Shown here: positions 1 to 64,000 of the stretch, in pieces
Layout of the letters: the number at the start of each line of letters is the position of its first letter
Numbering within the stretch: position 1 is the stretch's first letter
NCBI GenBank assembly: GCA_964576535.1
Contig: CAZNWB010000001.1
Coordinates: 243 to 64,242, forward strand
Reading direction: 5' to 3'
From: an uncultured bacterium
GTDB taxonomy: Bacteria; Methylomirabilota; Methylomirabilia; Methylomirabilales; 2-02-FULL-66-22
Length of the DNA: 64,000 bases
Notes under the pieces: generated by a model
Database searches by the model: none
Told to the model about the DNA's origin: nothing
The model's input: the letters and a program-made list of their open reading frames with translations, nothing else
Made by a program: the position numbers and the translations under genes

Positions 1-425
1 ACCCTACCTCCTCCAGCAATCTTCACAGGTTGCGACCCTCGAGGTGATCTTGAGGGCCTGGCAGCCCCATGCTGCCCACACTGGACCCGGGGTCGCGGTC
101 CCCATGGTCCGGGTTGACGCGAACAGGCTAGGATGTGTGCAGACCGTATGCCAGGCGGGAACGCAAGCCCTCGGAAATGACCTCGAACCGGTAGATCCTG
201 ACATGATGGGCAGTTACAGCCTACGTAGTATTCTTCAACGGGTTACACCGGGCTTTCGGAGACCTGTCCCGATACTCCAAATGGGATTGTCCCACCCGAA
301 ATGCCGCGCCCGGGCCTCACCCACACTTTCCCGCACCCGCCATGCATCCACGCCCGCAGGTCGCCGCTCCAGCGCGGAGGGCCCGCCCCCTCATCATTCG
401 ACTCGGGGCGAGACCCCGGCCAACC

Positions 426-842
426 TCAGGGCATCGTGCCGCGGGTACGCTGGCGTTTCGAATCCCCGGCCCCCTGCAGGGCCTTCTGGCAGCCAGGGGA
501 CAGCTTCGTCTGATTCGCTTGCAGGCACTGCTCCATCGCCTGGCGCTCCGTCGAGGCCCGGGGATGGTAGCAGTAGGCGACCCAGTCGTCCCGGCAGGCG
601 CCCATTGGCCCGCTGACAGCTTGTTGGAGATTATTCATCCGTTGCGCACAAGCCGGAGAAAGCTTCGACTCGTTGTCCTTCAGGCACTGCAGGATGCGTC
701 CGCCCCCGGGCTGGACATCGGGACAGTACATCCGGATCTCCTCGGTGCACGGCATCTCCTGCACTTGTCCGTCGGATGGAATCACTGCCATTACGAGACC
801 CAATACCGTTCCGAGTCCGATGACTTGTCCACGCCACACCAT
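426..842 (-). CDS. secreted cysteine-rich repeat protein
   Basis: The ATG at 842 is preceded by GGAGGA. A hydrophobic N-terminus (VIGLGTVLGLVMAVIP) is followed by two copies of a four-Cys unit, each ending QCLxxNxxKLSPxC. Confidence 0.6.
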   Translation of the reverse strand: MVWRGQVIGLGTVLGLVMAVIPSDGQVQEMPCTEEIRMYCPDVQPGGGRILQCLKDNESKLSPACAQRMNNLQQAVSGPMGACRDDWVAYCYHPRASTERQAMEQCLQANQTKLSPGCQKALQGAGDSKRQRTRGTMP

Positions 843-919
843 GGGGATCCTCCTACCATTCGCATCTGGGCCGGCGGGTGCCATGAGGGATCTCTCTGCC
901 CACTCCCGCGCAGTCGTCG

Positions 920-2257
920 CTAGGGCTTGATCGTTGCCTTTGTCAGATCCCCCACCACGGCGAGCGCATACTTCTCCGGGTCAAGGTGCTTCTGCGCCAC
1001 GCGCTGGATGTCGGCGGCAGTGACGGCGTTGATCCGCGCCGCATATTTCTCGACGTAGTCGAGGCCGAGGCCGTAGTACTCGATCGTCGCCAGCATGCCC
1101 ACGATCTTCTTGCTGGTATCCAGGCGGAGAGGGAAGCTTCCCGTCATGTAGGCCTTGGCGTCCTTCAGGTCCTGGTCGCTCACCGGCTGGTCCCGGATGC
1201 GCCGGATCTGCGCCAGCGCCTCGTCAATGGCGTCCTGGGCCACCTCGTTCTTCGTCTGCATGCTCACGCTGAAGTCCCCGGCGACCTTGGCCGCGGCGAA
1301 GTAGCTCCCCACGTCATAGGCCCAGCCCTTCTCCTCCCGGATCTTGGAGATGAGATACGAGTTGAACCCGCCGCCCAGGAGGTAGTTCATCACCTGCACC
1401 GCATAGTAGTCGGGGTTGTCGCGGGTGATCCCCAGATGTCCCAGGTTGATGCTGGACTGGGTGACCTGCCGCTGGATCGTCTTCACCACCCGCTGGCTCA
1501 GGGGGGCGGGGAGTCGCGGGGGCGTGAAAACGGCCTTGCCAGGCTGCCAGGCAGAGAGCTTGGCCACCAGCCGTTGCCGGATGTCCGCCAGGCTGGTATC
1601 GCCCACGACGGCCACGATCGCCGTGTTCGGCCGGAAATACGCCTCGTGGAACTTCACCAGGTCGTCCCGGGTGATGGTCGGGACGGACTGCTCGGTCCCC
1701 TCCACCGGGCGGCCGAAGGGGTGACTCCCGTACACCAGCGGCAGGAAGGCCTGCGAGGAGACCGTGCCCGGGTCCTCCTGGTCGCGCTTGATGCCCGCCA
1801 CGACTTCCTGGATCTTCCGCTGCAGGTCGGCCTGGTTGAAGACCGGATTCAGCAGGACGTCGGCCAGCAGGTCCAGCCCCGTGTCCAGATCCTTACTCAG
1901 CACCGACAGGGAAATGGTCGCCAGCTCCTGGCCCGCTTCGACACTCAGGGAGCCCCCGAGGAATTCAATGGCCTCGCTGATCTGGGGGGACGTCCGGGTT
2001 TTGGTGCCCTGGGTCATCATCTGGGCCACCAGGTTGGCCACCCCGGGTTTGTCGGGGGGATCCAGGATGGCGCCGGCCTGGACGAGCATGGACACCGTCA
2101 CGATCGGGACGGCGCGCTGCTCCACACCCAGCAGGACCATGCCGTTCGGCAGAACCTCGCGCTGGCCGAGCATCGCCGCCTGCGCCACGGACGCCGCGAG
2201 GCTCACGACCACCACCAGGACGAGGCGTAGCCAGATTGAACGCGTTCGAGTGCGCAT
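920..2257 (-). CDS. M16 (pitrilysin) family peptidase, non-catalytic-type subunit
   Basis: The internal ATG at 2257 has a GGAGGAGGG RBS and a signal peptide (IWLRLVLVVVVSLAASVAQA). The protein has the M16 fold, but the zinc motif position reads VANLVAQMM instead of HxxEH. Confidence 0.8.
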   Translation of the reverse strand: MRTRTRSIWLRLVLVVVVSLAASVAQAAMLGQREVLPNGMVLLGVEQRAVPIVTVSMLVQAGAILDPPDKPGVANLVAQMMTQGTKTRTSPQISEAIEFLGGSLSVEAGQELATISLSVLSKDLDTGLDLLADVLLNPVFNQADLQRKIQEVVAGIKRDQEDPGTVSSQAFLPLVYGSHPFGRPVEGTEQSVPTITRDDLVKFHEAYFRPNTAIVAVVGDTSLADIRQRLVAKLSAWQPGKAVFTPPRLPAPLSQRVVKTIQRQVTQSSINLGHLGITRDNPDYYAVQVMNYLLGGGFNSYLISKIREEKGWAYDVGSYFAAAKVAGDFSVSMQTKNEVAQDAIDEALAQIRRIRDQPVSDQDLKDAKAYMTGSFPLRLDTSKKIVGMLATIEYYGLGLDYVEKYAARINAVTAADIQRVAQKHLDPEKYALAVVGDLTKATIKP

Positions 2258-2270
2258 GATGTCCCTCCTC

Positions 2271-3671
2271 CTATTTCCCTGCGCCGGCGGCGGCATCACC
2301 CGGCTTTACCGGGATCAGGATGGCCACGGTCCGATTGTCTTGGGTGAGGTACTGGCGCGCCACCCGCTGCACGTCGGCGGCTGTCACCTTGCGTACACCA
2401 TCCAGGAAGCCATCCAGCAGCTTCCAGCTTGCCACGGTTTCATACTTCCCCAGCAGGTTGGCCAGTTGGTGGACCGAATCCATGGAGAAGACGAACTCGG
2501 ACTCGATCTGGTTCTTGGCCTTCTGCAGCTCGCGGTCCATCACCGGCTCCCGCTGAACCCGCTCGACCTCAGCCTGGAGGACCTGCTCGACCTCCTCGGC
2601 AGTCTTTCCCGGCAGCGGCCCGGCGCTGAACCCGAAGAGGAACGGATCCGTGTAGATCGGGTTGTAATCGGCGCCGGCGTAGGACGCGAGCTGCTTCTCA
2701 TAGACCACCTTCTGATGGAATCGGGCGCTCTCGCCCCCGCCCAGGATGTAGGCCAGGACCTGCAGGGCGAAGCTGTCGGGGTGGGTCAGGTTGGGCACGT
2801 GATGGACCATGAACAGGAGTGGCAGCTCCGCCTCCTTCCGAACGTACACGCGCCGCTCGCCGACTTGGGGAGGCTCCTGGGTGATCACCTTGGGCGGATC
2901 CGGCTGCCGGGGGATGCCTCCATAGAGAGCCTGGATCTTGGGGAGGATGGCATCCTTCTTCACGTCCCCCGCCACGACCAGGGTGGCGTTGTTGGGGGCA
3001 TAGTAGATCCGGTAGTGCCTGGCAAGGTCCTCCCGGGTCCATCCTTTAATGTCGCTGGGCCACCCGATGGTGGGCCGGCCGTACGGATGCGCCAGGAAGG
3101 CGGTGGCCCGCATGACCTCCCCCAACACATTGGAGGGCTGGTCCTCTATGCGCAAGCTGCGCTCCTCGACCACGACCTGTCGCTCCGACAGGAAATCCTT
3201 CTCGTCAATCAGAAGACTGGCCATCCGGTCCGCCTCCAACTCCAGGCCCAGCTCAACGCGGTCGGCGGAAAAGTCCTCGTAGTACCCACTCACGTCCCGC
3301 TGGGTCTCGGCGTTGTCCACGCCGCCGTTCCGGGTCACCAGGAGGTCGAACTGCTTGGGGCCGACCTTGGCCGTCCCCTTGAACATCATGTGCTCCAGCA
3401 TGTGGGAGAGCCCGGTCTTGCCCGCCTGCTCGTTGCGCGAGCCCACCTTGTACCAGACCTGCACGGTCACCACCGGCGCCTTCGGCTCCTCCAGGATGAG
3501 GACCTTGAGGCCGTTGGCCAGGGTGGTCTCGAAAACCCGCTCGGTCAAGGTCCCGGCCGGGGCGAGGCTTGCCAATCCGAAGCATATGAGCGGAACAGCT
3601 ACCCACACCGGGAGCCATACGGACCTCACCCCCATCAGGTCCACCCGTCTTCCTCGATCCTCTCGCGCCAT
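2271..3671 (-). CDS. M16 family zinc peptidase, catalytic-type subunit
   Basis: The HxxEH motif is present (LSHMLEHMMFKGT), as is an N-terminal signal sequence. The gene sits immediately upstream of the second M16 gene, the typical active/inactive pair. Confidence 0.85.
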   Translation of the reverse strand: MAREDRGRRVDLMGVRSVWLPVWVAVPLICFGLASLAPAGTLTERVFETTLANGLKVLILEEPKAPVVTVQVWYKVGSRNEQAGKTGLSHMLEHMMFKGTAKVGPKQFDLLVTRNGGVDNAETQRDVSGYYEDFSADRVELGLELEADRMASLLIDEKDFLSERQVVVEERSLRIEDQPSNVLGEVMRATAFLAHPYGRPTIGWPSDIKGWTREDLARHYRIYYAPNNATLVVAGDVKKDAILPKIQALYGGIPRQPDPPKVITQEPPQVGERRVYVRKEAELPLLFMVHHVPNLTHPDSFALQVLAYILGGGESARFHQKVVYEKQLASYAGADYNPIYTDPFLFGFSAGPLPGKTAEEVEQVLQAEVERVQREPVMDRELQKAKNQIESEFVFSMDSVHQLANLLGKYETVASWKLLDGFLDGVRKVTAADVQRVARQYLTQDNRTVAILIPVKPGDAAAGAGK

Positions 3672-3742
3672 ATCATCCTCCCCAGAGTGCTGGAACTCTT
3701 GTCCTCGTTCCTTGGGTCCCTGACACTGATCGCTGCACGCGT

Positions 3743-4987
3743 CTACGGCTTCTCCCCCAGGAAATCGCGGAGACGCGAGATGGCGCGCTCCACATCCAGG
3801 AGTCCGGGCACGAGCTTGTCCGCCGCCTCCGCGTGGGTGAGGGCGTCGCGGTAGCGCCCCTCGATGATGGCCTCGACGGCCTGATCCCAGACCCGCGTGA
3901 AGGGACTGTCGGAGGTCGGCGTCAGGCCGATCTGCCGCGCCATCGCCTGGATCGTGTCAATGGGAATCAGGAAGTTGAAGCCCTGGATGGCCTGGTCACC
4001 CTCCAGCGTCGTGGAGATGAATGTGGCCAATCCGATGACCTCGCCCCGCACGTTGAAGGCCGGGCCCCCGCTGTTGCCCCACGAGATGGCGGCGTCGGTC
4101 TGCAGGATCTGCCGCTCGTTCACGTCCTGCCGGAAGCTCGAGACCCGCCCGTAGGTCACCGTGGCCTCGGCCCGAGACTTCTTGCTAAGGAAATCGTGCC
4201 ACACGACCACGCCCGGATACCCGACGATGACGAGCTGCTGGCCGAAAAACACCAGCCGGATATTGGGCGCGAGGCGGACGGTGGGGAGGTTCGTCGCATC
4301 GATCTTGATGATGGCGGCATCCAGCATGGGCGGGTCCGGCTTGCTGCCATCCTTGGACAGCAGGTCGGGATCAATAGGCGGGCTGTAGGCCTTGACCACG
4401 GCGGGGTACCCCGTCCGGGCCGGGGCGCCGGGCGGCAGAACCGTGGGCAGGAAGACGTCCAGCTTCTTGGTGAGGCGGACCCCCTTCCGGTTCTCCGGAT
4501 CCTTGAGGATGGCCTCCATCCGGGCCTTGCGCCGCTTCTCGGGGAGCTTCGCCAGTCCCGGGCCGCAAGCGGCGTTTGCCGCCTGCTCCAGGAAGTCGGT
4601 GATGTGCTCCTGGTCGTCCTTGTACACGGGCTTGACCACGTGGCCGTTGGTGGCGATCCAGCCGTCGGGATGGATGATGGAGCCGGTCCCATTCTCGCGA
4701 TCCGCATCCGGCTTCACAACATAGACGTCGTTCTTCCCGCAGCGGACGGTCACCTCGGCCCCCACCTCCACGAGGATCCCCACCACCCCGGGGAGCACCC
4801 GGTTGATCCGGGCGGCCACGATCTCTTCCTGGCGCTCGCCGCTGGTCTCCCCCGCCGCCGCACAAAGGGGGAGGACCAGGACGCCGAGGAGTAGGCCGCA
4901 GGCAAGCAGGCAGCCGTGCCTATCCGCTTCGGGGTGGGACACGCGATGGCGCTCCCCACCTTTTCGAAGGATATCCCACCGGACCAT
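3743..4987 (-). CDS. trypsin-like serine protease (S1C/DegP-like protease domain)
   Basis: Triad context is present (TNGHVV, DAAIIKID, GNSGGPAF). The real start is an ATG at 4987 behind GGAGGAGG. The 530-aa ORF in the track is an upstream extension. Confidence 0.8.
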   Translation of the reverse strand: MVRWDILRKGGERHRVSHPEADRHGCLLACGLLLGVLVLPLCAAAGETSGERQEEIVAARINRVLPGVVGILVEVGAEVTVRCGKNDVYVVKPDADRENGTGSIIHPDGWIATNGHVVKPVYKDDQEHITDFLEQAANAACGPGLAKLPEKRRKARMEAILKDPENRKGVRLTKKLDVFLPTVLPPGAPARTGYPAVVKAYSPPIDPDLLSKDGSKPDPPMLDAAIIKIDATNLPTVRLAPNIRLVFFGQQLVIVGYPGVVVWHDFLSKKSRAEATVTYGRVSSFRQDVNERQILQTDAAISWGNSGGPAFNVRGEVIGLATFISTTLEGDQAIQGFNFLIPIDTIQAMARQIGLTPTSDSPFTRVWDQAVEAIIEGRYRDALTHAEAADKLVPGLLDVERAISRLRDFLGEKP

Positions 4988-5261
4988 GACAACCTCCTCC
5001 CAGCTCCCGGCTGGGCGAGCCACCAGACCGTGGCCGGAAATTCCGTGAACGTTGCGCAGGGGAAGTCGTCCTCCCCCCGGGGCATCACACACCGCCCATT
5101 CTATGCGAGGGGACAGGGCACCGGGAATTGGACCTTGGTCCAATGTCTGGCGGTTTGTGCCGGATGGCGTAGGACACGGTGCAAATGGCCAATGGAGCCC
5201 GGTGGGCCTGAACCACGCGCCGTGCGCTACGAGCCGTAACCGGGCCAGGGCACCAGACGGA

Positions 5262-5906
5262 TTACCCCGTGCCGCGCGACGACCCGCCGCTCGCGTGGAT
5301 GCGAACTTTCTCGGCCAGGCGGACCAGCTCCGCAACTGAGCCTGCCCGCATCTTCTCCATGACCCTCGCCCTATGCACCTTGACCGTCTTTTCTCTGATC
5401 CCCAGCTCGAAGGCGATCTGCTTGTTCAGCATCCCGGTGACCACGAGGACCATCACCTCGCGCTCCCGCGATGTCAGCGCCTGGACCCTTTCTTGGATGC
5501 CCCGGATCTCGGCCCGGGCGACCCGGGCCTGACGCGCCTTGGCCAGGGACCGCGTCACTGCCTCGAGCAGGTCCCGGCCGTTGAACGGCTTGGGGAGGAA
5601 GTCTATGGCGCCGGCCTTCATGGCCTTGACGCTGGTAGGGATGTCGCTCTGGCCGCTGATGAAGACGACGGGGAAGGTGTTCTCCGCCCTGGCCAGCGTC
5701 TCTTGCAGGTCCAGGCCGGTCAGTCCCGGCATGTGCACGTCCAGCACCAAACAGCCTACGCCGTCACCCCGTTCGCGCTTCAGGAACTCCTCGGCGGAGA
5801 CAAAGGTCTCCGCCCGGTAGCCGGCGGATCGCAGGAGCCGTGCCAGCGCCTTGCGCACCGACGGCTCGTCATCAATCACGAAAACCGTGCCCTCACGGTC
5901 TGCCAT
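5262..5906 (-). CDS. response regulator, REC + LuxR/FixJ-type HTH
   Basis: The REC domain shows VFVIDDEPSVR...LVLDVHMPGLTG. The C-terminal HTH reads LTSREREVMVLVVTGMLNKQIAFELGIREKTVKVHR. The start is an ATG at 5906, and no histidine kinase lies adjacent. Confidence 0.85.
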   Translation of the reverse strand: MADREGTVFVIDDEPSVRKALARLLRSAGYRAETFVSAEEFLKRERGDGVGCLVLDVHMPGLTGLDLQETLARAENTFPVVFISGQSDIPTSVKAMKAGAIDFLPKPFNGRDLLEAVTRSLAKARQARVARAEIRGIQERVQALTSREREVMVLVVTGMLNKQIAFELGIREKTVKVHRARVMEKMRAGSVAELVRLAEKVRIHASGGSSRGTG

Positions 5907-6460
5907 GCGGACCCCTTTTTCGGACGCAGGCCAGACAGGCCCACCAGCCCTGATCGCCCGCGAGCCCACCCGAAGAGCTACCGGAGCCCGAAACGCCGGC
6001 GGATCCTGGAACGGGATACCCTCGCCTTCGTTCCAGGGCTGGGCTCGGGGCGCTCTGCAATCAAGGAGGTAACGCGGGATTTTCTACGGATTGGCGTGCA
6101 AAGGCAACTGGTATTTTTCACGCCTGCGGCTCTTGCCGTGCCCGAGCCGAGATCTTGCCCATCTTCCAGAGTCCGCACGGGGAGCCCGGCCCTGAAGCTT
6201 CCGCACAACTCCGTGCGGGGGAACGCCAGCAGAGTTGGGCCCGAACGACCGGCGCCCGCATCCATAGGCTCAAAGCCGGGATGGTTCATCTTGGAACTCC
6301 TCTTTTTTCCCCAAAGAGGGTGGGGGTCCAAGGCGTCATGGCCCCTCTCGGGGTTGCGTTCTATATTGGGAAGCGATAGGGTTCTGGCCTGGGTCCTTGG
6401 GGATGGTTCGCAGAGATTCCAACACCACAACCATATCACCGGAAAGAAGGAGTTGCCCTC

Positions 6461-7456
6461 ATGTCAAACCCGATTCGAGTCATCCAGTACGGGCTGGGCC
6501 CCATCGGCTGCGCCGTGGCGCGTCACGTGGTGGAACGCGCGGGACTGGAACTGGTCGGGGGCGTGGACATCGATCCGGCCAAGATCGGCAAAGACGTGGG
6601 CGAGGTCATCGGCCTCGGGCGCCCGCTGGGCATTCCGGTGGACGCCACACTCGGACAGCTCCTGGCACGGACCAAAGCCGACGTGGTCCTTCACACCACC
6701 AGCTCGTACTTTGCCCTGTTTACGGATCAGATCCTTGAAATCCTGCAGGCAGGGTTGGACGTTGTTTCCACGTCCGAGGAACTGTCCTTTCCGTGGCTGG
6801 CCCACTCGAAAGAGGCGGGCGAAATCGATCGCGTCGCCCGGAAGGCCGGCAAGACGGTACTGGGGACCGGTGTCAATCCTGGCTTCCTGATGGATTCGCT
6901 GCCGCTGAATCTGACCGCGATCTGCCAGCGGGTGGATCGCATTGACGTGACCCGGCGGATGAACGCCTCAAACCGCCGGGGTCCCTTTCAGGCCAAGATC
7001 GGATCCGGCATGACGGTGGATGCCTTCACCGCCAAGATGACTCAGGGTCGGATGGGTCATGTGGGCCTGCCCGAGTCCATGGGCATGGTCTTTCACACGC
7101 TGGGGAAGAAGCTGGTCCGATACGAGTCGAGCGTGGAGCCGGTGCTGGCCGAGCGCTTCGTGAAGACCGATTATTTCGAGGTGAAAGCCGGTCAGGTGCG
7201 GGGCCTGAAGCAGGTGGCGCGGGGCTATACCGATCGAGGTGAGTTCATGACCTTGACCTTCGTCGCCGCCTTGGGCGAGGACGGGGAAGGGGACGTCATC
7301 CAGATCACGGGCCGCCCCAACCTGGAGGCCAAGCTCACGGGGACCAACGGCGACATCGCCACGGTGGCCATCACCGTCAACGCCATTCGCCGCGTCAAAG
7401 AGGCTGGGCCGGGCCTGGTCACGATGTGCGACCTGCCCATCGTCACCCATTGGTAG
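6461..7456 (+). CDS. DapB-like NAD(P)-dependent oxidoreductase / amine dehydrogenase family protein
   Basis: An AAGGAG RBS precedes the start. The N-terminal Rossmann motif reads IRVIQYGLGPIGCAVARHVV. Size and layout resemble the dihydrodipicolinate-reductase-like amine dehydrogenase family, but substrate is not inferable. Confidence 0.55.
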   Translation: MSNPIRVIQYGLGPIGCAVARHVVERAGLELVGGVDIDPAKIGKDVGEVIGLGRPLGIPVDATLGQLLARTKADVVLHTTSSYFALFTDQILEILQAGLDVVSTSEELSFPWLAHSKEAGEIDRVARKAGKTVLGTGVNPGFLMDSLPLNLTAICQRVDRIDVTRRMNASNRRGPFQAKIGSGMTVDAFTAKMTQGRMGHVGLPESMGMVFHTLGKKLVRYESSVEPVLAERFVKTDYFEVKAGQVRGLKQVARGYTDRGEFMTLTFVAALGEDGEGDVIQITGRPNLEAKLTGTNGDIATVAITVNAIRRVKEAGPGLVTMCDLPIVTHW

Positions 7457-7493
7457 TCGGCGAAGGCTCATGCAGTGAGCAGGCCAGCGACAA

Positions 7494-7528
7494 GGGGGGT
7501 AGGCCCTACAGGCCTGCCCCCCTTCTTT
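7494..7528. terminator. bidirectional rho-independent terminator between convergent genes
   Basis: The stem is GGGGGGTAGGCC / GGCCTGCCCCCC with a 5-nt loop, followed by TTCTTT. It lies between the stop at 7456 (+) and the stop at 7535 (-). Confidence 0.6.
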
Positions 7529-7534
7529 GGGGAT

Positions 7535-8092
7535 CTACTTCTGCGGTGTTGGCGGGACGGGGAAGGGGACTTGATTCTTGACAGGAGGAATACTGCGCAA
7601 GTACGACCAGATTGATTTCAGATCCTCGTCGGTCGCCGCCTTAATATCCTCCCAGGGCATGGGCGGCAGGATGTCGCGGCCGGTGGGCTGACCTTGATGC
7701 TTTCCGGTCCGCATTGAACGGATGAAGGATTCCTCGCTCCATTCGGCGATCCCCGTCTCCTTGTGCGGGGTGAGGTTGGCGGCGAAGCTGACCCCCCAGG
7801 GACCCGCCCAGGCGGTCAGCATGGCAGTGGTGAGTGCCAGGGCACTCCGCTGCTTCAGATCGTCTGGTGTCCACGTCGGATAGGGCAGGTCCGCCGGATG
7901 GCCGGAAAGCAAGCGCGCCGTATCGAGCGCTGGCGCGCCCCCTGGTCCTGGGACCTTCGGTGTGTGGCAATCGTGGCAGCCCATGATGGTCACCAGGTAC
8001 TTGCCACGTTCGACAGGATCGGGCTTCTTCTCACAGCCAAGGATAAGCACCCCCAGGTTCACCGCAAGCACGAATCCGATCAGTCTTCGCAT
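7535..8092 (-). CDS. lipoprotein c-type cytochrome
   Basis: The start is an ATG at 8092. There is a lipobox (LGVLILGC) and a single CxxCH heme motif (CHDCH). The 252-aa ORF in the track is an upstream extension. Confidence 0.75.
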   Translation of the reverse strand: MRRLIGFVLAVNLGVLILGCEKKPDPVERGKYLVTIMGCHDCHTPKVPGPGGAPALDTARLLSGHPADLPYPTWTPDDLKQRSALALTTAMLTAWAGPWGVSFAANLTPHKETGIAEWSEESFIRSMRTGKHQGQPTGRDILPPMPWEDIKAATDEDLKSIWSYLRSIPPVKNQVPFPVPPTPQK

Positions 8093-8126
8093 CGTTTGCC
8101 CCTTTCGGCTCCAGAGACAGCCGGGT

Positions 8127-8885
8127 TTACCCGGTGCTGGCGGCGAGGATGAGGGGAGCGACCTCGGCGACCCAGGCGGACTCGTGTGCTTGACGCCGTG
8201 GCGAACGACGATAGGCACAATCGCGCATGTCACACGAGCGACAGGGAGATCCACCGGCTCCCATGATCGCGTCACGCCCGATGCCCACGGCAAAGGAAAT
8301 GGATTTCCGCGGCGTCATGATGCAGTAGGGATTCAGGTGCACCCCGATGCTGCCGGTGGATAGGAGAGCAAAGATCTTCGGCTGTTCCTCAATTGCCCAC
8401 CGCGCATACCCCGGGCTCTCGCGAGGCGTTACCTTGAGGCCCTGGGCCAGCCGGTCCTCACATATCCTGCGGTGCACGGCCTCCCCCAGCGCCTCCACCG
8501 CCACCGATCCCAGGCTGTCCAGCATGTAGGCGACGGGGAATTCTCTCGCCGCAAACAGGGCCTCGATACGATTCTCCAGAGAATCGCCAATGGTGCAGAG
8601 GGCAAAGCCCAGCGCAGAAATCCTTCCCCACCGCCCAGGATTCTCCCGGATCAAGAGTTCTGACCCATCTGAAAGACGGACACCTGAGTCGTCGGCCGAA
8701 TCCACCGGGAATTCTTGGTAGAGCCACCGCGGCTGGAAGACCTGCCGGGCCTCGACCATGGCAGCGCGGAGGATACCCAGGACCTCGGAAGTGGGGATGT
8801 CTGAGGCTCGCCGGTACCCCTGAAGCCGCAAGACCTCTTGAGGATCAACCTCGAACGTCAGCGCAACCTTCTGCTCATTGCTCAT
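8127..8885 (-). CDS. stand-alone methionine-synthase reactivation (AdoMet-binding, Met_synt_B12-like) domain protein
   Basis: The motif RESPGYARWAIEEQPKIFALL...GVHLNPYCIMTPRKSISFAVGIG matches the pattern of the MetH activation domain. A C-terminal Cys cluster (CRSCDMRDC) is also present. Confidence 0.65.
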   Translation of the reverse strand: MSNEQKVALTFEVDPQEVLRLQGYRRASDIPTSEVLGILRAAMVEARQVFQPRWLYQEFPVDSADDSGVRLSDGSELLIRENPGRWGRISALGFALCTIGDSLENRIEALFAAREFPVAYMLDSLGSVAVEALGEAVHRRICEDRLAQGLKVTPRESPGYARWAIEEQPKIFALLSTGSIGVHLNPYCIMTPRKSISFAVGIGRDAIMGAGGSPCRSCDMRDCAYRRSPRRQAHESAWVAEVAPLILAASTG

Positions 8886-8915
8886 GGCTCATGGTTCATT
8901 GCTCATGGCTCATGG
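8874..8915 (-). repeat. 21-nt tandem duplication spanning the start codon of the 8127-8885 gene
   Basis: The minus strand reads CCATGAGCCATGAGCAATGAA followed by CCATGAGCCATGAGCAATGAG (20/21 identical). This creates several upstream ATGs, including an in-frame mini-ORF MSNEP-stop just before the main MSNEQK start. Confidence 0.8.
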
Positions 8916-8945
8916 CAGGAAGCAGGATGAGCCAAGAGCTATGAG

Positions 8946-9863
8946 CTACATGATCCGGCGCTTATGGACAACCTCGGCGATCCGGCGGATGTGGGCCGGT
9001 GTGCTGCCGCAGCAGGCGCCGACAATGTTCGCTCCAGCATTCAGGATGGCCGGATATCCGGCGGCCATCTCCTCCGGGGGCAATTCGTAGATCGTCCGGC
9101 CCCCCACAATGCGAGGCAGTCCCGCATTGGGATAGGCGATCAGCAGGCCGTCGCTTACACCGCGCATTCCCCGAAGGATGGCCGCGGCCCGCTCGGGTCC
9201 CCCGTCCCCGCAATTGCATCCCACCACGTCCGCCCCGGCCTCAAAGAGAACCTTGGCCGACTCTTCCGGGCTGGTTCCCCACATCGTCCGGTCCCGGCGC
9301 TGCTCTTGCTCCCATTGGAAGAACATGGTGCACATCACCGGGAGGCCCGTGCTTTCCTTGGCGGCGCGGATCGCTACTACGGCCTCCTCTGGGTACATCA
9401 TCGTCTCGACCGCGAACAGGTCCACCCCGCCCTCGGCCAGGGCCAGCACCTGCTCACGAAAGTTGGCGTAGAACTCCTCCTCGCTCACGTCGCCCAACGG
9501 TTCGAAGGCATCGGGCAGGTGCCCCGTGGGGCCGATGGAACCCGCCACGTACTTGCCGGGAGGGCACGCGCTCCGCGCCAGCTTTGCCCCCAGGACGTTC
9601 AGCTCCCGCGTCCGGTCGGCGAGACCGTATGCGGTAAGCTTGAGCCGGGTGCCCCCGAAGGTGTTCGTCTCGACGAAATCGCTCCCCGCCTCGAAGTACG
9701 CCTTGTGGATGTTCCGGACCACGTCGGCGCGGGTGTCGTTCCACAGCTCCGGGCAGGCCCCGTCCGTGAGGCCTGCCTCGAAGAGCATGGTGCCCATCGC
9801 CCCGTCGAAGATGAGGATTTCTGATCTCAGCCGCTCCAGAAACTCCTTCCCCCGAGGCTGCAT
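8946..9863 (-). CDS. homocysteine S-methyltransferase domain protein (MetH N-terminal module-like)
   Basis: The zinc-ligand contexts GCNCG and GACCGS are present, along with the family N-terminus LIFDGAMGTML. The track start at 9869 is a GTG. An ATG at 9863 sits a better distance from GAGGTGG. Confidence 0.8.
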   Translation of the reverse strand: MQPRGKEFLERLRSEILIFDGAMGTMLFEAGLTDGACPELWNDTRADVVRNIHKAYFEAGSDFVETNTFGGTRLKLTAYGLADRTRELNVLGAKLARSACPPGKYVAGSIGPTGHLPDAFEPLGDVSEEEFYANFREQVLALAEGGVDLFAVETMMYPEEAVVAIRAAKESTGLPVMCTMFFQWEQEQRRDRTMWGTSPEESAKVLFEAGADVVGCNCGDGGPERAAAILRGMRGVSDGLLIAYPNAGLPRIVGGRTIYELPPEEMAAGYPAILNAGANIVGACCGSTPAHIRRIAEVVHKRRIM

Positions 9864-9990
9864 CCTCACGCCACCTCAATTCAAAATTTTCTCGCGAAGA
9901 CGCCAAGGGCGCTAAGGGGGGTAGTCCTTTTTCACCCTCGTGTGCGTTCTTTGCGTCTTTGCGAGAGAATGGTTTTTCATTGAGCGCCGA

Positions 9991-10671
9991 TTACGGCTTG
10001 TCGTTTTTCCTCACCAGGGCCTTGGCCTTGACCACGGCCGCGGTCGACTCCCTGGCGTAGCCGTCCCCGCCGATCTCGTCGCAGAAGGCCTGGTTGACCG
10101 GGGCGCCGCCCACCATCACCTTGACCCGATCACGAAGCCCGTCCCGCATCAGGGCCTCGATGGTTCGCCGCATGGCCGGCATCGTCGTCGTCATCAGGGC
10201 GGAGATGCCTACGATGCTGGCGTCTTTTTCTTTGACGGCCTCCACGAACTTTTCGGGCGCCACGTCCCGCCCCAGGTTGTGCACCGTGAAGCCGGCTCCC
10301 TCCAGCATCATCGCCACCAGATTCTTGCCGATGTCGTGCAGGTCCCCCTGGGCGGTTCCGATCACCACGGTGCCCAGGTGATCGTCCACGGCCGTCTTGG
10401 TCAGGAGTGGCTTCAGCAGGTCCAGGCCGGCATACATCGCCCGGGCCGACAGCAGGACCTGCGGGACGTAGTACTCGTTCCGGCGGAACTTTTCCCCGAC
10501 CACGTCCATGCCTGGGATGAGTCCCTTGAAGATGATGGTCTTGGGCTCGATTCCCTCGTCCAGGGCCCGCCGGGTCATCTCTCCTACCACAATGTGGTGC
10601 CCCAGGATAATGGCCCTCGCCATGGCCGGGTAGTTGAATGTCTCGTGTCCCACTCTATCCTTTCCAATCAA
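9991..10671 (-). CDS. corrinoid (cobalamin)-binding protein, B12-binding_2 + B12-binding domains
   Basis: The DxHxxG motif is present (GDLHDIGKNLV), followed by a Rossmann-like B12 domain. The start is uncertain: the track start is a TTG, and GTG/ATG alternatives lie downstream. Confidence 0.8.
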   Translation of the reverse strand: MIGKDRVGHETFNYPAMARAIILGHHIVVGEMTRRALDEGIEPKTIIFKGLIPGMDVVGEKFRRNEYYVPQVLLSARAMYAGLDLLKPLLTKTAVDDHLGTVVIGTAQGDLHDIGKNLVAMMLEGAGFTVHNLGRDVAPEKFVEAVKEKDASIVGISALMTTTMPAMRRTIEALMRDGLRDRVKVMVGGAPVNQAFCDEIGGDGYARESTAAVVKAKALVRKNDKP

Positions 10672-10738
10672 GTAGTTATGTTGTTTCCCTCAGATCGTGT
10701 ATCAAGAACATCGATCGCCGTTCGAGGGCGTGCATGAT

Positions 10739-12019
10739 TCACTCCCAGGTCCGCTCATCTACGATCTTCTTCGCATCTGCAGGCAGCGTCCCGCCGGGAA
10801 CCACCTCGACCCGGGCCCGAAGCTTGATGCCGTCACGCACGCGCGCCTCCAGGCGTGCGGCGAGGTCTCCCCCCGCGGCCGGACCCTCGACCCGGAGCGT
10901 CAGGTCGTCCTCGAAGCCCTTGCGGCGGACCACGAGCTGATACCGGGTCACCTCTGCCATCTCGGCCATGACTGCGTCGAGCTGGCCGGGGTGCACGAAC
11001 ATCCCGCGGATCTTGGTGGCGTCGTCCGTCCGACCCAGGATCCGGGTGAGACGCGCCGTGGTCCGGCCGCATGCACACACCGATGGGTCCAGCACCGAGA
11101 GATCTCCCGTCCCGAACCGGATCAACGGGTATACCGTGTTGAACGTGGTCACCACGACCTCGCCGGCCGCTCCATCCGGTACCGGATGTCCCGTCTCGGG
11201 ATCCGCGATCTGAACAATCATATCCTCGGACAGGTGCATCCCCGAATGCTGCGGACACTCATAGGCGATGAGTCCCAGATCGGCGCTGGCGTAGGCCTGG
11301 GTGACGTTCACGCCGTATCGCTCTCGCATCGTGGCTCGCAGGGATTCCGGCAGCATGCCGCCCGAGACGAAGGCCACCTCGAGCGAGAGGTCCTGGAGGG
11401 GCTTGATTCCCATCTCCTCGGCCCGCTGCAGGATCGTGTGGAGGAAACTTGGCGTCCCCACGTACCCGGTCGCCTGGACGTGACGGAGCACTTGCACCTG
11501 CGTCTCGGTGTTCCCACCCCCCATTGGGATGACGGCACAGCCGAAGGCGGCCAGGCCCTCGTCGCACATGCTGCCAGCCGGCGTCAGATGGTAGGCGAAG
11601 GTGTTGATGGCGATATCGCCCCGGCGGAATCCGGCCCCATACATGGCCCGCGCCATACGCCAGTAGTTTGGCCCGGTCCCTTCCGGATCGTAGATCGGGC
11701 CCGGGGAGATGAAGATGCGCTGCAGGGCCTGGGGCGCGACCGCCACCAAACCGCCGAAAGGCGGATCCTTCTCCTGGAGCGCCGGCAGCTCTCGCTTTCG
11801 GAGGGGCGGGAGGCGAAGCAGATCGTCGGGTTCGCGAAGTTGCTCAAGGGAAACGCCAGCGGCCGCCAATCGCTGCCCCAAATGGGACGTGTGGCTCACC
11901 GCCTGCCGCAGGATGTCCCGCAGGCGCTCTTGGAGAAAATGGCGCCGGGCATCCGGCGCCATCGTCTCCATGGCCCGATCGTAGAAACCAGGACTCCGGT
12001 CAATCCCACCCCGGCCCAC
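10739..12019 (-). CDS. phenylacetate-CoA ligase-like (PaaK / F390 synthetase family) adenylating enzyme
   Basis: The N-terminus reads FYDRAMETM...RRHFLQERL. The family layout is present (TGYVGTPSF, YASADLG, C-terminal ...KIVDERTWE). The start is a GTG behind GGAGGGGG. Confidence 0.7.
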   Translation of the reverse strand: MGRGGIDRSPGFYDRAMETMAPDARRHFLQERLRDILRQAVSHTSHLGQRLAAAGVSLEQLREPDDLLRLPPLRKRELPALQEKDPPFGGLVAVAPQALQRIFISPGPIYDPEGTGPNYWRMARAMYGAGFRRGDIAINTFAYHLTPAGSMCDEGLAAFGCAVIPMGGGNTETQVQVLRHVQATGYVGTPSFLHTILQRAEEMGIKPLQDLSLEVAFVSGGMLPESLRATMRERYGVNVTQAYASADLGLIAYECPQHSGMHLSEDMIVQIADPETGHPVPDGAAGEVVVTTFNTVYPLIRFGTGDLSVLDPSVCACGRTTARLTRILGRTDDATKIRGMFVHPGQLDAVMAEMAEVTRYQLVVRRKGFEDDLTLRVEGPAAGGDLAARLEARVRDGIKLRARVEVVPGGTLPADAKKIVDERTWE

Positions 12020-12082
12020 AGTCTTCCCCCTCCGGCTCGACAGTTCTCCTGGCTCTCGGCTCTCAACTCTAGGCTCTGAGAA

Positions 12083-12649
12083 TCACTTCTTCGGGAAGCT
12101 ATCCTCGAAGGGGACGATCATGCTGGCACCATTGAAGATGGCCACCCCCTCGCTCACCTTAACGCCGAAGCTGAAGTCTCCGATCTTCTCCCACCACTCC
12201 TTCACGACGTCACCAGGCTTCAAGCCCAAGGCGAGGACCCGCTGACCCGAGGTCACGGCGAGGTTGCCCGGGGCGATCAGCGAGTCGAAAACCGCGATCA
12301 CCCGAAGCTCGTTGCTGGTCTTGCCGGGAATGTACATTGTCTCGTACACCGTGGGCGTGTTGAGGGCGAAGTACTCGCCTGGCTTGGCCTCGAACGAAAC
12401 GGTGAACTTCATCTCCTCCAAGGCCACCGGGGTGTCATTGGGATTGCTCACTTTGTAGACGAACGCCAGCACCAGGGGCACGCGAGCCGGAGGCGCCGCG
12501 TAGGGGAAGTAGCTGGCCACCTCCACCCGCTCCAACTTCACCCGTGGGGGCTGAGGCGTCCCACCGGCCCCCGGCATGGTCGCACAACCAACCAGAGCCA
12601 GGGTGACCAGACAGAGGATAACAAGGACCCCTTTCTCACGCGTCCGCAT
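12083..12649 (-). CDS. lipoprotein of unknown function
   Basis: The lipobox reads LVTLALVGCATM, and a [12 protein letters not shown] precedes the start. The body looks beta-rich. A possible LEA_2/WHy-like fold is only an impression. Confidence 0.5.
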   Translation of the reverse strand: MRTREKGVLVILCLVTLALVGCATMPGAGGTPQPPRVKLERVEVASYFPYAAPPARVPLVLAFVYKVSNPNDTPVALEEMKFTVSFEAKPGEYFALNTPTVYETMYIPGKTSNELRVIAVFDSLIAPGNLAVTSGQRVLALGLKPGDVVKEWWEKIGDFSFGVKVSEGVAIFNGASMIVPFEDSFPKK

Positions 12650-12679
12650 CGTTCTCCCCCCTTTTCCTCGACGATTGCG

Positions 12680-13501
12680 TCAGGTCAGCCATCGTTTCCG
12701 TCGCTTATAATGTTTCACCGCCCGAAAGCTTTTCCGGACCCCCAGATCGGTGAGCCCCAGGTAGAAATCTCGGATGTCCGGGTTCTCCCGCAGCTTCTCG
12801 GCCGGCCCGTCCATCACCACCCGACCGGTCTCCAGGACATAGGCGTACGGGGCCGTGGCCAGCGCCAGCTTCACGTTCTGCTCCACCAATAGGATGGAGA
12901 TCCCCTCCTCCCGGTTCAGGCGGGTGATGATGTCAAAGATCTCCTTGATCAGCATGGGGGCCAGTCCCATAGAGGGCTCGTCCAGCAGCATGACCTTCGG
13001 CCGCGCCATCAGGGCCCGGCCGATGACCGTCATCTGCTGTTCCCCACCGGAAAGATACCCAGCCTGGACGTCCCGGCGATCCTTCAGCCGCGGGAAGTAG
13101 TCGTAGACTGCTTCCAGTCCACGCCGCAGGCTGGCCCCGTTGCCTCTGAGGTGGGCACCCACCCGGAGGTTCTCCTCGGTCGTGAGGTGCTCGAAGACCC
13201 GGCGTCCCTCGATGACCTGTACGATCCCCAGGGCCGCGATCTCCTCGGCCGACTTCCGGTCGATCCGCTGGCCGAGGAATTCGATGCTGCCATCGGTCAC
13301 CTCGCCGTCCTCGTGGCGCAAGAGGCCGGAGATGGCTTTCAGGGTGGTGCTCTTGCCAGCTCCGTTGGCGCCCAGCAGGCCGACGATCCCGCCCTGGGGC
13401 AGCTCGAGCGAGACCCCCTTGAGGGCCAGGATCACCTCGTGGTACATGACCTCGATGTTGTTGATCCGCAGGGCGCTCCCCGGCGATTGCACCGCAGTCA
13501 T
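12680..13501 (-). CDS. livF: branched-chain-type ABC transporter ATP-binding protein
   Basis: Walker A is GANGAGKST, the signature is LSGGEQQ, and Walker B is MLLDEPS. Confidence 0.85.
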   Translation of the reverse strand: MTAVQSPGSALRINNIEVMYHEVILALKGVSLELPQGGIVGLLGANGAGKSTTLKAISGLLRHEDGEVTDGSIEFLGQRIDRKSAEEIAALGIVQVIEGRRVFEHLTTEENLRVGAHLRGNGASLRRGLEAVYDYFPRLKDRRDVQAGYLSGGEQQMTVIGRALMARPKVMLLDEPSMGLAPMLIKEIFDIITRLNREEGISILLVEQNVKLALATAPYAYVLETGRVVMDGPAEKLRENPDIRDFYLGLTDLGVRKSFRAVKHYKRRKRWLT

Positions 13502-13548
13502 CCCCTATGCCGATCCGCCTTCACTACAGGACCATGAGCCGAATCCGC

Positions 13549-14835
13549 CTACCAGCCCAGCCATTCCTTCTCCCACTTATCGGGCCAGCGCTTCTTGAGG
13601 TCAACCTCCTTCAACAGGGCGAACTTCTTGTCCTTGATCATGTAGATCCGAACCAGCGGGCCGGGCCGATGGTCGGACGCCGTGATGGTGATGGGTGCCC
13701 GGCCCAGTCCTGGCGTCCACTCCCGCAGGGTCTCGAAGGCCTCCTTCACCCCGGGGCCACGCACTTCCCGCGGCAGCTCCTTTCCATCCTTATCAAACAG
13801 CTTCCCGGCTTTGTCAGCGCGGACCAGCGCCTCCCGCATCATCAGGACGTCCACCCAGGACTGCACCGTCCGGATGAGACGGTTCTCCAGCGGCACGCCA
13901 GGGTTCATTCGTTTGGCGTACTCCATTACCTTGTCCATCAGGGGGACCGGCTCGCCAAAGAAGGCATTGACGGCCGCGCCCATAACCCGTTCCGAGGCCG
14001 GTCCCGCCAGCTTGATCAGGTTCTCGTCGTAGCCCCAGTTGTTGACGATGTGGTCGGCGCCCAACCCCAGGGCGTGGGCGTCCTTCACCGCCGTGGCCAC
14101 GGACATCGTCGTGTTGCCGTGCCAGACCAGGTGCGGGCCGAAGTTCTTGGCGGCCAGGACCTGGCTCTTGGTGTCCAGGGCGGTCAGGGGGACGTCCTGA
14201 TCCGGGCCGATCTCAAAGCCCAGGAGCGTGGCTTGGTCCTTGATAGCCTTGATCGGGGCGCTGGCATACGGGACGGGCCACCCGTAAAAGGCGACGAATC
14301 GGGGCTTCACCCCCTTCTCCCGGTCCGCCTTGAACTTGGGGTCCTTGAGCCAGACCTCGTCATACCACGCCGTGAGGGCCGCCCGTGCATTGCTGGAATA
14401 GTCGGTCCCGTAGACGAAATTGTACGGCGTCTTCTTGGGGTCGGTCAGGTGAGACGAGAAGGAGTGGGAGAGATATGGCATCTTGTCGGCGTTTACCGTG
14501 GGCGAGAGGGCCTCGGTGTCGCCCGTCCCCCACCCCCAAACCGCCCCCACCTTGTCGAAGTCCCGGAACCGCTTGTAGGTGGTTATGGCCTCCGGCACCC
14601 GGTAGCCGTAGTCGTAGAGGAACAGCTTGATGGGCTTGCCATTGATCCCGCCCGTGTCGTTCACGTACTGCACCGCCTCGCGCATCCCCAGGGCAATGTC
14701 CTTTCCCACATCCGAGGTGGGGCCTGTGAGGTCGTTGAGGGAACCCATCTTGACCACGCTCTGGGCGACGGCCTCGGATCCCATCGCCAGAAACAGGAAC
14801 AACCAGACAATTGACCACGCTCTTCTACGCATCAT
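13549..14835 (-). CDS. periplasmic substrate-binding protein, LivK/Leu-Ile-Val-binding family
   Basis: A signal peptide is present (WSIVWLFLFLAMGSEAVAQS). The size is typical of the type I periplasmic-binding fold, and the gene lies between the permease and ATPase genes. Confidence 0.75.
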   Translation of the reverse strand: MMRRRAWSIVWLFLFLAMGSEAVAQSVVKMGSLNDLTGPTSDVGKDIALGMREAVQYVNDTGGINGKPIKLFLYDYGYRVPEAITTYKRFRDFDKVGAVWGWGTGDTEALSPTVNADKMPYLSHSFSSHLTDPKKTPYNFVYGTDYSSNARAALTAWYDEVWLKDPKFKADREKGVKPRFVAFYGWPVPYASAPIKAIKDQATLLGFEIGPDQDVPLTALDTKSQVLAAKNFGPHLVWHGNTTMSVATAVKDAHALGLGADHIVNNWGYDENLIKLAGPASERVMGAAVNAFFGEPVPLMDKVMEYAKRMNPGVPLENRLIRTVQSWVDVLMMREALVRADKAGKLFDKDGKELPREVRGPGVKEAFETLREWTPGLGRAPITITASDHRPGPLVRIYMIKDKKFALLKEVDLKKRWPDKWEKEWLGW

Positions 14836-15107
14836 TCCCCCTCCTTTCTAAGTGCAACGTTCCGTCAACTCTACCCGCCTCGCACTCCAATTTCGAATAT
14901 CGAATCACGAAGGTCGAATTCTGAAATTCCCGTCGTGGTGCGTTGTAGGGAGGAGGCTGCACCCACGCTCTGCGTGGCTCTGCGTGGGTACCCACCTCCG
15001 AGAACGGAGGGCCACAAGGGCCCTCCCTACGGCGTAGGGCGGGGGCTTGTCCCCCGCCGGTCTGGTTTCCATCTTCATGGTGAACGAGTGGGCCCCGCCC
15101 ATGGCAC

Positions 15108-16172
15108 CTAATACGAGAACGGCCACAGGTTGAAATAGTTCTTCATCTGCTGCCAGCGGTAGGCCAGCCCCTTCGGCTCATACAAGAGGAACAGGACGAT
15201 GGCCAGGCCGAAGGCGGCCTCCTTGACATACAGGAATCGCTCCTGGAGCGCGGGGAAGCTATCGCTCAGGGGAATGATGGCAAACTTCAGGCCCTCCAGG
15301 ATCAGGGTGATGAACATGGCGCCGAAGATCGTCCCGTGCAAGCTCCCCGCGCCACCGATGAGGATCACCCCCACGATCCAGAGGGACCAGCTAAACTGGA
15401 AATGCTCCGGGCTCACGGCCAGGATGGAGGAGATCCAGAAGGCCCCCGCGATCCCCCCCAGGACGCCCGCCACGAAGAAGGCCAGGAGTTTGTACTTGAA
15501 AATGTTCACCCCCATGGCCTCGGCGGCGATGTCGTTGTCCCGGATGGCGATCCAGGCCCTGCCGACGCGGCTGCGGAGGAGGTTCGCCATGCCGGCCGTA
15601 CACAGGATGACCAGGACGATCATGAGGTAGTAGACCTTCAGCTCCGAGTCGATGATCCACGGGCCTATGCGGATGGTCCCGGGCGGCAGCGAGAAGAAAA
15701 TCCCCCGACCGCCGATCTGGCTGACGTACTGGGTGATGATGAAGTCCACGGTGATGAACTGGGCAGCCATGGTCGTCATGATCAGGTAGAAACCCTTCAC
15801 CCGGGCCGACGGCAGGCCGAAGAGAACGGACCAGAGGCCTGCCGCGATCGCACCCAAGACCACGCCGACGGGATAGGGAAGCCCGTACTGAAGCATGGCG
15901 ATGGCCGTGGCGTAGGCGCCCACGGCAATGAAGGCCGCATGGCCCAGGGTGATCTGGCCGCAGTACCCGATAAGCAGTTGCACCCCCATGGCGGACAGGA
16001 TCGTGTAGCCGATGATGTTGGCCACGGAAACCAGGTAGAGATTGGCCGTGAGGGGAAAGACCACCAGGAGGAACACGAGCAGGGCCACCATCTTGGCCCG
16101 GAGGAACGTTGTCCGCCACCAGGCGTGATCCTTGGCGTAATGCTCGAAGTAGACACCTGCTGGCAAATACAT
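15108..16172 (-). CDS. livM: ABC transporter permease
   Basis: This is a polytopic hydrophobic protein with LivM-like length and operon position. Confidence 0.8.
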   Translation of the reverse strand: MYLPAGVYFEHYAKDHAWWRTTFLRAKMVALLVFLLVVFPLTANLYLVSVANIIGYTILSAMGVQLLIGYCGQITLGHAAFIAVGAYATAIAMLQYGLPYPVGVVLGAIAAGLWSVLFGLPSARVKGFYLIMTTMAAQFITVDFIITQYVSQIGGRGIFFSLPPGTIRIGPWIIDSELKVYYLMIVLVILCTAGMANLLRSRVGRAWIAIRDNDIAAEAMGVNIFKYKLLAFFVAGVLGGIAGAFWISSILAVSPEHFQFSWSLWIVGVILIGGAGSLHGTIFGAMFITLILEGLKFAIIPLSDSFPALQERFLYVKEAAFGLAIVLFLLYEPKGLAYRWQQMKNYFNLWPFSY

Positions 16173-16200
16173 CTCAATCCTGCCTCAATGCAAAACTGAC

Positions 16201-16265
16201 AACCGACAACTGACAATGTGAAACCGAGGAGGTGGGATGCATTGGCCGGCTGTCAGTTGTCGGTT
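16201..16265. repeat. intercistronic hairpin with arms built from GACAAC units
   Basis: AACCGACAACTGACA (16201-16215) pairs perfectly with TGTCAGTTGTCGGTT (16251-16265). It lies between the livH stop and the livM start. Confidence 0.8.
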
Positions 16266-16287
16266 TTACATTTTTCATTGAGCGTCC

Positions 16288-17172
16288 TTAGACGCGTTCG
16301 ATCTTCACCCAGCCCCACAGGCCGTACGGACGGAACCACAGGATGATGACCATGAAGGCGAAGGGGGCGATCTCCTTGATCCCGCCAGGGGTGAAGCGGC
16401 TCAGATAGCCGTCGGACAGGTTCTGCAGGAGGCCGATGGCGAATCCGCCCACGATGGCACCAGGCACGGAGTTGAGTCCTCCCAAGACCACGGCCGGGAG
16501 CACCAGGAGGCCCAGGTACCCCACCGAGATGTTCAGGCCGTTGATGTTCCCCAAGAGAGTTCCCCCGACGCCCGCCGCCATGAAGGCGATGGCCCAGGCC
16601 AGGGCGTACACTCGATGGGCGCTGACGCCCAGGGAGAGCGCGGCCATCTCGTCGTCTGCAGTGGCCTGCATGGACAGCCCCCACCGCGTGTACTTGAAGA
16701 AGGCCACGAAGACCACCAGCATGACCAGGGCGGCGAGGAAGCTCCACACGTAGACCTCCCCTACCACGATCCGTCCCCACCGAATCGGCTCGGCCGGGAA
16801 GACCGGCGGCGTAAAGACCCGCGTGTCGGTCCCCCAGATGAATGCCACGATCCCACGAAAGAAGAAGGACAGGCCGACCGTCACCATGATGACCGCCAGG
16901 ACCGACTCCCCAATCATCCGGCGGAGGAATAGCCGTTCCGTGAGCAGTCCCAGGATGAAGCCGATGATCAGCGTCCCCACCACAGCGAGGGGGAAGGGGA
17001 TGCCCCAGGTGTAGAAGCTCAGGCAGACATAGCCGCCGATCAGTGTGAGCTCTCCCATGGCGAGGTTTAGGACCCCCGAGCACTTGTATATAAGGGTCCA
17101 GCCCAGAGCCACCAGGGCGTAGATACTCCCCACCATGAGGCCCGTGATCAGGAGCTGGCTGAAGAGGTCCAT
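16288..17172 (-). CDS. livH: ABC transporter permease
   Basis: This is a polytopic hydrophobic protein with the LivH-like N-terminus MDLFSQLLITGLMVGSIYALVALG. Confidence 0.85.
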   Translation of the reverse strand: MDLFSQLLITGLMVGSIYALVALGWTLIYKCSGVLNLAMGELTLIGGYVCLSFYTWGIPFPLAVVGTLIIGFILGLLTERLFLRRMIGESVLAVIMVTVGLSFFFRGIVAFIWGTDTRVFTPPVFPAEPIRWGRIVVGEVYVWSFLAALVMLVVFVAFFKYTRWGLSMQATADDEMAALSLGVSAHRVYALAWAIAFMAAGVGGTLLGNINGLNISVGYLGLLVLPAVVLGGLNSVPGAIVGGFAIGLLQNLSDGYLSRFTPGGIKEIAPFAFMVIILWFRPYGLWGWVKIERV

Positions 17173-17176
17173 GGCC

Positions 17177-19120
17177 TTAGCTTCCTGCCGCGTCGGGGAC
17201 CTCGAGGACGGAAAGTTCCGCCTTCACCTCCGCCACCCGACCATCCTCGTAGGTGACGGTCGTCCCCACGCCGACTCGTTCGGCCCCACTGTAGATCGAC
17301 TCCACCAAGTCGTGATAGCGGTCCTCCAGGAAGGCCCGCCGGAGTTTCCGCGTCCGCGTCAGTTCCTCGTCGTCGGCGTCGAACTCCTTGGACAGGTTGA
17401 GGAACCGCCGGACCCGCGCCGCGGCCGGCAACTGGGCGTTGGCCTTCCGGATCTCCCCCTGGATGAGCTTGTAGATCCGGGGATCCTGGGACAGCTCCTG
17501 GTAGCTGGTGTAGGCGATGTGATTGTCCTCGGCCCACTTGCCCACCACGCTGTAGTCTATGCAGATGACGGCCGCGCCGAAAGGCCGCTGGTGGCCCAGG
17601 ACCCAGGCATCCTTGATGTATGGGCTGAACTTCAACCGGCTCTCCAGGAACATGGGCGAGAAGCGGCTCCCGTCGCTGAGGATGAAGACGTCCTTGGTCC
17701 GGTCAAAGAAGACCAGGTGGCCGTCCGGGTCGATGAAGCCGGTGTCCCCGGAGTATAGCCACCCGTCCCGTAGGGTCTTGGCCGTCGCCTCGGGGTCCTT
17801 GTAGAAACCCTTGAAGACCGAGGGGCTGCGCGAGATGATTTCGCCCTCGGGGGTAATCCGGACGTCCGTTTCGGGGATCGGCTTGCCGACCGTGTCGCAC
17901 TTGATGTCGTCGCTCCGGTGGACCACCGAGATGCCGGCAATCTCGGTCTGGCCGTAGATCTGCTTCAGGTTCACACCGATGGCGTGGAAGAAGCGGAAAA
18001 AGTCGGGTCCCAGGGCGGAGCCGCCGCTGTAGGCGTTCCGGATGCGGGAGAGTCCCAGGTGGTCCCGGAGCTTCCTGTGGACCGCCTGATCCGCCAGATA
18101 CCCCAGGACCCGCCAGGGCCAGGGGGCGGCACGCTTGGCCAGCTTGAAATCCGCCAGCCGGTAGCCGATGTCGAAAGCCCACTCGTACATCGCGCGTTTC
18201 GCGCGACTGGCGTCCAGGTACTTCACCTGGATGGTCCGCACCATCTGCTCGTAGAACCGGGCTGAGGAAAAAACTGCGTGGGGGGATATCTCCCGGAGGT
18301 TGGCAACGACCGTTTCCGGTTCCTCGGGAAAGTTGAGGGTGAATCCGGCCATGAGCCCGCAGGAGAGGGACATCATCTGCTCGCCGATCCAGGCCATGGG
18401 CAGGAAGGAGACGAAGTCGTCCGCCTCCAGGCAGGGATCCACCCGCATGAGGTTCTGCCCCATCTTCAGCATGTTGGTGTGGGTGAGCAGCGCTCCCTTC
18501 GGCTTGGCCGTGGTCCCGGAGGTGTAGAAGAGCAGGCAGATGTCCTCGCCGTGTCCCTGCTCAATTAGGGCCTCGAACCGGCCCGCCTGGCGTTCCGCGA
18601 GGTCGCGGCCCAGGCGCTGGACCTCGCTGAATCGGATGAGGGCCGGATCCTGGTAACCGCGCATCCCCTTGGGATCGTCCCAGATGATCCGTTCCAGCCT
18701 GGGGCAGCGGGCCTTGATGGCCAGCGCCTTGTCCACCTCTTCCTGGCCCTCGGCCACCAGGAAGCGGGCGTCCGAATGATCCACGATGTACTGGACTTCA
18801 TCTATCAGGGCGTCCTGGAACAGCCAGACAGCCACCCCGCCCGCGCACAGGGCCGCCATCTCCGCGAACAACCCCTCGGGGCGATTGTCCCCGATCATGG
18901 CCACCTTGTCCCCGCGCCGAAGGCCGAGGGCGGTGAGTCCCAGGGCGAAGGATCGGACGTTGTCCAGGTAGCCGGCCCAGGTGATCGGGCGCCAGATGCC
19001 GAATTCCTTCTCTCGCATCGCCACCCGCTGGTCCTGCTCTCCCGCCTTCCGGGCAAAGAGTTTGGGGATGGTGAGATCAGGCGTGATCCCGATCTCTACC
19101 CCGCTAGCGACGCGAGACAT
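17177..19120 (-). CDS. AMP-dependent acyl-CoA ligase embedded in the ABC transporter operon
   Basis: AMP-binding motifs are present (FYTSGTTAKPKGA, IYGQTEIAG). Its start overlaps the livG stop. Confidence 0.8.
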   Translation of the reverse strand: MSRVASGVEIGITPDLTIPKLFARKAGEQDQRVAMREKEFGIWRPITWAGYLDNVRSFALGLTALGLRRGDKVAMIGDNRPEGLFAEMAALCAGGVAVWLFQDALIDEVQYIVDHSDARFLVAEGQEEVDKALAIKARCPRLERIIWDDPKGMRGYQDPALIRFSEVQRLGRDLAERQAGRFEALIEQGHGEDICLLFYTSGTTAKPKGALLTHTNMLKMGQNLMRVDPCLEADDFVSFLPMAWIGEQMMSLSCGLMAGFTLNFPEEPETVVANLREISPHAVFSSARFYEQMVRTIQVKYLDASRAKRAMYEWAFDIGYRLADFKLAKRAAPWPWRVLGYLADQAVHRKLRDHLGLSRIRNAYSGGSALGPDFFRFFHAIGVNLKQIYGQTEIAGISVVHRSDDIKCDTVGKPIPETDVRITPEGEIISRSPSVFKGFYKDPEATAKTLRDGWLYSGDTGFIDPDGHLVFFDRTKDVFILSDGSRFSPMFLESRLKFSPYIKDAWVLGHQRPFGAAVICIDYSVVGKWAEDNHIAYTSYQELSQDPRIYKLIQGEIRKANAQLPAAARVRRFLNLSKEFDADDEELTRTRKLRRAFLEDRYHDLVESIYSGAERVGVGTTVTYEDGRVAEVKAELSVLEVPDAAGS

Positions 19121-19919
19121 ACAAATCCTCCACCTCTCCCAGGTATGCGCGAGTCACCTCGGGGTTGGTCTGCACCTCGGCCGGGGGTCCCTCCGCGATC
19201 TTCTCCCCGAAGTTCAGCACCGCCACCCGGTGCGAGATGTCCATGACGACCCCCATGTCATGCTCGACCAGGACACAGGTCACCCGCCAGCGCTCTTCCT
19301 CGTTGAGGTCCAGGATGAAACGCGCCATGTCCTCCACCTCCTCCAGGTTCAAGCCGGCCATGGGCTCGTCCAGGAGGAGGATCCGGGGCTGCAGGGCCAG
19401 GGCCCGCGCCAGCTCCACCCGCTTCTGCAGGCCGTAGGGAAGCATGCCGACAATCTTGTCACGGACGTGGGCGATCTCCAGGAGGTCAATGATCTCCCGC
19501 TCGATGAACTCTCGGTGGACCCGTTCCTCTCGCGCGGCCTTCCCGGCGTAAATCGCGCCGGAAAGTATTCCGGCGCGCATGTGCAGATGGCGCCCCAGGC
19601 GAATGTTGTCCAGGACGGTCATCCCCGAGAAGAGTTCGATCTTCTGGAAAGTCCGGGCGATCCCCAGCTCCGCGCGCTTGTGCGGCGCAAGGTGGGCAAT
19701 GTCCTGGCCCTCGAAGAGGATTCGCCCCCCGTCTGGGCGGTAGAGGCCATTGATGCAATTCAAGAGGACCGTCTTTCCGGCCCCGTTCGGCCCGATGAGG
19801 GAAAAGATCTCCCCCCGGCGGACATCCAGGCTGACCCCGACCAGGGCCTGGACCCCACCGAACGAAATGCGCAGGTCGTCCACCTTGAGATGGATCTCGT
19901 CGCGCGCCGGCTGGGTCAT
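19104..19919 (-). CDS. livG: ABC transporter ATP-binding protein
   Basis: Walker A is GPNGAGKTV and Walker B is LLLDEPMAG. The C-terminal extension typical of LivG is present. Confidence 0.85.
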   Translation of the reverse strand: MTQPARDEIHLKVDDLRISFGGVQALVGVSLDVRRGEIFSLIGPNGAGKTVLLNCINGLYRPDGGRILFEGQDIAHLAPHKRAELGIARTFQKIELFSGMTVLDNIRLGRHLHMRAGILSGAIYAGKAAREERVHREFIEREIIDLLEIAHVRDKIVGMLPYGLQKRVELARALALQPRILLLDEPMAGLNLEEVEDMARFILDLNEEERWRVTCVLVEHDMGVVMDISHRVAVLNFGEKIAEGPPAEVQTNPEVTRAYLGEVEDLYVSRR

Positions 19920-19933
19920 CCCCCTCCTCGGGA

Positions 19934-19981
19934 CCCCCTCACTTCCCCCTCATCCCCTTGGGGAGAGGAAAGGTGAGGGGG
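19934..19981. repeat. CCCTCAC...GGGAGAGG...GTGAGGG hairpin repeat, copy 1
   Basis: CCCCCTCACTTCCCCCTCATCCCCTTGGGGAGAGGAAAGGTGAGGGGG lies directly upstream of the livG start. Related copies occur at 20948 and 30889. Confidence 0.7.
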
Positions 19982-20020
19982 ATTTCGGAATGCGCAATTC
20001 GGAATGCGGAATGACCAGCA

Positions 20021-20064
20021 CATTCCGCACTCGGGTACCCTATGGGTGTTCGCCATTCCGCATT
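20021..20064. repeat. about-45-bp dispersed repeat (CATTCCGCAYTCGGGTACCCnnTGGGTGTTCCGCATT family), copy 1
   Basis: CATTCCGCACTCGGGTACCCTATGGGTGTTCGCCATTCCGCATT is preceded by a GGAATGC-unit hairpin. Related copies occur at 42087, 51871, 51944 and 52019. Confidence 0.8.
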
Positions 20065-20860
20065 ATCTTTCCACCCGGATCTTCTCGCCGCGGATGACGA
20101 TCCCGGACGGATCGATCTCACCCCGAAGGACCCGAAGCTCCTCGTCTGTCGGAGGGGCCAGCGCCTCGAGCCGCTCCGCCAGCAACGGCTTGAACTCCAT
20201 GCCCTGGAGGACTTCCGATGCGCTCAAGCCCCTCAGAACCCCCAGGAGCGTCAACCGTTTCGTCTCGTCGTCAAAGCCGAAGAGCGCCCGGGAGGTGACG
20301 ACGCGCCAGGGGCCCGTCCCCCGGGGGAGGCCCGCCTTCTCGCGCCCGCCCGGCCCGCTGAGGTACCCGGGGGACGTCACGAAGTCCAGCCGCTCCACGA
20401 AGCGGCGCGGCTCGTGCTTCATCACCAGGATCGTCCGCCAGCAAAGCGAGGCCACCTCGTTCCCCCCACCGCTCCCCGGGAACCGGCGGCCCGGCCGCTC
20501 GTAGGTCCCACCCAGCAACGTGGAGTTGACGTTGCCATGGGCGTCGATCTGGGCCGCCCCGATCATGCCGTAATCCACGTAGCCGGCGGCGGCATAGGCG
20601 AAGGCCCAGTTCATGTTGCTCCACTGCAGCGACCGATAGACATTCGTGGGGCCCCCCATGGTGCCGCGGACGAAGGGGGTCTGGCTCTGGGGTCCCACCG
20701 CCCCGAACTCGAAGACCTGGACAAGCTGGGGCGTGTACAGCCGCTCGGCCAGCATGGCCACGAGCTGTGGCATCCCCCACCCCACGAAGACCGTCTTCCG
20801 GTCCTCCAGCAGGCGGGCCGCCGTGCAGATCATGAACTCCGTATCGGTGAACTCAACCAT
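20063..20860 (-). CDS. CoA-transferase subunit B (glutaconate CoA-transferase type)
   Basis: Family layout is present (FVGWGMPQ..., GGTYERPGRRFPGSGGG), and it pairs with the subunit A gene upstream. The track start at 20869 is a TTG. I prefer the ATG at 20860, but the boundary is uncertain. Confidence 0.75.
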   Translation of the reverse strand: MVEFTDTEFMICTAARLLEDRKTVFVGWGMPQLVAMLAERLYTPQLVQVFEFGAVGPQSQTPFVRGTMGGPTNVYRSLQWSNMNWAFAYAAAGYVDYGMIGAAQIDAHGNVNSTLLGGTYERPGRRFPGSGGGNEVASLCWRTILVMKHEPRRFVERLDFVTSPGYLSGPGGREKAGLPRGTGPWRVVTSRALFGFDDETKRLTLLGVLRGLSASEVLQGMEFKPLLAERLEALAPPTDEELRVLRGEIDPSGIVIRGEKIRVER

Positions 20861-20947
20861 CTTTTCCAATGCGGAATGGGGAGTGCGGAATGCGGAATAC
20901 CAAGGGAGTTTTCATTCCGCATTCCGAAATCCGCATTCCGAAATCCA

Positions 20948-20996
20948 CCTCACCCTACCCTCTCCCACAACGAGGGAGAGGGGGGTGGGTGAGGGG
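20948..20996. repeat. CCTCACCC...GGGAGAGG...GGGTGAGG hairpin repeat, copy 2
   Basis: CCTCACCCTACCCTCTCCC-ACAACGA-GGGAGAGGGGGGTGGGTGAGGGG lies between CoA-transferase A and B. It follows a GGAATGC/GCATTCC-unit hairpin at 20871-20945. Confidence 0.75.
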
Positions 20997-20997
20997 T

Positions 20998-21966
20998 TCA
21001 GTGATATCCTTCGCGGATGGTGGCACGTCGCGCCAACTCTTGAAGCTTCTGCCGGCCGACCTTCCGATCCAGGAAGTCGGCGTGATCCTGCACCCCGTAG
21101 ATGTATTCGGTGAGATAGGCCTGCATCTGCTCCTCGGTCTGGATGGCGTTCACTTTGTCGATGTGCTCCAGGTCCAGCTCATACCGCGCCTGGACCCCGC
21201 CGGGGTACGCGCCGAAGGGCAGATGCACGACGGCATCCACCAGGAAGTACGGGATCGTGGTCGCGAGGGGATCCTTCCGGAACTCCAACGGGTCCACGAT
21301 CTCCTCGGTGGAGACGATCACTTTCCTGGCGGCCATGGCGGCTTCCAGCGCGAAGAGATTCGTCCCGAAGATGCGCGCGTTCCCGAACACGTCCGCCTGG
21401 TGGACATGGACCAGGAACGCGTCCGGATTCAGGGCCGGCACCAGGCAGATGGGGTCTCCCGTAAAGGGATCGTGCACCACCCTGGCCCCGGAATAGCGCA
21501 GGGTGTCGGTCCCCAGCAGATTTCGCATGGGCATGAAGGGGATGCCGCGCGCACCCGCCAGCATGCGGGACGCCAGTGATCCGTTCGTCCATTCAAAGAC
21601 CCGCACGCGACCTTCGCTCACGGCCCGGCCGATGTAGTTGCCGTAGCCCAGGAACCCGACGTCGATCCGCGAGGCGCAGCCGCTTCCCACCAGGAGCGCG
21701 CTCTCGTGCAGCGTGAACTCCGCGCAGACCCAGAGGTCTTTCCGGCGCTGGCGGATGATCTCTCGGACCAGGGCCTGGGGACCGCGGGTGAGCGAGGAGA
21801 AGTCGTAGGCCAGGTAGTCCCCGTCGGCAACGTAGCGGGTGATGGCCTCGCGCTCGGTCAGGCGCTTCTCGACCATCTCGCGCCGCTTGTGCTGGCGCAC
21901 CCAGTCCCGGAAATCATCCGGATGCGCGAACCGGATCTCCGCCGTCCCCTGCAGGATCGTCTCCAT
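20998..21966 (-). CDS. CoA-transferase subunit A (glutaconate CoA-transferase type)
   Basis: The length (322 aa) and the motifs DGDYLAYDFSS..., ...GIPFMPMRNLLGTD resemble the GctA family. Confidence 0.75.
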   Translation of the reverse strand: METILQGTAEIRFAHPDDFRDWVRQHKRREMVEKRLTEREAITRYVADGDYLAYDFSSLTRGPQALVREIIRQRRKDLWVCAEFTLHESALLVGSGCASRIDVGFLGYGNYIGRAVSEGRVRVFEWTNGSLASRMLAGARGIPFMPMRNLLGTDTLRYSGARVVHDPFTGDPICLVPALNPDAFLVHVHQADVFGNARIFGTNLFALEAAMAARKVIVSTEEIVDPLEFRKDPLATTIPYFLVDAVVHLPFGAYPGGVQARYELDLEHIDKVNAIQTEEQMQAYLTEYIYGVQDHADFLDRKVGRQKLQELARRATIREGYH

Positions 21967-22119
21967 GGATTATGTCAGGCCCGGCCTGAGGATCAGCCCC
22001 CCTGGCACCCTGCCGGATTGTCCCCTCCCCACATCGGACCCGTATGCATTCGTACTGCCCGCCATGGTGAACGTCCATAGCCAGTGGCAACGACCGATGT
22101 CCCGTGACGGGTCTCGAGC

Positions 22120-23058
22120 TTACAAGCCCGCCTTCCTGAGGACCTCTTCGACGGCCGAGTAGGGGTCGGTTTCACGGGCCGCGATCCGCTCGATCAGCCG
22201 GTCCAGCGTGCCATTGCCGATGACCTTCTCCACGACCCGTCCCGTCACCTGCTCCTGGAGCAGCTCCCAGAACACCCACCGGCTCCGCTCCTTCCCCTTT
22301 TGCCGGCGCCCTTCCGCCGTTTGCATGAAGGCCTGGTGCTCCAGGATGGTCTGGGTGAGCTCGGCGATGCCCTCTCCCTTCACCGCCACGGTCTTCAGCA
22401 CCCTGGGCTGCCATCCCTCCGTCGCCTTGCCTAGGTGCAGCATCATCTCGATCTCGGTGACCGTCTTGTCGGCACCGTCGCGGTCGGCCTTGTTCACCAC
22501 GAAGAGATCCCCGATCTCCATGATGCCGGCCTTGATGGCCTGGATCTCATCCCCCATCCCCGGGACGGCCACCACGACGCTCGTATGGGCGGCCTTGACC
22601 ACTTCCACCTCGTCCTGACCGACGCCCACGGTCTCGATGATCACGTAGTCTTTCCCGGCGGCGTCCAGAATGTCCACCACATCGTTCGTGGCGCGGGCCA
22701 GGCCCCCGAGATGCCCCCGCGTCGCCATGCTGCGGATGAAGACGCCCGGATCCAGGCTGTGGCGCTGCATCCGGATCCGGTCGGCCAGGATGGCGCCGCC
22801 GGTGAATGGGCTGGTGGGGTCCACCGCGACGATGCCAACAGACTTGTCGAGGCGGCGCAGCTCTTCCGTGATCCCGTCCACCAGGGTGCTCTTGCCGGAG
22901 CCTGGCGGACCGGTCACGCCGACGACATAGGCTTTGCCCGTGTGGGGATACAGGGCCTTCAAGGCGGGGATGGCCCCTTGGGTGGCGTTCTCGATCATGC
23001 TCATCAAGCGAGCGGCCGCCCGAATGTCGCCCTGCAGGGTTTTCTGGACGAGGTCCAT
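22120..23058 (-). CDS. meaB: MeaB/ArgK-type G-protein chaperone of B12 acyl-CoA mutases
   Basis: The P-loop is GVTGPPGSGKSTL. The family motifs GVGQDE and NKADRDGA are present, and the size is 312 aa. Confidence 0.85.
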   Translation of the reverse strand: MDLVQKTLQGDIRAAARLMSMIENATQGAIPALKALYPHTGKAYVVGVTGPPGSGKSTLVDGITEELRRLDKSVGIVAVDPTSPFTGGAILADRIRMQRHSLDPGVFIRSMATRGHLGGLARATNDVVDILDAAGKDYVIIETVGVGQDEVEVVKAAHTSVVVAVPGMGDEIQAIKAGIMEIGDLFVVNKADRDGADKTVTEIEMMLHLGKATEGWQPRVLKTVAVKGEGIAELTQTILEHQAFMQTAEGRRQKGKERSRWVFWELLQEQVTGRVVEKVIGNGTLDRLIERIAARETDPYSAVEEVLRKAGL

Positions 23059-23192
23059 CCCGTGTGATTTCTCGGTGTAAACCGGCGTTTGTGAACGGGA
23101 AAGCTATCACAGCAAAAACCGCCATGTCCATAAAAAAACTCGACAAAATCCGAGTCCCAACGGGCCGTTGGCAGCGGAAGAGCGACTCGGTC

Positions 23193-23221
23193 TTGACCCG
23201 GCGGCAGTGAGGGATTATACA
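23193..23221 (+). promoter_or_regulatory. candidate sigma70-type promoter for the M24 peptidase gene
   Basis: TTGACC (23193-23198), a 17-nt spacer, then TATACA (23216-23221), about 48 nt upstream of the ATG at 23269. Confidence 0.4.
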
Positions 23222-23268
23222 GAACAGACATGCCTGGGTAATTCGAGAGAGAAAAGGAGCGATTGCCT

Positions 23269-24396
23269 ATGGTGCCGTTTGACGCCAAGAAGCTGGCAGG
23301 TCTCATGGAAGACGCGGGGGTTTCCCTGGTCCTCGCCAGCACCCGCCACAATGTCCGCTATCTTACCGGCGGCTACTACTTCCACTTCCACGAGCGCTTC
23401 ACCCGTATCGGGAGAAGCCAATACCTTCCACTGGTCGGCCTGCCCCACCGGCGCCTCGAAGAGGCCTTCTATACCGGCCGCCCCGACGAGGCAGGTCAGA
23501 TCGAGGCCGAGGGTCTCTGGATCGTCAACCGCCCCACTGCCACGCGCGGCACCGTTGGCGCAGCCGAGGCGGCGGCTGCCGCGACGCAGAAGCTTGGCCT
23601 GGCCAACGCCACCATCGGCGTGGAACTCCCCTTCCTGCCGGCGGACGCCTTTCTCGTCCTCCAGCGGTTGCTGCCGCACGCGCAATTTGTGGATGCCACC
23701 ACGGTCCTAGACGAGTTGCGCGCCGTGAAGAGCGCTGCCGAACTGGCTCACCTGCGGACGGTGTACGACCGGACGGCCCAGGCTATCCAGGCGACCTTTG
23801 CTTCGGGCACGCCAGGCATCACGACCGCGGCCGTCGCTGAGCGCGTCCGCCGGGAGATGGCGGACCGGGGCTTGGAGTTCCTCTGGGCCTTCACCTGCGC
23901 CGGGCCGGGCACCCTGCGGGCGCCCTCCCAGGTCCGGTGGGAGCGGGGACGCGTCCTGCACATTGATGCCGGGGGCGAGGACCGGGACTACCTGGCCGAC
24001 GTCTGCCGGATGGGGTGCCTGGGGGAACCCTCTCCCCTTGCCAGGGAGCTACACGCCGCCTGCCTCGAGGTCCAAGGGCGTGTCCGAAAGATCGTCCGGG
24101 CGGGCTTGCCGTGCAAGGAGGTGCTGGCAGAGGGCGAGCGCGCCGTCCGCGAGAACCGGTTCGCCCTGTACGCTCGCTTCATTGCCCATGGGATCGGCAT
24201 GGTCTCCCACGAGCAGCCGGAGATCACGCCGACCAACTCCCGCGCGCTGGCGGCCGGAATGGTCCTCTCCATCGAGACCGAGTGCATTTATCCCCAGGTC
24301 GGCCACGTGAAGATCGAGGACGCGGTGGCGGTGACGGAGAGAGGGTGCGAGGGACTCGGGGACATCGGTCGCGAGTGGCAGATCGTCCCGGCGTGA
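23269..24396 (+). CDS. M24 family metallopeptidase (Xaa-Pro dipeptidase/creatinase-like)
   Basis: Metal-ligand contexts are present (HIDAGG, YLADVCR, AHGIGM, SIETE, KIEDAV). The ATG at 23269 lies 9 nt after AAGGAG. The track start at 23263 is a TTG. Confidence 0.75.
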   Translation: MVPFDAKKLAGLMEDAGVSLVLASTRHNVRYLTGGYYFHFHERFTRIGRSQYLPLVGLPHRRLEEAFYTGRPDEAGQIEAEGLWIVNRPTATRGTVGAAEAAAAATQKLGLANATIGVELPFLPADAFLVLQRLLPHAQFVDATTVLDELRAVKSAAELAHLRTVYDRTAQAIQATFASGTPGITTAAVAERVRREMADRGLEFLWAFTCAGPGTLRAPSQVRWERGRVLHIDAGGEDRDYLADVCRMGCLGEPSPLARELHAACLEVQGRVRKIVRAGLPCKEVLAEGERAVRENRFALYARFIAHGIGMVSHEQPEITPTNSRALAAGMVLSIETECIYPQVGHVKIEDAVAVTERGCEGLGDIGREWQIVPA

Positions 24397-24413
24397 CCGG
24401 TTTTCCCGCATTT

Positions 24414-25444
24414 GGGGTCAGGCCTTTATAACTTTATTTTCCACGCAAGCGCTCCTCCACCCGACCGACCAGCCGGGCGAGAGTTGGATTCGAGTCGAGG
24501 CGTTGCCGCAGTCGCTGGACTTGGAGGCTGAGAGTCACGGCCGCGCGACGTAACGCCCGGGCAGTCTCCGAATATTGGATGCCAGCAAGGTCGTAACCCA
24601 CGTAGGCGGCAATCGCCCGCGCCGTGGCCAAGTTGCGAACCCGGCTAGGTGTCCGGATGTCGAGCGGCCGCACCCCAGTCACTTCACACGTAGCACGGAC
24701 ACATTCCTCAACCGTCAGGCGGAGCCGCCGATGCTCAGGGCGGATCCTCCCTTTTCGCTCTGCTGTCTCAATGAACGCTTCACTGCCGAGATACCGCTGC
24801 TCGACTAGCTCGTACAAGTCCTCCCGATGGCCTTCGCCCATGCCATCCGCAATGAACCGGCGGTAGGCCGTGCGCCGACGAGGACCTCCTCGGCCGAAAT
24901 GGCCCAGAATCTGTTCCACGGAGACCCAGCTGGAAGGTGCCGACTCCAGGTAGGCCTTGTGACTGCTCCATCCCCATCGTTCCGGCGCCTGGACCAACCC
25001 GGCGCGAACCGGATTCAGATGGAGGTACCGCACAAGGGTGAGAAGATAGGCGTCTCGATCACACAGGATCGCCTTGTAGCGGCCCTGAAAGCAGTGGCCC
25101 GTAAGTCGATATTTCTTGTTGAAGTAGGCCGTGTAGCTTTGCTGGATTCCCTGCATGATCTTCGCCAATGGGACGCTGTCCGTTTCTACCAGTAGGTGGA
25201 TGTGATTCGGCATCAGAACATAGGCGTACACGTGAAAACCATAGCGCTGGTGATATCGCTGTAGGAGGTTTTCGTACCTGGCGTAGTCGCTGGCATCGCG
25301 GAAGGATCGCTGCTTCTGGTTTCCGCGACCCATAACATGGAACAGGGCGCCTGGGAAATCTATGCGAGTCGGGCGTGCCATGGTGCGATTTATAGCCCAA
25401 CATAACATGGAATGGCAATAATAAAGTTATAAAGGCCTGACCCC
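24414..25444 (-). mobile_element. RayT/IS200-like single-gene element bounded by a perfect 25-bp inverted repeat
   Basis: GGGGTCAGGCCTTTATAACTTTATT (24414-24438) is the exact reverse complement of AATAAAGTTATAAAGGCCTGACCCC (25420-25444). The outer ends carry a CCTGACCCCRAAT motif, which is tandemly duplicated at 25438-25462. Confidence 0.8.
24434..25381 (-). CDS. REP-associated tyrosine (HUH, Y1) transposase-like protein with C-terminal DnaA-C-like HTH
   Basis: The HUH motif context is YVLMPNHIHLLVE, and the downstream Tyr region is QQSYTAYFNKKY. The C-terminal segment RNLATARAIAAYVGYDLAGIQYSETARAL looks like an HTH. The start is an ATG at 25381. Confidence 0.8.
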   Translation of the reverse strand: MARPTRIDFPGALFHVMGRGNQKQRSFRDASDYARYENLLQRYHQRYGFHVYAYVLMPNHIHLLVETDSVPLAKIMQGIQQSYTAYFNKKYRLTGHCFQGRYKAILCDRDAYLLTLVRYLHLNPVRAGLVQAPERWGWSSHKAYLESAPSSWVSVEQILGHFGRGGPRRRTAYRRFIADGMGEGHREDLYELVEQRYLGSEAFIETAERKGRIRPEHRRLRLTVEECVRATCEVTGVRPLDIRTPSRVRNLATARAIAAYVGYDLAGIQYSETARALRRAAVTLSLQVQRLRQRLDSNPTLARLVGRVEERLRGK

Positions 25445-25491
25445 GAATTCTGACCCCGAATTGGCTTCGGCAAGGTGCGCTGGCCAGGAGT

Positions 25492-26643
<1,152 letters not shown>

Positions 26644-26657
26644 TGTTCCTTCAAATG

Positions 26658-26788
26658 AGCGTTCGGTCGTTCGGGGCACCCACGCCACGGCGGTGGAGAT
26701 CCACCGCGGTGCCGTGGGTCCCGGTGGTTCGGTCGTTCTTGATCTGAGGGAACCACCGAACGACCGAACTGCCGAACCGTCGAACGCT
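26658..26788. repeat. CGAAC/GTTCG-unit palindromic intercistronic element, copy A
   Basis: The element runs AGCGTTCGGTCGTTCGG...GGTGGTTCGGTCGTTC-loop-GAACCACCGAACGACCGAACTGCCGAACCGTCGAACGCT. A nested palindrome CCCACGCCACGGCGGTGGAGATCCACCGCGGTGCCGTGGG is inserted in the left arm. Confidence 0.85.
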
Positions 26789-26796
26789 TTATGTTC

Positions 26797-27333
26797 CTAG
26801 GCGGGTACGAAATACACGTCCGTCGGCTTGAACTTGGACAGGCGCTTGAACTGCGCGCGCACCTTCATTCCCACCCAGTCCAGGGACGGCTTGAGCGGGT
26901 CCACCCCCATCAGCCGGGCCAGGAACAGGGTGTTTACCCCCGGCCACTCGACCAGGATGAGGACGAAGGGAGTCTCCTTCAGGAACTCCTCGCTGCCGTA
27001 GTGGCAGACCGTGAAGGTATGGACGTTGCCTTCCTTCGGCAGCTCGACCCAGTCACACTCGCCCCCGCAGTACATGCAGTGCAGCCGGGGCGTGCCGTAG
27101 GTGTACTTGCACGGCGCGCACCGCGTCCCCAGCAGCTTCCCGTTGGCCAGGCCGGCAAAGAAGGGTGAATCCTGGCCGTAGCTGTGGATATAATCAATGT
27201 GATAGGGCTGCTTGATGATGATGGGCGCCATCCCCTTCAGGTCCTTGAGATCCTTGGGGAACGGCACGTTGAACAGGATGGTCCCGTCGTCGGTCTCCGG
27301 GAGCTTCACCCGCTTCATCTCTTTCTCGCTCAT
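26797..27333 (-). CDS. DUF35 OB-fold / zinc-ribbon acyl-CoA-associated protein
   Basis: The start is an ATG at 27333 (MSEKEMK...). The zinc ribbon is CAPCKYTYGTPRLHCMYCG, followed by an OB-fold-like tail. Only the last 179 codons of the 502-aa track ORF are credible. Confidence 0.8.
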   Translation of the reverse strand: MSEKEMKRVKLPETDDGTILFNVPFPKDLKDLKGMAPIIIKQPYHIDYIHSYGQDSPFFAGLANGKLLGTRCAPCKYTYGTPRLHCMYCGGECDWVELPKEGNVHTFTVCHYGSEEFLKETPFVLILVEWPGVNTLFLARLMGVDPLKPSLDWVGMKVRAQFKRLSKFKPTDVYFVPA

Positions 27334-27335
27334 GG

Positions 27336-28649
27336 CTAGAACCCCTTCTCGAGGATCGAGACCACGACGTAGGTCCCCGTGCCGGCGTGGCTGTGGATGG
27401 CCCCACGCCGTGCGTTTTTCACCTGGAGCTGCTCGCTGCCGAAGTGCTTCCCGATACTCCCCTGGAGCTGCCACAGGGCGAAGACCGCCTGCATGAGACC
27501 CGTGGCCCCCACGGGATGACCGCAGGCAATGAGGCCTCCTGACGGGTTCACCGGGATCGTTCCCTGCTCCGAAAAGGGATACCCGTAATCCAGGTTCGGC
27601 ATGAAGGGCTTGCCGGCCTCGACGAACTTGCCCCCCTCTCCGTAGCGGCAGAGGCCCATGTCCTCGTAGGTCTGGATCTCGGACGAGGTGTAGGCGTCGT
27701 GCAGCTCGATGAAGTTTAGCTCCGCGATCGGGTTGGTGATCCCGGCCATCTGGTAGGCGGTCTTGGACGCCATGCGCCCGGCCCGGAACGAGTGGACCCC
27801 GGGATACTTCAACCCCTTGTAATCCTCGGCCTTCTCGTGGGGGAGCCGAATGACCTCGGCGTGGGGCCGGTCCGCCATTCGCATGGTGTCGATGCCTCCA
27901 CCTACGCCGGTCACCTTGGCGGGCTTTGGCCGGCGGCCCGTGGCCTTCTCCAGCTTGTTCAAACCCTCCTCGCTGGCAAGAATGACGACGGCCGCGCCAT
28001 CGCTCATAACGCAGATGTCCAGCATGGTGAGGGGCCAGGCCACCATCTCCGAGGCCCGGACATCCTCGATTCGGATCTTCATCCGCTTCTGGGCGTATGG
28101 GTTGTGCAAGGCGTTGTTGTGATTCTTCACCGAGACCAGCGCCATCTGCTCCACGGAGGTTCCGAACTCCTGCATGTGGCGGACCACCATCATGGCGTAA
28201 TAGCCGGAGTAGAAGCCGCCCACCGGGTAGTCGAAGCTCACATCCGAGGCCAGGGCGATGAACTCGTTCCCCTTCCATGTATTCACGTGGGACATCGTTT
28301 CCCAACCGTACACGACGCAGAGGTCAAACCGGCCGGAGGCCACGGTCTCCCACCCCGACTGGAATGCCACCCCACCCGTGGCACCCCCCGCCTCAATGCG
28401 CTTGGTGGGCTTGGGACACAGGCCCAGGTAGTCCTGGACCATGCTCCCCGCCTTGAGCTGGCGCATGAAGTGATCCGAGAAATAGGACGCCACGGTCCCG
28501 TCCACGATCTCGGCGGCCTTCCGGAATTCCAGCCCGATGTCCTTGAGGGCGTAATCGTACGCCTCCTTGACCATCGCCTGGAACGTCACGTCCGGCCGTG
28601 CCTTGGCGAACTTGCTGACCCCCCCCGAAACCAGGTACACGGGTCGCAT
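27336..28649 (-). CDS. SCP2-thiolase-fold protein lacking the nucleophilic cysteine (Ltp2-like, candidate aldol-lyase)
   Basis: Thiolase-fold motifs are present (NPSGGLIACGHPVGATG). The position of the nucleophile reads IEAGGATGG, where thiolases carry C in NNNCATGS / ACASG. The gene is adjacent, across a 2-nt gap, to the DUF35 gene. Confidence 0.7.
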   Translation of the reverse strand: MRPVYLVSGGVSKFAKARPDVTFQAMVKEAYDYALKDIGLEFRKAAEIVDGTVASYFSDHFMRQLKAGSMVQDYLGLCPKPTKRIEAGGATGGVAFQSGWETVASGRFDLCVVYGWETMSHVNTWKGNEFIALASDVSFDYPVGGFYSGYYAMMVVRHMQEFGTSVEQMALVSVKNHNNALHNPYAQKRMKIRIEDVRASEMVAWPLTMLDICVMSDGAAVVILASEEGLNKLEKATGRRPKPAKVTGVGGGIDTMRMADRPHAEVIRLPHEKAEDYKGLKYPGVHSFRAGRMASKTAYQMAGITNPIAELNFIELHDAYTSSEIQTYEDMGLCRYGEGGKFVEAGKPFMPNLDYGYPFSEQGTIPVNPSGGLIACGHPVGATGLMQAVFALWQLQGSIGKHFGSEQLQVKNARRGAIHSHAGTGTYVVVSILEKGF

Positions 28650-28682
28650 ACTCAGCCCCCCACTCGTTCACACGCTAAACGA

Positions 28683-29087
28683 TCACCTGGGTTTCACGTT
28701 GGTCTTCACGAAGGCAATGGCATCCTGGGTGCTGGCACCCGGCGTGTAGACTTCGGCGATCCCGCAGGCCTTCAGCTTGGGGATGTCCTCGTCAGGAATG
28801 GTGCCCCCGCCAAAGACCAGGACGTCGTCCGCACCCCGGGCCTTCAGGAGTTCCATCACCTTGGGAAATAGATGCATGTGGGCCCCGGAGAGGCAGCTCA
28901 TGCCGATGACGTCCACGTCTTCCTGGATGGCGGCGCTCACGATCATCTCCGGCGTCTGCCGTAACCCGGTGTAGATGACCTCCATCCCCGCGTCGCGAAA
29001 CGCCCGCGCAATGACTTTCGCTCCTCGGTCGTGTCCATCTAATCCCGGTTTGGCAATCAATACTCGAATCTTCCGCTCATTGGTCAT
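28683..29087 (-). CDS. B12-binding small subunit of a split acyl-CoA mutase (IcmB-like)
   Basis: The start is an ATG at 29087 ([25 protein letters not shown]). The DxHxxG cobalamin motif is present, and the size is about 134 aa. Confidence 0.9.
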
Positions 29088-29118
29088 GGCTCTGTCCCCT
29101 GGCCCCTGGCCCCCGTCT

Positions 29119-30819
29119 CTAAATGATATTCGGCTCCGTGTACTCGCCCCACGCCTCGCGCAAGACGCCGATGATCTCGCCCACCGTCGCCTGGGCCTTG
29201 ACTGCCTCCAAGATCTTCGGCATGAGCACGTCTTTCCCCCACGGGTCCTTGCCCAGGGCGGCGGCGCGCAGATCGTCAATCGCGCGATTCCACCGGTCCT
29301 TGTCCCGGCTCTTTCGAAGCGAGGCCAGGCGCTCCACCTGCTTCCGGTGCAGTGCCTCGTCAATGAGGAGAATGGGGATCGGGCGCTGCTCATTGTCATC
29401 CACGAAGCGGTTCACGCCCACGATCACCTTCTCCCCCCGCTCCACCGCCCGCTGGTAGGCATAGGCGGAGTTGGCAATCTCCTGCTGCGGGAATCCCAAC
29501 TCGATGGCACGAACCATCCCGCCCAGCTCGTCAATGCGGCGCAGGTAGTCGAGGGCCCCTTCCTCCATCTCGTCGGTCAGCCGCTCGATGAAATAGGACC
29601 CGGCCAGCGGGTCAATGGTATTGGTCGCGCCCGTTTCGTGCGCGATCACCTGCTGCGTCCGGAGGGCGATGGTCACCGCCTCTTGCGTGGGCAGGGCGTA
29701 GGCTTCGTCCATGGAGTTGGTGTGCAACGACTGGGTACCGCCCAGGACGCCGGCGAGGGCCTGGAGGGCCACCCGGGCGATGTTCACGTACGGCTGCTGC
29801 GCCGTGAGGGACACCCCGGCGGTCTGGGCGTGGGTCCGGAGCATCCAGGAGCGGGGATTCTTGGCCTTGAACCGCTCCCGCATCAGGCGCGCCCACAGCC
29901 GACGAGCCGCGCGGAACTTGGCGATCTCCTCGAAGAGATCGTTGTGGATGTCCCAGAAGAACGAAAGCCGCGGCGCGAAGTCGTCCACGTCCAGACCGGC
30001 TCGGATCCCTTCCTCGACATAGGTGACGCCGTCGGCGATGGTAAAGGCCAGCTCCTGCAGCGCGGTGGCGCCCGCCTCGCGGATGTGATACCCGCTGATG
30101 CTGATGGTGTTCCACTTGGGGAAGTGCCGGCTGCCGAACAGGATGGTGTCGGTCACGAGGCGGAGCGACGGCTTCAAGGGAAAGATGTATTCCTTCTGGG
30201 CGATGTACTCCTTCAGGATGTCGTTCTGGAGCGTCCCCCCGATGTCGTCGTGGGCGACCCCCATCTGCTCGCACACCGCGATGTACATGGCCCATGCCAC
30301 CGCCGCGGTCGAGGTGATCGTCATGGAGGTGGTGACCTTGTCCAGGGGCAGGCCGCGGAACAGGACCTCCATGTCCTGAATCGAGTCGATGGCCGCCCCG
30401 CACTTCCCCACTTCGCCAAACGCCAAGGGATGATCGGAATCGTACCCCATGAGGGTCGGCAGGTGGAACGCCACCGACAGGCCCATCTGCCCCTGTCCCA
30501 GGAGATACCGGTAGCGCTGGTTGGTCTCCTCGGCCGAGCCAAAGCCCGAGTACTGCCGCATGGTCCAGAGCCTGCCCCGGTACATCGTGGACTGGACCCC
30601 GCGGGTGAACGGATACTCCCCGGGAAATCCCAGGTCCTTTCGGTAATCCAGCTCAGGGACGTCCAGGGGCGTGTATAGGCGTTCGATCGGTTTCCCGGAC
30701 ACGGTGGTGAACCGGTCGGACAGTTCCGGGGCCCGGTCCACATGCGGCCCCAGCGTCTCTCGTTCCCAACGGGCCTTGTCCTGTTTCAGCCGCTCAATTT
30801 CTTCCGGGTCGAACGTCAT
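29119..30819 (-). CDS. acyl-CoA mutase large (substrate-binding) subunit, IcmA-like
   Basis: Mutase motifs are present ([53 protein letters not shown]). The size is 566 aa and the RBS is GGAGGGG. Confidence 0.9.
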
Positions 30820-30888
30820 GAATCCCCTCCGCCTTCAAGGGTCCTTCATCCCAAATTTGCCCGGCACATCGTCCCGTCTCGCTGCCGT

Positions 30889-30946
30889 CCCCTCGCCCCC
30901 ACCCCGCCCCCGGCGGGGTACCCGGGAGAGGGTTAGAGTGAGGGGG
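30889..30946. repeat. CCCTC...GGGAGAGGGTTAGAGTGAGGGGG hairpin repeat, copy 3
   Basis: The sequence is CCCCTCGCCCCCACCCCGCCCCCGGCGGGGTACCCGGGAGAGGGTTAGAGTGAGGGGG. It overlaps the last codons of the acyl-CoA dehydrogenase at 30933 and contains a CCCCGCC-n-GGCGGGG mini-hairpin. Confidence 0.65.
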
Positions 30947-32081
30947 AAAGAAGGTGTCGGGAAATGATCAGCCGGTGGACCTCCGACGTGCCCTCGTAGA
31001 TCGTCAGGACCCGGGCGTCTCTGGCGTAACGCTCCACCGGGAAATCCTGAAGATAGCCGTACCCGCCGTGAATCTGCACGGCCTCGTAGGCTGCGCGGTT
31101 GGCGACTTCGGACGCGAAAAGCTTGGCCATCGAGGCCTCCGCGGTGAATGACAGGCCGCGATCCTTCCGCACGGCCGCGCGGAACGTCAAGAGGCGTGCG
31201 GCCTCGATCTCCGTGGCCATGTCGGCCAGCTTCCACTGGATCGCCTGGAAGTTTCCGATCGGCTGCCCGAACTGCCGGCGCTCCTTGGCATACCGGATCG
31301 AGGCATCCAGGCAGGCCTGGGCGATGCCCACCGCCTGGGCCGCGATGCCCGCCCGCCCGTTGACCAAAGAGGCCATGGCGATCTTGAAGCCCTCGCCCTC
31401 CTCTCCGATCCGGTTCTCGATTGGGACGTGGCAGTCTTCCAGCACGAGTTCGACCGTATCTGACGCCCGGAGGCCCATCTTCTCTTCGCGCTTCCCGACC
31501 CGGAACCCCGCCATCGAGGGCGCGACCAGGAACGCCGTGATTCCCTTGTCACCCTGGGACGGGTCACTGGATGCGAACAGAATGATGACCCCGGCACGAC
31601 TCCCGCTCGTCACGAAGAGCTTTGTCCCGTTCAGGACGTAGTGTGCTCCCCGCCGCACGGCCGCCGTCCGGAGGCTTGCCGCATCGCTCCCGCTCGTGGG
31701 CTCGCTCAAGGAGAAGGCGCCCAGGATCTCGCCGCGGCAGAGGGCGGGCAGGTACGTCCGCCGCTGGGTCTCCGTGCCGTAGCGGTAGATGATCTCGCAG
31801 GTCAAGGTGTTGTGGAGGGATACCGTCACGGCGGTACTGGCGCAGGCCCGGCTGATCTCCATCAGGGCCAGGCAACTGCTGACGGTATCCGCGCCCGCCC
31901 CGCCGTATTCCGGCGGCAGCGTCATTCCCAGGATGCCCAGATCCGCCAGGCGCTGCAGGGGCTTCTCCGGAAACTGTTTAAGCCGATCCAGCTCGCCCGC
32001 GAGCGGCGCGAGCTCTTTCTCGGCGAACTCCCGCACCGTGTCGCGGATCAGGCGCTGCGCGTCCGTGAGCTGAAAGTTCAT
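30933..32081 (-). CDS. acyl-CoA dehydrogenase
   Basis: The N-terminus is MNFQLTDAQ... and the C-terminus is IYEGTSEVHRLIISRHLL. The size is 382 aa. Confidence 0.9.
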   Translation of the reverse strand: MNFQLTDAQRLIRDTVREFAEKELAPLAGELDRLKQFPEKPLQRLADLGILGMTLPPEYGGAGADTVSSCLALMEISRACASTAVTVSLHNTLTCEIIYRYGTETQRRTYLPALCRGEILGAFSLSEPTSGSDAASLRTAAVRRGAHYVLNGTKLFVTSGSRAGVIILFASSDPSQGDKGITAFLVAPSMAGFRVGKREEKMGLRASDTVELVLEDCHVPIENRIGEEGEGFKIAMASLVNGRAGIAAQAVGIAQACLDASIRYAKERRQFGQPIGNFQAIQWKLADMATEIEAARLLTFRAAVRKDRGLSFTAEASMAKLFASEVANRAAYEAVQIHGGYGYLQDFPVERYARDARVLTIYEGTSEVHRLIISRHLLSPSL

Positions 32082-32084
32082 AAC

Positions 32085-32173
32085 AGGCGTTCGATTGTTC
32101 GAGCGTTCGGTGGTTCGGTGGTTCGCATTCCGAGAGAACGATCGAACAACCGAACTGCCGAACGACCGAACGC
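32085..32173. repeat. CGAAC/GTTCG-unit palindromic intercistronic element, copy B
   Basis: The sequence is AGGCGTTCGATTGTTCGAGCGTTCGGTGGTTCGGTGGTTCG-loop-AACGATCGAACAACCGAACTGCCGAACGACCGAACGCT. It begins 7 nt after the upstream stop codon. Confidence 0.85.
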
Positions 32174-32180
32174 TTTTGCA

Positions 32181-34154
32181 CTAAAGTGAACGTGCCACCA
32201 GCTCCGCCAGATCCATCGCCTTCATCTGCTCCGTCGCGTCCTTGGCCCGGAGGCCATCCTCGAACATCGTGAGGCAGAAGGGACAGGCCGTCCCCACCAC
32301 GTCCGGCTTGACCCGCAGCGCCTCTTCGGTCCGCTCGATATTCACCCGTTTTCCGATCCGCTCCTCGAACCACATCATGCCGCCGCCGGCGCCGCAGCAG
32401 AACCCCTGTTCCCGGTTGCGCTCCATCTCTTTCGTCTGCACCCCCGGCAGCATCTGGAGGATCTGGCGCGGCGCTTCGAAGATCCCGTTGTGCCGGCCCA
32501 GGTAGCAGGCATCGTGGTACGCGATGGTCTGCTCGATCGGCTTGCTGGGTGTAACCCGGCCCTGCTGCAGGAGATCGTTGATCAGGACCGAGTGGTGGGT
32601 CACCTGGTAGTGGCCGCCGAACTGCCCGTATTCGTTCTGAAGGGTGTTGAAGCAGTGTGGGCACGCCGTGATGATCTTCTTCACGCCGTACCCGTTCAGC
32701 GTCCCGATGTTGGCCTGGGCCTGCATCTGGAACAGGAACTCGTGGCCGATCCGCCGAGCGGGATCGCCGGTGCAGCGCTCGCCCTCTCCCAGGATGGCAA
32801 AATCCACCCCAGCCGCCTGGAGCACCTGCACCAGGGCCCGGGCCACCTTCTGGGTGCGGTCGTCAAAGGCGGCGGCACAACCCACCCAGTACAGGTACTC
32901 GGCCGAGCCCTTCTCCGCAAGCAGTGGGACGTCCAGGCCTTGGGCCCACGCCGTCCGGCTGGGGACCGCCCCCTGATAGGGGTGGCCGCGCGTCTCCATC
33001 CCCCGCATGGCCGCCTGCATGGGCTCAGGGAATCGCGCCTCTTCCATGACCAGGAAGCGCCGCATGTTGATGATCTTGGGAATGGGCTCGATCAAGACCG
33101 GACACGCCTGATGGCAGGCGCCGCACGTGGTACAGGCCCAGAGCACGTCCTCGCTGATGATGCCGCCGACCATCGGCTTGCCGTTCCCTTTGCCTTTGCT
33201 CTTGGCCAGCAGGTGGTCGCGGAGGTCAATAATGAGCCCCTTGGGTGTCAGAGGCTTTCCCGTGGCCCAGGCCGGGCAGGCATCCTGGCACCGCCCGCAC
33301 TCCGTGCAGGCCATGAGGTCCAGGAGGTCCTTGCGGGGGAAGCCCTGGATCGTCGAGATGCCGAAGTGCTCCGCCTCTTCCAGGGCGACCGGCTGGATCA
33401 CGCCCGAGGGCTGCGGCCGGCGCAGGGCGATATTGGCCCCCGCCGCCAGGATATGACGGATCAGCGTGTACGGGAGCAGGGCGATGAACCCGAAGGCCAG
33501 GACCGCGTGTCCCCACCACGCCACCCGGTGCCACTGGGCCTGCTGGGATTGGGGGAAGCCCGCAAAGCCAAGGCCCGCCACCCAGCCCCCCGGGGACCAG
33601 AGCCCCCAGGGGTCCCGGGTAGCCACGATCCGCAACCCCTCGACCACGAAGCCGCTCACCAGGATCGCGAGAAACAACCAGAGAAAGAGACCGTAGCCCT
33701 CGGCGTCCCTCGGCTTCCACAACCGCGCCGGCCGTGCGCCGTACCGCCGGACCAGCGCGACGATCACCCCCAGCACCGCGGCCACGCCGAACAGGTCCAC
33801 GGTCAGGGACATGAAGTAGAGGTAGAAATTGCCCGAGAGCGTTGGCAGACCCAGGTAATCCTGGAGGGCGACGAGGCAGGTGGCGATGAACAACACCCCG
33901 AACCCCCAGGAGATGGCGGCATGCAGGCTTCCCCCCAGCGGCTGCGCGAGCAGCCGGCGCTGCAGCACCGCCTGCTGCAGGATCTCGCCAATCTGGCGGC
34001 CAAGCGGGGGGATGTCCTTGTCCGGCTGTCCGAGCGCGAGGACCTTGACGAAGCGGTAGCACCCGTAGAGGAAGATCGCCAGAAAAGGGAGGAAGAGAGG
34101 ATACATCCAAAGATGCGCGGGGATGTTCCAGTAGATTTCCCGGGAAGGGATCAT
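32181..34154 (-). CDS. membrane-bound (Fe-S) oxidoreductase, HdrD/GlpC-like with N-terminal polytopic domain (ETF:quinone-type)
   Basis: About 250 aa of hydrophobic N-terminus is followed by two CxxCxxCxxxCP motifs (CTECGRCQDACP, CTTCGACHQACP) and two CCG-type cysteine-rich domains (FCCGAGGG). It lies immediately downstream of etfBA. Confidence 0.8.
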   Translation of the reverse strand: MIPSREIYWNIPAHLWMYPLFLPFLAIFLYGCYRFVKVLALGQPDKDIPPLGRQIGEILQQAVLQRRLLAQPLGGSLHAAISWGFGVLFIATCLVALQDYLGLPTLSGNFYLYFMSLTVDLFGVAAVLGVIVALVRRYGARPARLWKPRDAEGYGLFLWLFLAILVSGFVVEGLRIVATRDPWGLWSPGGWVAGLGFAGFPQSQQAQWHRVAWWGHAVLAFGFIALLPYTLIRHILAAGANIALRRPQPSGVIQPVALEEAEHFGISTIQGFPRKDLLDLMACTECGRCQDACPAWATGKPLTPKGLIIDLRDHLLAKSKGKGNGKPMVGGIISEDVLWACTTCGACHQACPVLIEPIPKIINMRRFLVMEEARFPEPMQAAMRGMETRGHPYQGAVPSRTAWAQGLDVPLLAEKGSAEYLYWVGCAAAFDDRTQKVARALVQVLQAAGVDFAILGEGERCTGDPARRIGHEFLFQMQAQANIGTLNGYGVKKIITACPHCFNTLQNEYGQFGGHYQVTHHSVLINDLLQQGRVTPSKPIEQTIAYHDACYLGRHNGIFEAPRQILQMLPGVQTKEMERNREQGFCCGAGGGMMWFEERIGKRVNIERTEEALRVKPDVVGTACPFCLTMFEDGLRAKDATEQMKAMDLAELVARSL

Positions 34155-34203
34155 CCGGACGACTCCAATGTGCGACTACCACGCGGCGCGGCGCGCGTGG
34201 TCA

Positions 34204-34302
34204 ACGGCGTTCGGCAGTTCGGCAGTTCGGTCGTTCGGTGGTACGAGAACAACCGAACAACCGAACCGTCGAATCCCGCAAGGCGGGAAACAGCCGAACG
34301 TT
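34204..34302. repeat. CGAAC/GTTCG-unit palindromic intercistronic element, copy C
   Basis: The sequence is ACGGCGTTCGGCAGTTCGGCAGTTCGGTCGTTCGGTGGT-loop-AACAACCGAACAACCGAACCGTCGAA-[TCCCGCAAGGCGGGA]-AACAGCCGAACGTT. Confidence 0.85.
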
Positions 34303-34308
34303 TTTGCA

Positions 34309-35292
34309 TTAGCCTTGAATCAACTCCCGGCACTTCTCGATGAACTTGGGGAGGACTGCCTTGAAGTCACCCACCACCCCGAGATGGGCGACCTTGAAGA
34401 TCGGCGCGTCGGGGTCGGTGTTGATCGCCACGATGGTCTTGGCGCTGGTCATGCCTGCCAGATGCTGGGTGGCACCGGAGATCCCCACGGCGATATACAG
34501 ATCGGGGCTGACGGTCTTTCCCGTCTGCCCGACCTGCCAGGAGGCGGGCACCCACCCGGCATCCGTGGCGGCCCGCGACGCGCCTACCGCCCCCTTGAGA
34601 ATCTGTGCTAGCTCCTCGAGCTGCTTGAAGGCCTCGGGGCCCTTCAGGCCGCGCCCGCCGCTCACGACCACCCGAGCGTTCTCCAGCTTGACGCCACGGA
34701 CCTCCTCGGCGACCCGCTCCAGGACCTTGGTGCGGACCACGGACGCGTCCAGGGAAACCGGGACCGAAACCTCTTCGCCCACGCGCCCCGCCTGCTCCGG
34801 GGCCGGGGCCATCATCCGGGGCTTGACCGTGGCCACCACGGGAAACCGCCGGGTGCTGATCGCCGCGATCGTCCGCCCCCCGTACATCTGGCGACGGAAG
34901 ACGACCTCGGAGCCCTCGCCCTCTATTGCAATCACCTCGGTCACCACTCCGCCGCCAAGCCTGTGGGCCAGACGCGGGGCCACCTCCTTGCCCAGCGAGT
35001 CGTCTGCCAAGAGCACAATCTGAGCCTTGGCTTGCCCGGCAACCTGGGCCAGCACGCTCACGTACGCGTCCGCCTGGACTCCATTCAAGAGGGAATGCTC
35101 CGCCCGGAAGACCTGGTCCGCTCCGTACGCGAACACACGCTTAGAAAGCCCCGTGGTCGCGCTTGCCAGTACCGCGGCCTGCACTTTCCCCCGGGTGGCG
35201 TCCGCCACCTGCCGGGCCGCCCCCAGGAGCTCCAGCGTATTCTGCGAGGGAACGCCTGCCTGCCCATCGGCCAGCACCAGGACATCGGTCAT
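34309..35292 (-). CDS. etfA: electron transfer flavoprotein alpha subunit
   Basis: The C-terminal FAD domain signature is [28 protein letters not shown], and the RBS is GGGAGGAGG. Confidence 0.9.
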
Positions 35293-35378
35293 CTACTCGC
35301 CTCCTCCCTATACCAAGCTGTCATCGCTCAGCGATCAGCTCTTGGCTGAGGGCTGATGCTGATGGCTGATAGCCTTCC

Positions 35379-36179
35379 TTAGATCACCTTGAGTTCCCGC
35401 AGGCGCAGGGCGAGCCGTCCAGCCTTCTCGTCCGGCGTGTCCCCGTCCAGCAGCTCGCACCGCGACTCGCGCTTCGGCACATACACATCCATGATCTGCA
35501 GCCGAGCGGCCCCGGCCCCGACCCTGGCAGCATCCAGGTTCAGGTCCGCCCCCTTCCACGTCGGCACCTGCTTCTTGGCCGCCGCCATGATGTCCTTCAG
35601 CTTGGAGTACCGGGGCACGTTGGTGTCGTCGCTGACAACGGTCACCACGAGGGGGAGCGGCGCCTCCACCCGCTCGTACCCATCCTCCACGATCCGGCGC
35701 GCCACGGCCTTGCCGGCCGTGACCTCGATCCGGCTGGCAAAGGTCACGCAGGGAAGATCCATCTCCTCGGCGAGAAGCGGCCCGACCACCTTGTTGCCCG
35801 TATCGGCCGACACGCACCCCGTCAGAATCAGGTCTGCCGTCCCGATCTTTCGAATGGCCTGAGCCAGCACGTGGGCCACCCCGAAGGAATCGCTGTCCGG
35901 CAGGGACGGATCGCTGACGAGGACTCCGTCATCCACTCCCATGCCCAGGGCGCTCTTGACCGCCGACATGGCCCCCGCCTCCCCCAGGCAGAGGGCCGTG
36001 ACCTTCCCGCCCGTCTTCTCCCGCAGTTGCAGCGCCACCTCCAAGGCATTCTGGTCGTAGGCGCTGATAACCAGGGACAGGCCGCCGCGGACCTGCCGCT
36101 TGGTGGCCGGGTCCAGCTTGAATTGGTCGGTCGGGATCTCGGGATCAATGATTTGTTTGATGCAGACGACGATGTGCAT
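35379..36179 (-). CDS. etfB: electron transfer flavoprotein beta subunit
   Basis: The N-terminus MHIVVCIKQIIDPE is typical of EtfB. The start is an ATG at 36179. The track start at 36182 is a GTG one codon upstream. Confidence 0.9.
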   Translation of the reverse strand: MHIVVCIKQIIDPEIPTDQFKLDPATKRQVRGGLSLVISAYDQNALEVALQLREKTGGKVTALCLGEAGAMSAVKSALGMGVDDGVLVSDPSLPDSDSFGVAHVLAQAIRKIGTADLILTGCVSADTGNKVVGPLLAEEMDLPCVTFASRIEVTAGKAVARRIVEDGYERVEAPLPLVVTVVSDDTNVPRYSKLKDIMAAAKKQVPTWKGADLNLDAARVGAGAARLQIMDVYVPKRESRCELLDGDTPDEKAGRLALRLRELKVI

Positions 36180-36212
36180 CACGCGACTCCCAGGGTGCAG
36201 ATACTAGAATTA

Positions 36213-36301
36213 GAGCGTTCGGTGGTTCAGTGGTTCGACCGTTCGGTGGTTCCCGGACCCCGGAACAACCGAACTACCGAACCGTCGAACTGCCGAACGC
36301 T
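36213..36301. repeat. CGAAC/GTTCG-unit palindromic intercistronic element, copy D
   Basis: The sequence is GAGCGTTCGGTGGTTCAGTGGTTCGACCGTTCGGTGGTTCC-CGGACCCCG-GAACAACCGAACTACCGAACCGTCGAACTGCCGAACGCT. It abuts the stop codon at 36302. Confidence 0.85.
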
Positions 36302-37441
36302 TTAGGATAGAAGAGCGTTGGCGATTACCATCCGCTGCACCTCGGAGGTGCCCTCGTAGATCTCGGTGATCTTCGCGTCACGCATGAACCGCTGCGCGGG
36401 ATAGTCCATCATGTAGCCGTAGCCCCCGAAGATCTGGACGCCCTTGACGCCGCAGCGCATCGCCACCTCGGAGGCGTACAGCTTGGCCATGGCGGATTCG
36501 CGGGTGTACCGCACGCCCTGGTCCTTCAACAGGGCAGCGCTCAGGACGAGCAGGCGGGCCGCGTCAATTTCCGTGGCCATGTCGGCCAGCATGAACTGGA
36601 TAGCCTGGTTCGCCGCGATGGGCTTCCCGAACTGCACCCGCTGCTTCGAGTAGTCCAGCGAGGCCTCCAGCGCCGCCCGGGCGATTCCCACTGCCTGGGC
36701 AGCGATCCCGATCCGTCCGCCGTCGAGCGCCTTTAGGGCGATCTTGAACCCCTCGCCTTCCTTTCCCAGGAGGTTGGCCGCCGGGACCCGGCAGTTCTCC
36801 AGAGTGATCTGGGCACAACTGCTCCCGCGGATTCCCAGCTTCTTCTCCAGGTGGGCCACGCTGAACCCCGGCGTCCCGCGTTCCACCACGAAGGCGCAGA
36901 TCCCCTTGTGCTTTAATTCCTTGCTAACCGTGGCAAAGACAATCGCATATTCGGCCTCGGCGCCGTTGGTAATGAAGTTCTTGGTTCCGTTCAGGGCGTA
37001 GAAATCGCCCTCGCGCCTGGCGGTCGTCTCCTGGTTAGCGGCGTCGCTGCCCGCATTGGGCTCACTCAGGCAGAAACAGCCGATGGTTTTGCCGCTGGCC
37101 ACGGGGACGAGGAACCGCCGTTTCTGCTCCTCCGTGCCGAACCGCACCAAGGGATCGCAGTAGAGCGAGTTGTTCACCGTCATGATGACGCCGTGGGAGG
37201 CACAGGCCCGGCTGATCTCCTCCAGCGCCACCACGTAGCAGACGGTGTCCGCCCCCGCCCCGCCATACTCCTGGGGCACCCCGATGCCCATGAAACCCAG
37301 CGCTCCCAGCTTCAGGATGGTCTCATGGGGAAACTGCCCCTGCTCGTCCACCTTCTCGGCGATGGGCGCGATCTCCTTGTCGGCGAACTGCCGCGCCGTC
37401 TCCTGGAACATCCGCTGCTCGTCGGTCAGCTCAAAATCCAT
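36302..37441 (-). CDS. acyl-CoA dehydrogenase (short/medium-chain type)
   Basis: The N-terminus is MDFELTDEQ... and the C-terminus is IYEGTSEVQRMVIANALL. The size is 379 aa. Confidence 0.9.
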   Translation of the reverse strand: MDFELTDEQRMFQETARQFADKEIAPIAEKVDEQGQFPHETILKLGALGFMGIGVPQEYGGAGADTVCYVVALEEISRACASHGVIMTVNNSLYCDPLVRFGTEEQKRRFLVPVASGKTIGCFCLSEPNAGSDAANQETTARREGDFYALNGTKNFITNGAEAEYAIVFATVSKELKHKGICAFVVERGTPGFSVAHLEKKLGIRGSSCAQITLENCRVPAANLLGKEGEGFKIALKALDGGRIGIAAQAVGIARAALEASLDYSKQRVQFGKPIAANQAIQFMLADMATEIDAARLLVLSAALLKDQGVRYTRESAMAKLYASEVAMRCGVKGVQIFGGYGYMMDYPAQRFMRDAKITEIYEGTSEVQRMVIANALLS

Positions 37442-37559
37442 GTCAAAACCCTACTGGAACCGCTAATGGACGCAGATGAACACAGATAAAACACCCCCTG
37501 TCTTCCGAACCACTCAGAAAACAATTCGCGCTTATCTGCGTTCATTTGCCGTTGCTTTC

Positions 37560-38342
37560 TCAGCGGCCCGTGAAGTTGGCCTTCCGCTTGTCCAGGAACG
37601 CCTGGATCCCCTCCACGTGATCCTCGGTGGTGAAACAGAGGCTCCAGGCCTTGGCCTCGATCTCCATGCCGCTGGCCAAGTCCACCTGGGAGCCCGCCTC
37701 GATGGCCTCTTTCACCATCCGCAGGGTGACGTCGCTCTTGCTGAGGATCTTCGCGCAGAGCTTCTGCACCTCGGCCATCAGCTCCCCCGCCGGCACCACC
37801 TTGCATACCAGCCCGATCCGCAGCGCCTCCTCGGCCGAGAGCATGTCTCCCGTCATCTCGAGTTCCTTGGCCTTCTGCTTTCCCACCAGGCGTGACAGGC
37901 GCTGGGTCCCCCCGGCGCCCGGGATGATGCCCAAATTGATCTCCGGCTGGCCCATCTTGGCCGTGTCGGCGGCATAGGCGATGTCGCAGGCCATCATCAG
38001 CTCGCAGCCGCCCCCCAGGGCGAAGCCGTTGACCGCCGCGATCGTCGGCTTGGACACGGTCTCCAGCTTCCGGAAGATCCGCTGGGCGTTCCGGCTGAAG
38101 TCCAGGGCCGGCATCGGTCCCATCCCCACGAACTCCCGGATGTCCGCCCCTGCGGCAAAGGCGCGGTCCCCCGACCCGGTGATCACCACGACGCGCGCCG
38201 CGGGGTCCGCCGCCACCTGATCAAAGGCCGCGTCCAGCTCCCGGAACATCTGCCGGTTCAGGGCGTTCAGTTGCTGGGGTCGGTTCAACGTGATGGTAGC
38301 GATCCCCTCCTTCACGGTCACGACAATCGTCTCGAATCCCAT
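37560..38342 (-). CDS. enoyl-CoA hydratase (crotonase family)
   Basis: The start is an ATG at 38342 (MGFETIVVTVKEGIATITLNRPQQLNAL). The oxyanion-hole context is FAAGADI...GGGCELMMACD. Confidence 0.85.
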   Translation of the reverse strand: MGFETIVVTVKEGIATITLNRPQQLNALNRQMFRELDAAFDQVAADPAARVVVITGSGDRAFAAGADIREFVGMGPMPALDFSRNAQRIFRKLETVSKPTIAAVNGFALGGGCELMMACDIAYAADTAKMGQPEINLGIIPGAGGTQRLSRLVGKQKAKELEMTGDMLSAEEALRIGLVCKVVPAGELMAEVQKLCAKILSKSDVTLRMVKEAIEAGSQVDLASGMEIEAKAWSLCFTTEDHVEGIQAFLDKRKANFTGR

Positions 38343-38377
38343 GGAACCTCCCTGACGGGGTTGTGGGTGGGGCCGAA

Positions 38378-39229
<852 letters not shown>

Positions 39230-39364
39230 GGCGACTCCCCCAAGTGATGAAAACCCGACAACGACAGCCGACAGGGAAATCCGAGGAATAGAGTTCTTCG
39301 CAACCGCGAGAGAATCCCGACAGTGAAACCAGATCCCGCCTGTGGCGGGACTGTCCCTGTCGGT

Positions 39365-40543
39365 TCAAATCCGTTCCACCGCCATGGCGAGACCCTCTCC
39401 TCCCCCCAGGCAGAGGGTGGCCACGCCGCGCCGGGCGCCCCGATCGGCCATGGCATAGAGCAGGGTGACCAGCAGGCGCGCCCCCGTCGCCCCGATGGGG
39501 TGCCCCAGGGCCACGACGCCGCCGTTCACGTTCACCCGTTCCGGGTCCAGTCCCAGCTCCTGAATGGCCGCCATGGCCACTACGGAGAAGGCCTCGTTGA
39601 CCTCGTACAGGTCCACGCTGTCTGCGGACCAGCCGGTCTTCTTGAGCACCTTCCGCACGGCCTCGATGGGCGCCACCGTGAACCACTCCGGCGCAGTCGC
39701 CGCGCCCGCAAACCCGACGATCCGGGCCAGGGGGGTGAGGCCGAGCGCCTCGGCTCGACGGGCCGAGGCGACGACCAGCGCCGCCGCCCCGTCATTGACC
39801 GAGGGCGAATTGGCCGCGGTCACCGTCCCGCCCTCCTTGAAGGCCGGCTTGAGCCGCCGCATCTTGGTGAGATCGCCCCGCTTCGGCTCCTCGTCCTCGG
39901 CCACCGTCGCGACCTCGCCCTTGCGAGCCGGGACAGGCACCGGCACGATCTCGGCCGAAAACCTCCCGGCGGCCTGGGCCGCCAGGGCGCGGGTGTAGCT
40001 CCGTGCAGCGTAGTCGTCCTGTGCCTCGCGCCTGAAGCGGTACTTCTCGGCGCACAACTCCCCGCAATAGCCCATGGAATACTGGTTGTACACGTCCCAC
40101 AGGCCGTCCAGGATCATGGAGTCAATGAGCTGGGCGTGGCCCATCCGGTATCCGGTGCGGGCCCGATCCAGGAGGTAGGGTGCGCGGCTCATGCTCTCCA
40201 TGCCGCCGACCAGGACCATCTCTGCCTCGCCCACCTGGATGCGGTTGGCGGCCAGGATCGCGGCCATCATCCCGGACCCGCACACCTTGTTTACCGTGAG
40301 GGCCCCGGCCGTCACCGGCACCTTGGCGCCGATGGCCACCTGGCGGGCCGGCGCCTGGCCCAGCCCGGCCGACAGGACGTTGCCGAAGATCGCTTCGTCC
40401 ACCTGCGCGGGCTCCACGCCGCCGCGGCGCAACGCCTCGGCCGCGGCGATGCTGCCGAGTTGCGTGGCCGGAATCGCCGCCAGGCTGCCGCTGAAACTCC
40501 CGATGGGGGTTCTGGCTGCCCCCACAATCAGAACATCTTGCAA
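39365..40543 (-). CDS. acetyl-CoA C-acetyltransferase (true thiolase)
   Basis: The nucleophile context is VNKVCGSG, and the C-terminal catalytic motifs are GHPIGATG and CLGGGEG. The probable start is a TTG at 40543 behind GGAGAG (393 aa). The ATG at 40615 gives an atypical extension. Confidence 0.85.
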   Translation of the reverse strand: MQDVLIVGAARTPIGSFSGSLAAIPATQLGSIAAAEALRRGGVEPAQVDEAIFGNVLSAGLGQAPARQVAIGAKVPVTAGALTVNKVCGSGMMAAILAANRIQVGEAEMVLVGGMESMSRAPYLLDRARTGYRMGHAQLIDSMILDGLWDVYNQYSMGYCGELCAEKYRFRREAQDDYAARSYTRALAAQAAGRFSAEIVPVPVPARKGEVATVAEDEEPKRGDLTKMRRLKPAFKEGGTVTAANSPSVNDGAAALVVASARRAEALGLTPLARIVGFAGAATAPEWFTVAPIEAVRKVLKKTGWSADSVDLYEVNEAFSVVAMAAIQELGLDPERVNVNGGVVALGHPIGATGARLLVTLLYAMADRGARRGVATLCLGGGEGLAMAVERI

Positions 40544-40577
40544 TGCTCTCTCCTCTGCCCGCAGGCTCCCCGGCGCC

Positions 40578-41258
40578 TCAGCTCCCCTGCCCCGCCGCAC
40601 CGAGGTTGCCGTCATTGGATGTGAGGTATGCCGGCCGGTCAGCGCTGATGCCGTCCAGGATCAGGTTGGTCAGGCACTCGATCACGGCATCCAGTGTGTA
40701 GCTCTTCAGATTCCATCGCTTCAGATCCCACACCGCGCAGAGGAACAGGAGGCACACCGCCAGGAGGTGCGGTTCCTTCACGGCAAAGTGCCCGGCTCGA
40801 TTTCCCCGCTCCAGGATCTCCCGGAAGACTCCGACGTAGGTGCGATCCACCTCGAAGAGGGCTTGGAGTCCCTGGCGGCCCAGGGCGTGTGACTCCTGGT
40901 ACAGCAGGACGACGACGTCCTCGCACTCGTCGTAGATCTTGAGGGTCGCCTCCAGCGCCGCCTTGAGCTGCAGGCGGGGATCCTGGATGCCCTGCGTGGC
41001 CGCTAGCATCCTGGCTTCGAACGTCCCGAGGATCCGGCGGTACACCAGGCAGAGGATGTCTTCCTTGGTCTTGATGTAGCTGTACAGGGTGCCGATGCCC
41101 AGGCCGCAGCTCTCGGCGATCTCGCGGACGCTGGTCTGGTGATACCCCTTCTTGGAGAAGAGCTTGATCGCGGCATCGCAGATCTGCGCATGCCGCTTGC
41201 CAACCAACTCCTGGTCTTTGACGATTGTTTCGATCTCTTGGGGCGTGTTTTTTCCCAT
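40578..41258 (-). CDS. TetR family transcriptional regulator
   Basis: The N-terminal HTH is GYHQTSVREIAESCGLGIGTLYSYIKTKEDIL. This is the first gene of the co-directional acyl-CoA catabolic array. Confidence 0.85.
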   Translation of the reverse strand: MGKNTPQEIETIVKDQELVGKRHAQICDAAIKLFSKKGYHQTSVREIAESCGLGIGTLYSYIKTKEDILCLVYRRILGTFEARMLAATQGIQDPRLQLKAALEATLKIYDECEDVVVLLYQESHALGRQGLQALFEVDRTYVGVFREILERGNRAGHFAVKEPHLLAVCLLFLCAVWDLKRWNLKSYTLDAVIECLTNLILDGISADRPAYLTSNDGNLGAAGQGS

Positions 41259-41307
41259 GAGCGTCCCAGGAAGTCTACCCGATCGAGCGTTCGTTCAGGG
41301 TGGAAAA

Positions 41308-41336
41308 ATCCTATAGAATCCGGATAGTTGTGTCAA
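41308..41336 (-). promoter_or_regulatory. candidate sigma70-type promoter of the TetR-headed operon
   Basis: On the minus strand: TTGACA (41336-41331), a 17-nt spacer, then TAGGAT (41313-41308), about 50 nt upstream of the ATG at 41258. Confidence 0.4.
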
Positions 41337-41519
41337 GGCAAATCCTGGTCTTCTAAGGTTTTGGATCCGACGGTCGGCGTGCGGATACGCGGCTGAGACG
41401 GGGACGGGAAGCCCGGGCTTCCTACTGGACGGCAGGTGGCGGAGAGGCACCCCTTTGTGACTTCGATCCCTGCGAGGTGGGAGTTCGAGTCCACAAAACA
41501 GATTGTCGGGCCTGCAGGA

Positions 41520-42029
41520 TCAAGCCAGCAAGTTGATATACTCGGGCTGTTCCCGGTTCCTCCTTAACCCGACGTCCTGGCCCAAGGATTTCCCGAGAAG
41601 CCCCTTGGCAATGGGAGCGCTCGGCGTGATTACCCGAACTCTCCCTTGCCCGTCGTCCAGCGGGATCTCCATGCCTCCACAGACCGGCAGGATGAAGTAC
41701 AGGGAGTCCACCGAACCATCCGCGGGACCGATGCCAACGACACATCCAAGGGCAACGTGCTCCGGCGCTTCAGGCATCCGGAGCTCTCGGAGGGTCCGCA
41801 GCCAGAATTCCCGCTCCTGGATGGTCCCGGCCAACGCATTTGCCAGGTACGAGGCCTCGATCCCCGTGACCTCGCGCTTGCTCTTCATCACGTGCGGAGA
41901 GTCCAGGGTCGCCTGCCTGGCCACGGCATACCCCGACCCCAGCCGCCGCAACGTCTCCTCCACCTGCGCAATCACCTGCCGCAGCAACTTCGTCTTGTCA
42001 ACCCGAATCTCGCCCAGGCCACACCTCAT
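41520..42029 (-). CDS. GreA/GreB-family (Rnk-like) transcription factor
   Basis: The C-terminal domain pattern is VITPSAPIAKGLLGKSLGQDVGL, after an N-terminal coiled-coil-like region. Confidence 0.6.
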   Translation of the reverse strand: MRCGLGEIRVDKTKLLRQVIAQVEETLRRLGSGYAVARQATLDSPHVMKSKREVTGIEASYLANALAGTIQEREFWLRTLRELRMPEAPEHVALGCVVGIGPADGSVDSLYFILPVCGGMEIPLDDGQGRVRVITPSAPIAKGLLGKSLGQDVGLRRNREQPEYINLLA

Positions 42030-42086
42030 TCTTATGATCCATCAAGATCCCGCAATCGAGCCACACGCTCCAGCGTTCGCTCCCAT

Positions 42087-42141
42087 ATTCCGCATTCGGG
42101 TACCCCCTGGGTGTTCGGGTACCCCCCGGGTGTTCCGCATT
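42087..42141. repeat. about-45-bp dispersed repeat family, copy 2 (with internal duplication)
   Basis: The sequence is ATTCCGCATTCGGGTACCCCCTGGGTGTTCGGGTACCCCCCGGGTGTTCCGCATT. It lies between the GGDEF gene stop and the GreA-like start. Confidence 0.8.
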
Positions 42142-43396
42142 ACGTTACCACCCGATTCCGCCCGGCGTCCTTGGCACGGTACAGGGCCTGGTCCGCCGCC
42201 TTGACGACCTGATCCGGCTTCCGCTTGCGTTCCTCCCGCTCAGCCACGCCGATGCTCACCGTCACCAGCACGGCCTTTGGAGGGCCACTCTGTGCTTTAG
42301 GGGTGTCGGGCTTCTTCTCGGGCCGGTCCGCCCCGCGGAGAACAAAACAGGATGCCTGCACTTCCCTGCGCAGGCTGTCGAGATGCGGCATCACATCCTT
42401 GGCGGACTGACCCGGAAACACCACGGCAAACTCCTCGCCCCCATAGCGGAACGCCTTTCCCCCGCCGGCCACCCGCTCGAGTTTCGAAGCAACCATCCGG
42501 AGGACCTGATCGCCCACGTCGTGACCGTACCGGTCGTTGAATTGCTTGAAGTGATCAACGTCCACCATCCCCACCGCGTACTGGCTGCCCAGTGTGAGGA
42601 GTTCCTCGTTCAGCGCCCGCCGCCCGGGCAGTCCCGTCAATTCGTCATAATACGCCATTCGGTAGGAGGTTTCGATCAATGCCACCACAAGGATGAGCCC
42701 GGCGGTTGCCAGGAAGGAGGTTCCGTCCCACCCGGCGCGGATGGTTTGCAGTGCTGTGAAGGCCGCGACCAGCGCCCACGCAAACCCCTTTCCGATTGCG
42801 TCCCGATGCAGGAAGAAACGGGCCACAAGGAGAATGGCCCCCCCACCAAAGGCCACCAACCCCGCCTGCGAGATCGGAGTCCACGCGACGAGATTCACAC
42901 CAACGAACTGGTATTGCAGCATGGCCGCCAGCTCACGCGGCCTGAAAAAAGATAGCACCCCAAGGACACACACCTGCCCGAAGATCGGAATCAGGCGCTC
43001 CAGGCCCCGGGTGGTGAAGAGGCTGCGCTCGGACAGAAGCGCGTATGCTGCCAGATTCGCCGGCAACAGCAGCGCGACGGCGTGAAAGACGATTCGACCG
43101 ATGTCGCCCCCTGGTGCCGGGTCCTGGGGAAAGAGCACCAATGCCCTGTCGGCCAGCGCCAGGATGAGCAGGGCGTACACCACTCGACTGCGGTTGAAGT
43201 ACCAACCCAGAATCACTCCCAGCGTTGCGGCCGCATAGGGATACGCCCGGAGGAACGGCAGGGCCGAGTCAGGCAACACCCCCGGCCGCAGACAGACCAG
43301 GGCCGCGACCCATACGAGGCCCCCCGGAACCACAAAGTCGTACAGCCGTCTCATAAGAGAGACTCTGGCAGACGCATTACGTTTTCCCAAACACAT
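42140..43396 (-). CDS. membrane-anchored diguanylate cyclase (GGDEF)
   Basis: The polytopic N-terminal half is followed by a GGDEF domain with an intact RYGGEEFAVVF motif. The start is uncertain: an ATG at 43396 or at 43354. Confidence 0.8.
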   Translation of the reverse strand: MCLGKRNASARVSLMRRLYDFVVPGGLVWVAALVCLRPGVLPDSALPFLRAYPYAAATLGVILGWYFNRSRVVYALLILALADRALVLFPQDPAPGGDIGRIVFHAVALLLPANLAAYALLSERSLFTTRGLERLIPIFGQVCVLGVLSFFRPRELAAMLQYQFVGVNLVAWTPISQAGLVAFGGGAILLVARFFLHRDAIGKGFAWALVAAFTALQTIRAGWDGTSFLATAGLILVVALIETSYRMAYYDELTGLPGRRALNEELLTLGSQYAVGMVDVDHFKQFNDRYGHDVGDQVLRMVASKLERVAGGGKAFRYGGEEFAVVFPGQSAKDVMPHLDSLRREVQASCFVLRGADRPEKKPDTPKAQSGPPKAVLVTVSIGVAEREERKRKPDQVVKAADQALYRAKDAGRNRVVT

Positions 43397-43586
43397 TTCT
43401 GCCTGAGGAGAAGGGCGGCGAAGAGCGGCAGGGGGAAACGAAAGGCGGGCTGCGGCGCCCGGGCGCCGCCAGGTTCAGTGCGAATCCGGGCATCGGAGAG
43501 CATGGATCAGCCACGTTCCGGTTCCGGTGTCTCTCTGATCCGGTTCTCGAGCCGGCTGCGATGCGCGTGGGGATCCCCTGTGATTC

Positions 43587-44021
43587 CTATCGGCCTCCGG
43601 TGATGTAGTTCTCGAGTTGCTTGATCAGGAAATCCTTTTCTTCAATCGTCGCCTTGACGAGATCCCCGATGGAAATCACGCCGACGACTTTGTCGCCCTC
43701 CATCACCGGCAGGTGCCGGATATGTTTGTCCGTCATCAGCGCCATGCATTCTTCAACAGTCTGCGCCGGGCGAATGAAGAATACCTTCGCGGTCATGATC
43801 TCCCGGACGGAGGTATCCAAGGATGATTTCCCCTTCAGAATGACCTTCCTGGCGTAATCGCGCTCCGACATGATGCCGACCAGCTTTCCGCCATCCAGCA
43901 CCAGTAACGCTCCGACCTCTTTCTCGGCCATGAGCTTCAGGGCGTCAATGACCATCGTGTCCGGACCCACGGACCACAACCGCTGCCCCTTCTCTTTCAA
44001 GATATGCCTGACGATTTTCAT
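43587..44021 (-). CDS. CBS-pair domain protein
   Basis: The start is an ATG at 44021 (MKIVRHILKEKG...). Two CBS repeats are present (VGALLVLDGGKLVGIMSERD / HLPVMEGDKVVGVISIGD). Confidence 0.8.
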   Translation of the reverse strand: MKIVRHILKEKGQRLWSVGPDTMVIDALKLMAEKEVGALLVLDGGKLVGIMSERDYARKVILKGKSSLDTSVREIMTAKVFFIRPAQTVEECMALMTDKHIRHLPVMEGDKVVGVISIGDLVKATIEEKDFLIKQLENYITGGR

Positions 44022-44177
44022 GGCTGCCCCCGATGTCCCCGCGCTGTCACCCCGTGGATGCCTGGCGCACGAACGGCCCACCTGGGGTGCCGCCCGGCAT
44101 GGATTTCGTGGCCAGAAGGCTATCGAAACCCCGCTCGACTGTCAAGAAAAAGGCCTGAGCGGGCAGGGGCCAGGAGG

Positions 44178-45812
44178 TCAGTCCGCCTTCTTGGCCTGCT
44201 CCCGGAGCACGTACTTCTGAATTTTCCCGGTGGCGGTCTTCGGCAGGGGCCCGAAGACGATGCGCTTGGGCACCTTGAAGCGCGCCAGGTTCTCCCGGCA
44301 CCACTGGATGAGGTCGTCCGATGTGGCGGGCCCGGCGTCCGGCTTGAGGGTCACGAAGGCGCACGGGGTCTCGCCCCACGTGTCGTCGGGCCGGGCCACG
44401 ACCGCCGCCTCCATCACGGCCGGATGGCGGTACAGCATCTCCTCCACCTCGATGGAGGAGATGTTCTCGCCCCCCGAGATGATGACGTCTTTGGAGCGGT
44501 CCTTCACCTCCATGTAACCGTCGGGGTGCCGGACGGCCAGATCGCCCGTCCGGAACCAGCCCCCGCGGAAGGCCTCTTCCGTCGCCTTGCGGTTCTTGAG
44601 GTACCCCTTCATCACGGTGTTGCCTCGCAGCATGACCTCGCCCATGGTCCGGGCGTCCCCGGGCACGGGAGTCAGCGTCTGCGGATCCGCCACTATCATG
44701 TCTTCCAGGGTGGGGTACCGAACCCCTTGCCGGGCCATGCGGGCCGCCCGTTCCTGCTGTCCGAGTCCATCCCAGTCCGCCTGCCAGGCACACACCGTGG
44801 CCGGTCCATAGGATTCCGTCAGCCCGTACAGATGCGTGACGCGGAAACCCATGGACTCCATCGCCGTGATCACCGCCGACGGGGGAGCGGCCCCGCCCGT
44901 CGCCACCTCGACGGTGCGCTCGAGCCGTCGCCTCACCTCGGCCGGGGCGTGGATCAGCATCGACAGGACGATCGGCGCGCCGCACATGTGGGTGACGCCA
45001 TGCTGCTCGATGGCGGGAAAGATCAGCGTGGGATCCGCCCGCCGCAGGCACACGTGGGTCGCGCCCACGGCCGTGACCGCCCAGGTATAGGTCCACCCGT
45101 TGCAGTGGAACATGGGCAGCGTCCACAGATAGACGGCTCGCGGAGAAAGGCCGAAGGTCAGGGCGTTTCCCAGGGCGTTCAGGTAGGCGCCGCGGTGACT
45201 GCCGACGACCCCCTTGGGATTTCCCGTCGTGCCCGAGGTGTAGAGCAGATAGATGGCCTGCCACTCGTCCGCGGGTCGCGGCCAGTCGAATTCGGCATCG
45301 CCCTCCTGGAGAAAGGCCTCATAGTCCTTCTCGCCCAGGAGCGTCCGGCCCCTGTCACCCGGGTAGAGCGGGTCGTCGATGTCGATGACCGGGATCTTCC
45401 GGGGAACCAGGGTCAAAGCCTCCCGGATTGTGTCGGAGAACTCCGTGTCGGTGAGGAGAAGCTTGGCCTCTGCGTGCTCCAGGATGAAGGCGATTGACTT
45501 GGCGTCCAACCGGTAGTTGAGCGCGTTGAGGACGGCCCCCGCCATGGGCACACCGTAATGGGCCTCGAGCATCGCCGGGACGTTGGGGGCCATGATCGTC
45601 ACCGTGTCGCCCACGCCGATCCCGCGCCGCGTGAGGGCCGAGGCCAGTCGCCGGCAGCGCGCGAAGAACTCGGCATAGGTGAACGTCCGCTCCCCGTGGA
45701 TGACTGCGGGCTTGTTCGGGTAGACGGCGGCCGACCGCGCCAGGAAGGACACGGGGGTCAAGGGGGCGTAGTTGGCCGGTCCCCGGCCCAGATCCATCTC
45801 ATAGGGATTCAT
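44178..45812 (-). CDS. AMP-forming acyl-CoA synthetase (medium-chain type)
   Basis: The motifs LLYTSGTTGNPKGV, LYGLTESYG and GWFRTGDLA are present, and the size is 544 aa. Confidence 0.85.
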   Translation of the reverse strand: MNPYEMDLGRGPANYAPLTPVSFLARSAAVYPNKPAVIHGERTFTYAEFFARCRRLASALTRRGIGVGDTVTIMAPNVPAMLEAHYGVPMAGAVLNALNYRLDAKSIAFILEHAEAKLLLTDTEFSDTIREALTLVPRKIPVIDIDDPLYPGDRGRTLLGEKDYEAFLQEGDAEFDWPRPADEWQAIYLLYTSGTTGNPKGVVGSHRGAYLNALGNALTFGLSPRAVYLWTLPMFHCNGWTYTWAVTAVGATHVCLRRADPTLIFPAIEQHGVTHMCGAPIVLSMLIHAPAEVRRRLERTVEVATGGAAPPSAVITAMESMGFRVTHLYGLTESYGPATVCAWQADWDGLGQQERAARMARQGVRYPTLEDMIVADPQTLTPVPGDARTMGEVMLRGNTVMKGYLKNRKATEEAFRGGWFRTGDLAVRHPDGYMEVKDRSKDVIISGGENISSIEVEEMLYRHPAVMEAAVVARPDDTWGETPCAFVTLKPDAGPATSDDLIQWCRENLARFKVPKRIVFGPLPKTATGKIQKYVLREQAKKAD

Positions 45813-45849
45813 TGTAGGAAACCCTCACCACCAAGACACCATGGCGGCG

Positions 45850-45924
45850 GCTAGCAATCAGGCAATCCGGCAATCAGGGGTTCCGAGTTTCCCGATTGCC
45901 AGGTTGCCCAGTTGCCAGATTGCC
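45850..45924. repeat. GGCAAT/ATTGCC-unit hairpin repeat, copy 1
   Basis: The sequence is GCTAGCAATCAGGCAATCCGGCAATCAGGGGTTCCGAGTTTCCCGATTGCCAGGTTGCCCAGTTGCCAGATTGCC. It shares the loop CAGGGGTTCCRAGTT with the copy at 50236. Confidence 0.8.
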
Positions 45925-45933
45925 TCCCCGCTC

Positions 45934-48900
45934 TTACCCACCCAACCTCCGGACTTCCTCGCGGAACCGCTCCACGCTTCGCAGCTTGACCTCCTCGTAC
46001 CCGCGGATCAGGTCGGGCAGGTTGGCCAGGGTGACCGCCCGCTCGTAGCTCTCGCGCGAGAGGCCGACCAGCGCCTTCTCGATGAGGGCCCGGTACTCGC
46101 CGATCAGCGCCCGCTCGAGGCGCCGCACCCGGGTGTGCCCAAAGACGTCGAGGGGAGTCCCCCGCAGTCCCCGCAAGGCCACCAGCATCCCGAAGACCCC
46201 CGTGATCCATCGGCCGAACCTGAGCTTCTTCTTCAGACCCAGGCCGCGCAGCAGGGGTGGGTGGAGGTGGTACTCCACCCGGACTCCGCCGGGGTAACGC
46301 CGGGTCAGCTCACGCGTTAATCCGTCCGCGAGGTGCAGGCGGGCAACCTCGTACTCGTCCTTGTATGCCATCAGCTTGAAGAGGTGGCAGGCGACCCCTA
46401 CGGCCAGGCGGTCCTCGCCGGGCACCGCCGCCTGCTCCGCCTCCCGGACCTTCCTGACGAAGTCCACATACTCGCGTGCATAGGCCACGTTCTGAAAGGC
46501 GATCAGCTCCGGCACCCAGATCTCGAGGCGGCGCTTGAGCTCGCCGCCCGCCCCCACGCTCTCCACCAGGGCACGGGCCTGGGCCGAAGGCGCCGGGGAG
46601 GCCTCGACGGCTCCCAGCCGAGGTCGCGTGAGGCTGCCCGCCCAGGCGGGGTCGATCACGGCTAGACGGCCTGCACGGAACGCCTGGACGTTCACCTCCA
46701 CCGACACCCCGTTGAATGCGATGGCGTCTTCAATTGCCTTGGCACTGACGGGGATGGCGCCGGCCTGGTACGCGGCCCCGAGGAGAAGCAGGTTGGCAAC
46801 CATGTGGTCGTCGAAGAGGGTCTCGGCCATCTCGACGGCGTCGAGGTACACGTTCTCATCCTTCCGGGTGTATCGGGTGACCGATGCCACGAGTTCCCTC
46901 GCATCAGGGAAGTGGATCTCGGTGGAGGCGATCATGGCCCCGGTCGGCACGCGGCTCGTGGACACGATGGCGATGGTCTTGTCGGGCCGGGCACAGCTCA
47001 GATTCTGCGGCGCGGTCCCCGCGAGCAGGTCGAAGACCAGGTAGCCATCCGCCTCGCCGGCCGCGGTCTTGTTGGAGACGTCCTCGGGCCGGTCCATGAT
47101 CTTGAGGTGCGAGACGACGGGTCCACCCTTCTGGCTGAGGCCGGTCTGGTCGAGGCCGCGCACGACCCGGCCGTCCAGCAGCGCCGCCGTCCCGAGGATT
47201 TGGTTCACGGTCACGACGCCGGTCCCGCCGATTCCCATCATGACGAGCCCGCACTCCCGCGGGACCGCAAGGGAAGGCTCCGGCAGCTCGCGCTCGAGGC
47301 GAAACGCCTTGTCCTCCCTCCGCTCCCCGGCCGCACGGGGGGTCACAGTGACGAAGGCCGGGCAGTCGCCGTCCAGGCACGAATAGTCCTTGTTGCACGA
47401 CCCCTGGTGGACCTGGGTCTTGCGCCCGAACTCCGTCTCCACCGGGTGGACGGACAGGCAGTTGCTCTTGACCCCGCAGTCCCCGCACCCCTCGCACACC
47501 GCCTCGTTGATGACGACCCGCATCGGCGGGTCCGGGAGGTTTCCGCGCTTCCGCAGCCGGCGCTTCTCCGCCGCGCATCGCTGGTCATGGATGAGGGCCG
47601 TGACGCCGGGCGTCTCCCGCAGCACGCGCTGGGCCTCCTCCAGCCGGTCGCGGTGCCAGACCTCGACTCCGGGCGCCCACCGGGCGCCCCGGGGATACTT
47701 CGCGGGCTCATCCGTGGTCACGATCACGCGCCCGACACCCTCGGCCTCGAGCAGATGCGTGAGTCCGGGGACCGTCATCCCGCCGGCCGGCTGCTGCCCG
47801 CCCGTCATCGCCACCGCCGAGTTGTACAGGACCTTGAACGTGATGTTCGCGCCGGCGGCCACGGCCTGTCGGATAGCCAGGGATCCGGAGTGGAAGAGGG
47901 TCCCGTCGCCGAGGTTCTGGAACATGTGGGGGATCTCGGTAAAGGGCGCCATGCCGACCCACTGCGCCCCCTCGCCGCCCATCTGGGTGACGCCCACCGT
48001 CGTGGGCCGGGTTCCCAGGGCCAGCGTATGACACCCGATGCCGCCACCCGCGTAGGACTCCTCCGGCACCACCGTGGAGCGGTTGTGCGGGCAGCCCGAG
48101 CAGAAATAGGGCTGCCGCTGAAGGCTGACCGGCGCCGGCCGGTCTCCCACCTCTTCCAGCAGCGCAACCCGTGCCCGGATGGTTTCCAACGGCACGCGTC
48201 GCGTGAGGCGCGAGGCCACCAGTCTCGCAATCCGGTCGGCATCCAGGTCACCCGTGGACGGCACGAGGGGCTGGCCCAACTCGTCCTGTTTGCCGACGAG
48301 GCGCGGCCGCTCCCCCTGGTTATAGAGGATCTGGCCGATGAAGAGCTCGAGGAAGGCCCGCTTCTCCTCGATGACCAAGACCTCCTCCAGGCCCTTCGCG
48401 AACTCCCGGATGATCTCCGGCTCCATCGGATAGAGCATCCCCACCTTGAGGAGGCGGATACCAGCGCGCCGTAACGCATCGTCGTCGAGCCCCAGGTGGC
48501 GGAGCGCCTCCCGCAGGTCGTGATAGGTCTTCCCCGCCGCCGCGATGCCCAGCCAGGCCCCAGGCGTCGGCACGGAGATGCGGTTCAGCCGGTTCACGGC
48601 CGCGAAGGCCTTGGCCGCCTCCAATCGCCCGGTGTGCAGTTCCCGCTCCAGCTCCAGGCTCCAGGGCGGGAGGAGCATCGGGCTCTGCGTCGGCCGCCAT
48701 GGGCGCCCTCCCCAGGTGAAGCCCGGGTTCACAACCGGGATGCGGTCTGGCGTCACGTCGGCCGTGCCGATCTCGTCCGCCACGTTCGTCACGACCTTGA
48801 ATCCCACCCAGAGGCCGGAGTAGCGCGACAGCTCAAAGCCAAGCCGCCCGAGGTCCAGGATTTCCTGAACGCTTCCGGGAAAGAGCACCGGGAAGAAGGC

Positions 48901-49398
48901 GTCGTAGAACGCGACCGTCGAGTCGCTGGGCAGCGTCGAGGACTTGCACGCGGGGTCGTCGCCCCCCAGGGCCAGCACCCCGCCGTGGCGGCCGGCCCCC
49001 GCATAGTTGGCATGCTTGAAGGCATCACCCGTCCGGTCCACCCCGGGGCCCTTGCCGTACCACATCCCCAGGACGCCGTCGTATTTGCTCCGGGGCAGCA
49101 GATTCACCAGCTGGCTGCCGAAGACCGCCGTCGCCCCCTGCTCTTCGTTCACGGTGGGGAGAGAGACGATGTGGTGCGCGCGGAGGAGATCGCGATTGCG
49201 CTCCAGCGTGATGTCGAGCCCGCCAAGGGGGGAGCCGCGGTACCCCGCGATGAGCGTCGCAGTGTGCAGGCCCCTGCGCCGATCGGCCCGGTGCTGGTCC
49301 AGCGGCAGGCGGACCAGCGCCTGGATCCCGGAGAGGAAGATGCGCCCTTCCTCCCGGTGGTATTTCTCATCCAAGGTGAAGTCCCGGTTCCTCGCCAT
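45934..49398 (-). CDS. indolepyruvate:ferredoxin oxidoreductase family protein (fused alpha/beta, about 1155 aa)
   Basis: The start is an ATG at 49398 (MARNRDFTLDEKYHREEGRIFLSGIQALVRL). The TPP motif is NLGDGTLFHSG and the ferredoxin motif is CEGCGDCGVKSNC. The upstream 159 codons of the track ORF overlap the SDR gene and are not credible. Confidence 0.85.
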   Translation of the reverse strand: MARNRDFTLDEKYHREEGRIFLSGIQALVRLPLDQHRADRRRGLHTATLIAGYRGSPLGGLDITLERNRDLLRAHHIVSLPTVNEEQGATAVFGSQLVNLLPRSKYDGVLGMWYGKGPGVDRTGDAFKHANYAGAGRHGGVLALGGDDPACKSSTLPSDSTVAFYDAFFPVLFPGSVQEILDLGRLGFELSRYSGLWVGFKVVTNVADEIGTADVTPDRIPVVNPGFTWGGRPWRPTQSPMLLPPWSLELERELHTGRLEAAKAFAAVNRLNRISVPTPGAWLGIAAAGKTYHDLREALRHLGLDDDALRRAGIRLLKVGMLYPMEPEIIREFAKGLEEVLVIEEKRAFLELFIGQILYNQGERPRLVGKQDELGQPLVPSTGDLDADRIARLVASRLTRRVPLETIRARVALLEEVGDRPAPVSLQRQPYFCSGCPHNRSTVVPEESYAGGGIGCHTLALGTRPTTVGVTQMGGEGAQWVGMAPFTEIPHMFQNLGDGTLFHSGSLAIRQAVAAGANITFKVLYNSAVAMTGGQQPAGGMTVPGLTHLLEAEGVGRVIVTTDEPAKYPRGARWAPGVEVWHRDRLEEAQRVLRETPGVTALIHDQRCAAEKRRLRKRGNLPDPPMRVVINEAVCEGCGDCGVKSNCLSVHPVETEFGRKTQVHQGSCNKDYSCLDGDCPAFVTVTPRAAGERREDKAFRLERELPEPSLAVPRECGLVMMGIGGTGVVTVNQILGTAALLDGRVVRGLDQTGLSQKGGPVVSHLKIMDRPEDVSNKTAAGEADGYLVFDLLAGTAPQNLSCARPDKTIAIVSTSRVPTGAMIASTEIHFPDARELVASVTRYTRKDENVYLDAVEMAETLFDDHMVANLLLLGAAYQAGAIPVSAKAIEDAIAFNGVSVEVNVQAFRAGRLAVIDPAWAGSLTRPRLGAVEASPAPSAQARALVESVGAGGELKRRLEIWVPELIAFQNVAYAREYVDFVRKVREAEQAAVPGEDRLAVGVACHLFKLMAYKDEYEVARLHLADGLTRELTRRYPGGVRVEYHLHPPLLRGLGLKKKLRFGRWITGVFGMLVALRGLRGTPLDVFGHTRVRRLERALIGEYRALIEKALVGLSRESYERAVTLANLPDLIRGYEEVKLRSVERFREEVRRLGG

Positions 49399-49436
49399 TC
49401 GCCCATCCGCATCGGCCCCGAGAGCCGCGGAGCATC

Positions 49437-50204
49437 TCAGAGCGTGCTCAGGAGGTGGCCTCCATCCACGGGAATGATGGCACCGGTCATGTATCGCGAC
49501 GCATCCGACGCCAGGAGCAGGAGCGCACCGTCGAGGTCGCCCGGTTCTCCCAGGCGACGCTGGGGGATGCGCCGGACCATCGCCTGTCCGGCCTCGCCTT
49601 CGAAGAAGTCCCGGTTGAGATCGGTCCGGATGTAGCCAGGCGCGATCGCGTTGACCCGGATGTTGTGCCGGGCCAGCTCCAGGGCCATGACCTTGGTGAG
49701 GTGGATCAGTCCGGCCTTCGAGGCGCAGTACTCGGGAACCCCTCCGACAGCCCGGAGGCCCAGGATGGAGGCGATGTTGATGATGCACCCACCCTGACCG
49801 TGGGCCACCATCCGCCGGGCGACCTCCTGGGCAACCAGCCAGGCCCCCTTCAGGTTGGTGTCCATCACCCGGTCCCAATCGTTCTCATCGTGCTCGAAGA
49901 GGGGCTTGCTGACGACGACACCCGCGCTGTTGACCAGCGTCGTGATCCCACCCAGTTCGGCCTCGGCCCTGGCCACCGCCTCGCGGACGCTCGAGGCATC
50001 CGTGACATCCAGAGCGACGACAATGGCGCGGCCGCCGAGACGGCCGATCTCCGCCGCCGCCTCGGCCAGCTTGTCGGCTGACCGCGCCGCCAGCGCCACC
50101 ACGGCCCCCGCCCGGGCCAGGGTCAGGGCAAAGTGCCGCCCCAGCCCGCTGGACGCCCCGGTCACGAGAATCTTTTTCCCTTCAAGCCTGAGCAGATCGG
50201 CCAC
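49437..50204 (-). CDS. short-chain dehydrogenase/reductase (SDR)
   Basis: The cofactor motif is TGASSGLG and the catalytic motif is YCASKAG. The start is a GTG. Confidence 0.85.
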   Translation of the reverse strand: MADLLRLEGKKILVTGASSGLGRHFALTLARAGAVVALAARSADKLAEAAAEIGRLGGRAIVVALDVTDASSVREAVARAEAELGGITTLVNSAGVVVSKPLFEHDENDWDRVMDTNLKGAWLVAQEVARRMVAHGQGGCIINIASILGLRAVGGVPEYCASKAGLIHLTKVMALELARHNIRVNAIAPGYIRTDLNRDFFEGEAGQAMVRRIPQRRLGEPGDLDGALLLLASDASRYMTGAIIPVDGGHLLSTL

Positions 50205-50235
50205 CGGAAATTCTCACCACAAAGCCTCTAAGGTC

Positions 50236-50338
50236 CAGATTGGCAATCAGGCAACCCCGCCGGTGGCGGGGCCACTCGGCAACCAGGGGTTCCAAGTTGC
50301 CCAATTGCCGAATTGCCAAGTCGCCAGGATTCCTTGGT
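50236..50338. repeat. GGCAAT/ATTGCC-unit hairpin repeat, copy 2
   Basis: The sequence is CAGATTGGCAATCAGGCAA-[CCCCGCCGGTGGCGGGG]-CCACTCGGCAACCAGGGGTTCCAAGTTGCCCAATTGCCGAATTGCCAAGTCGCCAGG. Confidence 0.8.
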
Positions 50339-50389
50339 GCCCTTGTCCCGCCGATGGCGGGATTGGTCGTTCGTTCGCACCATCTGCGC

Positions 50390-51835
50390 TCACTCCTGGA
50401 TCCCGGCCACCCACTTGGCGTACTCGTAGGCGGCCCGGGAGTCGTAAGAGCGGAAGATCGCCAGCTTCTCCGCCTCGATGGACCCCTCGGCGTGCACCGC
50501 CAGGACCTCCTGATAGCCGCCGAAGTCCGAGGCAGTCAGATCGCGCACCATCTTGAAGGCCTGCAGGCGCTTGTCCCCGGAGACCCCCTTCTTGCCGGCC
50601 AGGTATTTCTTGACATACGGCCCAATCTCGGGACTCTGCAGGTCCCGGCCGGACGGCCCGGTGACCACCAGGCCGCCGCTGATGTCCTGGACCCATTGCA
50701 CCGCCTGATGGTACTGGCTGGCGAAGTGATGCTTGGCGATGTTGACCAACATCTGGTTCGGGACCGCGATGCCCGGCTCCATCATGCGGCACGTGAGCGC
50801 CGCGTGGTGTGTGAGGACCCGGAGGGTCTCGGCGTAGCTGATCAGGTGGATCATCTTGTCCCGGACGTGGGAGACTTTCTCCAGGCCGTTGTACTCCGCC
50901 ATCAACCGGGCGCACCCCACCAGCAGGTCCACCAAAGGCAGCTTGTAGGAAATCGCCGTGAAGCGGTGGAACTCGACAAACGTCAGGGCCAGGGGTCCCG
51001 CATACTGCCACTCCCCCTTCAGGAAGACCCGGTCCCACGGGACCAGCACGTCATCGAAGACGGTCAGGGTCTCCATCATGCGGTGCTGGCCGCTGATGGG
51101 GTGATCGAAGCGGTCCATCCGGGCAGCGCCGTACGGGGCGGCGATGAGCTTCAGCCCTTTGGCATCGGCCGGAACGGCGAAGCTCACCGCATAGTCTCGG
51201 TCCTTCTCCCCGAGGGCGCGCGTCGGCAGGACGATGATCTCGTTGGCGTTGGTGGAGACAGAGGTGTGGACCTTGGCGCCCCGGATGCGGATCCCCTCCG
51301 AGGTCTCCCCCACGATATGGACGTAGAGATCGGGGTCCGCCTGCTCCGAGGGTGCCAGGCTCCGGTCGCCCTTCACGTCGGTCTGGGCCACGGCTACCGC
51401 CAGGTCGTTGTCCCGGCAGGTGGCATGATACCGGCGCACCCGCTCGAGGTATCTCGTCCCGAGCTTGTCGTCCATCTGCTTGGCCAGAATGTGCAGGGCA
51501 AAGAGCGCGTCGGTGCCGATCTCTTTGATCAGCACCACCAGGGTCCGTCCCAGTCGGGTGGCCTGTTCGATGAGTGCGCTCCGTTTCATCAGGTCGTCGC
51601 TGGTCCGGGGGAGCTGGTAGTACCGGCTGATGAGTTGCCCGGTCGCCTCGTCCTTAACGGTCGCCAGGTCTTTCCACTTCGGCTCCTCGGCCATGCGGTA
51701 GTCAATGCTGGCGTGCTCGATCGCGACCTGGATGACCGGGTGCTCCGTGACGTCGGACACCCGCTCGCCCTTGTAATAGACGGCCCGGCCGTCTCGCAGC
51801 GAGGCGACGTACTGTTCAGGAGTTCTCAGCGCCAT
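50390..51835 (-). CDS. 4-hydroxybutyryl-CoA dehydratase / 4-hydroxyphenylacetate 3-hydroxylase (AbfD/HpaB) family protein without Fe-S ligands
   Basis: The start is an ATG at 51835 behind GGAAGGAGGGGG. The family core is DVKGDRSLAPSEQADPDLYVHIV...IRIRGAKVHTS. There is no Cys in the first 139 residues and only three Cys overall. Confidence 0.75.
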   Translation of the reverse strand: MALRTPEQYVASLRDGRAVYYKGERVSDVTEHPVIQVAIEHASIDYRMAEEPKWKDLATVKDEATGQLISRYYQLPRTSDDLMKRSALIEQATRLGRTLVVLIKEIGTDALFALHILAKQMDDKLGTRYLERVRRYHATCRDNDLAVAVAQTDVKGDRSLAPSEQADPDLYVHIVGETSEGIRIRGAKVHTSVSTNANEIIVLPTRALGEKDRDYAVSFAVPADAKGLKLIAAPYGAARMDRFDHPISGQHRMMETLTVFDDVLVPWDRVFLKGEWQYAGPLALTFVEFHRFTAISYKLPLVDLLVGCARLMAEYNGLEKVSHVRDKMIHLISYAETLRVLTHHAALTCRMMEPGIAVPNQMLVNIAKHHFASQYHQAVQWVQDISGGLVVTGPSGRDLQSPEIGPYVKKYLAGKKGVSGDKRLQAFKMVRDLTASDFGGYQEVLAVHAEGSIEAEKLAIFRSYDSRAAYEYAKWVAGIQE

Positions 51836-51870
51836 GGCATTCCCCCTCCTTCCGTGTTGCACTGCCATGG

Positions 51871-52064
51871 CCATTCCGCATTCCGCAATCGGGTACCCAC
51901 TGGGTGTTTCGCATTCATGTCCGCCCCCTTCCATCCCCTACCGCCATTCCCATTCCGCACTCGGGGACCCCTTGGGTGTTCCGCATTCGTCCTCTCGGCT
52001 CTCGGCTCTCAGTCCTCTTCATTCCACATTCCACATTCGGGTACCCCCTGGGTGTTCCGCATTT
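51871..52064. repeat. three degenerate copies of the about-45-bp repeat family spaced about 73-75 bp apart
   Basis: The copies lie at 51871-51916, 51944-51988 and 52019-52064, separated by 27-30 bp. They differ at several positions, for example GGGTACCCACTGGGTGTTTCGC versus GGGGACCCCTTGGGTGTTCCGC. Confidence 0.85.
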
Positions 52065-52073
52065 CTGTCCACC

Positions 52074-52631
52074 TTACCTGGCCGTCGAATGCCCCCGACC
52101 TAGTGGTCGCAAGTAGTCGGGAAGTCGGGTCTTCTCGTCGATGACCGCCGACTCGATCTGCTGAGGCCTGAGACCTATTGCCCCCGAAAGATCGACCCCC
52201 TGAAGCTGGGCACCCTGCAGATTGGCCTGCCAGAAAAACGTCTCGCGGAGATCCGCTCCTTCGAAGTTCGCCTCCTGGAGATTGGCTCCCTGCAGGCTGG
52301 CTCCCTGGAGCTGGGCTTTCTCGAGGTTGGCGCCCTGCAGGTCCGCGCCCTGAAGATGGGCCCCCTGGAGGTTGGCCCCCTGAAGCTGGGCCTCCTGAAG
52401 GTTCGCGCCCTTCAGGTCTGCCCCTTGCAGATCCGCTCCCCGCAGGTCGGCCCCCGCAAGTATCGCACGTTTGCTCAACGGCGCTGATGCAGCCTCAAGG
52501 TTTCGACCGTCAGACAGAGCCCACCCAAGTATAGCCAGGACCGCACAGATTGCCGCTAGCCGGGCGAAAGACCCGGTGCGCCACGGGAATCTCTGGATGG
52601 GCAACCAAAACTGCGGGTGCTGTCGGGCCAT
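52074..52631 (-). CDS. pentapeptide-repeat protein with N-terminal membrane anchor
   Basis: A long run of A(D/N)LxG pentapeptides is present (ADLRGADLQGADLKGANLQEAQLQGANLQGAHLQGADLQGANL...). The start is probably the ATG at 52631. Confidence 0.8.
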   Translation of the reverse strand: MARQHPQFWLPIQRFPWRTGSFARLAAICAVLAILGWALSDGRNLEAASAPLSKRAILAGADLRGADLQGADLKGANLQEAQLQGANLQGAHLQGADLQGANLEKAQLQGASLQGANLQEANFEGADLRETFFWQANLQGAQLQGVDLSGAIGLRPQQIESAVIDEKTRLPDYLRPLGRGHSTAR

Positions 52632-53218
52632 GGACCCCCCTCCCCGGAGGCACCATACATACCCCGGCAGTCCCACTTTCAGCAATACCCTTTACACAGA
52701 GACACCGGGAAGGGGTGGGGAGCGGTCAGGCGGCAAGCGGAACGACCACTATGGGAGGGGATCTTGCCAAAGAGATAAACTACCGCTATCGTCCCCCCTA
52801 TGCCCTGCGGTCTCCGCCGGGCCGCCTCAGTGGTCCTGGACTCCGGGAGAATCCGCGGGATCGAGGAATGCTTTCTTCCCTGTGCGCGGCCTCTCCTCAC
52901 AGGCCCTCCACGCCGCTGCCCAGCGGGGCCAGATGGCCGCGCCCCGGTGGAGGGCGGTGTGGAAGAAGTTGATGTAATTGACAACGTCCCCAATCCCCAA
53001 CGTCCCCAATCCCTACGGATGCAACGTGCCCGCATTTCGCATTTTAAGAACCTCAGAGACCAGATGAGAAGGGGAGAGAGACTCAAATGGGATGAAATGT
53101 GGATGGATCTGCACAACAACCGCGAGGGCCGTTCCGGGAGAAGTGCGTGGGACCTGTTGTGCGAGGGACGTCTAAGAACAATTGATCCCCCCTATAGGGG
53201 GAAAGGCGGTTTCTATTA

Positions 53219-53695
53219 ATGCGCGGTCGAATTCTCGCATGTATATTGGGTATGGTCGCGATGGGATGTTCAAGAAGCGGTGACTGGGCAAGAGGACCAA
53301 TACTCCACATTACAGGGGATGAGCAGTCGGTGGGCGCTGAGATATTTGTCGATGGAGAGAAGATTGGGGTCATGCAGAGGCAGGTTTATGCCGGCCCGGA
53401 ACTGAGCGAGGATGAACTCAAGAAACAACATGAGGCTCAGGGACGTCTTGGGATTCAGCCATCGCGTCCTATGAAGCCAGGGGATGTTTTTGCGGTTGCG
53501 GTGGACATAAGAATCGCGAAAGGGGACAAACAGCCCGAATACGGTGTCCAAAGCTTCCCAAGAGTACCGCTCGGGAAGCATGAAATTGTGTTCATGGGCC
53601 CAAAGGGGCAACAATTAAGAAAGCATTTCGCCATGAAAGGTGAGACTTACATGCGTGTGGATTTCCAGAAGATGGTAATCCGGGGGGCTGATTAA
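53219..53695 (+). CDS. hypothetical lipoprotein (PEGA-like impression) in an A+T-richer islet
   Basis: The lipobox is ACILGMVAMGCS. The segment GAEIFVDGEKIGV resembles PEGA-type beta-sandwich motifs. The composition is visibly less G+C-rich than the flanks. Confidence 0.45.
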   Translation: MRGRILACILGMVAMGCSRSGDWARGPILHITGDEQSVGAEIFVDGEKIGVMQRQVYAGPELSEDELKKQHEAQGRLGIQPSRPMKPGDVFAVAVDIRIAKGDKQPEYGVQSFPRVPLGKHEIVFMGPKGQQLRKHFAMKGETYMRVDFQKMVIRGAD

Positions 53696-54253
53696 AGATA
53701 CCTGCATAAATAGAGTGACATCACCATGGAAGCTCCGAGGCTTGCAAGAAGGACTGTAATGGGAGACCGTAGGTCTAGGGAAGAATGCGGGACGGAATGC
53801 GGAATGTTGCATCTGGACGGATACGGGACGGGATACGGGACGGGGATACGGGACGGATACGGGACGTTGCATCCGGACGATCTCTGTGGCACGCTTGCCA
53901 TCGCCATGCCCCGCCAGGCGCGCCTCGACGCCTTCCGCTCTTCGTCCGGAAACTGCGCCCGGCATTCTCCCCTACATCATCCTGCGCGGAATCGAGCGGC
54001 GCCCCCTCGCGCCGCGGCTCGGCATCTCGCCCCAGGCGGTCTACGCCGCGGCCCAGCAGGGCGCCCAGTATCGGGCCGAGTGGGACCACATGGTTCCGAA
54101 GAGCAAAAGGCGATAAATGCGGCAACGTCCCGTAAGACCGTAAGAACGGTAGACGTCCCGTAAGAATGAGAAGTGGGAGAAGCTGACAGAGGGGAAACGA
54201 AACGTGGAAGAGCATGAAGCCTGACAACTCAGGCCGGCAGGTGCATTAGCTCG

Positions 54254-54502
54254 TCAGGCGCTTCGCCGCTTCGCCCCGGCTCCACGTTGCTGCCGAAGGA
54301 CCGGCGCGAGAGCGCGTAATGCCTCGTTTACCGTCGCGCCGTCTGGAAAGACATCCAGCACCTCCGGATCGATCACGACGATGTTCGCACCCTGCACATA
54401 TCTCGCGGCCGTTACGCCTCGTACCGCCGTGGAGAAGTCGTACTCAGGCCGCATCGTGTCCCGATCCATATTTCGCCTGCGCTGACTAGCCTTCTTCCTC
54501 AT
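54254..54502 (-). CDS. brnA: BrnA-like antitoxin
   Basis: The pattern MRPEYDFS...VVIDPEVLDVFPDGATVNEALRAL is typical of the small antitoxins encoded just downstream of DUF497/BrnT toxins. The start overlaps the BrnT remnant by 17 nt. Confidence 0.6.
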   Translation of the reverse strand: MRKKASQRRRNMDRDTMRPEYDFSTAVRGVTAARYVQGANIVVIDPEVLDVFPDGATVNEALRALAPVLRQQRGAGAKRRSA

Positions 54503-54780
54503 ATCGCCTCTGCTCTTGTCGTGTGGCCCGCCTCGCGGAGATCAAACGGGTCCGAGGTGGTCGCTCCGCAAAGGCCACCACCACGACCCTTCGCCGATTC
54601 GACACTCCAAGAAGAAGATTCCGTTCCTCACCGAGGGCAGGATCCGGGTCTGGCATGAGCATCGCAAGTGGGTCTCAGAAGACCGTTGATGCTTTATCGA
54701 AGGCCACCCCGTGCTTTCGAGCGTTCGACTCGGCTATCTTCGGATGCCATCGGAAAACGTAGCCCGCTACGCCTCCGCAT
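54486..54780 (-). pseudogene. brnT: BrnT (DUF497) toxin remnant with a frame disruption near the 5' end and an in-frame TGA
   Basis: The minus-strand translation is FRWHPKIAESNARKHGVAFDKASTVF-TGA-DPLAMLMPDPDPALGEERNLLLGVSNRRRVVVVAFAERPPRTRLISARRATRQEQRRYEEEG. This matches the feWDxxKxxxNxxKHGVxFxEAxxVFxDP...EERxxxxG...iRiISARxAtxxE pattern. The stop is at 54675-54677. The only upstream ATG (54780) is in another frame. Confidence 0.75.
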
Positions 54781-54888
54781 GTAGCCCCGGTCGTTCATCG
54801 AGTGCGTCTATCTAATAGGGCGACGGTGTGCCGCAGGCGGGACGGCGAGGAGGCTCGCTAGACTCGCGGGACGCTTCATCCGCGCCAC

Positions 54889-55227
54889 TTAGGCGGCTCC
54901 TTGTAAGATCTGTTCAATCTGCGGCCTGACTTCAGCAAGACGCTCCTTGATCGTTTTCCATACCAGTTCGTAATCTACCCCAAAGTAGAAGTGAATCAGC
55001 CTATCCCTCATCCCGGCCATCTCCCTCCAGGGAACCTCAGGATGACGTTGCCGTATCTCCTCAGGGACCCCCTTCGTCGCCTCGCCAATGATCTCGAACT
55101 TCCTGATGACCGCGCTCGCAGTCTTGTCATCGAGGCGGAATGCCTCCAAGTCCATCCCCTCTACGAAAGCTTCGATGCTGCGCATTGCGGCCAGGATATC
55201 CTTCAGATAGAGCCTGTAATCCCTCAC
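54889..55227 (-). CDS. hepT: HepT (DUF86, HEPN) toxin
   Basis: The Rx4H HEPN motif is present (RDRLIH). The N-terminus is family-typical ([11 protein letters not shown]). The GTG start overlaps the mntA stop (GTGA). Confidence 0.8.
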
Positions 55228-55523
55228 AGGGGCAGAACCTCTTTAAGCACCGACTCCCGGAGCTCTGCCCTCAGGGCACGCTTGGGGATCACGTCTACCC
55301 CTCGCCCGAGCTCTTCCTCCAGGAACAGCGCCAGCCCCACCAGGTGAAACAGGTCCGCTCCCTCCTCAAAGTCCACCAAGACATCAATATCACTGGCACT
55401 CCGCTGCTCCCCTCGAACGAAAGAACCGAAGAGCCCTACCTCTTTCACCTTGTACCGTGCCGCCATCTTGGGTTTCAGTGCTTTCAGCTTCATCAGAAGA
55501 TCTTTTGTGCTGATACTTGACAT
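55224..55523 (-). CDS. mntA: MntA-type nucleotidyltransferase antitoxin
   Basis: The minimal nucleotidyltransferase motif is [24 protein letters not shown] prefer the ATG at 55523 behind GGGGGAG. The ATG at 55550 is also possible. Confidence 0.8.
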
Positions 55524-55720
55524 TGACTCCCCCACAACTGCTGCAACCATGGGCGGCCTGGCGACGGAGGCTCGCCGGTATCGCGCTGAGCAGGGCCGTC
55601 AGGTGAGTCGAGGCAACCGAGAGAAGCCTGTGAGGCTTCGAGCGCCCAAGTCTTTGGAACGATCGTCAGGACACTGGCCGCGGGCAACCCCGGTCAGATA
55701 GTAGAGGATCTGGCTGGCGA

Positions 55721-56017
55721 TTACGCCCCGTTTCGATCGCCAGTTCCTCCGGCGATCGCCGGCACTATTGACACCTGATCACCGGCCTTCAGGGGTGTCG
55801 CCTGCCCCTGCAGGAAGCGGATGTCTTCCTCGTTCACGTAGATATTGATGAACCGACGGATGTTCCCATCCGCCTCGCACAGGCGGGCTCTGATCCCCGC
55901 ATAGTCCTGCTCCAGGCGGTCGATCAGCTCCTTGACCGTCGCCGCCTCGGCCTTCAGCTCGCCCTGCCCTTTCGTCACTGCCCGCAGCGGGGTGGGAACG
56001 CGCACGAGAACGCTCAT
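55721..56017 (-). CDS. MoaD/ThiS/CysO-like ubiquitin-fold sulfur carrier with a 7-residue extension after the GG motif
   Basis: The sequence reads ...INIYVNEEDIRFLQGQATPLKAGDQVSIVPAIAGG-TGDRNGA-stop. I prefer the ATG at 56017. The GTG at 56023 is the track start. Confidence 0.8.
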   Translation of the reverse strand: MSVLVRVPTPLRAVTKGQGELKAEAATVKELIDRLEQDYAGIRARLCEADGNIRRFINIYVNEEDIRFLQGQATPLKAGDQVSIVPAIAGGTGDRNGA

Positions 56018-56086
56018 ACTCACATGCCCCCTGTGATTGAAACGTGATGGGTGCCTGACTGCCGTATCCGACCAACCGCCAACGGC

Positions 56087-57358
56087 TCAGGCGCGCCGGG
56101 CGGTCGGGCCCTCCCCGTTCAGCGAGGGGTGCTGGGCCAGCGCCTCGTCAAAGGACGCCAGGGTCGGCTGGATGCCGGTCGGCGCCCGCAGCGCGCCGCC
56201 CAGCGCCTCCTGCGTCTTCAGCCCGTGGCCGGTCACCGAGATCACGGTGACGTCGTCCCGGCCGATCACCCCCTGCTGCGCCAGCTTGCGCGTGGCAGCC
56301 ACGGTGACGCCGCCCGCCGTTTCCGCGAAGATCCCCTCGGTGGCGGCGAGCATCTTCATGGCTTCCACGATCTCGTCGTCCGTGGCGTGCTCCCCGGCCC
56401 CACCGCTCTCCTTGACCACCTTGTAGGCATAGTACCCGTCGGCCGGGTTGCCGATGGCCAGGGACTTGGCGATGGTCCGGGGTTGCTTGACCGGGCGGAT
56501 GATCTCGCTCCCGGCCTTCACCGATGTCACGATGGGCCCGCACCCGGCCGCCTGCGCCACGTGCATCCGCGTGGCAACGGCCGGCAGCAGCCCCAGCTTG
56601 TAGAACTCCTGCAGGCCCTTCCAGACCTTCGTGATCAGGGAGCCGCCGGCGGCCGGCACGATGATGTGGTCGGGCGCCCGCCAGCCCAATTGCTCGGCGA
56701 TCTCGTAACCGAAGGTCTTGGACCCTTCGGCATAATATGGGCGAATATTGATGTTGACGAAGGCCCAGCCGTACTTGTCGGCGACCTCGCTGCACAGCCG
56801 GTTCACCTCGTCGTACGTCCCATCCACCGCCACCACGTTGGGGGCATAGATGGAGGTCCCCAGGACCTTGCCCTGCTCCAGGTCGGCCGGGATGAACACG
56901 AAGCTGGTGAGGCCCCCCTCGGCGGCGTGGGCGGCCACCGAGTTCGCCAGGTTCCCTGTGGAGGCGCAGGCGACTACCGGGAACCCGAACTCCAGCGCCC
57001 GGATCACCGCCACCGCGACCACCCGGTCCTTGAAGGACAGCGTCGGGTGATTGACCGTGTCGTTCTTGACGTAGAGGTTGCTGAGTCCCAGGGCCTTCCC
57101 CAGGTTCCGGGCCCGGACCAGCGGGGTCAGGCCGCAATGCCGCCCCACCGTCACCTCGCCGTCGATGGGAAGCAGCGCCCGGTAGCGCCACATGTTGGGA
57201 GGGCCGGCCTCGATGGCGCGGTGGGTCAGTACCCGCCCGATGCCTGCGTAATCGTAATCCACCTCCAGCGGACCGAAACAGAACTCGCACACGTGAAGCG
57301 GCTTGGCCGGATAGGGTCGGGCGCACTCCCGGCACTTCAGGCCAATCACATATCCCAT
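56087..57358 (-). CDS. threonine-synthase-family PLP enzyme with N-terminal zinc ribbon (MetM-like candidate homocysteine synthase)
   Basis: The zinc ribbon is LKCRECARPYPAKPLHVCEFCFGPLEV and the PLP-lysine context is HPTLSFKDRV. The gene sits inside a SAM-riboswitch-controlled unit next to a MoaD-like gene. The start is an ATG at 57358, with an alternative at 57409. Confidence 0.75.
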   Translation of the reverse strand: MGYVIGLKCRECARPYPAKPLHVCEFCFGPLEVDYDYAGIGRVLTHRAIEAGPPNMWRYRALLPIDGEVTVGRHCGLTPLVRARNLGKALGLSNLYVKNDTVNHPTLSFKDRVVAVAVIRALEFGFPVVACASTGNLANSVAAHAAEGGLTSFVFIPADLEQGKVLGTSIYAPNVVAVDGTYDEVNRLCSEVADKYGWAFVNINIRPYYAEGSKTFGYEIAEQLGWRAPDHIIVPAAGGSLITKVWKGLQEFYKLGLLPAVATRMHVAQAAGCGPIVTSVKAGSEIIRPVKQPRTIAKSLAIGNPADGYYAYKVVKESGGAGEHATDDEIVEAMKMLAATEGIFAETAGGVTVAATRKLAQQGVIGRDDVTVISVTGHGLKTQEALGGALRAPTGIQPTLASFDEALAQHPSLNGEGPTARRA

Positions 57359-57405
57359 CGAGCCATTGCCTCCCGCGGAACCCCGCCGTGGATGGTGAGG
57401 TGATG

Positions 57406-57648
57406 TCACGCAGTTGCCCCGGGGGTGCCGATCGGCCTGACCTTGACCCCCAGGCGGGTCAGGTGCTCAATGCCGCGCTTCAGGTCGTCCTCCGCCCCGG
57501 TGAAATCCAGCGTGGCCTCTCCCGACGCCTCCGTGACCCGGGCCTTGCGGATGTTCGGCACCAGACGGTATGTCTTGGACACGGTGTAGATCAGCGGCTC
57601 ACGCACCAGGTCCGGCGGAAAGATCAACAACAGGCGCAGGGTGGCCAT
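57406..57648 (-). CDS. free-standing NIL-domain protein (about 80 aa), first gene after the SAM riboswitch
   Basis: MATLRLLLIFPPDLVREPLIYTVSKTYRLVPNIRKARVTEASGEATLDFTGAEDDLKRGIEHLTRLGVKV follows the NIL (MetN C-terminal) pattern. The start is an ATG at 57648. Confidence 0.7.
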   Translation of the reverse strand: MATLRLLLIFPPDLVREPLIYTVSKTYRLVPNIRKARVTEASGEATLDFTGAEDDLKRGIEHLTRLGVKVRPIGTPGATA

Positions 57649-57663
57649 GGGGTTTCCCCGGGC

Positions 57664-57698
57664 AAAGAAAAAGCCCCCTCTCGATCCTGAGAAGGGGC
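57664..57698 (-). terminator. intrinsic terminator (expression platform of the SAM-I riboswitch)
   Basis: In the minus-strand RNA, GCCCCUUCUC-AGGAUC-GAGAGGGGGC forms a 10-bp stem with one G-U pair. It is followed by UUUUUCUUU and lies 16 nt upstream of the NIL start codon. Confidence 0.8.
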
Positions 57699-57724
57699 TC
57701 ACGAAAATTCCCGTCAGCCGCCTT

Positions 57725-57824
57725 CTCATCTTTCCCCGCCGAAGGCGGGGCAGGAGTTGGCACCCCGCGTCTCGCGGGGTTGCCGTGGCTTCGTAGGGCC
57801 AGTCCCTCAGCCACTCGGGATGAG
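57725..57824 (-). promoter_or_regulatory. SAM-I (S-box) riboswitch aptamer
   Basis: The minus strand reads CUCAUCCCGAGUGGCUGAGGGACUGGCCCUACGAAGCCACGGCAACC[CCGCGAGACGCGG]GGUGCCAACUCCUGC[CCCGCCUUCGGCGGGG]AAAGAUGAG. It matches the S-box consensus block by block: CUUAUCAAGAG-GG-GGAGGGACUGGCCC-AUGAA-CC-GGCAACC...GGUGC-AA-UCC-GC...AAAGAUAAG. Confidence 0.9.
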
Positions 57825-57839
57825 TCAGCGTTGCGGCGG

Positions 57840-57868
57840 ATTTAAGCAGAGCCAGGTAGTGGTGTCAA
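57840..57868 (-). promoter_or_regulatory. candidate sigma70-type promoter driving the riboswitch leader
   Basis: On the minus strand: TTGACA (57868-57863), a 17-nt spacer, then TTAAAT (57845-57840). The aptamer P1 starts about 15 nt downstream. Confidence 0.6.
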
Positions 57869-57879
57869 GCAAAAAGACG

Positions 57880-58122
57880 CTATCCCGCCACCACGTCCTG
57901 CTCGATGGGGGCGACGATCACGCCCCGCTCCTCCAGCCAGTGAAGGGCATCCGCCAGTTTCCGGTTCTCTCCCTCCAGTTCGAGCATGATCCAGCCGATT
58001 CCCTCCTCCAGGTCGGCCTGGCGGATGTTGAAGACCAGGTCGAATTGCTGGCTCATCGTCCAGATGGCTGGTTCGTCCGCCAGTTGCCCCTGGAAGGTCA
58101 GGTGTACCCGTCGCTTGCCCAT
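57880..58122 (-). CDS. free-standing NIL-domain protein (about 80 aa), last gene of the upstream cysteine module
   Basis: MGKRRVHLTFQGQLADEPAIWTMSQQFDLVFNIRQADLEEGIGWIMLELEGENRKLADALHWLEERGVIV follows the NIL pattern. The start is an ATG at 58122, and the track start is a GTG at 58134. Confidence 0.65.
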   Translation of the reverse strand: MGKRRVHLTFQGQLADEPAIWTMSQQFDLVFNIRQADLEEGIGWIMLELEGENRKLADALHWLEERGVIVAPIEQDVVAG

Positions 58123-58283
58123 GAACCGCCCCACTCAGTGCTTGATTTCATAAACCCGTGACCGCCTCAACCATACCCCAAGAATGTCGCAGACGTAAAG
58201 CCCCTTCTGCTTTCCGGGACCCGGTGAAACTCGAAGGGGAGGCAACCTGAGGCAGGCTGAGGCGGCGATCTGGGGACGATCCG

Positions 58284-58808
58284 TCAGGCCGCCGGCAGGC
58301 TGGCCGGAACCTCGGCGAAGTCCCCACGGACACCGTCCCAGACGTAGTAACGGGCGTCCACGGCCCGGCCAGTGCGGACGGAAACCACCAGGTAGTTGGC
58401 GCCGGGCCAGAGGGGTTCTGAGTCGGCCCGGAGGGCCCGATCCCGATCCATCAGGGAAAAGTAGGCGTCGTGATCCGGGTGAGAGTGGTAGAAGGTCACG
58501 ACATCCCACCCCGCATCGTCCGCCTCGCGGAGCACGCGCAGCACCTCCCGGTCATCCATCCGGTAGGCGGTCCGCGCATCCCGCTCGAATCCCGCGGGAT
58601 CCCGCTGGCGGTCCTGATTGGCGATGTTGCGCACCTGGCGGACCTGGTAGGTCTCGGGCTTCCCCGGCTTGCCGATGACGATCCCGCAGATCTCCTCCGG
58701 GTATCCCGCCTCGGCCTGCCGGACGATCTCGGCCATCTGGATCGCCTGCAAGGGATAGACGGCCGCCATCCGCTCCCCCGTCGTGGTCATCTCCCTCTCG
58801 GTTCGCAT
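58284..58808 (-). CDS. JAMM/MPN+ metalloprotease (Mec/HcyD-like)
   Basis: The motif ExnHxHx7Sx2D is complete (PEEICGIVIG ... HSHPDHDAYFSLMD). The start could be any of three ATGs (58808, 58790, 58769). Confidence 0.85.
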   Translation of the reverse strand: MRTEREMTTTGERMAAVYPLQAIQMAEIVRQAEAGYPEEICGIVIGKPGKPETYQVRQVRNIANQDRQRDPAGFERDARTAYRMDDREVLRVLREADDAGWDVVTFYHSHPDHDAYFSLMDRDRALRADSEPLWPGANYLVVSVRTGRAVDARYYVWDGVRGDFAEVPASLPAA

Positions 58809-59013
58809 CTTCTCACCCGAGGCCCATCCCGTTGGATTTCGGATTGTGGATCACCCAGGGGGTACCCGATTTCGGATTGGTCAAATTCGAAATTCGAAAT
58901 TGGGGTCAGGTCCCGGTGTCTCGGCTCTGGGCTCTCGGCCCGCATTTATCACACGGGGCCCCGTCCCGACCTCCACCTCCCTCGTCGGCGGCGGTCGGGT
59001 CCCTCCCCGGGGG

Positions 59014-59946
59014 CTACCACCAGATATGACTCTGGACGTTCTCCCCCAGGTTCGGGATCTCCTTGAACCAGACGCCAAGGCTCACGTACTTCCATCCACC
59101 ATCGCAGAGCACGCAGACGATCGTGCCCTTCTCCATCCGGTGGGCCACCCGGATGGCGCAGTGAATGACGGCGCCCGAGGAGATACCGGCGAAGATGGCT
59201 TCCTTCGTGGTCAGATCCTTGGTGGCAGCGAAGGCGCACCGGCTGTCCACGATGATCTTCCCATCCAGCAGGCTAGTATCCAGGATCGGCGGGATGAAGC
59301 CCTCCTCCAGGCTCCGCAGTCCCTGCACCAGATCTCCCGGATGGGGTTCCACGGCCACGACCCGGATCTTGGGATTGTATTCCTTCAGGCGCCGGGCGCA
59401 CCCCATGAGGGTCCCCCCGGTCCCCAGGCCCGCCACCAGCACGTCCACCTCGGGACAGTCGCGGATGATCTCGGCCGCCGTCGTCTCGTAGTGCGCCAGG
59501 GGATTGGCCGGATTCCCGTACTGGTATGGCATGTAGTACCGCGGGTCCGCCGCCAGCTGCTGCGCCAGCTTGATGGAGCCGTTGGTGCCCTGGTTCCCAT
59601 CCGAGTAGACGATCTCCGCGCCGAACAGTTCCAGGAGCTGTCTCCGTTCCACGGTCACGTTGTCCGGCACCACGACTTTGACCTTGTACCCCTTCAGCCG
59701 CGCCACCATGGCCAGCGCGATCCCGGTGTTCCCGCTGGTCGGCTCGAGGATGACCTTGTCCGGCGTGAGGTCGCCGCTCCGCTCGGCCGCCTCGATCATG
59801 TACATGGCGATGCGATCCTTCAGGCTGCCGGTGGGGTTGTTCCCCTCCAGCTTGGCGTAGATCCGGACCGTCGGTTTCGGGCTGATCCGGCGGAGCTCAA
59901 CCAGCGGGGTGTTCCCGATGGCCTCCAGGATGCTGGCCGCTTTCAT
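59014..59946 (-). CDS. cysM: CysM-type cysteine synthase (O-phosphoserine / protein-thiocarboxylate-dependent type)
   Basis: The PLP-lysine context is NPTGSLKDR. The strings [36 protein letters not shown] and YQYGNPANP and the aromatic C-terminal tail (...HIWW) closely resemble my recollection of mycobacterial CysM. Confidence 0.8.
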   Translation of the reverse strand: MKAASILEAIGNTPLVELRRISPKPTVRIYAKLEGNNPTGSLKDRIAMYMIEAAERSGDLTPDKVILEPTSGNTGIALAMVARLKGYKVKVVVPDNVTVERRQLLELFGAEIVYSDGNQGTNGSIKLAQQLAADPRYYMPYQYGNPANPLAHYETTAAEIIRDCPEVDVLVAGLGTGGTLMGCARRLKEYNPKIRVVAVEPHPGDLVQGLRSLEEGFIPPILDTSLLDGKIIVDSRCAFAATKDLTTKEAIFAGISSGAVIHCAIRVAHRMEKGTIVCVLCDGGWKYVSLGVWFKEIPNLGENVQSHIWW

Positions 59947-60053
59947 GGATGCAACTCCACCCTGGAGCTCTTCATGCGCCTGCGGAATATCCGGGGCACC
60001 TCAAGGCAAATTGCCATTCTCTCCCCTTCGACTACGGGACCGGTCACACTCGA

Positions 60054-60143
60054 AGCCGTTCGGTTGTTCGGTGGTTCGTTGGTTCGGTGGTTCCCTTCTG
60101 AGACGAACAACCGAACCACCGAACAGTCGAACCCCCGAACGCC
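60054..60143. repeat. CGAAC/GTTCG-unit palindromic intercistronic element, copy E
   Basis: The sequence is AGCCGTTCGGTTGTTCGGTGGTTCGTTGGTTCGGTGGTTCC-CTTCTGAGAC-GAACAACCGAACCACCGAACAGTCGAACCCCCGAACGCC. It lies between the Ubl-E1 stop and the cysM start. Confidence 0.85.
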
Positions 60144-60149
60144 TTTTCC

Positions 60150-61241
60150 TCAGGTCGGGCGTGCCGACTGTGGGACGCCGCAGAATTCCTGGTAGTCGAT
60201 GAGGTCCGTGATCGTCGGGTGATCCCCGCACACCGGACAGGTGGGATCCCGGCGGATTTTCACCTGCCGGAACTCCATGCCCAAAGCGTCGAAGAACATC
60301 AGGCGGCCCACCAGGGATTCGCCCAGGCCCAGGAGCAGCTTGATCGTCTCGATGCCCTGGATGGAGGCCACGACACCGCACAGGACGCCGAAGACCCCCG
60401 CCTCCTGGCAGCTCGGCACGAGTCCCGGGGGCGGGGGAGCCGGATACAGGCAGCGGTAGCAGCCCTTCCCGGGCACGAACACCGTGACCTGCCCCTCGAA
60501 CTTGAAGATACTTCCGTCCACCATGGGCTTGTTCAGGAAAAAACAGGCGTCATTCGCCAGGTAGCGCGTCGGGAAGTTGTCGCAGCCATTCACGATCACG
60601 TCGTACTCGGCGAAGATCTGCTTCACGTTCTCCGAGGTCAGGGCCTGGTTGTATGGAACCACCTTCACGTCTGGATTGAGGTCGGCGATGGTCTCCACCG
60701 CCGACTGCACCTTGGGCCGCCCGATGTCGTGGACGTGGTGCAGGATCTGCCGCTGCAGGTTGCTGAGATCCACCACGTCGAAATCCACGATGCCCAGGGT
60801 GCCGACCCCGGCCGCCGCCAGGTACAGTGCCGCCGGCGAGCCGAGCCCGCCCGCCCCGATCAGCAGGACCTTGCTGTTCAGGAGCTTTCGCTGGCCCATG
60901 CCCCCGACCTCGGGGAGGATGATGTGCCGGCTGTACCGCCGGATCTGCTCCTCGGTGAAGCTCAGCGCCCCACCCACCATGGCGGGAATCACCGCCACCT
61001 GATCCCCGTCCCGCAGCGGCGTCTGCATGCCTTGCAGGTCGTCCACCGGCTCATCGTTCACGTAGATGTTCAGGTGCCGGTAGATCTTCCCCTCCGAGTC
61101 CAGGATGCGATCCCGCAGCCCCGGAAACCGCCCCTCCAGCGCCCGGACCAGGGCCAGGACATCGTTCTCCTGGACCTCCACCCGCGAGGCATTGTCGGTG
61201 TACTTGCGGTATGGGGTGGGGATATATACGGTCACAGCCAT
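60150..61241 (-). CDS. fusion protein: MoaD/CysO-like ubiquitin-fold domain (res 1-91, ending GG) + MoeB/ThiF-type E1 adenylyltransferase
   Basis: The junction reads ...LNIYVNDEPVDDLQGMQTPLRDGDQVAVIPAMVGG-A-LSFTEEQIRRYSRHIILPEVGGMGQRKLLNSKVLLIGAGGLGSP.... The E1 zinc motifs are CYRC and CPVC. There is no rhodanese domain. The ORF is continuous and has an AAGGAGGAGG RBS. Confidence 0.8.
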   Translation of the reverse strand: MAVTVYIPTPYRKYTDNASRVEVQENDVLALVRALEGRFPGLRDRILDSEGKIYRHLNIYVNDEPVDDLQGMQTPLRDGDQVAVIPAMVGGALSFTEEQIRRYSRHIILPEVGGMGQRKLLNSKVLLIGAGGLGSPAALYLAAAGVGTLGIVDFDVVDLSNLQRQILHHVHDIGRPKVQSAVETIADLNPDVKVVPYNQALTSENVKQIFAEYDVIVNGCDNFPTRYLANDACFFLNKPMVDGSIFKFEGQVTVFVPGKGCYRCLYPAPPPPGLVPSCQEAGVFGVLCGVVASIQGIETIKLLLGLGESLVGRLMFFDALGMEFRQVKIRRDPTCPVCGDHPTITDLIDYQEFCGVPQSARPT

Positions 61242-61495
61242 CGTCCTCCTCCTTGAGCACCCACCAGAGCCATCAGGACAGGAAGCACTCGCAATATTGC
61301 ATCGCCATGATCACCCAGTCCGCCAGAGGCGGACGCTGGGTACCCGGGTCGCCAAGAAACCACTACTTCCTCAAAGAGACCGGCAGGTTGCCAGTGTTCC
61401 GGTGCGCCCGTTTCAGGACTGCTCTTTCTTTCGGCGTCAGCCCTTTCGACCCATGGCGTTCTTGGCGCCTTGGCGGTTGAAATTCCGGACCCGGG

Positions 61496-62440
61496 CTAGA
61501 TCGCCATGCTGAGATAGCGCTCGCCTGTATCGGGCAGCATGGTGACCACCGTCTTCCCCACGCCCAGCCGCTCCGCCACGCGGAGGGCCGCCACCACGTT
61601 GGCCCCCGAGGACACGCCCACCAGCAGGCCCTCCTCCCGCGAGAGGCGCCGGGTCATGGCCAAGGCCTCCTCGTCGCGAACCCCGATGACCTCGTCGTAG
61701 ATCTCCCGGTTCAGGACGCCGGGGACGAAGCTGGCGCCGATCCCCTGGATCGCGTGCGGCCGGAATTTGCCCCCCTGCAAGACCGGCGCGCGCGCCGGCT
61801 CCACCGCCACCACCAGGACGCCCGGCCGCTCGCGCTTGAGCACCTCCCCCACACCGGTGATGGTGCCCCCCGTCCCCACGCCGGCCACGAAGGCGTCCAC
61901 CTGGCCGTCGGTAGCCTTCAGGATCTCCTGGGCGGTCGTCCGGCGGTGGATCTCGGGATTCGCCGGATTCACAAACTGCTGAGGCATGAAGAATCCCGGG
62001 TGTTCCCGCACCAGCTCCTCGGCCGCAAACACGGCGCCGGTCATTCCCTCCACCGCCGGGGTCAGCGCCAGCTCCGCCCCAAACCGCTGGAGGAGCGCGC
62101 GGCGCTCCAGGCTCATATCCTCGGGCATAGTCAGGATCAGGCGGTAGCCCTTGACCGCCGCCACCATGGCCAAGCCGATGCCGGTGTTGCCCGACGTCGG
62201 CTCGACGATCGTATCGCCGGGCTTCAGCCGGCCCTCGCGCTCCGCCTCCTCCACCATGGCGAGGGCGATCCGATCCTTGACGCTCCCCCCAGGGTTGAGT
62301 GACTCAAGCTTCCCGAACACCGCGGCCCACCCCGGCTTCACCAGCCGGCGCAGGCGGACCAACGGGGTGTCCCCGATCAGGTCCAGTGCGCTGGAAACCA
62401 GCCGTGTCACGCAGGCCTCTTCGCGGAATCCGGTCCGCAT
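61496..62440 (-). CDS. cysK: cysteine synthase A-type PLP enzyme
   Basis: The N-terminal region is [10 protein letters not shown]...NPGGSVKDR, and [10 protein letters not shown] is present. The start is an ATG at 62440, or a GTG at 62410. The 389-aa track ORF overlaps the Rrf2 gene and is an extension. Confidence 0.85.
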
Positions 62441-62477
62441 CCGTCCGATCGCCCGATCGCCCCGCCATCGGCTGGGG

Positions 62478-62924
62478 TCAGATCTGATACGTGATCCGCT
62501 CCTTGGTTCTGGTCCGGATCCGCTCGCAGATGTCCTGGAGCGTCGTGTGATCCACGATGGCCGAGACCGCATCCCGCACGTCGGCCCAGGTATCGCGCAG
62601 GGTGCAGAAGCTTTCCTGCGAGCAATGCTCCCGCGGGCTCTCCGAGACGCAGAAGATGGGCGCAATGGGTCCGTCCACGGCGCGGAGGATTTGCCCCAGG
62701 GTGATCTCCCGTGGCGGCTTGGCCAGGTAATAGCCGCCCTTGACGCCCCGCTTGCTGGCCAGGAACCCGGCTCGCTTCAGGATGAGGAGGAGCTGCTCCA
62801 GATACCTGGCAGGAAGGGCCTGACGTTGTGCGATGGCCTCGATCGGAACCGGCCCCTCCTCGTACCGCATCGCCAAGTCTTGCAAAGCCCGAGTGGCGTA
62901 GTCGCCTTTTGTCGAGATCCTCAT
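62478..62924 (-). CDS. Rrf2 family transcriptional regulator with three-Cys cluster motif
   Basis: The N-terminus is [14 protein letters not shown] and the wHTH is [30 protein letters not shown]. The Cys motif is [16 protein letters not shown] (Cx8Cx5C). Confidence 0.85.
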
Positions 62925-63339
62925 AACAGCACCCTCGGCTTAAACCCCAGAATGCCGACCGATTGACTCAAGTTTTATCATGAGGCCTGTCTTCTGTCAA
63001 TCCTGATGGGGGCCTCCGGAGCCTTGGCGTAGGATAAGGTTGTCAGATATTGCCGCAACTACCCGGCACGAGAAGGATCCAGGTGCGCTTGGGATTCGGC
63101 ACGGTGAAGGCCCGCGAACGCGGCTTCCCTTCAGAATCAACGGCTCCCTGGGCGCGCTGGACCTGTTGACCTCCCGCTCCCCATGGGCTGCGATTTGGCC
63201 GCTCGATCCGCTCGCGGGTGGGAAGGATGTCCAGGCTCCCCGTCGCCGTCGCTCCTGTCGACCCCGCGATTGCAACGCGTCCTTTCCGGCCCTATATTGG
63301 AGAGTGCGTATCCCCGAACCGCTGTCCAGGAGGAGACAC

Positions 63340-63867
63340 ATGATCTCTGCCAAGGCTCGGTTGGTTAGCCGCCAGAAGGCCCCCTCCTCCACTCCTCCCC
63401 AGGCCGACCCGAAGCCCCCCAGGGGCGGGGCCATCTGTTCGAAATGCCAAGCCGTCTGGCGCAAAGGCATCTGGTCGCTCGACCCCGCCATCCTGCGCGA
63501 GGTTCGGCGCTGGGGCGCGCCCGCCGCCGTGTTGTGCCCGGCCTGCCGAAGCGCCAGCCAGGGCACGCCCACCGGCATCCTGTACCTCACCGGCTCGTTC
63601 CTCGCACGAAACCGGACCGAGGTCCTGAATCGCCTCCGCAGTGCAGAGCGGGCCGCGACCGCCAAGAACCCCATGGAGCGGGTCATCCGGATCCAGGACG
63701 ACTCCCGCTCCCGCGTCGTGGTGGAGACGACGTCAGAGAAGCTGGCGCGCCGCCTGGGCCGGGCCATCAGCAGGGCCTGTGGCGGCAGCCTGGAGATCCG
63801 CTTCTCCCACGAGGATCGGCTGGTCCGGGTGTACTGGCAGCGGGATGCCGCCGGGTCCGCGGCGTGA
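63340..63867 (+). CDS. conserved hypothetical zinc-ribbon protein
   Basis: The start is an ATG at 63340 behind GGAGGAG. The zinc-ribbon cysteines are CSKC...CPAC. The C-terminal segment VVVETTSEKLARRLGRAISRACGGSLEIRFSHEDRLVRVYWQRD recalls a widespread uncharacterised family that I cannot name with certainty. Confidence 0.45.
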   Translation: MISAKARLVSRQKAPSSTPPQADPKPPRGGAICSKCQAVWRKGIWSLDPAILREVRRWGAPAAVLCPACRSASQGTPTGILYLTGSFLARNRTEVLNRLRSAERAATAKNPMERVIRIQDDSRSRVVVETTSEKLARRLGRAISRACGGSLEIRFSHEDRLVRVYWQRDAAGSAA

Positions 63868-64000
63868 CCGGCGTCCCGCCCACCTTGACTTCGGACCAGC
63901 GCGCGGAATTGCTCGCCACCGCCCGGTGGGCGATTCGCGAGCGTGTCCGGGGTCTTGGGTCCACGGCGGGTCCCTCCCGGGATCCGCAGCTGCAGGCGGA
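63864..64000 (+). CDS. 5' end of an AMMECR1-like gene (partial, runs off the window)
   Basis: The GTG at 63864 overlaps the upstream stop (GTGA). The translation VTGVPPTLTSDQRAELLATARWAIRERVRG resembles AMMECR1 N-termini. The ORF is open to the window end. Confidence 0.4.
   Translation, partial: MTGVPPTLTSDQRAELLATARWAIRERVRGLGSTAGPSRDPQLQA

Follow-up and report, generated by a model that had tools for sequence, protein, structure and literature searches.

The window, a stretch of 64,000 nucleotides from an uncultured bacterium of the Methylomirabilota, encodes on its minus strand a two-subunit, B12-dependent acyl-CoA mutase within an operon of short-chain acyl-CoA oxidation genes. The genes and their products are listed below in the order in which they occur from the operon head.

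40578-41258, minus strand: TetR-family regulator, at the operon head (also the first gene of the cluster in the related locus L002)
39365-40615, minus strand: acetyl-CoA C-acetyltransferase, a true thiolase
38378-39229, minus strand: 3-hydroxybutyryl-CoA dehydrogenase (Hbd), 283 aa by translation; the orthologous gene in loci L081 and L082 has 3HCDH_N and 3HCDH domains
37560-38342, minus strand: short-chain enoyl-CoA hydratase (crotonase), 260 aa (PF00378; NF004475, 324 bits)
36302-37441, minus strand: short-chain Bcd-like acyl-CoA dehydrogenase (ACAD) 3
35379-36182, minus strand: EtfB
34309-35292, minus strand: EtfA
32181-34154, minus strand: membrane FeS/CCG oxidoreductase, with two CCG and 4Fe-4S dicluster domains, the presumed link from ETF to quinone
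30933-32081, minus strand: short-chain Bcd-like ACAD 2
29119-30819, minus strand: mutase large subunit, IcmA-like, substrate-binding TIM barrel, 566 aa (Pfam PF01642 MM_CoA_mutase, 740 bits; TIGR00641, 770 bits)
28683-29087, minus strand: mutase small subunit, IcmB-like, B12-binding, 134 aa (PF02310, 96 bits; TIGR00640, 178 bits)
27336-28649, minus strand: thiolase-fold protein without either catalytic cysteine
26797-27333, minus strand: DUF35 partner, with a ChsH2-type zinc ribbon and OB fold, 178 aa (PF01796, PF12172)
25492-26688, minus strand: short-chain Bcd-like ACAD 1
22120-23058, minus strand: MeaB-type G-protein chaperone (PF03308, 309 bits; TIGR00750, 353 bits against a cutoff of 241)
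20063-21966, minus strand: two-subunit CoA-transferase (PF01144), also found downstream of MeaB in loci L083 and L082

An IS200-like transposase and an M24 peptidase are encoded between ACAD 1 and MeaB, and genes for a BCAA-type ABC transporter, acyl-CoA synthetases and an IOR-family 2-oxoacid:ferredoxin oxidoreductase lie near the operon. The large-subunit gene has a GGAGG 5′ of its ATG, and the small-subunit gene follows 31 nt downstream on the same strand. A first, sequence-only reading of this DNA had described a split IcmAB-like mutase of 566 and about 134 aa, surrounded by a Cys-less thiolase-fold protein with DUF35, three ACADs, a hydratase, Hbd and a thiolase; both reading frames, their family profiles and the neighbouring genes bear this out. 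Judged by its predicted products, the operon is a complete module that converts butyryl-CoA into two acetyl-CoA, with an electron outlet through ETF and the membrane FeS oxidoreductase. The window contains no cobalamin riboswitch and no second mutase paralogue.

In the small subunit, the His-on cobalamin motif DxHxxG reads DGHDRG (residues 17-22) and the SxL...GG motif reads SCL...GGG (residues 64-95). None of the NCBIfam equivalog models claims the large subunit: the methylmalonyl-CoA mutase (MCM) model scores 631 bits against a cutoff of 876, and the IcmF model (NF045497) 312 bits against a cutoff of 1500. Among PDB chains compared by HMMER, HcmA is the best match of the large subunit (4R3U; 581 bits, about 47% identity); MCM follows with about 480 bits and IcmF (4XC6) with 256 bits. 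To our knowledge, no structure of a split isobutyryl-CoA mutase (ICM) has been solved, and HcmA is the top match for this reason; the ranking shows only that the protein belongs to the ICM/HCM branch.

Specificity residues of the large subunit

MCM holds the carboxylate of its substrate with Tyr89 and Arg207. We take the corresponding positions of ICM to be Phe80 and Gln198, and the determinants of HCM to be Ile90 and Asp117, where Asp117 is the hydroxyl-binding residue. The following codons of the query occupy these columns or lie next to them.

30550-30552, minus strand: TAC, Tyr90, in the column of MCM Tyr89, ICM Phe and HCM Ile90
30463-30465, minus strand: CAC, His119, in the column of MCM Asp118 (AFD[LM]PT)
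30196-30198, minus strand: CAG, Gln208, in the column of MCM Arg207 and of the Gln of ICM and HCM

The HMMER alignments to PDB chains set Tyr90 opposite Tyr89 of P. shermanii MCM, in a column that reads RQF in the Y89F mutant entry (5REQ) and RQI in HcmA (4R3U). They set Gln208 (AQKEY) opposite the Arg of 1REQ and 2XIJ (FMVRNTYI in MCM) and opposite the Gln of HcmA. Both columns are identical in a MAFFT alignment of 165 sequences and no alignment shift removes the pair, so that Tyr and Gln stand where the first reading had placed them. Its further statement that Tyr/Gln lies outside the pairs of characterized mutases holds as well. The pair is found in about 60 distinct 90%-identity clusters of metagenomic origin among the matches listed, and it is therefore no sequencing accident. 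By comparison, it occurs in none of the 128 full-length 50%-identity representatives that were aligned. Across this representative library, the superfamily has dozens of further uncharacterized residue pairs.

A substitution rarer than Tyr90, which the first reading had missed, is His119, which aligns with MCM Asp118 and HCM Asp119. Of the 128 aligned representatives, all have Asp there except P0264 (His) and P0207 (Ser). Where HCM has Asp117 the query has Ala117, and Tyr-His (243/244) is conserved between the query and MCM. An AlphaFold model of the large subunit (pLDDT 76.6), used for its secondary structure only, puts Tyr90 at the end of strand 88-90 and His119 directly after the neighbouring barrel strand 113-118. 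Gln208 or His119, and not the substrate, may be the bonding partner of the Tyr90 hydroxyl.

Comparison with characterized mutases

At every compared site except position 90, the motifs of the query, including AQKE and PTLMG, follow the pattern of the Phe/Gln proteins. The subunits are split, Gln stands at the Arg207 position, the large subunit groups with Phe/Gln sequences and the small subunit has the cobalamin motifs; the ICM signature Phe is absent from the query but present in orthologues of the same operon. By sequence comparison, the protein is thus classed as a two-subunit mutase of the ICM lineage, with the Phe/Gln signature given in the literature as the anchor. A Streptomyces plasmid copy considered as an IcmA anchor proved by its motifs to be a split MCM. 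The query resembles IcmA/IcmB (EC 5.4.99.13; Streptomyces cinnamonensis, and the split cluster of Syntrophothermus lipocalidus) in the sizes of its split subunits, in its MeaB and in the downstream genes for butyryl-CoA oxidation, as well as in the motifs above. It differs in having Tyr for the signature Phe, His for Asp two residues past the HCM Asp117 position, no adenosyltransferase gene in the operon and the Cys-less thiolase-fold/DUF35 pair immediately downstream.

Public sources annotate this mutase as 'methylmalonyl-CoA mutase', which would make it an MCM of the split (archaeal/clostridial) type. We regard this assignment as highly improbable. The query does share with MCM (1REQ, 2XIJ and the split forms) the fold, the radical mechanism and Tyr at the Tyr89 position, and it is 56-57% identical to the split MCMs of Ilyobacter and the Streptomyces plasmid. 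Those proteins, however, read RQYAGFG or RMYAGFS, PTQ[MI]G (PTQMG in Streptomyces, PTQIG in Ilyobacter) and IARGTYIFP, whereas in the query the carboxylate-binding Arg207 is replaced by Gln, ARGT by AQKE and Asp118 by His. Epimerase and decarboxylase genes flank the mutase in the Ilyobacter locus; in contrast, no epimerase, propionyl-CoA carboxylase or decarboxylase was found among the scanned open reading frames of the window. The query also nests within the Phe/Gln clade, and we reject the MCM identity that the annotation and Tyr90 would suggest.

HcmA/HcmB (4R3U) likewise has split subunits and the conserved Gln208, and is the best match of solved structure. 4R3U and the Mycobacterium ELW1 plasmid copy, both HCM-type, are nevertheless distinguished by RQIAGFG, xDFDMPTLMG, NISGYHISEAG and QTAAATL. 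In the query, Tyr90 and Ala117 stand in place of Ile90 and Asp117 and the other motifs are of the ICM type, which rules out HCM itself. IcmF would catalyse the same predicted reaction and, by offset arithmetic on the PDB alignment, has Gln at the position of Gln208. It is a fusion of ICM and MeaB in one chain of about 1090 aa, unlike the separate mutase and MeaB genes found here, and the query scores only 256 bits to 4XC6.

Residue switching among close relatives

The 120 best database matches are proteins of NC10/Methylomirabilota metagenome bins, and among the matches listed they fall into six groups by the motifs around positions 90, 119 and 208. The query's own group (RQY-S / VAFH / AQKE) is 82-100% identical to it, followed by an RMY-S / VAFH group (about 80%) and an RQF-S / VAFH group (77-82%). 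In a sister subclade of four clusters (RQY-S / VAFH / AEKE), Gln is replaced by Glu. More distant are an RQY-S / xAFD group (69-75%) and an RMF-A / xAFD group (66-72%), the latter including Ca. Methylomirabilis limnetica. In GTDB contigs, searched with one genome per species, the best 80 loci are 58-70% identical and belong to Acidobacteriota, Chloroflexota and Methylomirabilota. The 64 mutase copies that could be parsed from them are without exception Phe/Gln (17 loci were unparsed). In the 50%-identity library, the representative of the query's cluster is P0121, a Phe/Gln protein of 61% identity.

In a neighbour-joining tree computed from Kimura distances, without bootstrap or other support values, the Tyr sequences form one clade nested inside Phe/Gln clades of Methylomirabilota, and HcmA branches outside the query's clade. 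We infer that Phe probably changed to Tyr while Asp was kept, that Asp then changed to His, and that about three independent reversions from Tyr to Phe and one branch with Gln changed to Glu came afterwards. Only 20 positions consistently set the query clade apart from the sister Phe/Gln sequences; among them are 90, 91, 119, 171, 289 and 369, located in barrel strands or close to them. The fixed changes at 91, 171, 289 and 369, together with His119, could have retuned the specificity.

Conservation of the operon

The gene order of the window is shared by relatives on both sides of the residue switch. A Phe revertant (P0053) has an identical order from the thiolase through the last ACAD. The locus of an RMY variant with Arg-Met-Tyr (P0052, locus L082) has the same core, with an adenosyltransferase where the window has the ACAD upstream of the mutase, and also encodes MeaB and an SCFA transporter; its crotonase was not called and its thiolase is off-contig. 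A Tyr/Asp variant (P0069) keeps the mutase, thiolase-fold protein, DUF35 partner, ACAD, MeaB and CoA-transferase, and two Phe/Gln loci (L002 and L001) have the same neighbours as the window. In related loci, the FeS/CCG oxidoreductase again adjoins EtfAB and MeaB directly follows an ACAD. The Tyr and Phe forms are orthologues in one operon, not paralogues in separate contexts.

The thiolase-fold and DUF35 genes are separated by 2 nt. Compared with the archaeal thiolase 6ESQ, the thiolase-fold protein reads EAGGATG for EAACASG and HDAY for HDCF, and five orthologues from three phyla (67-80% identity) retain this Cys-less state. The thiolase-fold protein and its DUF35 partner, 67-80% conserved as a pair, adjoin ICM-type mutases in Methylomirabilota, Terriglobia and Anaerolineales; the pair is highly conserved and has no role in a simple route from ICM to beta-oxidation.

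Candidate functions of the mutase

The sequence-only reading had taken Tyr/Gln to signal a new substrate that is uncharged yet polar. Here Tyr90, possibly together with His119, would retune the pocket, with the Tyr hydroxyl forming a hydrogen bond with a substrate hydroxyl. The candidates would be 2-hydroxyisobutyryl-/3-hydroxybutyryl-CoA, an HCM-like reaction reached in another way, or 3-hydroxyisobutyryl-/4-hydroxybutyryl-CoA, a reduced analogue of the MCM reaction. The rarity of the pair speaks for such a substrate (0 of the 128 aligned representatives and 0 of the 64 parsed GTDB relatives), as do the retention of Tyr in about 60 clusters, the His in place of an almost invariant Asp where a neighbouring barrel strand ends, the Hbd and crotonase within the operon, the rank of HcmA among PDB matches and the change from Gln to Glu in the sister subclade, which suggests an evolving pocket.

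Against such a substrate stand Phe revertants in an identical operon, Phe/Gln-lineage orthologues with the same neighbours, the absence of the HCM residues and motifs, and a PDB ranking that reflects the lack of a solved split ICM. The only AbfD-like gene of the window (50390-51934) lies 20 kb from the mutase, and a link to 4-hydroxybutyryl-CoA through it is weakened because it has no Fe-S cysteine motif. We therefore think it unlikely that the pocket has been retuned for a polar substrate. To a similarly small degree, we entertain the broader form of this proposal, in which the Tyr90/His119/Gln208 clade and its Tyr/His/Glu sister subclade would have a specificity not yet described for acyl-CoA mutases, possibly the isomerization of hydroxy-acyl-CoAs in concert with an aldolase-like thiolase-fold/DUF35 pair. 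The nesting of the Tyr clade in Phe/Gln orthologues of the same operon, the roughly three reversions to Phe, the ICM type of the other compared motifs and an operon that supplies what an isobutyryl-CoA mutase needs downstream all count against the earlier claim, which the analysis does not support.

A third possibility is that an ICM-clade enzyme acts mainly on C5 acyl-CoAs (isovaleryl-/pivalyl- or valeryl-/2-methylbutyryl-CoA) in the catabolism of leucine or isoleucine, with the three ACADs and an aldolase-like thiolase-fold/DUF35 pair processing the branched intermediates. More than one branched substrate is suggested by the three paralogous short-chain ACADs, the BCAA-type ABC transporter, the IOR-family oxidoreductase and the Cys-less pair, and IcmF is known to have a pivalyl-CoA mutase side activity. 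However, smaller residues at the Tyr90 position favour pivalyl-CoA mutase activity and Tyr is bulkier than Phe; no C5-specific gene, such as one for methylcrotonyl-CoA carboxylase, was found among the scanned open reading frames of the window. A main role in C5 metabolism is, in our judgement, quite doubtful.

We consider it probable that the locus encodes an IcmAB-type isobutyryl-/butyryl-CoA mutase through which branched C4 units enter the beta-oxidation of butyryl-CoA, and that Tyr90 is a tolerated, lineage-specific variant. A tolerated Tyr90 is the most economical account because Tyr and Phe alternate in an unchanged operon and the other ICM-type motifs are intact. The family, the motifs, the place in the tree and the conserved operon follow from the comparisons above; the substrate, the direction of the reaction and the neutrality of the Tyr we infer as follows. 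Isobutyryl-CoA would arise from valine or isobutyrate through the IOR-family oxidoreductase, an acyl-CoA synthetase or the CoA-transferase. The small subunit would hold adenosylcobalamin (AdoCbl) in the base-off/His-on state through DxHxxG, with MeaB acting as the cofactor-loading chaperone, while the acyl-CoA is threaded through the TIM barrel of the large subunit. Homolysis of the Co-C bond would generate the 5′-deoxyadenosyl radical, which would abstract a hydrogen from the substrate, and a 1,2-migration of the thioester carbonyl would interconvert isobutyryl-CoA and butyryl-CoA. Tyr90 would replace the usual Phe and leave this reaction unaltered. In the cell, the enzyme would convert isobutyryl-CoA into butyryl-CoA, which the Bcd-type ACADs, EtfAB, the membrane FeS oxidoreductase, crotonase, Hbd and thiolase would then convert into two acetyl-CoA. 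A comparable arrangement is described for isobutyrate degradation in Syntrophothermus lipocalidus, where a cluster of split ICM, ATR and MeaB is followed by beta-oxidation to two acetyl-CoA (PMC5017805).

Should the enzyme prove to be a plain ICM, the public annotation as 'methylmalonyl-CoA mutase' would be corrected, the textbook Phe/Gln signature would be seen to tolerate Tyr, and a residue pair alone would be insufficient for calling specificity. The locus and its relatives would also document a conserved module from valine or isobutyrate to acetyl-CoA in uncultured Methylomirabilota. Against a plain ICM count the Tyr kept in about 60 clusters, the His119 that replaces a near-invariant Asp, the fixed changes at 91, 171, 289 and 369, the Glu of the sister subclade and the conserved Cys-less thiolase-fold/DUF35 pair. 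If Tyr90 and His119 do retune the specificity, the enzyme would add a new reaction to the small set of B12-dependent carbon-skeleton mutases that are of interest for metabolic engineering.

Thiolase-fold partner and mutase specificity residues

The mutase operon contains a pair of genes that recurs beside related mutases in other genomes.

26797-28649, minus strand: thiolase-fold protein and its DUF35 partner

The thiolase-fold protein reads GGATG and HDAY, so that both the nucleophilic Cys and the Cys of the HDCF motif are absent. Counterparts of the pair are found in five related loci from other genomes (L001, L006, L051, L082 and L083), where the thiolase-fold protein, together with its DUF35 partner, shows 67-80% identity across Methylomirabilota, Terriglobia and Anaerolineales. 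In every case, the window included, the pair adjoins an ICM-type mutase. The pair is reminiscent of the Ltp2/ChsH2 aldolase logic; despite this likeness, the top matches of the thiolase-fold protein are an archaeal thiolase and BbsB.

Within the mutase large subunit, one further residue departs from the superfamily pattern.

30463-30465: codon for His119, which stands in place of Asp in the AFD[LM]PT motif

Across the acyl-CoA mutase superfamily, only two of 128 aligned 50%-cluster representatives lack this Asp. A small number of Phe/Gln proteins from Acidobacteriota (loci L032, L048, L049 and L059) have acquired the same His independently. A sister subclade (mutase proteins P0048, P0056, P0058 and P0067) shares the Tyr/His combination, carries Glu for Gln at the Arg207 position, and reads HMREAG. 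Its member P0048 is encoded at 10001-11701 of locus L081, where the mutase is flanked by truncated FeS and ACAD genes and there is no thiolase-fold/DUF35 pair. The state of L081 could reflect either a decaying operon or a further change of specificity.

Probable insertion into the mutase operon

Two genes (23263-25408) separate the last acyl-CoA dehydrogenase from MeaB.

24434-25408, minus strand: IS200-like Y1 transposase with a DnaA-C HTH domain
23263-24396, plus strand: M24 peptidase

Because the dehydrogenase and MeaB are direct neighbors in L082 and L083, this segment appears to have been inserted between them.

Other genes in the window

50390-51934, minus strand: HpaB/AbfD-family protein (closest solved structures 6VJR and 1U8V, 277 bits)
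45934-49878, minus strand: fused IOR-family 2-oxoacid:ferredoxin oxidoreductase (NF009589, 1459 bits)
57723-57826, minus strand: SAM riboswitch (RF00162, 90.9 bits)
8946-9869, minus strand: stand-alone homocysteine S-methyltransferase
9991-10671, minus strand: stand-alone B12-binding protein
10739-12019, minus strand: PaaK-like CoA ligase, beside the preceding two
6461-7456, plus strand: 2,4-diaminopentanoate dehydrogenase-like protein (NF040740, 269 bits versus a cutoff of 400)

The closest solved relatives of the HpaB/AbfD-family protein are 4-hydroxybutyryl-CoA dehydratase, and its Fe-S cysteine motif is lost (TCFQRC to VLIKEI). The longest oxidoreductase ORF encodes 1314 aa, of which the N-terminal ~160 residues are unmatched; its true start therefore probably lies further downstream. 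The riboswitch is located upstream of a sulfur-carrier/cysteine-type cluster that encodes a PALP enzyme with a NinF zinc ribbon, ThiS, a JAB protein, a ThiS-ThiF fusion and more PALP enzymes; at related locus L084, a comparable NIL/PALP/ThiS set adjoins the mutase operon. The separate methyltransferase and B12-binding genes resemble a split MetH, and the 2,4-diaminopentanoate dehydrogenase-like gene hints at ornithine or diamino-acid catabolism.

Follow-up and report, generated by a model that had tools for sequence, protein, structure and literature searches.

The 64,000-nucleotide stretch of DNA analysed here (the window) comes from a member of the phylum Methylomirabilota (NC10). Profile and RNA-model searches place nine open reading frames (ORFs), all on the minus strand, together with a SAM-I riboswitch and a terminator, between positions 55721 and 62924. 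The element order given in a preliminary description was recovered, with every element at or near its expected position, and the profile searches proposed there identified the ORFs as Rrf2, CysK, ThiS::ThiF, CysM-like, Prok-JAB, NIL1, NIL2, a ThrC homologue, and a ThiS/MoaD carrier. The features, in the direction of the minus strand, are:

62478..62924, minus: regulator of the Rrf2 family carrying a Cx8Cx5C motif; opens the cysteine module (Pfam Rrf2, 142.9 bits)
61496..62410, minus: CysK, O-acetylserine sulfhydrylase A type, GTG start (TIGR01139, 445 bits; cutoff 351)
60969..61241, minus: CysO/MoaD-like ubiquitin-like (Ubl) domain of the fusion, ending at Gly90-Gly91 (ThiS, 46 bits; CysO 3DWG_C, 58 bits)
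60150..60968, minus: E1 adenylyltransferase domain, MoeB/ThiF type (ThiF, 284 bits)
59014..59946, minus: CysM, mycobacterial (O-phosphoserine/CysO-thiocarboxylate) type (M. tuberculosis CysM 3DWG/3DKI, 296 bits)
58284..58808, minus: JAMM/MPN+ metalloprotease, Mec-like, Prok-JAB (75 bits)
57880..58134, minus: NIL1, a NIL-only protein, last gene of the upstream unit (NIL, PF09383, 61.9 bits)
57840..57868, minus: promoter-like TTGACA-17 nt-TTAAAT, read by eye
57723..57826, minus: SAM-I riboswitch aptamer (RF00162, 90.9 bits, E = 2e-20; gathering score 44.4)
57661..57700, minus: intrinsic terminator, part of the expression platform of the riboswitch (12-bp stem, then a U-run; hairpin and run at 57671-57700)
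57406..57648, minus: NIL2, a NIL-only protein, first gene past the riboswitch (NIL, PF09383, 39.7 bits)
56087..57358, minus: MetM-like zinc-ribbon threonine-synthase (ThrC) homologue, predicted O-phosphohomoserine-dependent homocysteine synthase (PALP, 228.8 bits)
55721..56023, minus: MetO-like ThiS/MoaD sulfur carrier (ThiS, 65.8 bits)

In the cysteine module, the regulator passes only the Rrf2 superfamily model and misses the NCBIfam CymR equivalog cutoff (114.6 bits vs 195). An Rrf2 gene also heads the cluster in L001, L002, L005, L088, and L089. For CysK, the listed 389-aa ORF is too long, the homologues being 304 aa. The nearest solved structures to CysM are those of M. tuberculosis CysM (3DWG/3DKI), aligned over the full length (5-309 to 8-324) with the C-terminal tail included. 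The equivalent of Arg220, the residue that we take to mark O-phosphoserine-type CysM, is kept, with GLRSLEEGF opposite ALRNMDEGF in the alignment. Both the best solved match and this arginine bear out the original assignment of the enzyme to the protein-thiocarboxylate/O-phosphoserine type.

A single gene (60150-61241) encodes the ThiS::ThiF fusion. Its E1 domain has two CxxC motifs, a crossover-loop Cys278, and an invariant tail Cys354, the tail cysteine being kept across phyla. No rhodanese domain was found in the fusion: only positions 4-275 of the 392 in the MoeZ model align, and the protein stops 25 residues past the second CxxC. The internal Gly-Gly (G90, G91) is invariant in all 60 of 60 fusion homologues. 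Residues 89-91 are the sole segment of at least three residues with pLDDT below 50 in an AlphaFold2 model of the fusion, where the Gly-Gly junction is predicted to be flexible. The gene content of other loci suggests that the fused Ubl may serve something other than CysM: L088 has, besides the fusion, a separate CysO-like carrier gene adjoining CysM; in L005 and the P0042 contig the fusion is present and the cluster has no CysM; and in L089 the fusion adjoins DsrEFH and TusA, with CysM and JAB both missing there. The clusters of L011 and L033 have no carrier except the E1-fused one. The first half of the locus had been said to follow the mycobacterial CysO/CysM/Mec/MoeZ logic. That comparison stands for the type of CysM and for the CysO-like Ubls, and it fails for the rhodanese domain of MoeZR. 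It is uncertain for the fused Ubl as CysO, because L088 holds a CysO-like carrier besides the fusion and because L005 and P0042 have the fusion without CysM.

The metal site of the JAMM protease is intact, and the motif claimed to be complete is so (HxHx7Sx2D). The Gly-Gly is not terminal in either Ubl, being internal in the fusion and followed by 7 residues in the MetO-like carrier, which ends ...AIAGG-TGDRNGA; a free C-terminus would need proteolysis. Among relatives the MetO tails past the Gly-Gly run from 0 to 12 residues, and ThiS::NIL and ThiS::E1 fusions are also found. A JAB gene is present in 10/12 loci with a fused carrier vs 21/54 other loci (p = 0.009, phylogeny ignored). A Deinococcus JAMM is reported to cut a MoaD-MoaE fusion. 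Carriers made as precursors, with an invariant Gly-Gly and tails of such lengths, therefore imply maturation by JAMM, and carriers of the fusion-precursor type look like a new and under-described feature.

The RF00162 match covers model positions 1-108 of 108, and the minimum-free-energy fold contains both aptamer and terminator (z = -4.6). The riboswitch is kept at the equivalent position in L002, L005, and L007 and precedes the MetM operon in 12 distant loci, making 15 other loci in all. A promoter, a SAM-I element, and a terminator had been described at this point. The last two are confirmed; the promoter-like hexamers are visible by eye and went unreported by the consensus scan because the second hexamer has no A at position 2.

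Behind the riboswitch, the ThrC homologue carries an N-terminal CxxC...CxxC, and its true start lies 17 codons inside the ORF, since the homologues are 423 aa. It passes the NCBIfam thrC model TIGR00260 (276 vs a cutoff of 167). The MetO-like carrier gene is 63 bp away and encodes a product that matches CysO 3DWG_C at 75 bits and 4N6E_B at 80 bits, closer to CysO than is the fused Ubl (58 bits). Such adjacency is common: a Ubl gene lies within 1.5 kb of MetM in 59/69 distant loci from many phyla, counted without regard to phylogeny. The MetM-like protein of the window shares 53% identity with an actinomycete (Micromonosporaceae) homologue, which is indirect evidence for its putative orthology to S. 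albulus MetM. According to summaries of Hasebe et al. 2024, Streptomyces MetM is a homocysteine synthase, and a SAM riboswitch lies upstream of S. albulus metM. The window has the same arrangement, a ThrC homologue under a SAM riboswitch and beside a carrier, which agrees with the earlier MetM/MetO-type reading; the enzyme activity is predicted from sequence.

NIL1 and NIL2 are 80-84 aa proteins with a single NIL domain each, share 37% identity, and both score above the Pfam gathering threshold of 24 for PF09383. An ABC ATPase domain (MetN) was not found in them (TIGR02314, 17 bits vs a cutoff of 500), and a profile search of the cluster found neither Fer4 nor DUF39 domains. NIL1 aligns to the C2 domain of E. 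coli MetN, its 'NIR'-motif Asn falling on MetN N295, in a weak match of 18.9 bits; the N295A substitution in MetN abolishes methionine binding. A NIL gene lies within 3 kb of MetM/MetO in 43/61 loci (phylogeny again ignored). In other phyla, NIL follows the carrier's Gly-Gly in one fused chain, and the best 120 database matches to a ThiS::NIL query all have both domains; judged by domain content, the ThiS::NIL fusions are a large family. Cysteine is absent in 50/66 NIL domains; with no conserved cysteine, the NIL proteins are not persulfide carriers. NIL is a regular partner of MetM/MetO, apparently a new one.

The cluster is real and conserved. The gene-neighbourhood comparison suggested at the outset, for which an unconserved order would have pointed to chance adjacency, found the gene order recurring in relatives across the phylum, which rules such chance out. 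Physical merging of the two modules is widespread across phyla rather than peculiar to the window: E1 and cysteine synthase are both beside MetM in 25/39 distant loci with full flanks, a count that ignores phylogeny. In many clusters of other phyla (the Nitrospinota type), MetM and CysM are accompanied by a single carrier; MetO might thus be shared by the two enzymes. As first noted, no gene for a rhodanese, cysteine desulfurase, or sulfite reductase was found in the annotated 20-64 kb of the window. The sulfur donor, called unexplained in that description, is accounted for by context in relatives: in sister loci, genes for YeeE, TusA, a rhodanese, DsrEFH, and sulfite reductase are inserted in the same cluster.

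The cluster most likely makes cysteine and homocysteine through small ubiquitin-like sulfur-carrier proteins. We give a probability of about 0.68 to the whole explanation, in which the locus would encode two protein-thiocarboxylate routes of sulfur incorporation with a common E1, a common protease, matured carriers, and a NIL accessory. The JAMM protease would cut after Gly-Gly, freeing the Ubl from Ubl::E1 and stripping the 7-residue tail of MetO. As in the family at large, E1 would then adenylate the C-terminal glycine of each carrier, and sulfide, or a persulfide relay whose genes lie elsewhere in the genome, would turn the adenylate into a thiocarboxylate. CysM would join O-phosphoserine and carrier thiocarboxylate, with JAMM freeing cysteine; because SAM switches MetO off, CysM in the window would most likely draw on the Ubl cut from E1. 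CysK would supply the ordinary sulfide route in this unit, headed by the Rrf2 regulator. Behind the OFF-type riboswitch, MetM would join O-phosphohomoserine and MetO thiocarboxylate, with JAMM freeing homocysteine. The role of NIL is the most speculative step: the proteins would assist the homocysteine branch as a conserved component that most likely binds methionine or homocysteine, is stoichiometric with the carrier, and tunes maturation or activation. A broader form of this idea is tentative, and we think it rather doubtful: carriers of the cysteine and homocysteine routes would commonly be ubiquitin-style precursors (Ubl::E1, Ubl::NIL, short tails) needing the JAMM of the cluster, and NIL would be an unrecognised third component of MetM/MetO that senses methionine or homocysteine and gates carrier maturation or activation, adding post-translational feedback to the SAM riboswitch.

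The fused Ubl might instead never be released, acting as a cis regulatory or docking domain of E1, or it might be a carrier for another pathway; a free MetO-type carrier, or a CysO from elsewhere, would then serve CysM as it does MetM. A non-ThiS role for Ubls fused to ThiF has been proposed by Iyer et al. (PMC1779556), L088 combines the fusion with a standalone CysO-like carrier and CysM, L005 and P0042 have it in the absence of CysM, and in L089 it stands in a TusA/DsrEFH context. The Nitrospinota-type clusters, where a single carrier is available to MetM and CysM, and the more CysO-like character of MetO (75 vs 58 bits) point the same way. However, a cis domain sits poorly with a junction Gly-Gly that is invariant (60/60) and modelled as flexible, or with L011 and L033, whose clusters hold a carrier only as the E1 fusion, and shut-off of MetO by SAM would leave the CysM of the window without a carrier. 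We consider this reading unlikely, though it has a real chance of being right.

Far less probable is the reading in which the ThrC homologue makes threonine in the ordinary way, the carriers work in molybdopterin or thiamine synthesis or in tRNA thiolation, and genes of sulfur and amino-acid metabolism have come together only loosely. In its favor are the above-cutoff TIGR00260 score and one study in which a cyanobacterial homologue acted chiefly as a threonine synthase/deaminase. Against it stand the SAM riboswitch directly upstream, here and in the 15 other loci, the ThrC-carrier adjacency across many phyla (59/69), the homocysteine synthase activity reported in summaries for Streptomyces MetM, and the missing genes for MoaE, ThiG, and a tRNA thiolase in the cluster. 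We give equally little credence to ubiquitin-like protein conjugation of the SAMPylation type with JAMM as the deconjugase: the archaeal models UbaA and SAMP1 pick up the E1 and Ubls, and the desampylase model picks up the JAMM, but all these scores are under the family cutoffs. Moreover, the cluster is missing an E2-like gene, and these genes stand in close linkage with those for three PLP enzymes and with a SAM riboswitch, and in relatives also with genes for sulfate assimilation.

The MetM/MetO route was first described in 2024, and the present survey suggests that it is spread over Nitrospirota, Nitrospinota, Planctomycetota, Aquificota, Methylomirabilota, and other phyla. Its usual co-location with E1, JAMM, and cysteine synthase makes it easier to predict from a genome whether its owner is prototrophic for methionine and cysteine. 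Both the recurrent NIL partner and the two fusion types (ThiS::NIL, ThiS::E1) bear on how carrier thiocarboxylate pathways are regulated and on whether bacterial sulfur metabolism widely uses JAMM to process precursors, as is characteristic of ubiquitin. A candidate ligand-binding role is also offered for standalone NIL proteins.

In published summaries the mycobacterial cysteine route consists of CysO, CysM, Mec, and MoeZR, with Mec and MoeZ as its protease and E1. Like the M. tuberculosis CysO/CysM/Mec+/MoeZR system, the window has a CysM with the Arg220 equivalent, a CysO-like Ubl with Gly-Gly, a JAMM with a complete motif, and an E1 of the MoeB/ThiF family that could in principle serve several carriers. 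In contrast to MoeZR, that E1 is MoeB-like, without a rhodanese domain and with both CxxC motifs kept, and a carrier is fused to its N-terminus, so that the Gly-Gly is internal. The unit also includes CysK and the Rrf2 regulator, whereas the ClpS and helical protein of the actinobacterial operon are missing. In the Streptomyces albulus MetM/MetO route, as given in summaries, a SAM riboswitch likewise precedes a ThrC homologue that adjoins a ThiS/MoaD carrier, and a Mec-type protease and MoeZ-type E1 are shared with the cysteine route. The window differs from what those summaries describe in uniting E1, JAMM, and cysteine enzymes, in the two NIL-only proteins that flank the riboswitch, and in the 7-residue tail of MetO. 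The preliminary description had held the sharing of one E1 and one JAMM, and the merged neighbourhood itself, to be new. The first was anticipated: a GapMind preprint, in its summary of Hasebe 2024, breaks the Streptomyces route down into MetO, Mec, MoeZ, and MetM, and one mycobacterial E1 is documented for several carriers. So was the second, given both the spread of merging across phyla and the 2006 catalogue of Iyer, Burroughs and Aravind (PMC1779556), whose classes 4c/4e combine ThiS/MoaD, E1, JAB, and cysteine synthase, with a variant that has sulfate-assimilation genes, a rhodanese-less E1, and SirA/TusA. That survey also noted Ubl domains fused N-terminally to ThiF; the threonine-synthase homologue and NIL, both present in the window, have 0 occurrences each in it.

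The NIL proteins share the Pfam NIL domain with MetN C2, including the N295-equivalent Asn, and with the methanogen NIL-ferredoxin (MA1822)/DUF39 system, in which NIL is linked to homocysteine formation. Unlike MetN and MA1822, they have no ABC ATPase, ferredoxin, or DUF39 partner. Homocysteine is reportedly also made from a carrier thiocarboxylate in Wolinella succinogenes, by the HcyS/HcyD/HcyF/MetY pathway attributed to Krishnamoorthy and Begley in 2011, where JAMM is said to remove a C-terminal extension of the carrier, the E1 is without a rhodanese, and sulfate-reduction genes are near, as they are in relatives L001, L007, and L088. The acceptor enzymes differ, being MetY (O-acetylhomoserine sulfhydrylase) in Wolinella and in the window a ThrC homologue predicted to use O-phosphohomoserine. 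The pathways are thus already known; what is under-described, and present here, is the use of fusion-precursor carriers and of small NIL proteins as a regular extra partner.

The cluster is genuine and conserved, and represents known thiocarboxylate pathways in Methylomirabilota (NC10), an unstudied phylum. Profile searches with Pfam, NCBIfam and Rfam confirmed the nine minus-strand genes and the riboswitch that a preliminary description, made from the sequence alone, had recognized, down to the intact JAMM motif of the Prok-JAB protease (JAB). Several starts in the raw ORF list were over-extended; from homologue lengths, the true sizes are 304 aa for CysK, 423 aa for the threonine synthase (ThrC) homologue and 80 aa for NIL2. 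Inspection of the sequence just 5' of the riboswitch revealed TTGACA-17 nt-TTAAAT, which a consensus scan did not report.

Features of the cluster, and copies of a REP-like palindrome (window positions)
62478-62924, minus strand: Rrf2 regulator (Pfam/NCBIfam)
61496-62410, minus strand: CysK, canonical (TIGR01139, 445 bits, above cutoff)
60150-61241, minus strand: ThiS::ThiF fusion, Ubl::E1 (Pfam/NCBIfam)
59014-59946, minus strand: second cysteine synthase, CysM (Pfam/NCBIfam)
58284-58808, minus strand: Prok-JAB protease, JAMM motif HxHx7Sx2D complete (Pfam/NCBIfam)
57880-58134, minus strand: NIL1, NIL-only protein (Pfam/NCBIfam)
57723-57826, minus strand: SAM-I riboswitch (Rfam, 90.9 bits)
57671-57700, minus strand: terminator hairpin of 12 bp with U-run, 3' of the riboswitch
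57406-57648, minus strand: NIL2, NIL-only protein (Pfam/NCBIfam)
56087-57358, minus strand: threonine synthase homologue (MetM-like, MetM below) with a four-cysteine zinc ribbon at the N-terminus (Pfam/NCBIfam)
55721-56023, minus strand: ThiS/MoaD protein, MetO-like, MetO below (Pfam/NCBIfam)
60053-60145; ~26661-26777, 32097-32171, 34217-34266 and 36217-36290: REP-like palindrome copies

The nearest homologues of Ubl::E1 and the ThrC homologue are found in Methylomirabilota genomes and metagenomes. Three relative loci (L002-L004) share the gene order of the window, plus an additional 166-aa gene. The protein it encodes lies between JAB and NIL1 and is conserved in several relatives (L002 12904-13404; L005 8690-9190); it has no Pfam match and is missing from the window, where the JAB-NIL1 gap is 149 bp. 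Loci L005 and L006 as well as the P0042 contig retain Rrf2, Ubl::E1, JAB, both NIL genes, the ThrC homologue and the carrier, with CysM missing from the cluster; CysK is present in the P0042 contig and missing from the L005 and L006 clusters. In Methylomirabilis (L001, L007), genes for YeeE, two TusA, TauE, sulfite reductase, PAPS reductase, ATP sulfurylase and rhodanese are inserted between the cysteine and methionine parts of the cluster. A YNCE-like beta-propeller protein is encoded there between sulfite reductase and PAPS reductase (L001 17140-18120; L007 5330-6310). In L002, L005 and L007 the two NIL genes flank the SAM riboswitch. The arrangement thus recurs within the phylum and, as described below, beyond it, and this synteny rules out chance adjacency of the cluster genes.

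To survey MetM loci, diverse representatives of the ThrC homologue were aligned, one genome per species was scanned, and the flanks were annotated with phmmer. This yielded 80 loci, with identities of 57-68%, spread over many phyla (Nitrospinota, Nitrospirota, Elusimicrobiota, Planctomycetota, Desulfobacterota, Aquificota, Poribacteria, Chloroflexota and Verrucomicrobiota). In counts that ignore shared ancestry, a ThiS-type carrier is encoded no more than 1.5 kb from MetM at 59 of the 69 loci with sufficient sequence, a NIL domain within 3 kb at 43 of 61, and, where at least 6 kb was available on each side (n = 39), an E1 is found at 28 loci, a cysteine synthase at 27 and both at 25. An iterated JAB profile found a JAB protease with the full motif at 31/80 loci. 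A SAM riboswitch stands directly 5' of the MetM operon at 12/80 or more, a lower bound because the covariance model was built from only four close sequences, the cluster riboswitches. The merging of the two modules had been put forward as the novelty of this locus; by these counts, such merging of the homocysteine module with genes for E1, JAMM and cysteine synthases is instead the common state and not peculiar to the window.

Three lineages in the survey show variations of their own. In Nitrospirota of the Nitrospira and Leptospirillum types (L038, L039, L042, L044, L047, L050, L052-L055, L058, L063, L069, L071, L074, L086 and L087), two different E1 paralogues flank MetM-MetO-NIL, with CysK upstream in most, giving the order CysK-E1-MetM-MetO-NIL-E1, often with JAB next. 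The Thermodesulfovibrio group (L017, L018, L025-L027, L029, L031, L032, L034, L041) carries a second, distant ThrC-like PALP gene directly after MetM-MetO-NIL. In Aquificaceae loci L057, L073 and L078, one of them on a contig labelled Aquifex aeolicus, no carrier lies next to the MetM homologue (59-61% identical); Price et al. 2018 listed A. aeolicus as having none of the known homocysteine routes.

CysM scores 296 bits against Mycobacterium tuberculosis (Mtb) CysM (3DWG/3DKI), with the next cysteine synthase at 259 bits, and the alignment runs end to end, C-terminal tail included. It conserves an arginine at the position of Mtb Arg220, the residue that determines O-phosphoserine use. This nearest relative and the retained arginine agree with the earlier assignment of CysM, on its sequence, to the protein-thiocarboxylate/O-phosphoserine type. 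The ThrC homologue shares 53% identity with a Micromonosporaceae protein. By a published criterion, the presence of two CxxC motifs makes the E1 MoeB-like rather than MoeZ-like; it ends 25 residues past the second CxxC and has no rhodanese domain. Its short C-terminal tail (DYxEFCG; window 60150-60260) contains Cys354, invariant in 60 fusion homologues, and almost every cluster E1 of other phyla has the tail cysteine too, even the two with a rhodanese domain. That Cys354 might act as a sulfur relay in place of the absent rhodanese is only an idea.

The predicted synthesis of the carriers as precursors appears to be an under-described feature. Each of the two Ubl domains matches CysO (3DWG_C) as well as an Amycolatopsis carrier (4N6E_B); the fused Ubl and the MetO domain are 42% identical, and each domain ends at Gly-Gly. 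At the Ubl/E1 junction this Gly-Gly is invariant in 60/60 fusion homologues, followed by variable residues, and in an AlphaFold2 model of Ubl::E1 (mean pLDDT 85) residues 89-91 form the sole segment of three or more residues with pLDDT below 50. MetO-type carriers have 0 to 12 residues after Gly-Gly, the tail in the window being TGDRNGA. Fusions recur elsewhere: the carrier is joined through Gly-Gly to a NIL domain at 10 loci from several phyla, and to E1 at 2 survey loci, a fusion that arose independently of the one in Methylomirabilota. The 120 best database matches to a ThiS::NIL query are 167-189 aa long (most 171-176), have both Pfam domains, and all derive from gene calls made by independent pipelines. 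A JAB gene accompanies 10/12 fused-carrier loci vs 21/54 others (Fisher p = 0.009; counts ignore shared ancestry). Cleavage of a MoaD-MoaE fusion has been reported for a Deinococcus JAMM protease, which provides a precedent for carriers made as precursors.

We envisage that JAMM would mature both carriers, the fused Ubl and MetO, and that E1 would adenylate both. Sulfide or a persulfide relay would then convert them to thiocarboxylates, from which CysM would make cysteine with O-phosphoserine and MetM would make homocysteine with O-phosphohomoserine, each amino acid finally being freed from its carrier by JAMM. The weakest enzymatic link is the fused Ubl as the carrier of CysM. Since MetO is turned off by SAM, cysteine needs a SAM-independent carrier, and the fused Ubl and MetO are the only carriers in the window, which counts for this pairing. 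Against it stands relative locus L088 (Rrf2-CysK-Ubl::E1-rhodanese-ThiS-CysM-JAB-rhodanese-rhodanese-TauE-SiR, with three rhodanese genes), where a distinct, standalone CysO-like ThiS (11205-11498; 51% identical to Mtb CysO; 7-residue tail) lies directly upstream of CysM; its presence beside the fusion means that the phylum has three Ubl paralogue classes. Other relatives have the fusion without CysM. In L089 (5267-14035), Rrf2-CysK-small sulfite reductase-TusA-PAPS reductase lie upstream of Ubl::E1 and DsrE-DsrE-DsrH-TusA, DsrMK-like proteins, GcvH and lipoate ligase downstream, a sulfur relay context without CysM or JAB.

The preliminary description saw no sulfur donor for the E1, and indeed none was found in the annotated 20-64 kb of the window: outside the cluster (20-55 kb) there are only acyl-CoA/aromatic catabolism genes, a pentapeptide-repeat protein and toxin-antitoxin pairs. 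The relatives nonetheless suggest a supply through TusA, rhodanese or DsrEFH, or as sulfide from sulfite reductase.

NIL is a regular and apparently under-described partner of the MetM/MetO pathway; among the papers covered, none connected NIL with ThiS, MetM or threonine synthase. When NIL1 is aligned to the C2 domain of E. coli MetN, the Asn of its NIR motif falls at N295, and MetN N295A abolishes methionine binding. Across 66 aligned NIL domains of the surveyed loci the EP, NIR and LEL.G motifs are conserved and cysteine is absent from 50, which rules out NIL as a persulfide carrier. NIL-ferredoxin proteins are needed for another homocysteine route. We favor, with low confidence, a methionine- or homocysteine-binding regulator or adaptor that would work in a 1:1 ratio with the carrier.

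The 150-250 bp intergenic gaps of the cysteine unit yielded no convincing shared operator-like repeats, only CysK/CysM paralogy and the REP-like element. This intergenic palindrome, a genome-wide element, consists of tandem 8-nt units, (GTTCGGTG)n facing (CACCGAAC)n. It gave 27 matches vs 0.69 expected; one copy fills the Ubl::E1-CysM gap, the site of the rhodanese and CysO genes in L088. Directly downstream of MetO lies a toxin-antitoxin pair of MntA-like nucleotidyltransferase and HepT-like ribonuclease (54889-55550, minus strand). At 54254-54662 (minus strand), a 58-aa BrnT-toxin-like ORF, which covers just the C-terminal portion of the model, overlaps a family-less 82-aa ORF; the two are possibly a degraded BrnT/BrnA pair. 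No convincing gene was found at 52.7-54.2 kb, which is followed by the pentapeptide-repeat protein (52074-52685, minus strand). The large minus-strand catabolism block (~20000-52000) encodes an HpaB-like hydroxylase, a 1314-aa fused 2-oxoacid:ferredoxin oxidoreductase with DUF6537, an AMP-ligase, four acyl-CoA dehydrogenases, ETF alpha/beta with an Fe-S/CCG oxidoreductase, methylmalonyl-CoA mutase with MeaB, and CoA transferases.

The CysO/CysM/Mec/MoeZR route of mycobacteria is established, and a single E1 can serve several carriers. As a GapMind 2026 preprint summarizes Hasebe et al. 2024, MetM makes homocysteine from O-phosphohomoserine with MetO thiocarboxylate, and Mec and MoeZ are further steps of that route; a second paper describes S. 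albulus metM as preceded by a SAM riboswitch. Iyer et al. 2006 (PMC1779556) catalogued operons of ThiS/MoaD, E1, JAB and cysteine synthase, including a sulfate-assimilation variant with a rhodanese-less E1 and SirA/TusA always alongside, and noted Ubl domains fused N-terminally to ThiF. The central idea of the preliminary description, a cysteine and a homocysteine route at one locus, is sound, but given these published routes and this catalogue the shared E1 and JAMM and the general neighborhood type are not new. The precursor-type carriers and NIL partners make the cluster a new variant of these known pathways.

Follow-up and report, generated by a model that had tools for sequence, protein, structure and literature searches.

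The locus lies on the minus strand of the window, by which we mean the whole 64,000-nt stretch of DNA that was analysed. A leader with a SAM-I (S-box) riboswitch is followed by three genes, which encode a stand-alone NIL protein (NIL_B), a PLP enzyme of the threonine synthase (ThrC) family and a small sulfur carrier. Given the results below, we refer to the latter two as MetM-like and MetO-like. All four elements were found at the positions and on the strand given by the preliminary description, and its claim of an S-box ahead of a three-gene unit is borne out by the aptamer score of 90.9 bits (RF00162) and by a terminator belonging to the riboswitch. The features are compiled in Table 1.

Table 1. 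Features of the riboswitch-controlled operon and of the cluster upstream of it, sorted by position within the window.
Feature	Position	Strand	Evidence
MetO-like sulfur carrier, 98 aa, beta-grasp ThiS/MoaD fold	55721..56017	-	PF02597
MetM-like ThrC-family PLP enzyme, 423 aa, N-terminal Zn ribbon	56087..57358	-	domain matches, clade, signature residues
NIL_B, stand-alone NIL, 80 aa, first gene behind the riboswitch	57406..57648	-	PF09383, E 4.3e-10
Expression platform, intrinsic terminator	57663..57700	-	terminator scan and MFE fold
SAM-I (S-box) riboswitch aptamer	57723..57826	-	Rfam RF00162
Putative promoter, TTGACA-17 nt-TTAAAT	57840..57868	-	read by eye
NIL_A, second stand-alone NIL, 80 aa, last gene of the upstream cluster	57880..58122	-	PF09383, E 5.5e-17
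JAMM/Mec-type metalloprotease (Prok-JAB), motif HSHPDHDAYFSLMD	58284..58808	-	PF14464, E 5e-21
CysM-type cysteine synthase	59014..59946	-	TIGR01136 cysKM, 349 bits, above cut-off
MoaD/CysO-like carrier fused via ...MVGG to ThiF/MoeB E1 adenylyltransferase	60150..61241	-	PF02597 and PF00899
CysK-type cysteine synthase	61496..62665	-	TIGR01139 cysK, 444 bits vs cut-off 351; Pfam PALP

The aptamer is the only Rfam match within the window. It covers the full length of the model (E 2.2e-20) and exceeds the gathering score of 44.4, such that its assignment to SAM-I is based on this score and on the presence of an expression platform, with SAM binding being predicted. The MFE fold of the riboswitch leader has a z-score of -4.7. 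Its terminator stem (57700-57671) comprises 12 bp, 7 of them GC pairs, and is followed by the T-run TTTTCTTT. The motif GAGAAGG from the 3' strand of P1 is complementary to CCTTCTC, which lies in the terminator's 5' arm, and pairing of the two could form an antiterminator. About 14 nt 5' of the aptamer start, the hexamers TTGACA and TTAAAT constitute the probable promoter of the riboswitch-controlled operon, which the consensus scan missed on account of the T at position 2 of the -10 hexamer. Between the NIL_B, ThrC-family and carrier genes, the terminator scan reported no terminator.

For the MetM-like enzyme, we preferred the start ATG 57358 over 57361 because its homologues are 423 aa long and because of its ribosome binding site GGGAGG. 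Thus, the ThrC-family gene with SFKDR and CxxC ribbon stands as it had been described, while its length is corrected from 424 to 423 aa. The protein matches the PALP family with an E-value of 1.1e-67, carries the PLP lysine within SFKDR and has an N-terminal CxxC...CxxC ribbon, which also gives rise to a weak NinF match. A longer 107-aa ORF for NIL_B, which starts inside the aptamer, was dropped; the homologues have 80 aa. The carrier gene begins 69 nt past the enzyme gene, with ATG 56017 as the most likely start, and belongs to the ThiS/MoaD family (PF02597, E 5e-18). Its product is 52% identical to MetO of Nonomuraea, and the nearest solved structures are those of CysO (4n6e_B, 3dwg_C). The C-terminus reads AIAGG-TGDRNGA, i.e., Gly-Gly is followed by a tail of 7 residues, and the carrier therefore requires processing. 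Residues beyond Gly-Gly are found in 98 of 128 carriers, a pattern that, on the sequence level, fits obligatory JAMM processing.

Further upstream on the same strand, we observed genes that were absent from the preliminary description, namely those for CysK, a MoaD-ThiF fusion, CysM, a JAB protein and a second NIL. The E1 fusion matches MoeB/MoeZ models with E-values from 1e-117 to 1e-123 and is, unlike MoeZ, devoid of a rhodanese domain. E1 and JAMM genes are both located at most 4 kb upstream of the operon, and the JAMM protease is predicted to trim carrier C-termini and to free the product. The true start of CysK is probably internal to its ORF, since PALP begins at residue 95 only. Orthologues of NIL_A occupy the same position in the loci L001 and L087-L120, and in L003 a position after ATP sulfurylase.

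Judged from its sequence, the window enzyme does not belong to the orthodox threonine synthases. Its Nonomuraea homologue, the locus of which is arranged as SAM riboswitch, enzyme and carrier, shares 54% identity with it, compared to 35% for an orthodox ThrC (the paralogue from locus L013). With respect to the best solved ThrC, the window enzyme scores 204 bits vs 518 bits for that genuine paralogue. The phylogenetic check suggested by the preliminary description gives a consistent picture, i.e., within a neighbour-joining tree the group made up of the window protein, 82 homologues from the loci and 2 actinobacterial ones is separated from the orthodox ThrCs in 30/30 bootstraps, which places the window protein outside the clade of solved ThrCs, with the actinobacterial proteins standing in for MetM. 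The MetM-like clade has an unstable outer boundary, which is identical in 1/30 bootstraps, with 51 database representatives at intermediate positions of the tree. MetM orthology was assessed via the Nonomuraea and Micromonospora homologues as proxies for MetM of Streptomyces albulus and via published identities. The homologue searches were single-pass phmmer runs; the protein search aimed at the Streptomyces locus yielded Micromonosporaceae only, and the Nonomuraea chromosome locus was found via tblastn on a plasmid collection. A cyanobacterial homologue is 51.6% identical to S. albulus MetM (PMC12172450), and the parallel figure for ThrC of B. subtilis is 33% (bioRxiv 10.64898/2026.09.15.751699).

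The comparison of MetM-like and ThrC proteins revealed 41 clade-specific differences, which are composed of 33 residue substitutions and the MetM-only positions of the N-terminal ribbon. Among them are T88L, S155N, N157R, R160Y, Q164S and N191L (T. thermophilus ThrC numbering), and the signature N-[IV]-N-[IL]-R-P-[YF]-Y replaces N-S-[IV]-N-P-x-R. The GNAGN loop is altered in the MetM-like clade as well; its residues and those at T88/S155/R160 are conserved to at least 90% inside each clade. We take T88, S155, R160 and N188 to be the phosphate/active-site residues of ThrC (T. thermophilus numbering; cf. Omi et al. 2003, Murakawa et al. 2011), and at 88, 155 and 160 the window enzyme carries L, N and Y instead. 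The identity values (35% vs 54%), the stable separation in the tree and the replaced phosphate-site residues therefore fit the homocysteine pathway of the MetM/MetO type. The enzyme is accordingly predicted, from such sequence features, to be a homocysteine synthase that depends on O-phosphohomoserine and MetO thiocarboxylate. Cysteate synthase or another ThrC-like paralogue was considered as well and ruled out, as TIGR03844 reaches 61 bits vs a cut-off of 325.

Searches with the enzyme recovered 80 loci; of these, about 68 have a MetO-like gene nearby and about 50 a NIL, either stand-alone or fused. SAM-I riboswitches precede enzyme homologues in at least 4 phyla, and are found in NC10, Actinomycetota (L084, L085), Methylacidiphilaceae (L079) and further lineages. 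The clade together with the carrier was seen in Nitrospirota, Nitrospinota, Aquificota, Chloroflexota, Planctomycetota, NC10, Verrucomicrobiota (Methylacidiphilales) and others. The reach of the MetM/MetO pathway is thereby extended from Streptomyces (2024) to many phyla, including lineages such as Aquifex; Aquifex-like lineages had been noted for the lack of any known homocysteine pathway (PMC5764234). In addition, the MetM-like signature could be used to fix threonine-synthase annotations as well as false predictions of methionine auxotrophy.

Two alternative readings of the enzyme have to be weighed. A true threonine synthase function of the 423-aa protein, with S-box and neighbours either coincidental or serving to control the partitioning of O-phosphohomoserine, is in our view very improbable. 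The protein does pass the thrC model TIGR00260 with 277 bits (cut-off 167), but the model is non-discriminating since it also accepts the Nonomuraea MetM-like protein with 270 bits. Likewise, its close homologues all carry the annotation threonine synthase, yet GapMind reports MetM to be frequently misannotated as ThrC (10.1101/2024.10.14.618325). For the cyanobacterial homologue, weak activity as threonine synthase and as deaminase was reported in vitro (PMC12172450). Beside the low identity to orthodox ThrC and the replacement of residues 88, 155, 160 and 191, it speaks against this reading that 10 Nitrospirota loci encode a separate orthodox ThrC paralogue in the same cluster and that the enzyme is recurrently linked to sulfur carrier, E1, JAMM protease and SAM riboswitches. 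It is also improbable, to a lesser degree, that the enzyme, as a ThrC paralogue catalysing gamma-replacement, uses free sulfide or another nucleophile or forms a product other than homocysteine, such that the carrier serves CysM only. For CysM, a carrier is already fused to the E1, which, being rhodanese-less, has no defined sulfur source, and in Micromonospora the enzyme is found behind a SAM riboswitch without an adjacent carrier. However, a dedicated second carrier accompanies the enzyme in most of the recovered loci and is within the window part of the riboswitch unit, SAM control indicates the methionine branch, and the S. albulus enzyme uses MetO-COSH, as relayed in bioRxiv 10.1101/2024.10.14.618325.

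The three genes, that of NIL_B included, thus probably make up an operon of the MetM/MetO type for homocysteine (methionine) biosynthesis, repressed by SAM, in a bacterium with kinship to NC10/Methylomirabilota. As far as sequence goes, the MetM/MetO-like pair behind an S-box that had been suggested initially is supported by the clade of the enzyme, the CysO-like carrier and the upstream E1 and JAMM genes. The pathway as such is already published (MetM/MetO; Hasebe et al. 2024, Appl Environ Microbiol 90:e01247-24, as cited in PMC12172450 and bioRxiv 10.1101/2024.10.14.618325), and NIL would be its sole new component. The steps of the pathway can be modelled on the CysO/CysM/Mec and MetM/MetO systems, which are homologous. 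With ample SAM, the aptamer would fold and the terminator would form, such that transcription halts ahead of NIL_B; with little SAM, NIL_B, MetM and MetO would be produced. The JAMM protease encoded upstream would then cut off the 7-residue tail of MetO and expose Gly-Gly, which would be adenylated by the upstream E1 and turned into a thiocarboxylate. MetM, i.e., a ThrC paralogue with remodelled phosphate site, would remove the phosphate from O-phosphohomoserine and add the thiocarboxylate sulfur of MetO at C-gamma, and not water at C-beta. Homocysteine would finally be freed, if needed after JAMM has hydrolysed an adduct of MetO and homocysteine. NIL, probably as a dimer, may provide protein-level feedback on this carrier cycle and, where fused, may double as a C-terminal carrier cap that can be cleaved off.

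NIL is a dedicated, widespread partner of the carrier machinery. MetM, MetO, E1, JAB or CysM are found beside it in 77 of 80 NIL-anchored metagenome loci, a scan that used a narrow NIL_B-type alignment and is thus biased to the PNIR[RK]A[RK]V subtype. Direct MetO-GlyGly-NIL fusions occur in 11 loci (10 from genomes, 1 from a metagenome). NIL adjoins MetO or E1 more often than MetM, and there are E1-JAB-MetO-NIL clusters without MetM in view. No NIL was found within about 5 kb at the two actinobacterial loci examined, and NIL is therefore not essential to the chemistry. The preliminary description knew of no role for it in this setting; this agrees with a literature search on 'NIL domain', which found none in the carrier/MetM context within a coverage that does not extend to Hasebe et al. 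2024.

The NIL proteins of the loci have 75-85 aa. NIL_B shows no fusion to an ABC-transporter ATPase, no cysteine and no 4Fe-4S ferredoxin domain. Its AF2 model (pLDDT 90.6) has a ferredoxin-like beta-alpha-beta-beta-alpha-beta fold, for which C2 domains of MetN are the best structural matches (TM 0.86 and rmsd of about 1 Å to 3tui). In the fold search, the top 11 matches are without exception NIL/C2 domains from methionine ABC transporters of the MetN type, followed by ACT-type regulatory domains, while a sequence search of NIL against the PDB gave zero matches. Asn32 (within Asn32-Ile-Arg) is aligned with Asn295 of MetN and is an Asn in 147 of 155 NIL domains (95%); the Ala that corresponds to the MetN interface residue A299 is conserved, too. 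The Arg at position 34 is missing from MetN and 97% conserved in NIL. In MetN, N295 touches the bound L-Met and binding is lost by the mutation N295A (PMC6233128). Since both the fold and this key Asn match MetN C2, we infer, tentatively and from the model, that NIL binds methionine or homocysteine and may be an accessory subunit that senses them. A function as persulfide carrier or rhodanese substitute was rejected, given the missing cysteine and the occurrence of rhodanese-less E1s both with and without NIL.

How such an accessory protein would act can be read in several ways. It is possible, though no more than a tentative proposal, that NIL gates the ubiquitin-like carrier cycle as a methionine/homocysteine switch that derives from, or is common to, the MetNI importer. 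In that case, a NIL dimer, which might pair NIL_A with NIL_B, would block activation, maturation or delivery of MetO once it has bound the end product; a fused NIL would be a cleavable pro-domain, so that JAMM processing of the carrier would be the regulated step. A structural role is likewise conceivable, if doubtful, i.e., NIL could be an adaptor or chaperone that docks or shields the C-terminus or thiocarboxylate of MetO, that aids recognition by E1 or JAMM, or that is just co-translated as a stoichiometric partner. The position of fused NILs straight after Gly-Gly, the preference for MetO and E1 neighbours as well as the clusters without visible MetM favour such a role, for which Arg34 could bind the carboxylate or thiocarboxylate. 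On the other hand, the residues shared with MetN (Asn295, Ala299) belong to its ligand and dimer interface (PMC6233128), the next-nearest folds are ACT-type and thus regulatory, and no cysteine is available in NIL. Hardly any credence is given to the idea that NIL is left over from, or related to, the NIL-ferredoxin subunit known from the DUF39 (MA1821/MA1822) homocysteine pathway and takes part in reductive sulfur chemistry. The homologue P0225 carries the JGI label 'L-aspartate semialdehyde sulfurtransferase ferredoxin', and Desulfovibrio and Methanosarcina need NIL/ferredoxin proteins to make homocysteine (PMC5764234), but the NILs found here, with their 75-85 aa, have neither a ferredoxin domain nor a cysteine, and a DUF39 gene was not noticed at the loci in an unsystematic look.

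If NIL does act as a methionine/homocysteine switch, the same logic would account for the so far unexplained NIL domain in the homocysteine pathway of the DUF39/MA1822 type. NIL ties together the MetNI importer, this pathway and MetM/MetO. The MetO-GlyGly-NIL fusions can be seen as a prokaryotic counterpart of ubiquitin-fusion precursors and offer ready constructs to study JAMM processing and NIL function.

Compared to MetM/MetO of S. albulus, where a SAM riboswitch is located upstream of metM (PMC12172450), the window shows the same succession of riboswitch, ThrC homologue and MoaD/CysO-like carrier. Dependence on a MoeZ-type E1 and a JAMM protease (Mec) would be common to both, in accordance with the GapMind pathway steps MetO, Mec, MoeZ and MetM (10.1101/2024.10.14.618325). 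Actinobacterial homologues of the same layout share 54% (enzyme) and 52% (carrier) identity with the window. In contrast to MetM/MetO, the window has NIL as first cistron and a second NIL just upstream, both being absent from the two actinobacterial loci; its E1 is rhodanese-less and fused to a carrier of its own, and the operon abuts a cysK/cysM/mec cluster.

With the CysO-CysM-Mec-MoeZ system of M. tuberculosis, the window shares the closeness of its carrier to CysO, the genes for CysM, JAMM and E1 directly upstream, and the principle that sulfur passes from the thiocarboxylate of a carrier to a PLP enzyme whose substrate is a phosphorylated amino acid. It differs in that the acceptor enzyme is of the ThrC family with homocysteine as predicted product, that its carriers have C-terminal tails or fusions, and that NIL is present. 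A thiocarboxylate methionine pathway, HcyS-HcyD-HcyF-MetY, was reportedly described for Wolinella succinogenes by Krishnamoorthy and Begley in 2011. It is said to use the sulfur of a protein thiocarboxylate for homocysteine as well and to remove residues after Gly-Gly by a JAMM protease, but, unlike the window, to rely on O-acetylhomoserine and a MetY-type enzyme of fold type I. We know of no NIL in that system.

The C2 (NIL) domain of the MetNI importer and the window NIL belong to the same Pfam family and fold, with the equivalents of N295 and A299 conserved. Unlike MetN C2, NILs of the window type are stand-alone with 80 aa or fused after the carrier, come without ABC ATPase and feature the subfamily-specific Arg (N-I-R), with ligand binding being predicted from the likeness to MetN. 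Finally, MA1822 (PMC5764234) resembles the window in that a NIL domain was recruited to homocysteine biosynthesis. There, NIL is joined by a 4Fe-4S ferredoxin domain and a DUF39 partner, both of which the window NIL does without, and the window pathway would instead run via O-phosphohomoserine and the thiocarboxylate of the carrier.

The three genes of the operon, i.e., the first stand-alone NIL gene behind the riboswitch (NIL_B), a ThrC-family PLP enzyme and a ThiS/MoaD-type carrier, follow an aptamer and an intrinsic terminator, and the terminator scan predicted no terminators between them. The aptamer, the only Rfam element across the 64-kb window, bears out the S-box claim of the preliminary description, with its score far above gathering and a terminator ahead of NIL_B. 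Folded to minimum free energy, the leader contains the aptamer helices together with the terminator hairpin (z = -4.7). Reading the sequence, we find the P1 3' strand GAGAAGG complementary to CCTTCTC, the 5' arm of the terminator. In the usual S-box design, an antiterminator competes with the terminator. Given this complementarity and layout, the sequence implies that SAM would turn operon transcription off. For the enzyme, the SFKDR motif with the PLP lysine and the CxxC...CxxC ribbon noted before were recovered, while its start had to be moved one codon downstream. Nearest relatives of the window enzyme and NIL (89-97% identity) belong to candidate division NC10/Methylomirabilota.

Features of the window and of homologous loci (L numbers, from genome or metagenome scans)
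Feature	Location	Strand	Evidence or remark
Near-consensus promoter (TTGACA, 17 nt, TTAAAT)	57868-57840	-	by eye; not called by consensus scan
SAM-I (S-box) aptamer, full-length	57826-57723	-	Rfam, 90.9 bits, gathering score 44.4, E 2.2e-20
Intrinsic terminator, 12-bp GC-rich hairpin and run TTTTCTTT	57700-57663	-	terminator scan
NIL_B, 80 aa	57648-57406	-	first gene behind riboswitch
ThrC-family PLP enzyme, 423 aa	57358-56087	-	RBS GGGAGG
ThiS/MoaD carrier, 98 aa	56017-55721	-	ending AIAGG-TGDRNGA
CysK	upstream cluster	-	TIGR01139, 444 bits
MoaD-like domain joined via ...MVGG to ThiF/MoeB E1	upstream cluster	-	without rhodanese domain
CysM	upstream cluster	-	
JAMM/Prok-JAB protease	upstream cluster	-	motif HxHx7Sx2D
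NIL_A	upstream cluster	-	second stand-alone NIL protein
MNT (nucleotidyltransferase)	55550-55224	-	toxin-antitoxin pair immediately downstream of carrier gene
HepT (HEPN RNase)	55227-54889	-	pair with MNT; unrelated to operon
Homocysteine S-methyltransferase domain gene	8946-9869	-	
B12-binding domain protein	9991-10671	-	
MetO-NIL fusions	L017 7278-7793, L019 6334-6906, L021 7291-7806, L027 3020-3535, L030 7300-7818, L040 7276-7791, L042 7614-8147, L060 6336-6851, L076 3326-3856, L018 3041-3474 (cut), L145 from 566		
Orthodox ThrC paralogue	L013, L014, L020, L022, L023, L024, L026, L029, L031, L037		

The genome-collection scan seeded with the enzyme, whose search pattern is the MetM signature itself, returned at least 80 loci with 57-68% identity from many phyla (Nitrospirota, Nitrospinota, Aquificota, Chloroflexota, Planctomycetota, Elusimicrobiota, Poribacteria, Methylacidiphilales and others). 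At least ten Nitrospirota loci, largely Thermodesulfovibrionia, have within the same cluster another ThrC-family gene (about 360 aa), which lies downstream of the MetM-like one at a distance of about 1.8-2.0 kb (order MetM-like, MetO, NIL, ThrC); the L013 copy reaches 518 bits with Aquifex ThrC 2zsj and shares 35% identity with the window enzyme. Both paralogues thus coexist side by side, i.e., these loci encode two predicted O-phosphohomoserine-consuming enzymes.

We also computed a neighbour-joining (distance) tree of 176 sequences with 30 bootstraps. Its MetM-like core consists of the window enzyme, 82 homologues from the loci and two from actinobacteria, the latter standing in for S. albulus MetM, and the ThrC clade (four solved ThrCs and the ten paralogues) falls outside this core in 30/30 bootstraps. 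That is, the phylogeny proposed earlier as a check, with the actinobacterial homologues as MetM references, places the window enzyme apart from solved ThrCs. The outer edge of the MetM-like clade, amid unnamed database representatives, is unstable in the bootstraps. About 50 Zn-ribbon ThrC-family representatives (e.g., P0253, P0256, P0267, P0303-P0389) lie between both clades, some with an RP[YF]Y signature and others with NPY[TQ]. Solved structures include no MetM, and the window enzyme finds its best solved relatives among genuine ThrCs, with a score of only 204 bits. The clades differ at 41 alignment positions, each at least 90% conserved within its own clade: 33 are residue substitutions (including, in T. 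thermophilus ThrC numbering, T88->L, S155->N, N157->R, R160->Y, Q164->S and N191->L), and the remainder lies in an N-terminal ribbon absent from orthodox ThrCs. Several substituted residues presumably grip the substrate phosphate in ThrC, which reportedly uses this phosphate to steer water to C-beta. The motif N-[IV]-N-[IL]-R-P-[YF]-Y-x-[ED]-G-S of the MetM-like clade contrasts with N-S-[IV]-N-P-x-R-[IL]-[ED]-G-Q in ThrC.

Directly upstream, five same-strand genes (57880-62665, minus strand) for CysK, the MoaD-E1 fusion, CysM, the JAMM protease and NIL_A form a predicted CysO/CysM/Mec-type cysteine module, which probably also provides the E1 and protease required by a second carrier. The E1 fusion brings along a carrier domain at its N-terminus, with GG at the end of that domain, and lacks a rhodanese domain. 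In the position of the window CysM, L001 (8945-9445; also L002) encodes 166 aa that match neither Pfam nor NCBIfam; L001 comes from a 5.6-Mb NC10-type genome and has an Rrf2 regulator gene ahead of its cluster. In L003, toxin-antitoxin-like genes (DUF4258, MqsA-like) lie between its two NIL genes. Elsewhere in the window, the gene pair at 8946-10671 resembles a split MetH-like methionine synthase, which might carry out the step that follows homocysteine formation.

Gene neighbourhoods associate NIL with the carrier/MetM machinery, and our confidence in this association is high. Locus ORFs come from mechanical calling, and their families from one phmmer pass that started from the window proteins. 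Among the matches listed, about 40 of the 80 enzyme-anchored loci have a NIL gene inside the cluster, usually as MetM-MetO-NIL, as MetM-NIL-MetO in Chloroflexota and as NIL-MetM-MetO in NC10. No NIL was found within about 5 kb at two actinobacterial loci (L084, L085). An independent metagenome-contig scan, seeded only with NIL_B-type sequences and biased towards this one subtype, yielded at least 80 loci; MetM, MetO, E1, JAB or CysM lies beside NIL in 77/80 among the matches listed, and the remaining three have NIL either at the end of a contig or on a short one. The order NIL_A, SAM riboswitch, NIL_B, MetM, MetO recurs in a lineage with NIL only about 55% identical, where Rfam likewise finds the riboswitch with a NIL gene on either side. 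MetM-MetO-E1-NIL and E1-JAB-MetO-NIL are further frequent layouts. At L164, E1-JAB-MetO-NIL is followed by a HomK-type cofactor-independent phosphoglycerate-mutase-like protein (3677-4900; PF10143 and Metalloenzyme); the HomK/ThrB2 (PF10143) family is reported to form O-phosphohomoserine, the predicted MetM substrate (GapMind 2026). In L003 (183-2469), genes for PAPS reductase and ATP sulfurylase are immediately followed by a NIL_A-type gene, an arrangement that ties this subtype to sulfate assimilation in addition to the carrier clusters.

In at least ten enzyme-anchored loci, counted beyond the about 40 with a NIL gene, a single protein combines the MetO Gly-Gly, a short linker and NIL (e.g., ...IIPAIAGG-AKSSKK-RVTLVFPQNL...), and one more such fusion stems from the NIL-anchored metagenome scan. 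These proteins of about 171-190 aa occur in Planctomycetia, Thermodesulfobacteriota, Sumerlaeota, Acidulodesulfobacterium and other lineages. Such fusions show that NIL in all probability acts close to MetO. They also entail that NIL would have to come off, i.e., a JAMM protease would remove it and free the carrier C-terminus before carrier activation. At least one residue follows Gly-Gly in 98/128 carriers of the loci listed, which is consistent with obligatory processing. In MetO of the NC10-type loci L092, L095, L097, L099 and L103, the first Gly-Gly is followed by a degenerate repeat of the C-terminal motif (e.g., ...AIAGG-ADNGRGVPSIAGGR), and the window MetO tail TGDRNGA (55721-55744) looks like a shortened form of this repeat.

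The AlphaFold2 model of NIL (beta-alpha-beta-beta-alpha-beta, pLDDT 90.6) has as its 11 best PDB matches exclusively NIL/C2 domains of MetN-type methionine ABC-transporter ATPases (3tui: TM 0.86, rmsd 1.0-1.1 A), with ACT-type regulatory domains ranking next. Transport by MetNI is inhibited when its C2 dimer interface takes up two L-methionine molecules; MetN N295 touches the ligand, binding is lost in N295A, and A299 is part of the interface strand (PMC6233128; PMC10710835). Aligned to E. coli MetN, N295 and A299 correspond to the Asn and Ala of the NIL motif N-I-R-x-A, which are conserved in 95% and 99% of 155 unique NIL domains (Arg 97%). NIL_A and NIL_B contain no cysteine, which rules out a persulfide or Fe-S role. 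Given fold match, conserved Asn/Ala and missing cysteines, we favour, with moderate to low confidence, that NIL may be a ligand-sensing accessory subunit for methionine or homocysteine acting on the carrier cycle. An adaptor or chaperone is a serious alternative, in which the Arg specific to this subfamily could hold on to a carboxylate or thiocarboxylate; the MetN-like Asn and Ala point to the sensor. In line with the preliminary description, no role of NIL in the MetM/MetO context was found in the literature searched, with Hasebe et al. 2024 outside this search; neither a 2006 survey of ThiS/MoaD-E1-JAB neighbourhoods nor the GapMind preprint (bioRxiv 10.1101/2024.10.14.618325) mentions NIL.

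The MetM/MetO pathway itself is known from Streptomyces albulus (Hasebe et al. 2024, as summarised in PMC12172450 and bioRxiv 10.1101/2024.10.14.618325). According to both, the ThrC homologue MetM forms homocysteine from O-phosphohomoserine and thiocarboxylated MetO; the preprint adds that it requires MoeZ and Mec and is frequently misannotated as ThrC, and PMC12172450 that the S. albulus MetM gene sits behind a SAM riboswitch. Identity to this MetM is 51.6% for a cyanobacterial homologue (PMC12172450) and 33% for B. subtilis ThrC (bioRxiv 10.64898/2026.09.15.751699). SAM-I riboswitches directly precede the enzyme homologue in Micromonospora (L084, 69 bits) and Nonomuraea (L085, 68.7 bits; order SAM-I, enzyme, carrier) and also occur ahead of homologues in Methylacidiphilaceae (L079) and several other lineages; they are absent from the Nitrospira, Nitrospina, Aquificae and Chloroflexota loci tested. 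Window and Nonomuraea enzymes are 54% and the carriers 52% identical, and the nearest solved relatives of the window carrier are the CysO proteins 4n6e_B and 3dwg_C. With the same SAM-I layout, these identities sustain the MetM/MetO-like pair suggested before, and we conclude from sequence comparison that enzyme and carrier of the window are a MetM/MetO pair with presumably the same chemistry. Riboswitch, MetM and MetO belong to an already known system.

Follow-up and report, generated by a model that had tools for sequence, protein, structure and literature searches.

A SAM-I riboswitch as the predicted transcriptional OFF switch of a NIL/MetM-like/MetO-like operon in a probable Methylomirabilota bacterium

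The stretch of DNA analysed in this study (64 kb, hereafter the window) carries on its minus strand a SAM-I riboswitch, which is followed by the genes for a stand-alone NIL-domain protein (NIL_A), a ThrC-like PLP enzyme and a MoaD/ThiS-fold sulfur carrier (Table 1). The leader RNA contains a SAM-I aptamer and has two alternative folds, and both these folds and the linkage of the riboswitch to the genes are conserved among relatives. We propose, with a probability that we put at roughly 0.85, that transcription of what is predicted to be a NIL/MetM-like/MetO-like operon is switched OFF by the riboswitch. The promoter, the aptamer and the terminator of this unit had been named in an earlier reading of the same DNA (the original prediction), and that description proved to be correct; the antiterminator is newly added here.

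Table 1. Positions of the riboswitch unit, the gated operon and the upstream genes in the window.
Feature	Coordinates	Strand	Evidence and remarks
-35 box TTGACA	57863..57868	minus	read from sequence
Extended -10 element TGC-TTAAAT	57840..57848	minus	hexamer TTAAAT = 57845-57840; 17-nt spacer after -35
SAM-I (S-box) aptamer, helices P1-P4	57723..57826	minus	RF00162 match, 104 nt
Antiterminator	57689..57727	minus	GAGAAGG-C-GGCU (57727-57716) x AGCC-C-CUUCUC (57699-57689)
Intrinsic terminator	57664..57700	minus	stem 57700-57671, 6-nt loop, U-tract UUUUUCUUU ending 57664
NIL_A, stand-alone NIL-domain protein, 80 aa, first gated gene	57406..57648	minus	PF09383, E 4.3e-10
ThrC-like PLP enzyme, MetM-type putative homocysteine synthase, 423 aa	56087..57358	minus	PALP E 1e-67
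MoaD/ThiS-fold sulfur carrier (MetO-like), 100 aa	55721..56023	minus	Pfam ThiS E 5e-18
NIL_B, second stand-alone NIL protein, 84 aa	57880..58134	minus	Pfam NIL E 5.5e-17
JAMM/Mec-like protease (Prok-JAB)	58284-58808	minus	Pfam/NCBIfam; ungated
CysM-like enzyme	59014-59946	minus	Pfam/NCBIfam; ungated
ThiS-ThiF (carrier-E1) fusion	60150-61241	minus	Pfam/NCBIfam; ungated
CysK	about 61496-62400	minus	Pfam/NCBIfam; ungated
Rrf2/CymR-like regulator	62478-62924	minus	Pfam/NCBIfam; ungated

In the original prediction the aptamer had been matched to the S-box consensus block by block, and every element listed there was found on the minus strand where it had been placed: P1 CUCAUC/GAUGAG, GAGGGACUGGCCC, GGCAACC, GGUGCCAACUCCUGC and AAAGAUGAG. 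The proposed check against Rfam model RF00162 gave a score of 90.9 bits, above the gathering score of 44.4 (E 2.2e-20; Rfam cmscan). The alignment is untruncated and covers model positions 1-108 of 108, and RF00162 was the sole Rfam family matched above the gathering threshold in the whole 64 kb. Helices P2-P4 contain no non-standard pairs, and the outermost modelled P1 pair was the only one flagged. When 15 aligned aptamers were folded together with RNAalifold, P1-P4 were recovered, and compensatory (two-sided) changes were found to keep 10 of the 26 consensus pairs. Other SAM riboswitch classes and Rfam families were also sought in the window and in 81 loci, where only SAM-I and two tRNA matches were found. 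The SAM-I switch of the window is genuine but ordinary, and SAM is the predicted ligand that its aptamer would bind selectively.

A GC-rich hairpin with a U-tract had likewise been predicted before the NIL gene, and it is present. The terminator scan detected a stem, GAGCCCCUUCUC-AGGAUC-GAGAGGGGGCUU, with 12 pairs, 7 of them G-C; 15 nt lie between the end of the U-tract at 57664 and the NIL start codon at 57648, so the earlier figure of 16 nt was essentially right. In the antiterminator all 11 named pairs are standard. Its GAGAAGG segment overlaps the 3' strand of P1 (GAUGAG, 57730-57725) together with the extension of that strand, and its 3' arm is shared with the 5' arm of the terminator. 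The computed hairpin energies were -23.7 kcal/mol for the antiterminator alone and -22.0 kcal/mol for the terminator alone, and when either state was enforced on the whole leader, the OFF fold (P1 and terminator) reached -90.8 kcal/mol and the ON fold (antiterminator) -90.7 kcal/mol. As modelled, the two folds are isoenergetic, and a classical S-box leader would be expected to be bistable in this way. The minimum free energy (MFE) structure of the 191-nt leader consists of the aptamer and the terminator, and in comparison with shuffled sequences the leader gave z = -4.9, with 0 of 200 shuffles being as good.

The following course of events would be consistent with this arrangement. Transcription would start a few nucleotides 3' of the extended -10 promoter (57868-57840) and yield the aptamer of 104 nt. 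Binding of SAM at high concentrations would lock P1 and sequester GAUGAG(AAGG); with P1 locked, the downstream RNA would form the 12-bp terminator and the polymerase would halt at the U-tract, 15 nt short of the NIL start. At low SAM, the P1 3' strand with its extension, GAGAAGGCGGCU, would pair with the terminator 5' arm, AGCCCCUUCUC, and once this antiterminator has formed, the polymerase would continue into the three genes. The enzyme and its carrier would then most likely produce homocysteine from O-phosphohomoserine and the thiocarboxylated carrier in the MetM/MetO fashion. Two enzymes encoded upstream would probably act on the carrier: the ThiF-type E1 in its activation and the JAMM protease in the removal of its C-terminal tail.

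The relatives used for comparison were matches to the ThrC-like protein, with one genome per species scanned, which gave 80 loci. The closest of them, at 88% amino-acid identity, come from NC10/Methylomirabilota MAGs, which makes this phylum the probable source of the window, and a metagenome protein is 97% identical to the ThrC-like enzyme of the window. Rfam scans of all 80 loci revealed SAM-I in 13. These are all nine Methylomirabilales-type loci (L001-L009), in which the aptamer lies between two NIL genes as it does in the window, three 'Deltaproteobacteria'/Desulfobacterota-type MAGs (L049, L066 and L067) and one Dehalococcoidia MAG (L068). In addition, SAM-I precedes ThrC-like/MoaD-like genes in the actinomycete Nonomuraea gerenzanensis (L081). 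The 13 riboswitch leaders, which represent several phyla, all resemble the window in having TTGACA, a hairpin with a U-run and the duplex between the P1 3' strand and the terminator 5' arm. In L049, L066 and L067 the P1 strands CUCAUC/GAUGAG of the window group are replaced by CUUAUC/GAUAAG, and the terminator arm CUUCUCA is replaced by CUUCUUAUC. Because the terminator arm changes in the loci where P1 changes, the antiterminator co-varies with P1.

The promoter of the original prediction, TTGACA-N17-TTAAAT, was read on the minus strand at 57868-57863 and 57845-57840. The simple, strict sigma-70 scan called no promoter at 57868-57840; it rejects TTAAAT on account of the T at position 2, where the usual base is A. 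The -10 element is non-canonical, and since TGC stands directly 5' of TTAAAT, it is an extended -10 element. This site is the single occurrence of TTGACA-N14-TGN-TNNNNT in the 64 kb, where 0.02 occurrences would be expected. Moreover, a perfect TTGACA is located 30-62 nt 5' of the aptamer in all 14 terminator-type leaders (the window and 13 relatives), and TGN with a T-rich hexamer is also present in the leaders of L001-L004 and L006-L009. The absence of a promoter, as suggested by the strict scan, was rejected, as the site is of the extended -10 type and conserved. No terminator was found between the upstream NIL_B gene and the riboswitch, so that read-through from NIL_B is possible, and the riboswitch unit may not be fully autonomous if such transcripts enter it.

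Two other views of the leader were weighed against transcription termination. That the aptamer is a decaying relic without regulatory function is hardly credible, since its score is twice the gathering threshold, P2-P4 are free of non-standard pairs, and the whole unit, together with compensatory changes, is kept in relatives as distant as those with about 63-66% enzyme identity. Control that is mainly translational, or translational as well as transcriptional, has more in its favour. In Nonomuraea 14 nt lie between the aptamer and the start codon, and no terminator was found there by the scan; as this aptamer abuts the start codon without a terminator, there are operons of this type with translational SAM-I platforms. 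A small GGGG/CCCC hairpin is also seen near the start codon in the MFE fold of the window leader. However, in the window the strong 12-bp hairpin is immediately followed by UUUUUCUUU, and the pair of antiterminator and terminator is kept in 13 relatives. The Shine-Dalgarno-like GGGGA, moreover, lies beyond the terminator, 3' of the U-tract, and in neither of the alternative helices, and for this reason the main control is most likely transcriptional. We consider a translational mechanism unlikely for the window and prefer transcription termination.

Among the gated genes, the start of NIL_A at 57648 agrees with L001 and L002, and tblastn found orthologues of the protein in L001-L009. For the ThrC-like gene the start at 57358 is likely, and the 440-aa ORF from 57409 is probably too long, because close homologues have 423 aa; the enzyme carries an N-terminal CxxC...CxxC zinc ribbon. 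The carrier ends in ...AIAGG followed by a 7-residue tail, TGDRNGA. No intrinsic terminator marking the end of the operon was found after the MoaD-like gene. On the other side, 12 nt separate the end of NIL_B from the -35 box, and this gene is not under the control of the riboswitch; it is located directly 5' of the riboswitch in L001-L003 and L005-L009 as well. Both NIL proteins exceed the Pfam NIL cut-off of 24 bits, NIL_A with 39.8 and NIL_B with 61.9 bits. The sulfur-carrier/cysteine cluster farther upstream spans 58284..62924 on the minus strand and is not SAM-gated. Elsewhere in the window, at 35-52 kb, Pfam identified beta-oxidation, TetR, GGDEF, oxidoreductase and HpaB genes, which are unrelated to the riboswitch.

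The original prediction had placed the NIL/ThrC-like/MoaD-like trio in the methionine regulon and had assigned homocysteine, not threonine, to the ThrC homologue as its product. Such a system is known from Streptomyces albulus; its discovery by Hasebe et al. 2024 (Appl Environ Microbiol 90:e01247-24) is related in PMC12172450 and in the GapMind 2026 preprint (10.1101/2024.10.14.618325), through which it is cited here. According to PMC12172450, MetM is a homocysteine synthase and S. albulus metM has a SAM riboswitch upstream. The GapMind preprint states that MetM, a homologue of threonine synthase, forms homocysteine from O-phosphohomoserine and the MetO thiocarboxylate and that Mec (JAMM) and MoeZ are required for the MetO carrier. 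It also remarks that threonine synthase is the name under which MetM is 'often misannotated'.

The linkage of enzyme and carrier is widely conserved: a MoaD-like gene lies 3' of the ThrC-like gene in 76 of the 80 relatives, across phyla, and the four remaining loci comprise one without a downstream flank and three from Poribacteria. The carrier-linked enzymes are 50-68% identical among themselves, whereas ThrC homologues without a carrier neighbour (haloarchaeal, Azospirillum and Chlorohelix genes and the Aquifex ThrC structure 2zsj) are 30-39% identical to them; for the enzyme of the window the identity to this unlinked set is 34-39%. On the 11.85-Mb replicon of N. gerenzanensis, SAM-I (68.7 bits) is followed by a ThrC-like gene and then by a gene for a 91-aa MoaD-like protein that ends in GG. 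Along its full length, zinc ribbon included, the window enzyme shares 54% identity with the Nonomuraea enzyme, which serves as an actinomycete proxy for S. albulus MetM. It is by way of this proxy that equivalence to the characterised S. albulus MetM is suggested. In the window the ThrC-like gene follows a SAM riboswitch and a NIL gene, precedes a MoaD-like gene and has no hom/thrB/thrC context, and the carrier-maturing genes are present (Prok-JAB, 58284-58808; ThiS-ThiF, 60150-61241). Homocysteine would be favoured over threonine also because it would make sense for homocysteine synthesis to be switched off at high SAM, whereas for threonine synthesis this would be perverse. Judged from the sequences, we consider it most likely that the trio belongs to the methionine regulon and that the ThrC homologue makes homocysteine. 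Conservation of the riboswitch, the distinctness of the enzyme group and the published MetM biochemistry speak for the first of these proposals; the second is supported as well, although the idea had already been published. The riboswitch had been called the strongest sequence-level argument for it, which is fair, but the conserved sulfur-carrier linkage is about equally strong.

The enzyme could alternatively be a true threonine synthase that is SAM-regulated via the shared O-phosphohomoserine, in which case its MoaD-like neighbour would serve another pathway. With TIGR00260 (threonine synthase) the window enzyme scores 276 bits against a cut-off of 167 (NCBIfam), and all databases use that name for it. 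Among solved structures its nearest matches are threonine synthases, its SFKDR motif, with the PLP lysine, aligns with the threonine synthase 2zsj, and a Microcystis MetM homologue was mainly a threonine synthase/deaminase in its authors' hands (PMC12172450). The TIGR00260 thrC cut-off is passed by all the enzymes compared, and NCBIfam has no MetM model; since the cut-off is passed, annotation pipelines will call the gene thrC. Repression at high SAM opposes the known logic of this branch point; in plants, SAM activates threonine synthase. The carrier gene that adjoins in 76/80 loci across phyla and the separation of the carrier-linked group (50-68% internally, 30-39% to unlinked ThrC homologues) also argue against this reading, as does the report that MetM is a homocysteine synthase that is often misannotated (10.1101/2024.10.14.618325). 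Thus, we regard a threonine synthase as quite unlikely. It is very unlikely that the SAM-controlled product of the trio is some other sulfur compound, for instance a thio-cofactor or cysteine formed via a CysO/CysM-like route. SAM-I riboswitches do control cysteine genes too in some bacteria, and the cluster of CysM-like, ThiS-ThiF, JAMM and CysK genes resembles the mycobacterial CysO/CysM/Mec/MoeZ system. Yet the CysM-like and CysK genes lie 5' of the promoter and the riboswitch and are ungated, the gated enzyme belongs to the ThrC family and not to the CysM family, and the cysteate synthase model gave 60 bits against a cut-off of 325. Homocysteine remains the product that we prefer.

The NIL gene accompanies this system frequently. 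It is present in the cluster in 50 of the 80 loci and in all 13 riboswitch loci, and it is not part of the Nonomuraea locus. In 8 loci NIL follows in frame directly after the Gly-Gly of the carrier as a ThiS-NIL fusion; in L049, Pfam assigns ThiS to residues 7-93 and NIL to residues 100-165. In most carriers among the relatives GG is followed by a tail of 1-10 residues, consistent with a requirement for processing by JAMM. A sequence search of the PDB with NIL_A gave no match, and the search with NIL_B gave only weak matches to the MetN C2 domain (3dhx, E 0.014). These PDB matches are too weak for a methionine-binding site in NIL to be derived from them. In the literature, the NIL domain is described as binding methionine and regulating activity (PMC12068725), and NIL/ferredoxin is described as required for homocysteine synthesis (PMC5764234). 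Since methionine binding is reported for the NIL domains of MetN and of the archaeal NIL/ferredoxin subunit (PMC12068725, PMC5764234), a methionine-sensing or carrier-handling role is a reasonable hypothesis. One possibility is that NIL is a methionine-binding subunit that would exert protein-level feedback or gate carrier maturation in addition to the SAM switch at the RNA level. We suggest only tentatively that outside actinomycetes the stand-alone NIL protein is a genuine third component of the MetM/MetO system. No paper tying NIL to ThiS/MoaD carriers or to MetM was found in the literature searched, the primary MetM paper excepted, and the search for ThrC and MoaD in S-box regulons and for NIL with sulfur carriers found only the DUF39/NIL-ferredoxin pathway. 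NIL is possibly the only new point here, as the riboswitch and the pathway were already known.

The label 'threonine synthase' is attached to the window enzyme and to several thousand homologues. The combination of riboswitch and carrier linkage offers a simple rule for re-annotating such enzymes as homocysteine synthases, and this re-annotation would close apparent gaps in methionine biosynthesis in the genomes of Methylomirabilota, Rokubacteria, Nitrospinota, Nitrospirota and Desulfobacterota. In the proposed arrangement a single promoter and riboswitch module splits a shared sulfur-carrier toolkit, in which SAM gating applies to the methionine branch but not to the E1, the JAMM protease or the cysteine enzymes. 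The riboswitch itself adds nothing new on SAM-I.

Of the known systems, S. albulus MetM/MetO is similar to the window in combining a ThrC-family PLP enzyme with an adjacent MoaD/ThiS-fold carrier and a SAM riboswitch upstream, in using a JAMM/Mec protease and a MoeZ/ThiF-type E1, and in its routine annotation as threonine synthase. Unlike that system, the window operon opens with an extra stand-alone NIL protein and has the E1, JAMM and CysM-like genes clustered immediately 5'. The expression platform of the window is a terminator, whereas the aptamer of Nonomuraea abuts the start codon. With the S-box leaders of the Bacillus subtilis metI (yitJ) type the window shares the four-helix aptamer, the competition between P1, antiterminator and terminator and the predicted use as an OFF switch on methionine/sulfur genes. 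In contrast to them, the host is probably a member of Methylomirabilota (NC10) and not of Bacillota, the G+C content is very high (0.67), and the switch is embedded in a larger sulfur-carrier cluster directly after another gene.

The CysO/CysM/Mec+/MoeZ system of Mycobacterium tuberculosis is a cysteine pathway. The upstream ThiS-ThiF, CysM-like and JAMM genes of the window represent the same list of parts, but here they make up the half of the cluster that is not gated, and their carrier forms a fusion with the E1. In Wolinella succinogenes, HcyS/HcyD/HcyF/MetY constitute a thiocarboxylate route to homocysteine. This route resembles the one predicted for the window in having a tailed ubiquitin-like carrier, JAMM trimming, E1-like activation and the delivery of sulfur into homocysteine; its condensing enzyme, however, is an O-acetylhomoserine sulfhydrylase (MetY, fold type I) with an O-acyl homoserine substrate, whereas that of the window belongs to the ThrC family of fold type II. 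'The protein thiocarboxylate pathway' to homocysteine is also mentioned in PMC5764234. The NIL proteins share Pfam PF09383 and a link to methionine or homocysteine with the C2 domain of MetN and with the NIL/ferredoxin subunit of aspartate-semialdehyde sulfurtransferase (MA1822); unlike in those proteins, NIL is free-standing here (80-84 aa), or fused to the carrier in some relatives, and has no ATPase or ferredoxin domain. Taken as a whole, the original prediction re-derives a published pathway together with its control, and the system of the window is a new member of this known kind from a different phylum.

The name 'threonine synthase' is given to the ThrC-like protein by every source that names it, both in the window and among its homologues (P0001-P0120). 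Five of the five carrier-linked or MetM-type enzymes tested passed TIGR00260, with scores of 270-289 bits, and a MetM model is absent from NCBIfam release 20. For the carrier-linked ThrC-like enzyme this label is most likely a systematic misannotation. The linkage of ThrC-like and MoaD-like genes is near-universal; among the exceptions are three Poribacteria loci (L076, L077 and L080), the ThrC-like genes of which share 62-64% identity with that of the window and have no MoaD-like gene, NIL gene or riboswitch within 4 kb.

The carriers of 66 of the 76 relatives scored extend at least one residue beyond the GG, most commonly by a single Arg. Judged from these sequences, the extension implies that C-terminal processing of the MetO-like carrier would be obligatory, and the JAMM protease is presumably the processor. 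In L049, L050, L053, L057, L062, L064, L066 and L072 the MoaD/ThiS-like carrier and a NIL domain form a single polypeptide, in which the NIL domain starts about 5 residues after the carrier Gly-Gly. This spacing gives the fusions a predicted layout that resembles a ubiquitin-fusion precursor, for which JAMM cleavage would be needed. The carrier-E1 fusion of the window has its ThiS/MoaD-like domain at residues 5-91, with an internal ...MVGG; in relatives this domain and the MoeB/ThiF-type E1 are either fused or encoded by two separate genes.

Coordinates of the features in the window and in two related loci
Feature	Position	Details
Pentapeptide-repeat protein	window 52074-52685	PF00805, E 1e-39
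HepT-like RNase (PF01934) and MNT nucleotidyltransferase (PF01909)	window 54889-55550	same strand as the operon
MetO-like carrier	window 55721-56023	C-terminus AIAGG, then TGDRNGA
ThrC-like protein	window 56087-57409	
NIL_A	window 57406-57648	
NIL_B	window 57880-58134	
JAMM protease	window 58284-58808	
Carrier-E1 fusion	window 60150-61241	363 aa, one protein; ThiS/MoaD-like domain and MoeB/ThiF-type E1
Rrf2/CymR-like gene	window 62478-62924	
ThiS-NIL fusion	L049:5335-5856	Pfam: ThiS 7-93, NIL 100-165
L081	NZ_LT559118.1 11806244-11815452	Nonomuraea gerenzanensis replicon, 11.85-Mb, from PLSDB

The riboswitch is flanked by two NIL paralogues, of which NIL_A, and not NIL_B, is SAM-gated. The place of NIL_B immediately upstream of the riboswitch is kept in the Methylomirabilales-type loci L001-L003 and L005-L009, despite differences in the preceding genes (JAMM in the window; genes for a PAPS-reductase-like protein and for ATP sulfurylase in L009). 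Immediately 3' of the operon lies the HepT/MNT toxin-antitoxin pair, and no intrinsic terminator was found between the operon and this pair. Farther along, the stretch around the pentapeptide-repeat gene (~51.8-54.2 kb) is rich in short overlapping ORFs, without clear genes.

An Rrf2/CymR-like regulator adjoins the ThrC-like/MoaD-like cluster in 11 loci (L012, L029, L050, L055, L057, L058, L062, L064, L072, L074 and L078), none of which carries a SAM riboswitch, so that their overlap with the 13 riboswitch loci is zero. This suggests that in the Rrf2-adjacent loci the protein regulator is an alternative means of control. The window has the riboswitch and an Rrf2 gene together, the latter at the cluster's far end.

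The actinomycete system was represented by L081, from a replicon that PLSDB labels 'plasmid I' with 10 annotated features only, and that is effectively a chromosome. In L081, no terminator was found at the SAM-I aptamer, the end of which lies 14 nt upstream of the MetM-like start codon; this arrangement indicates that the actinomycete SAM-I version is probably a translational switch.
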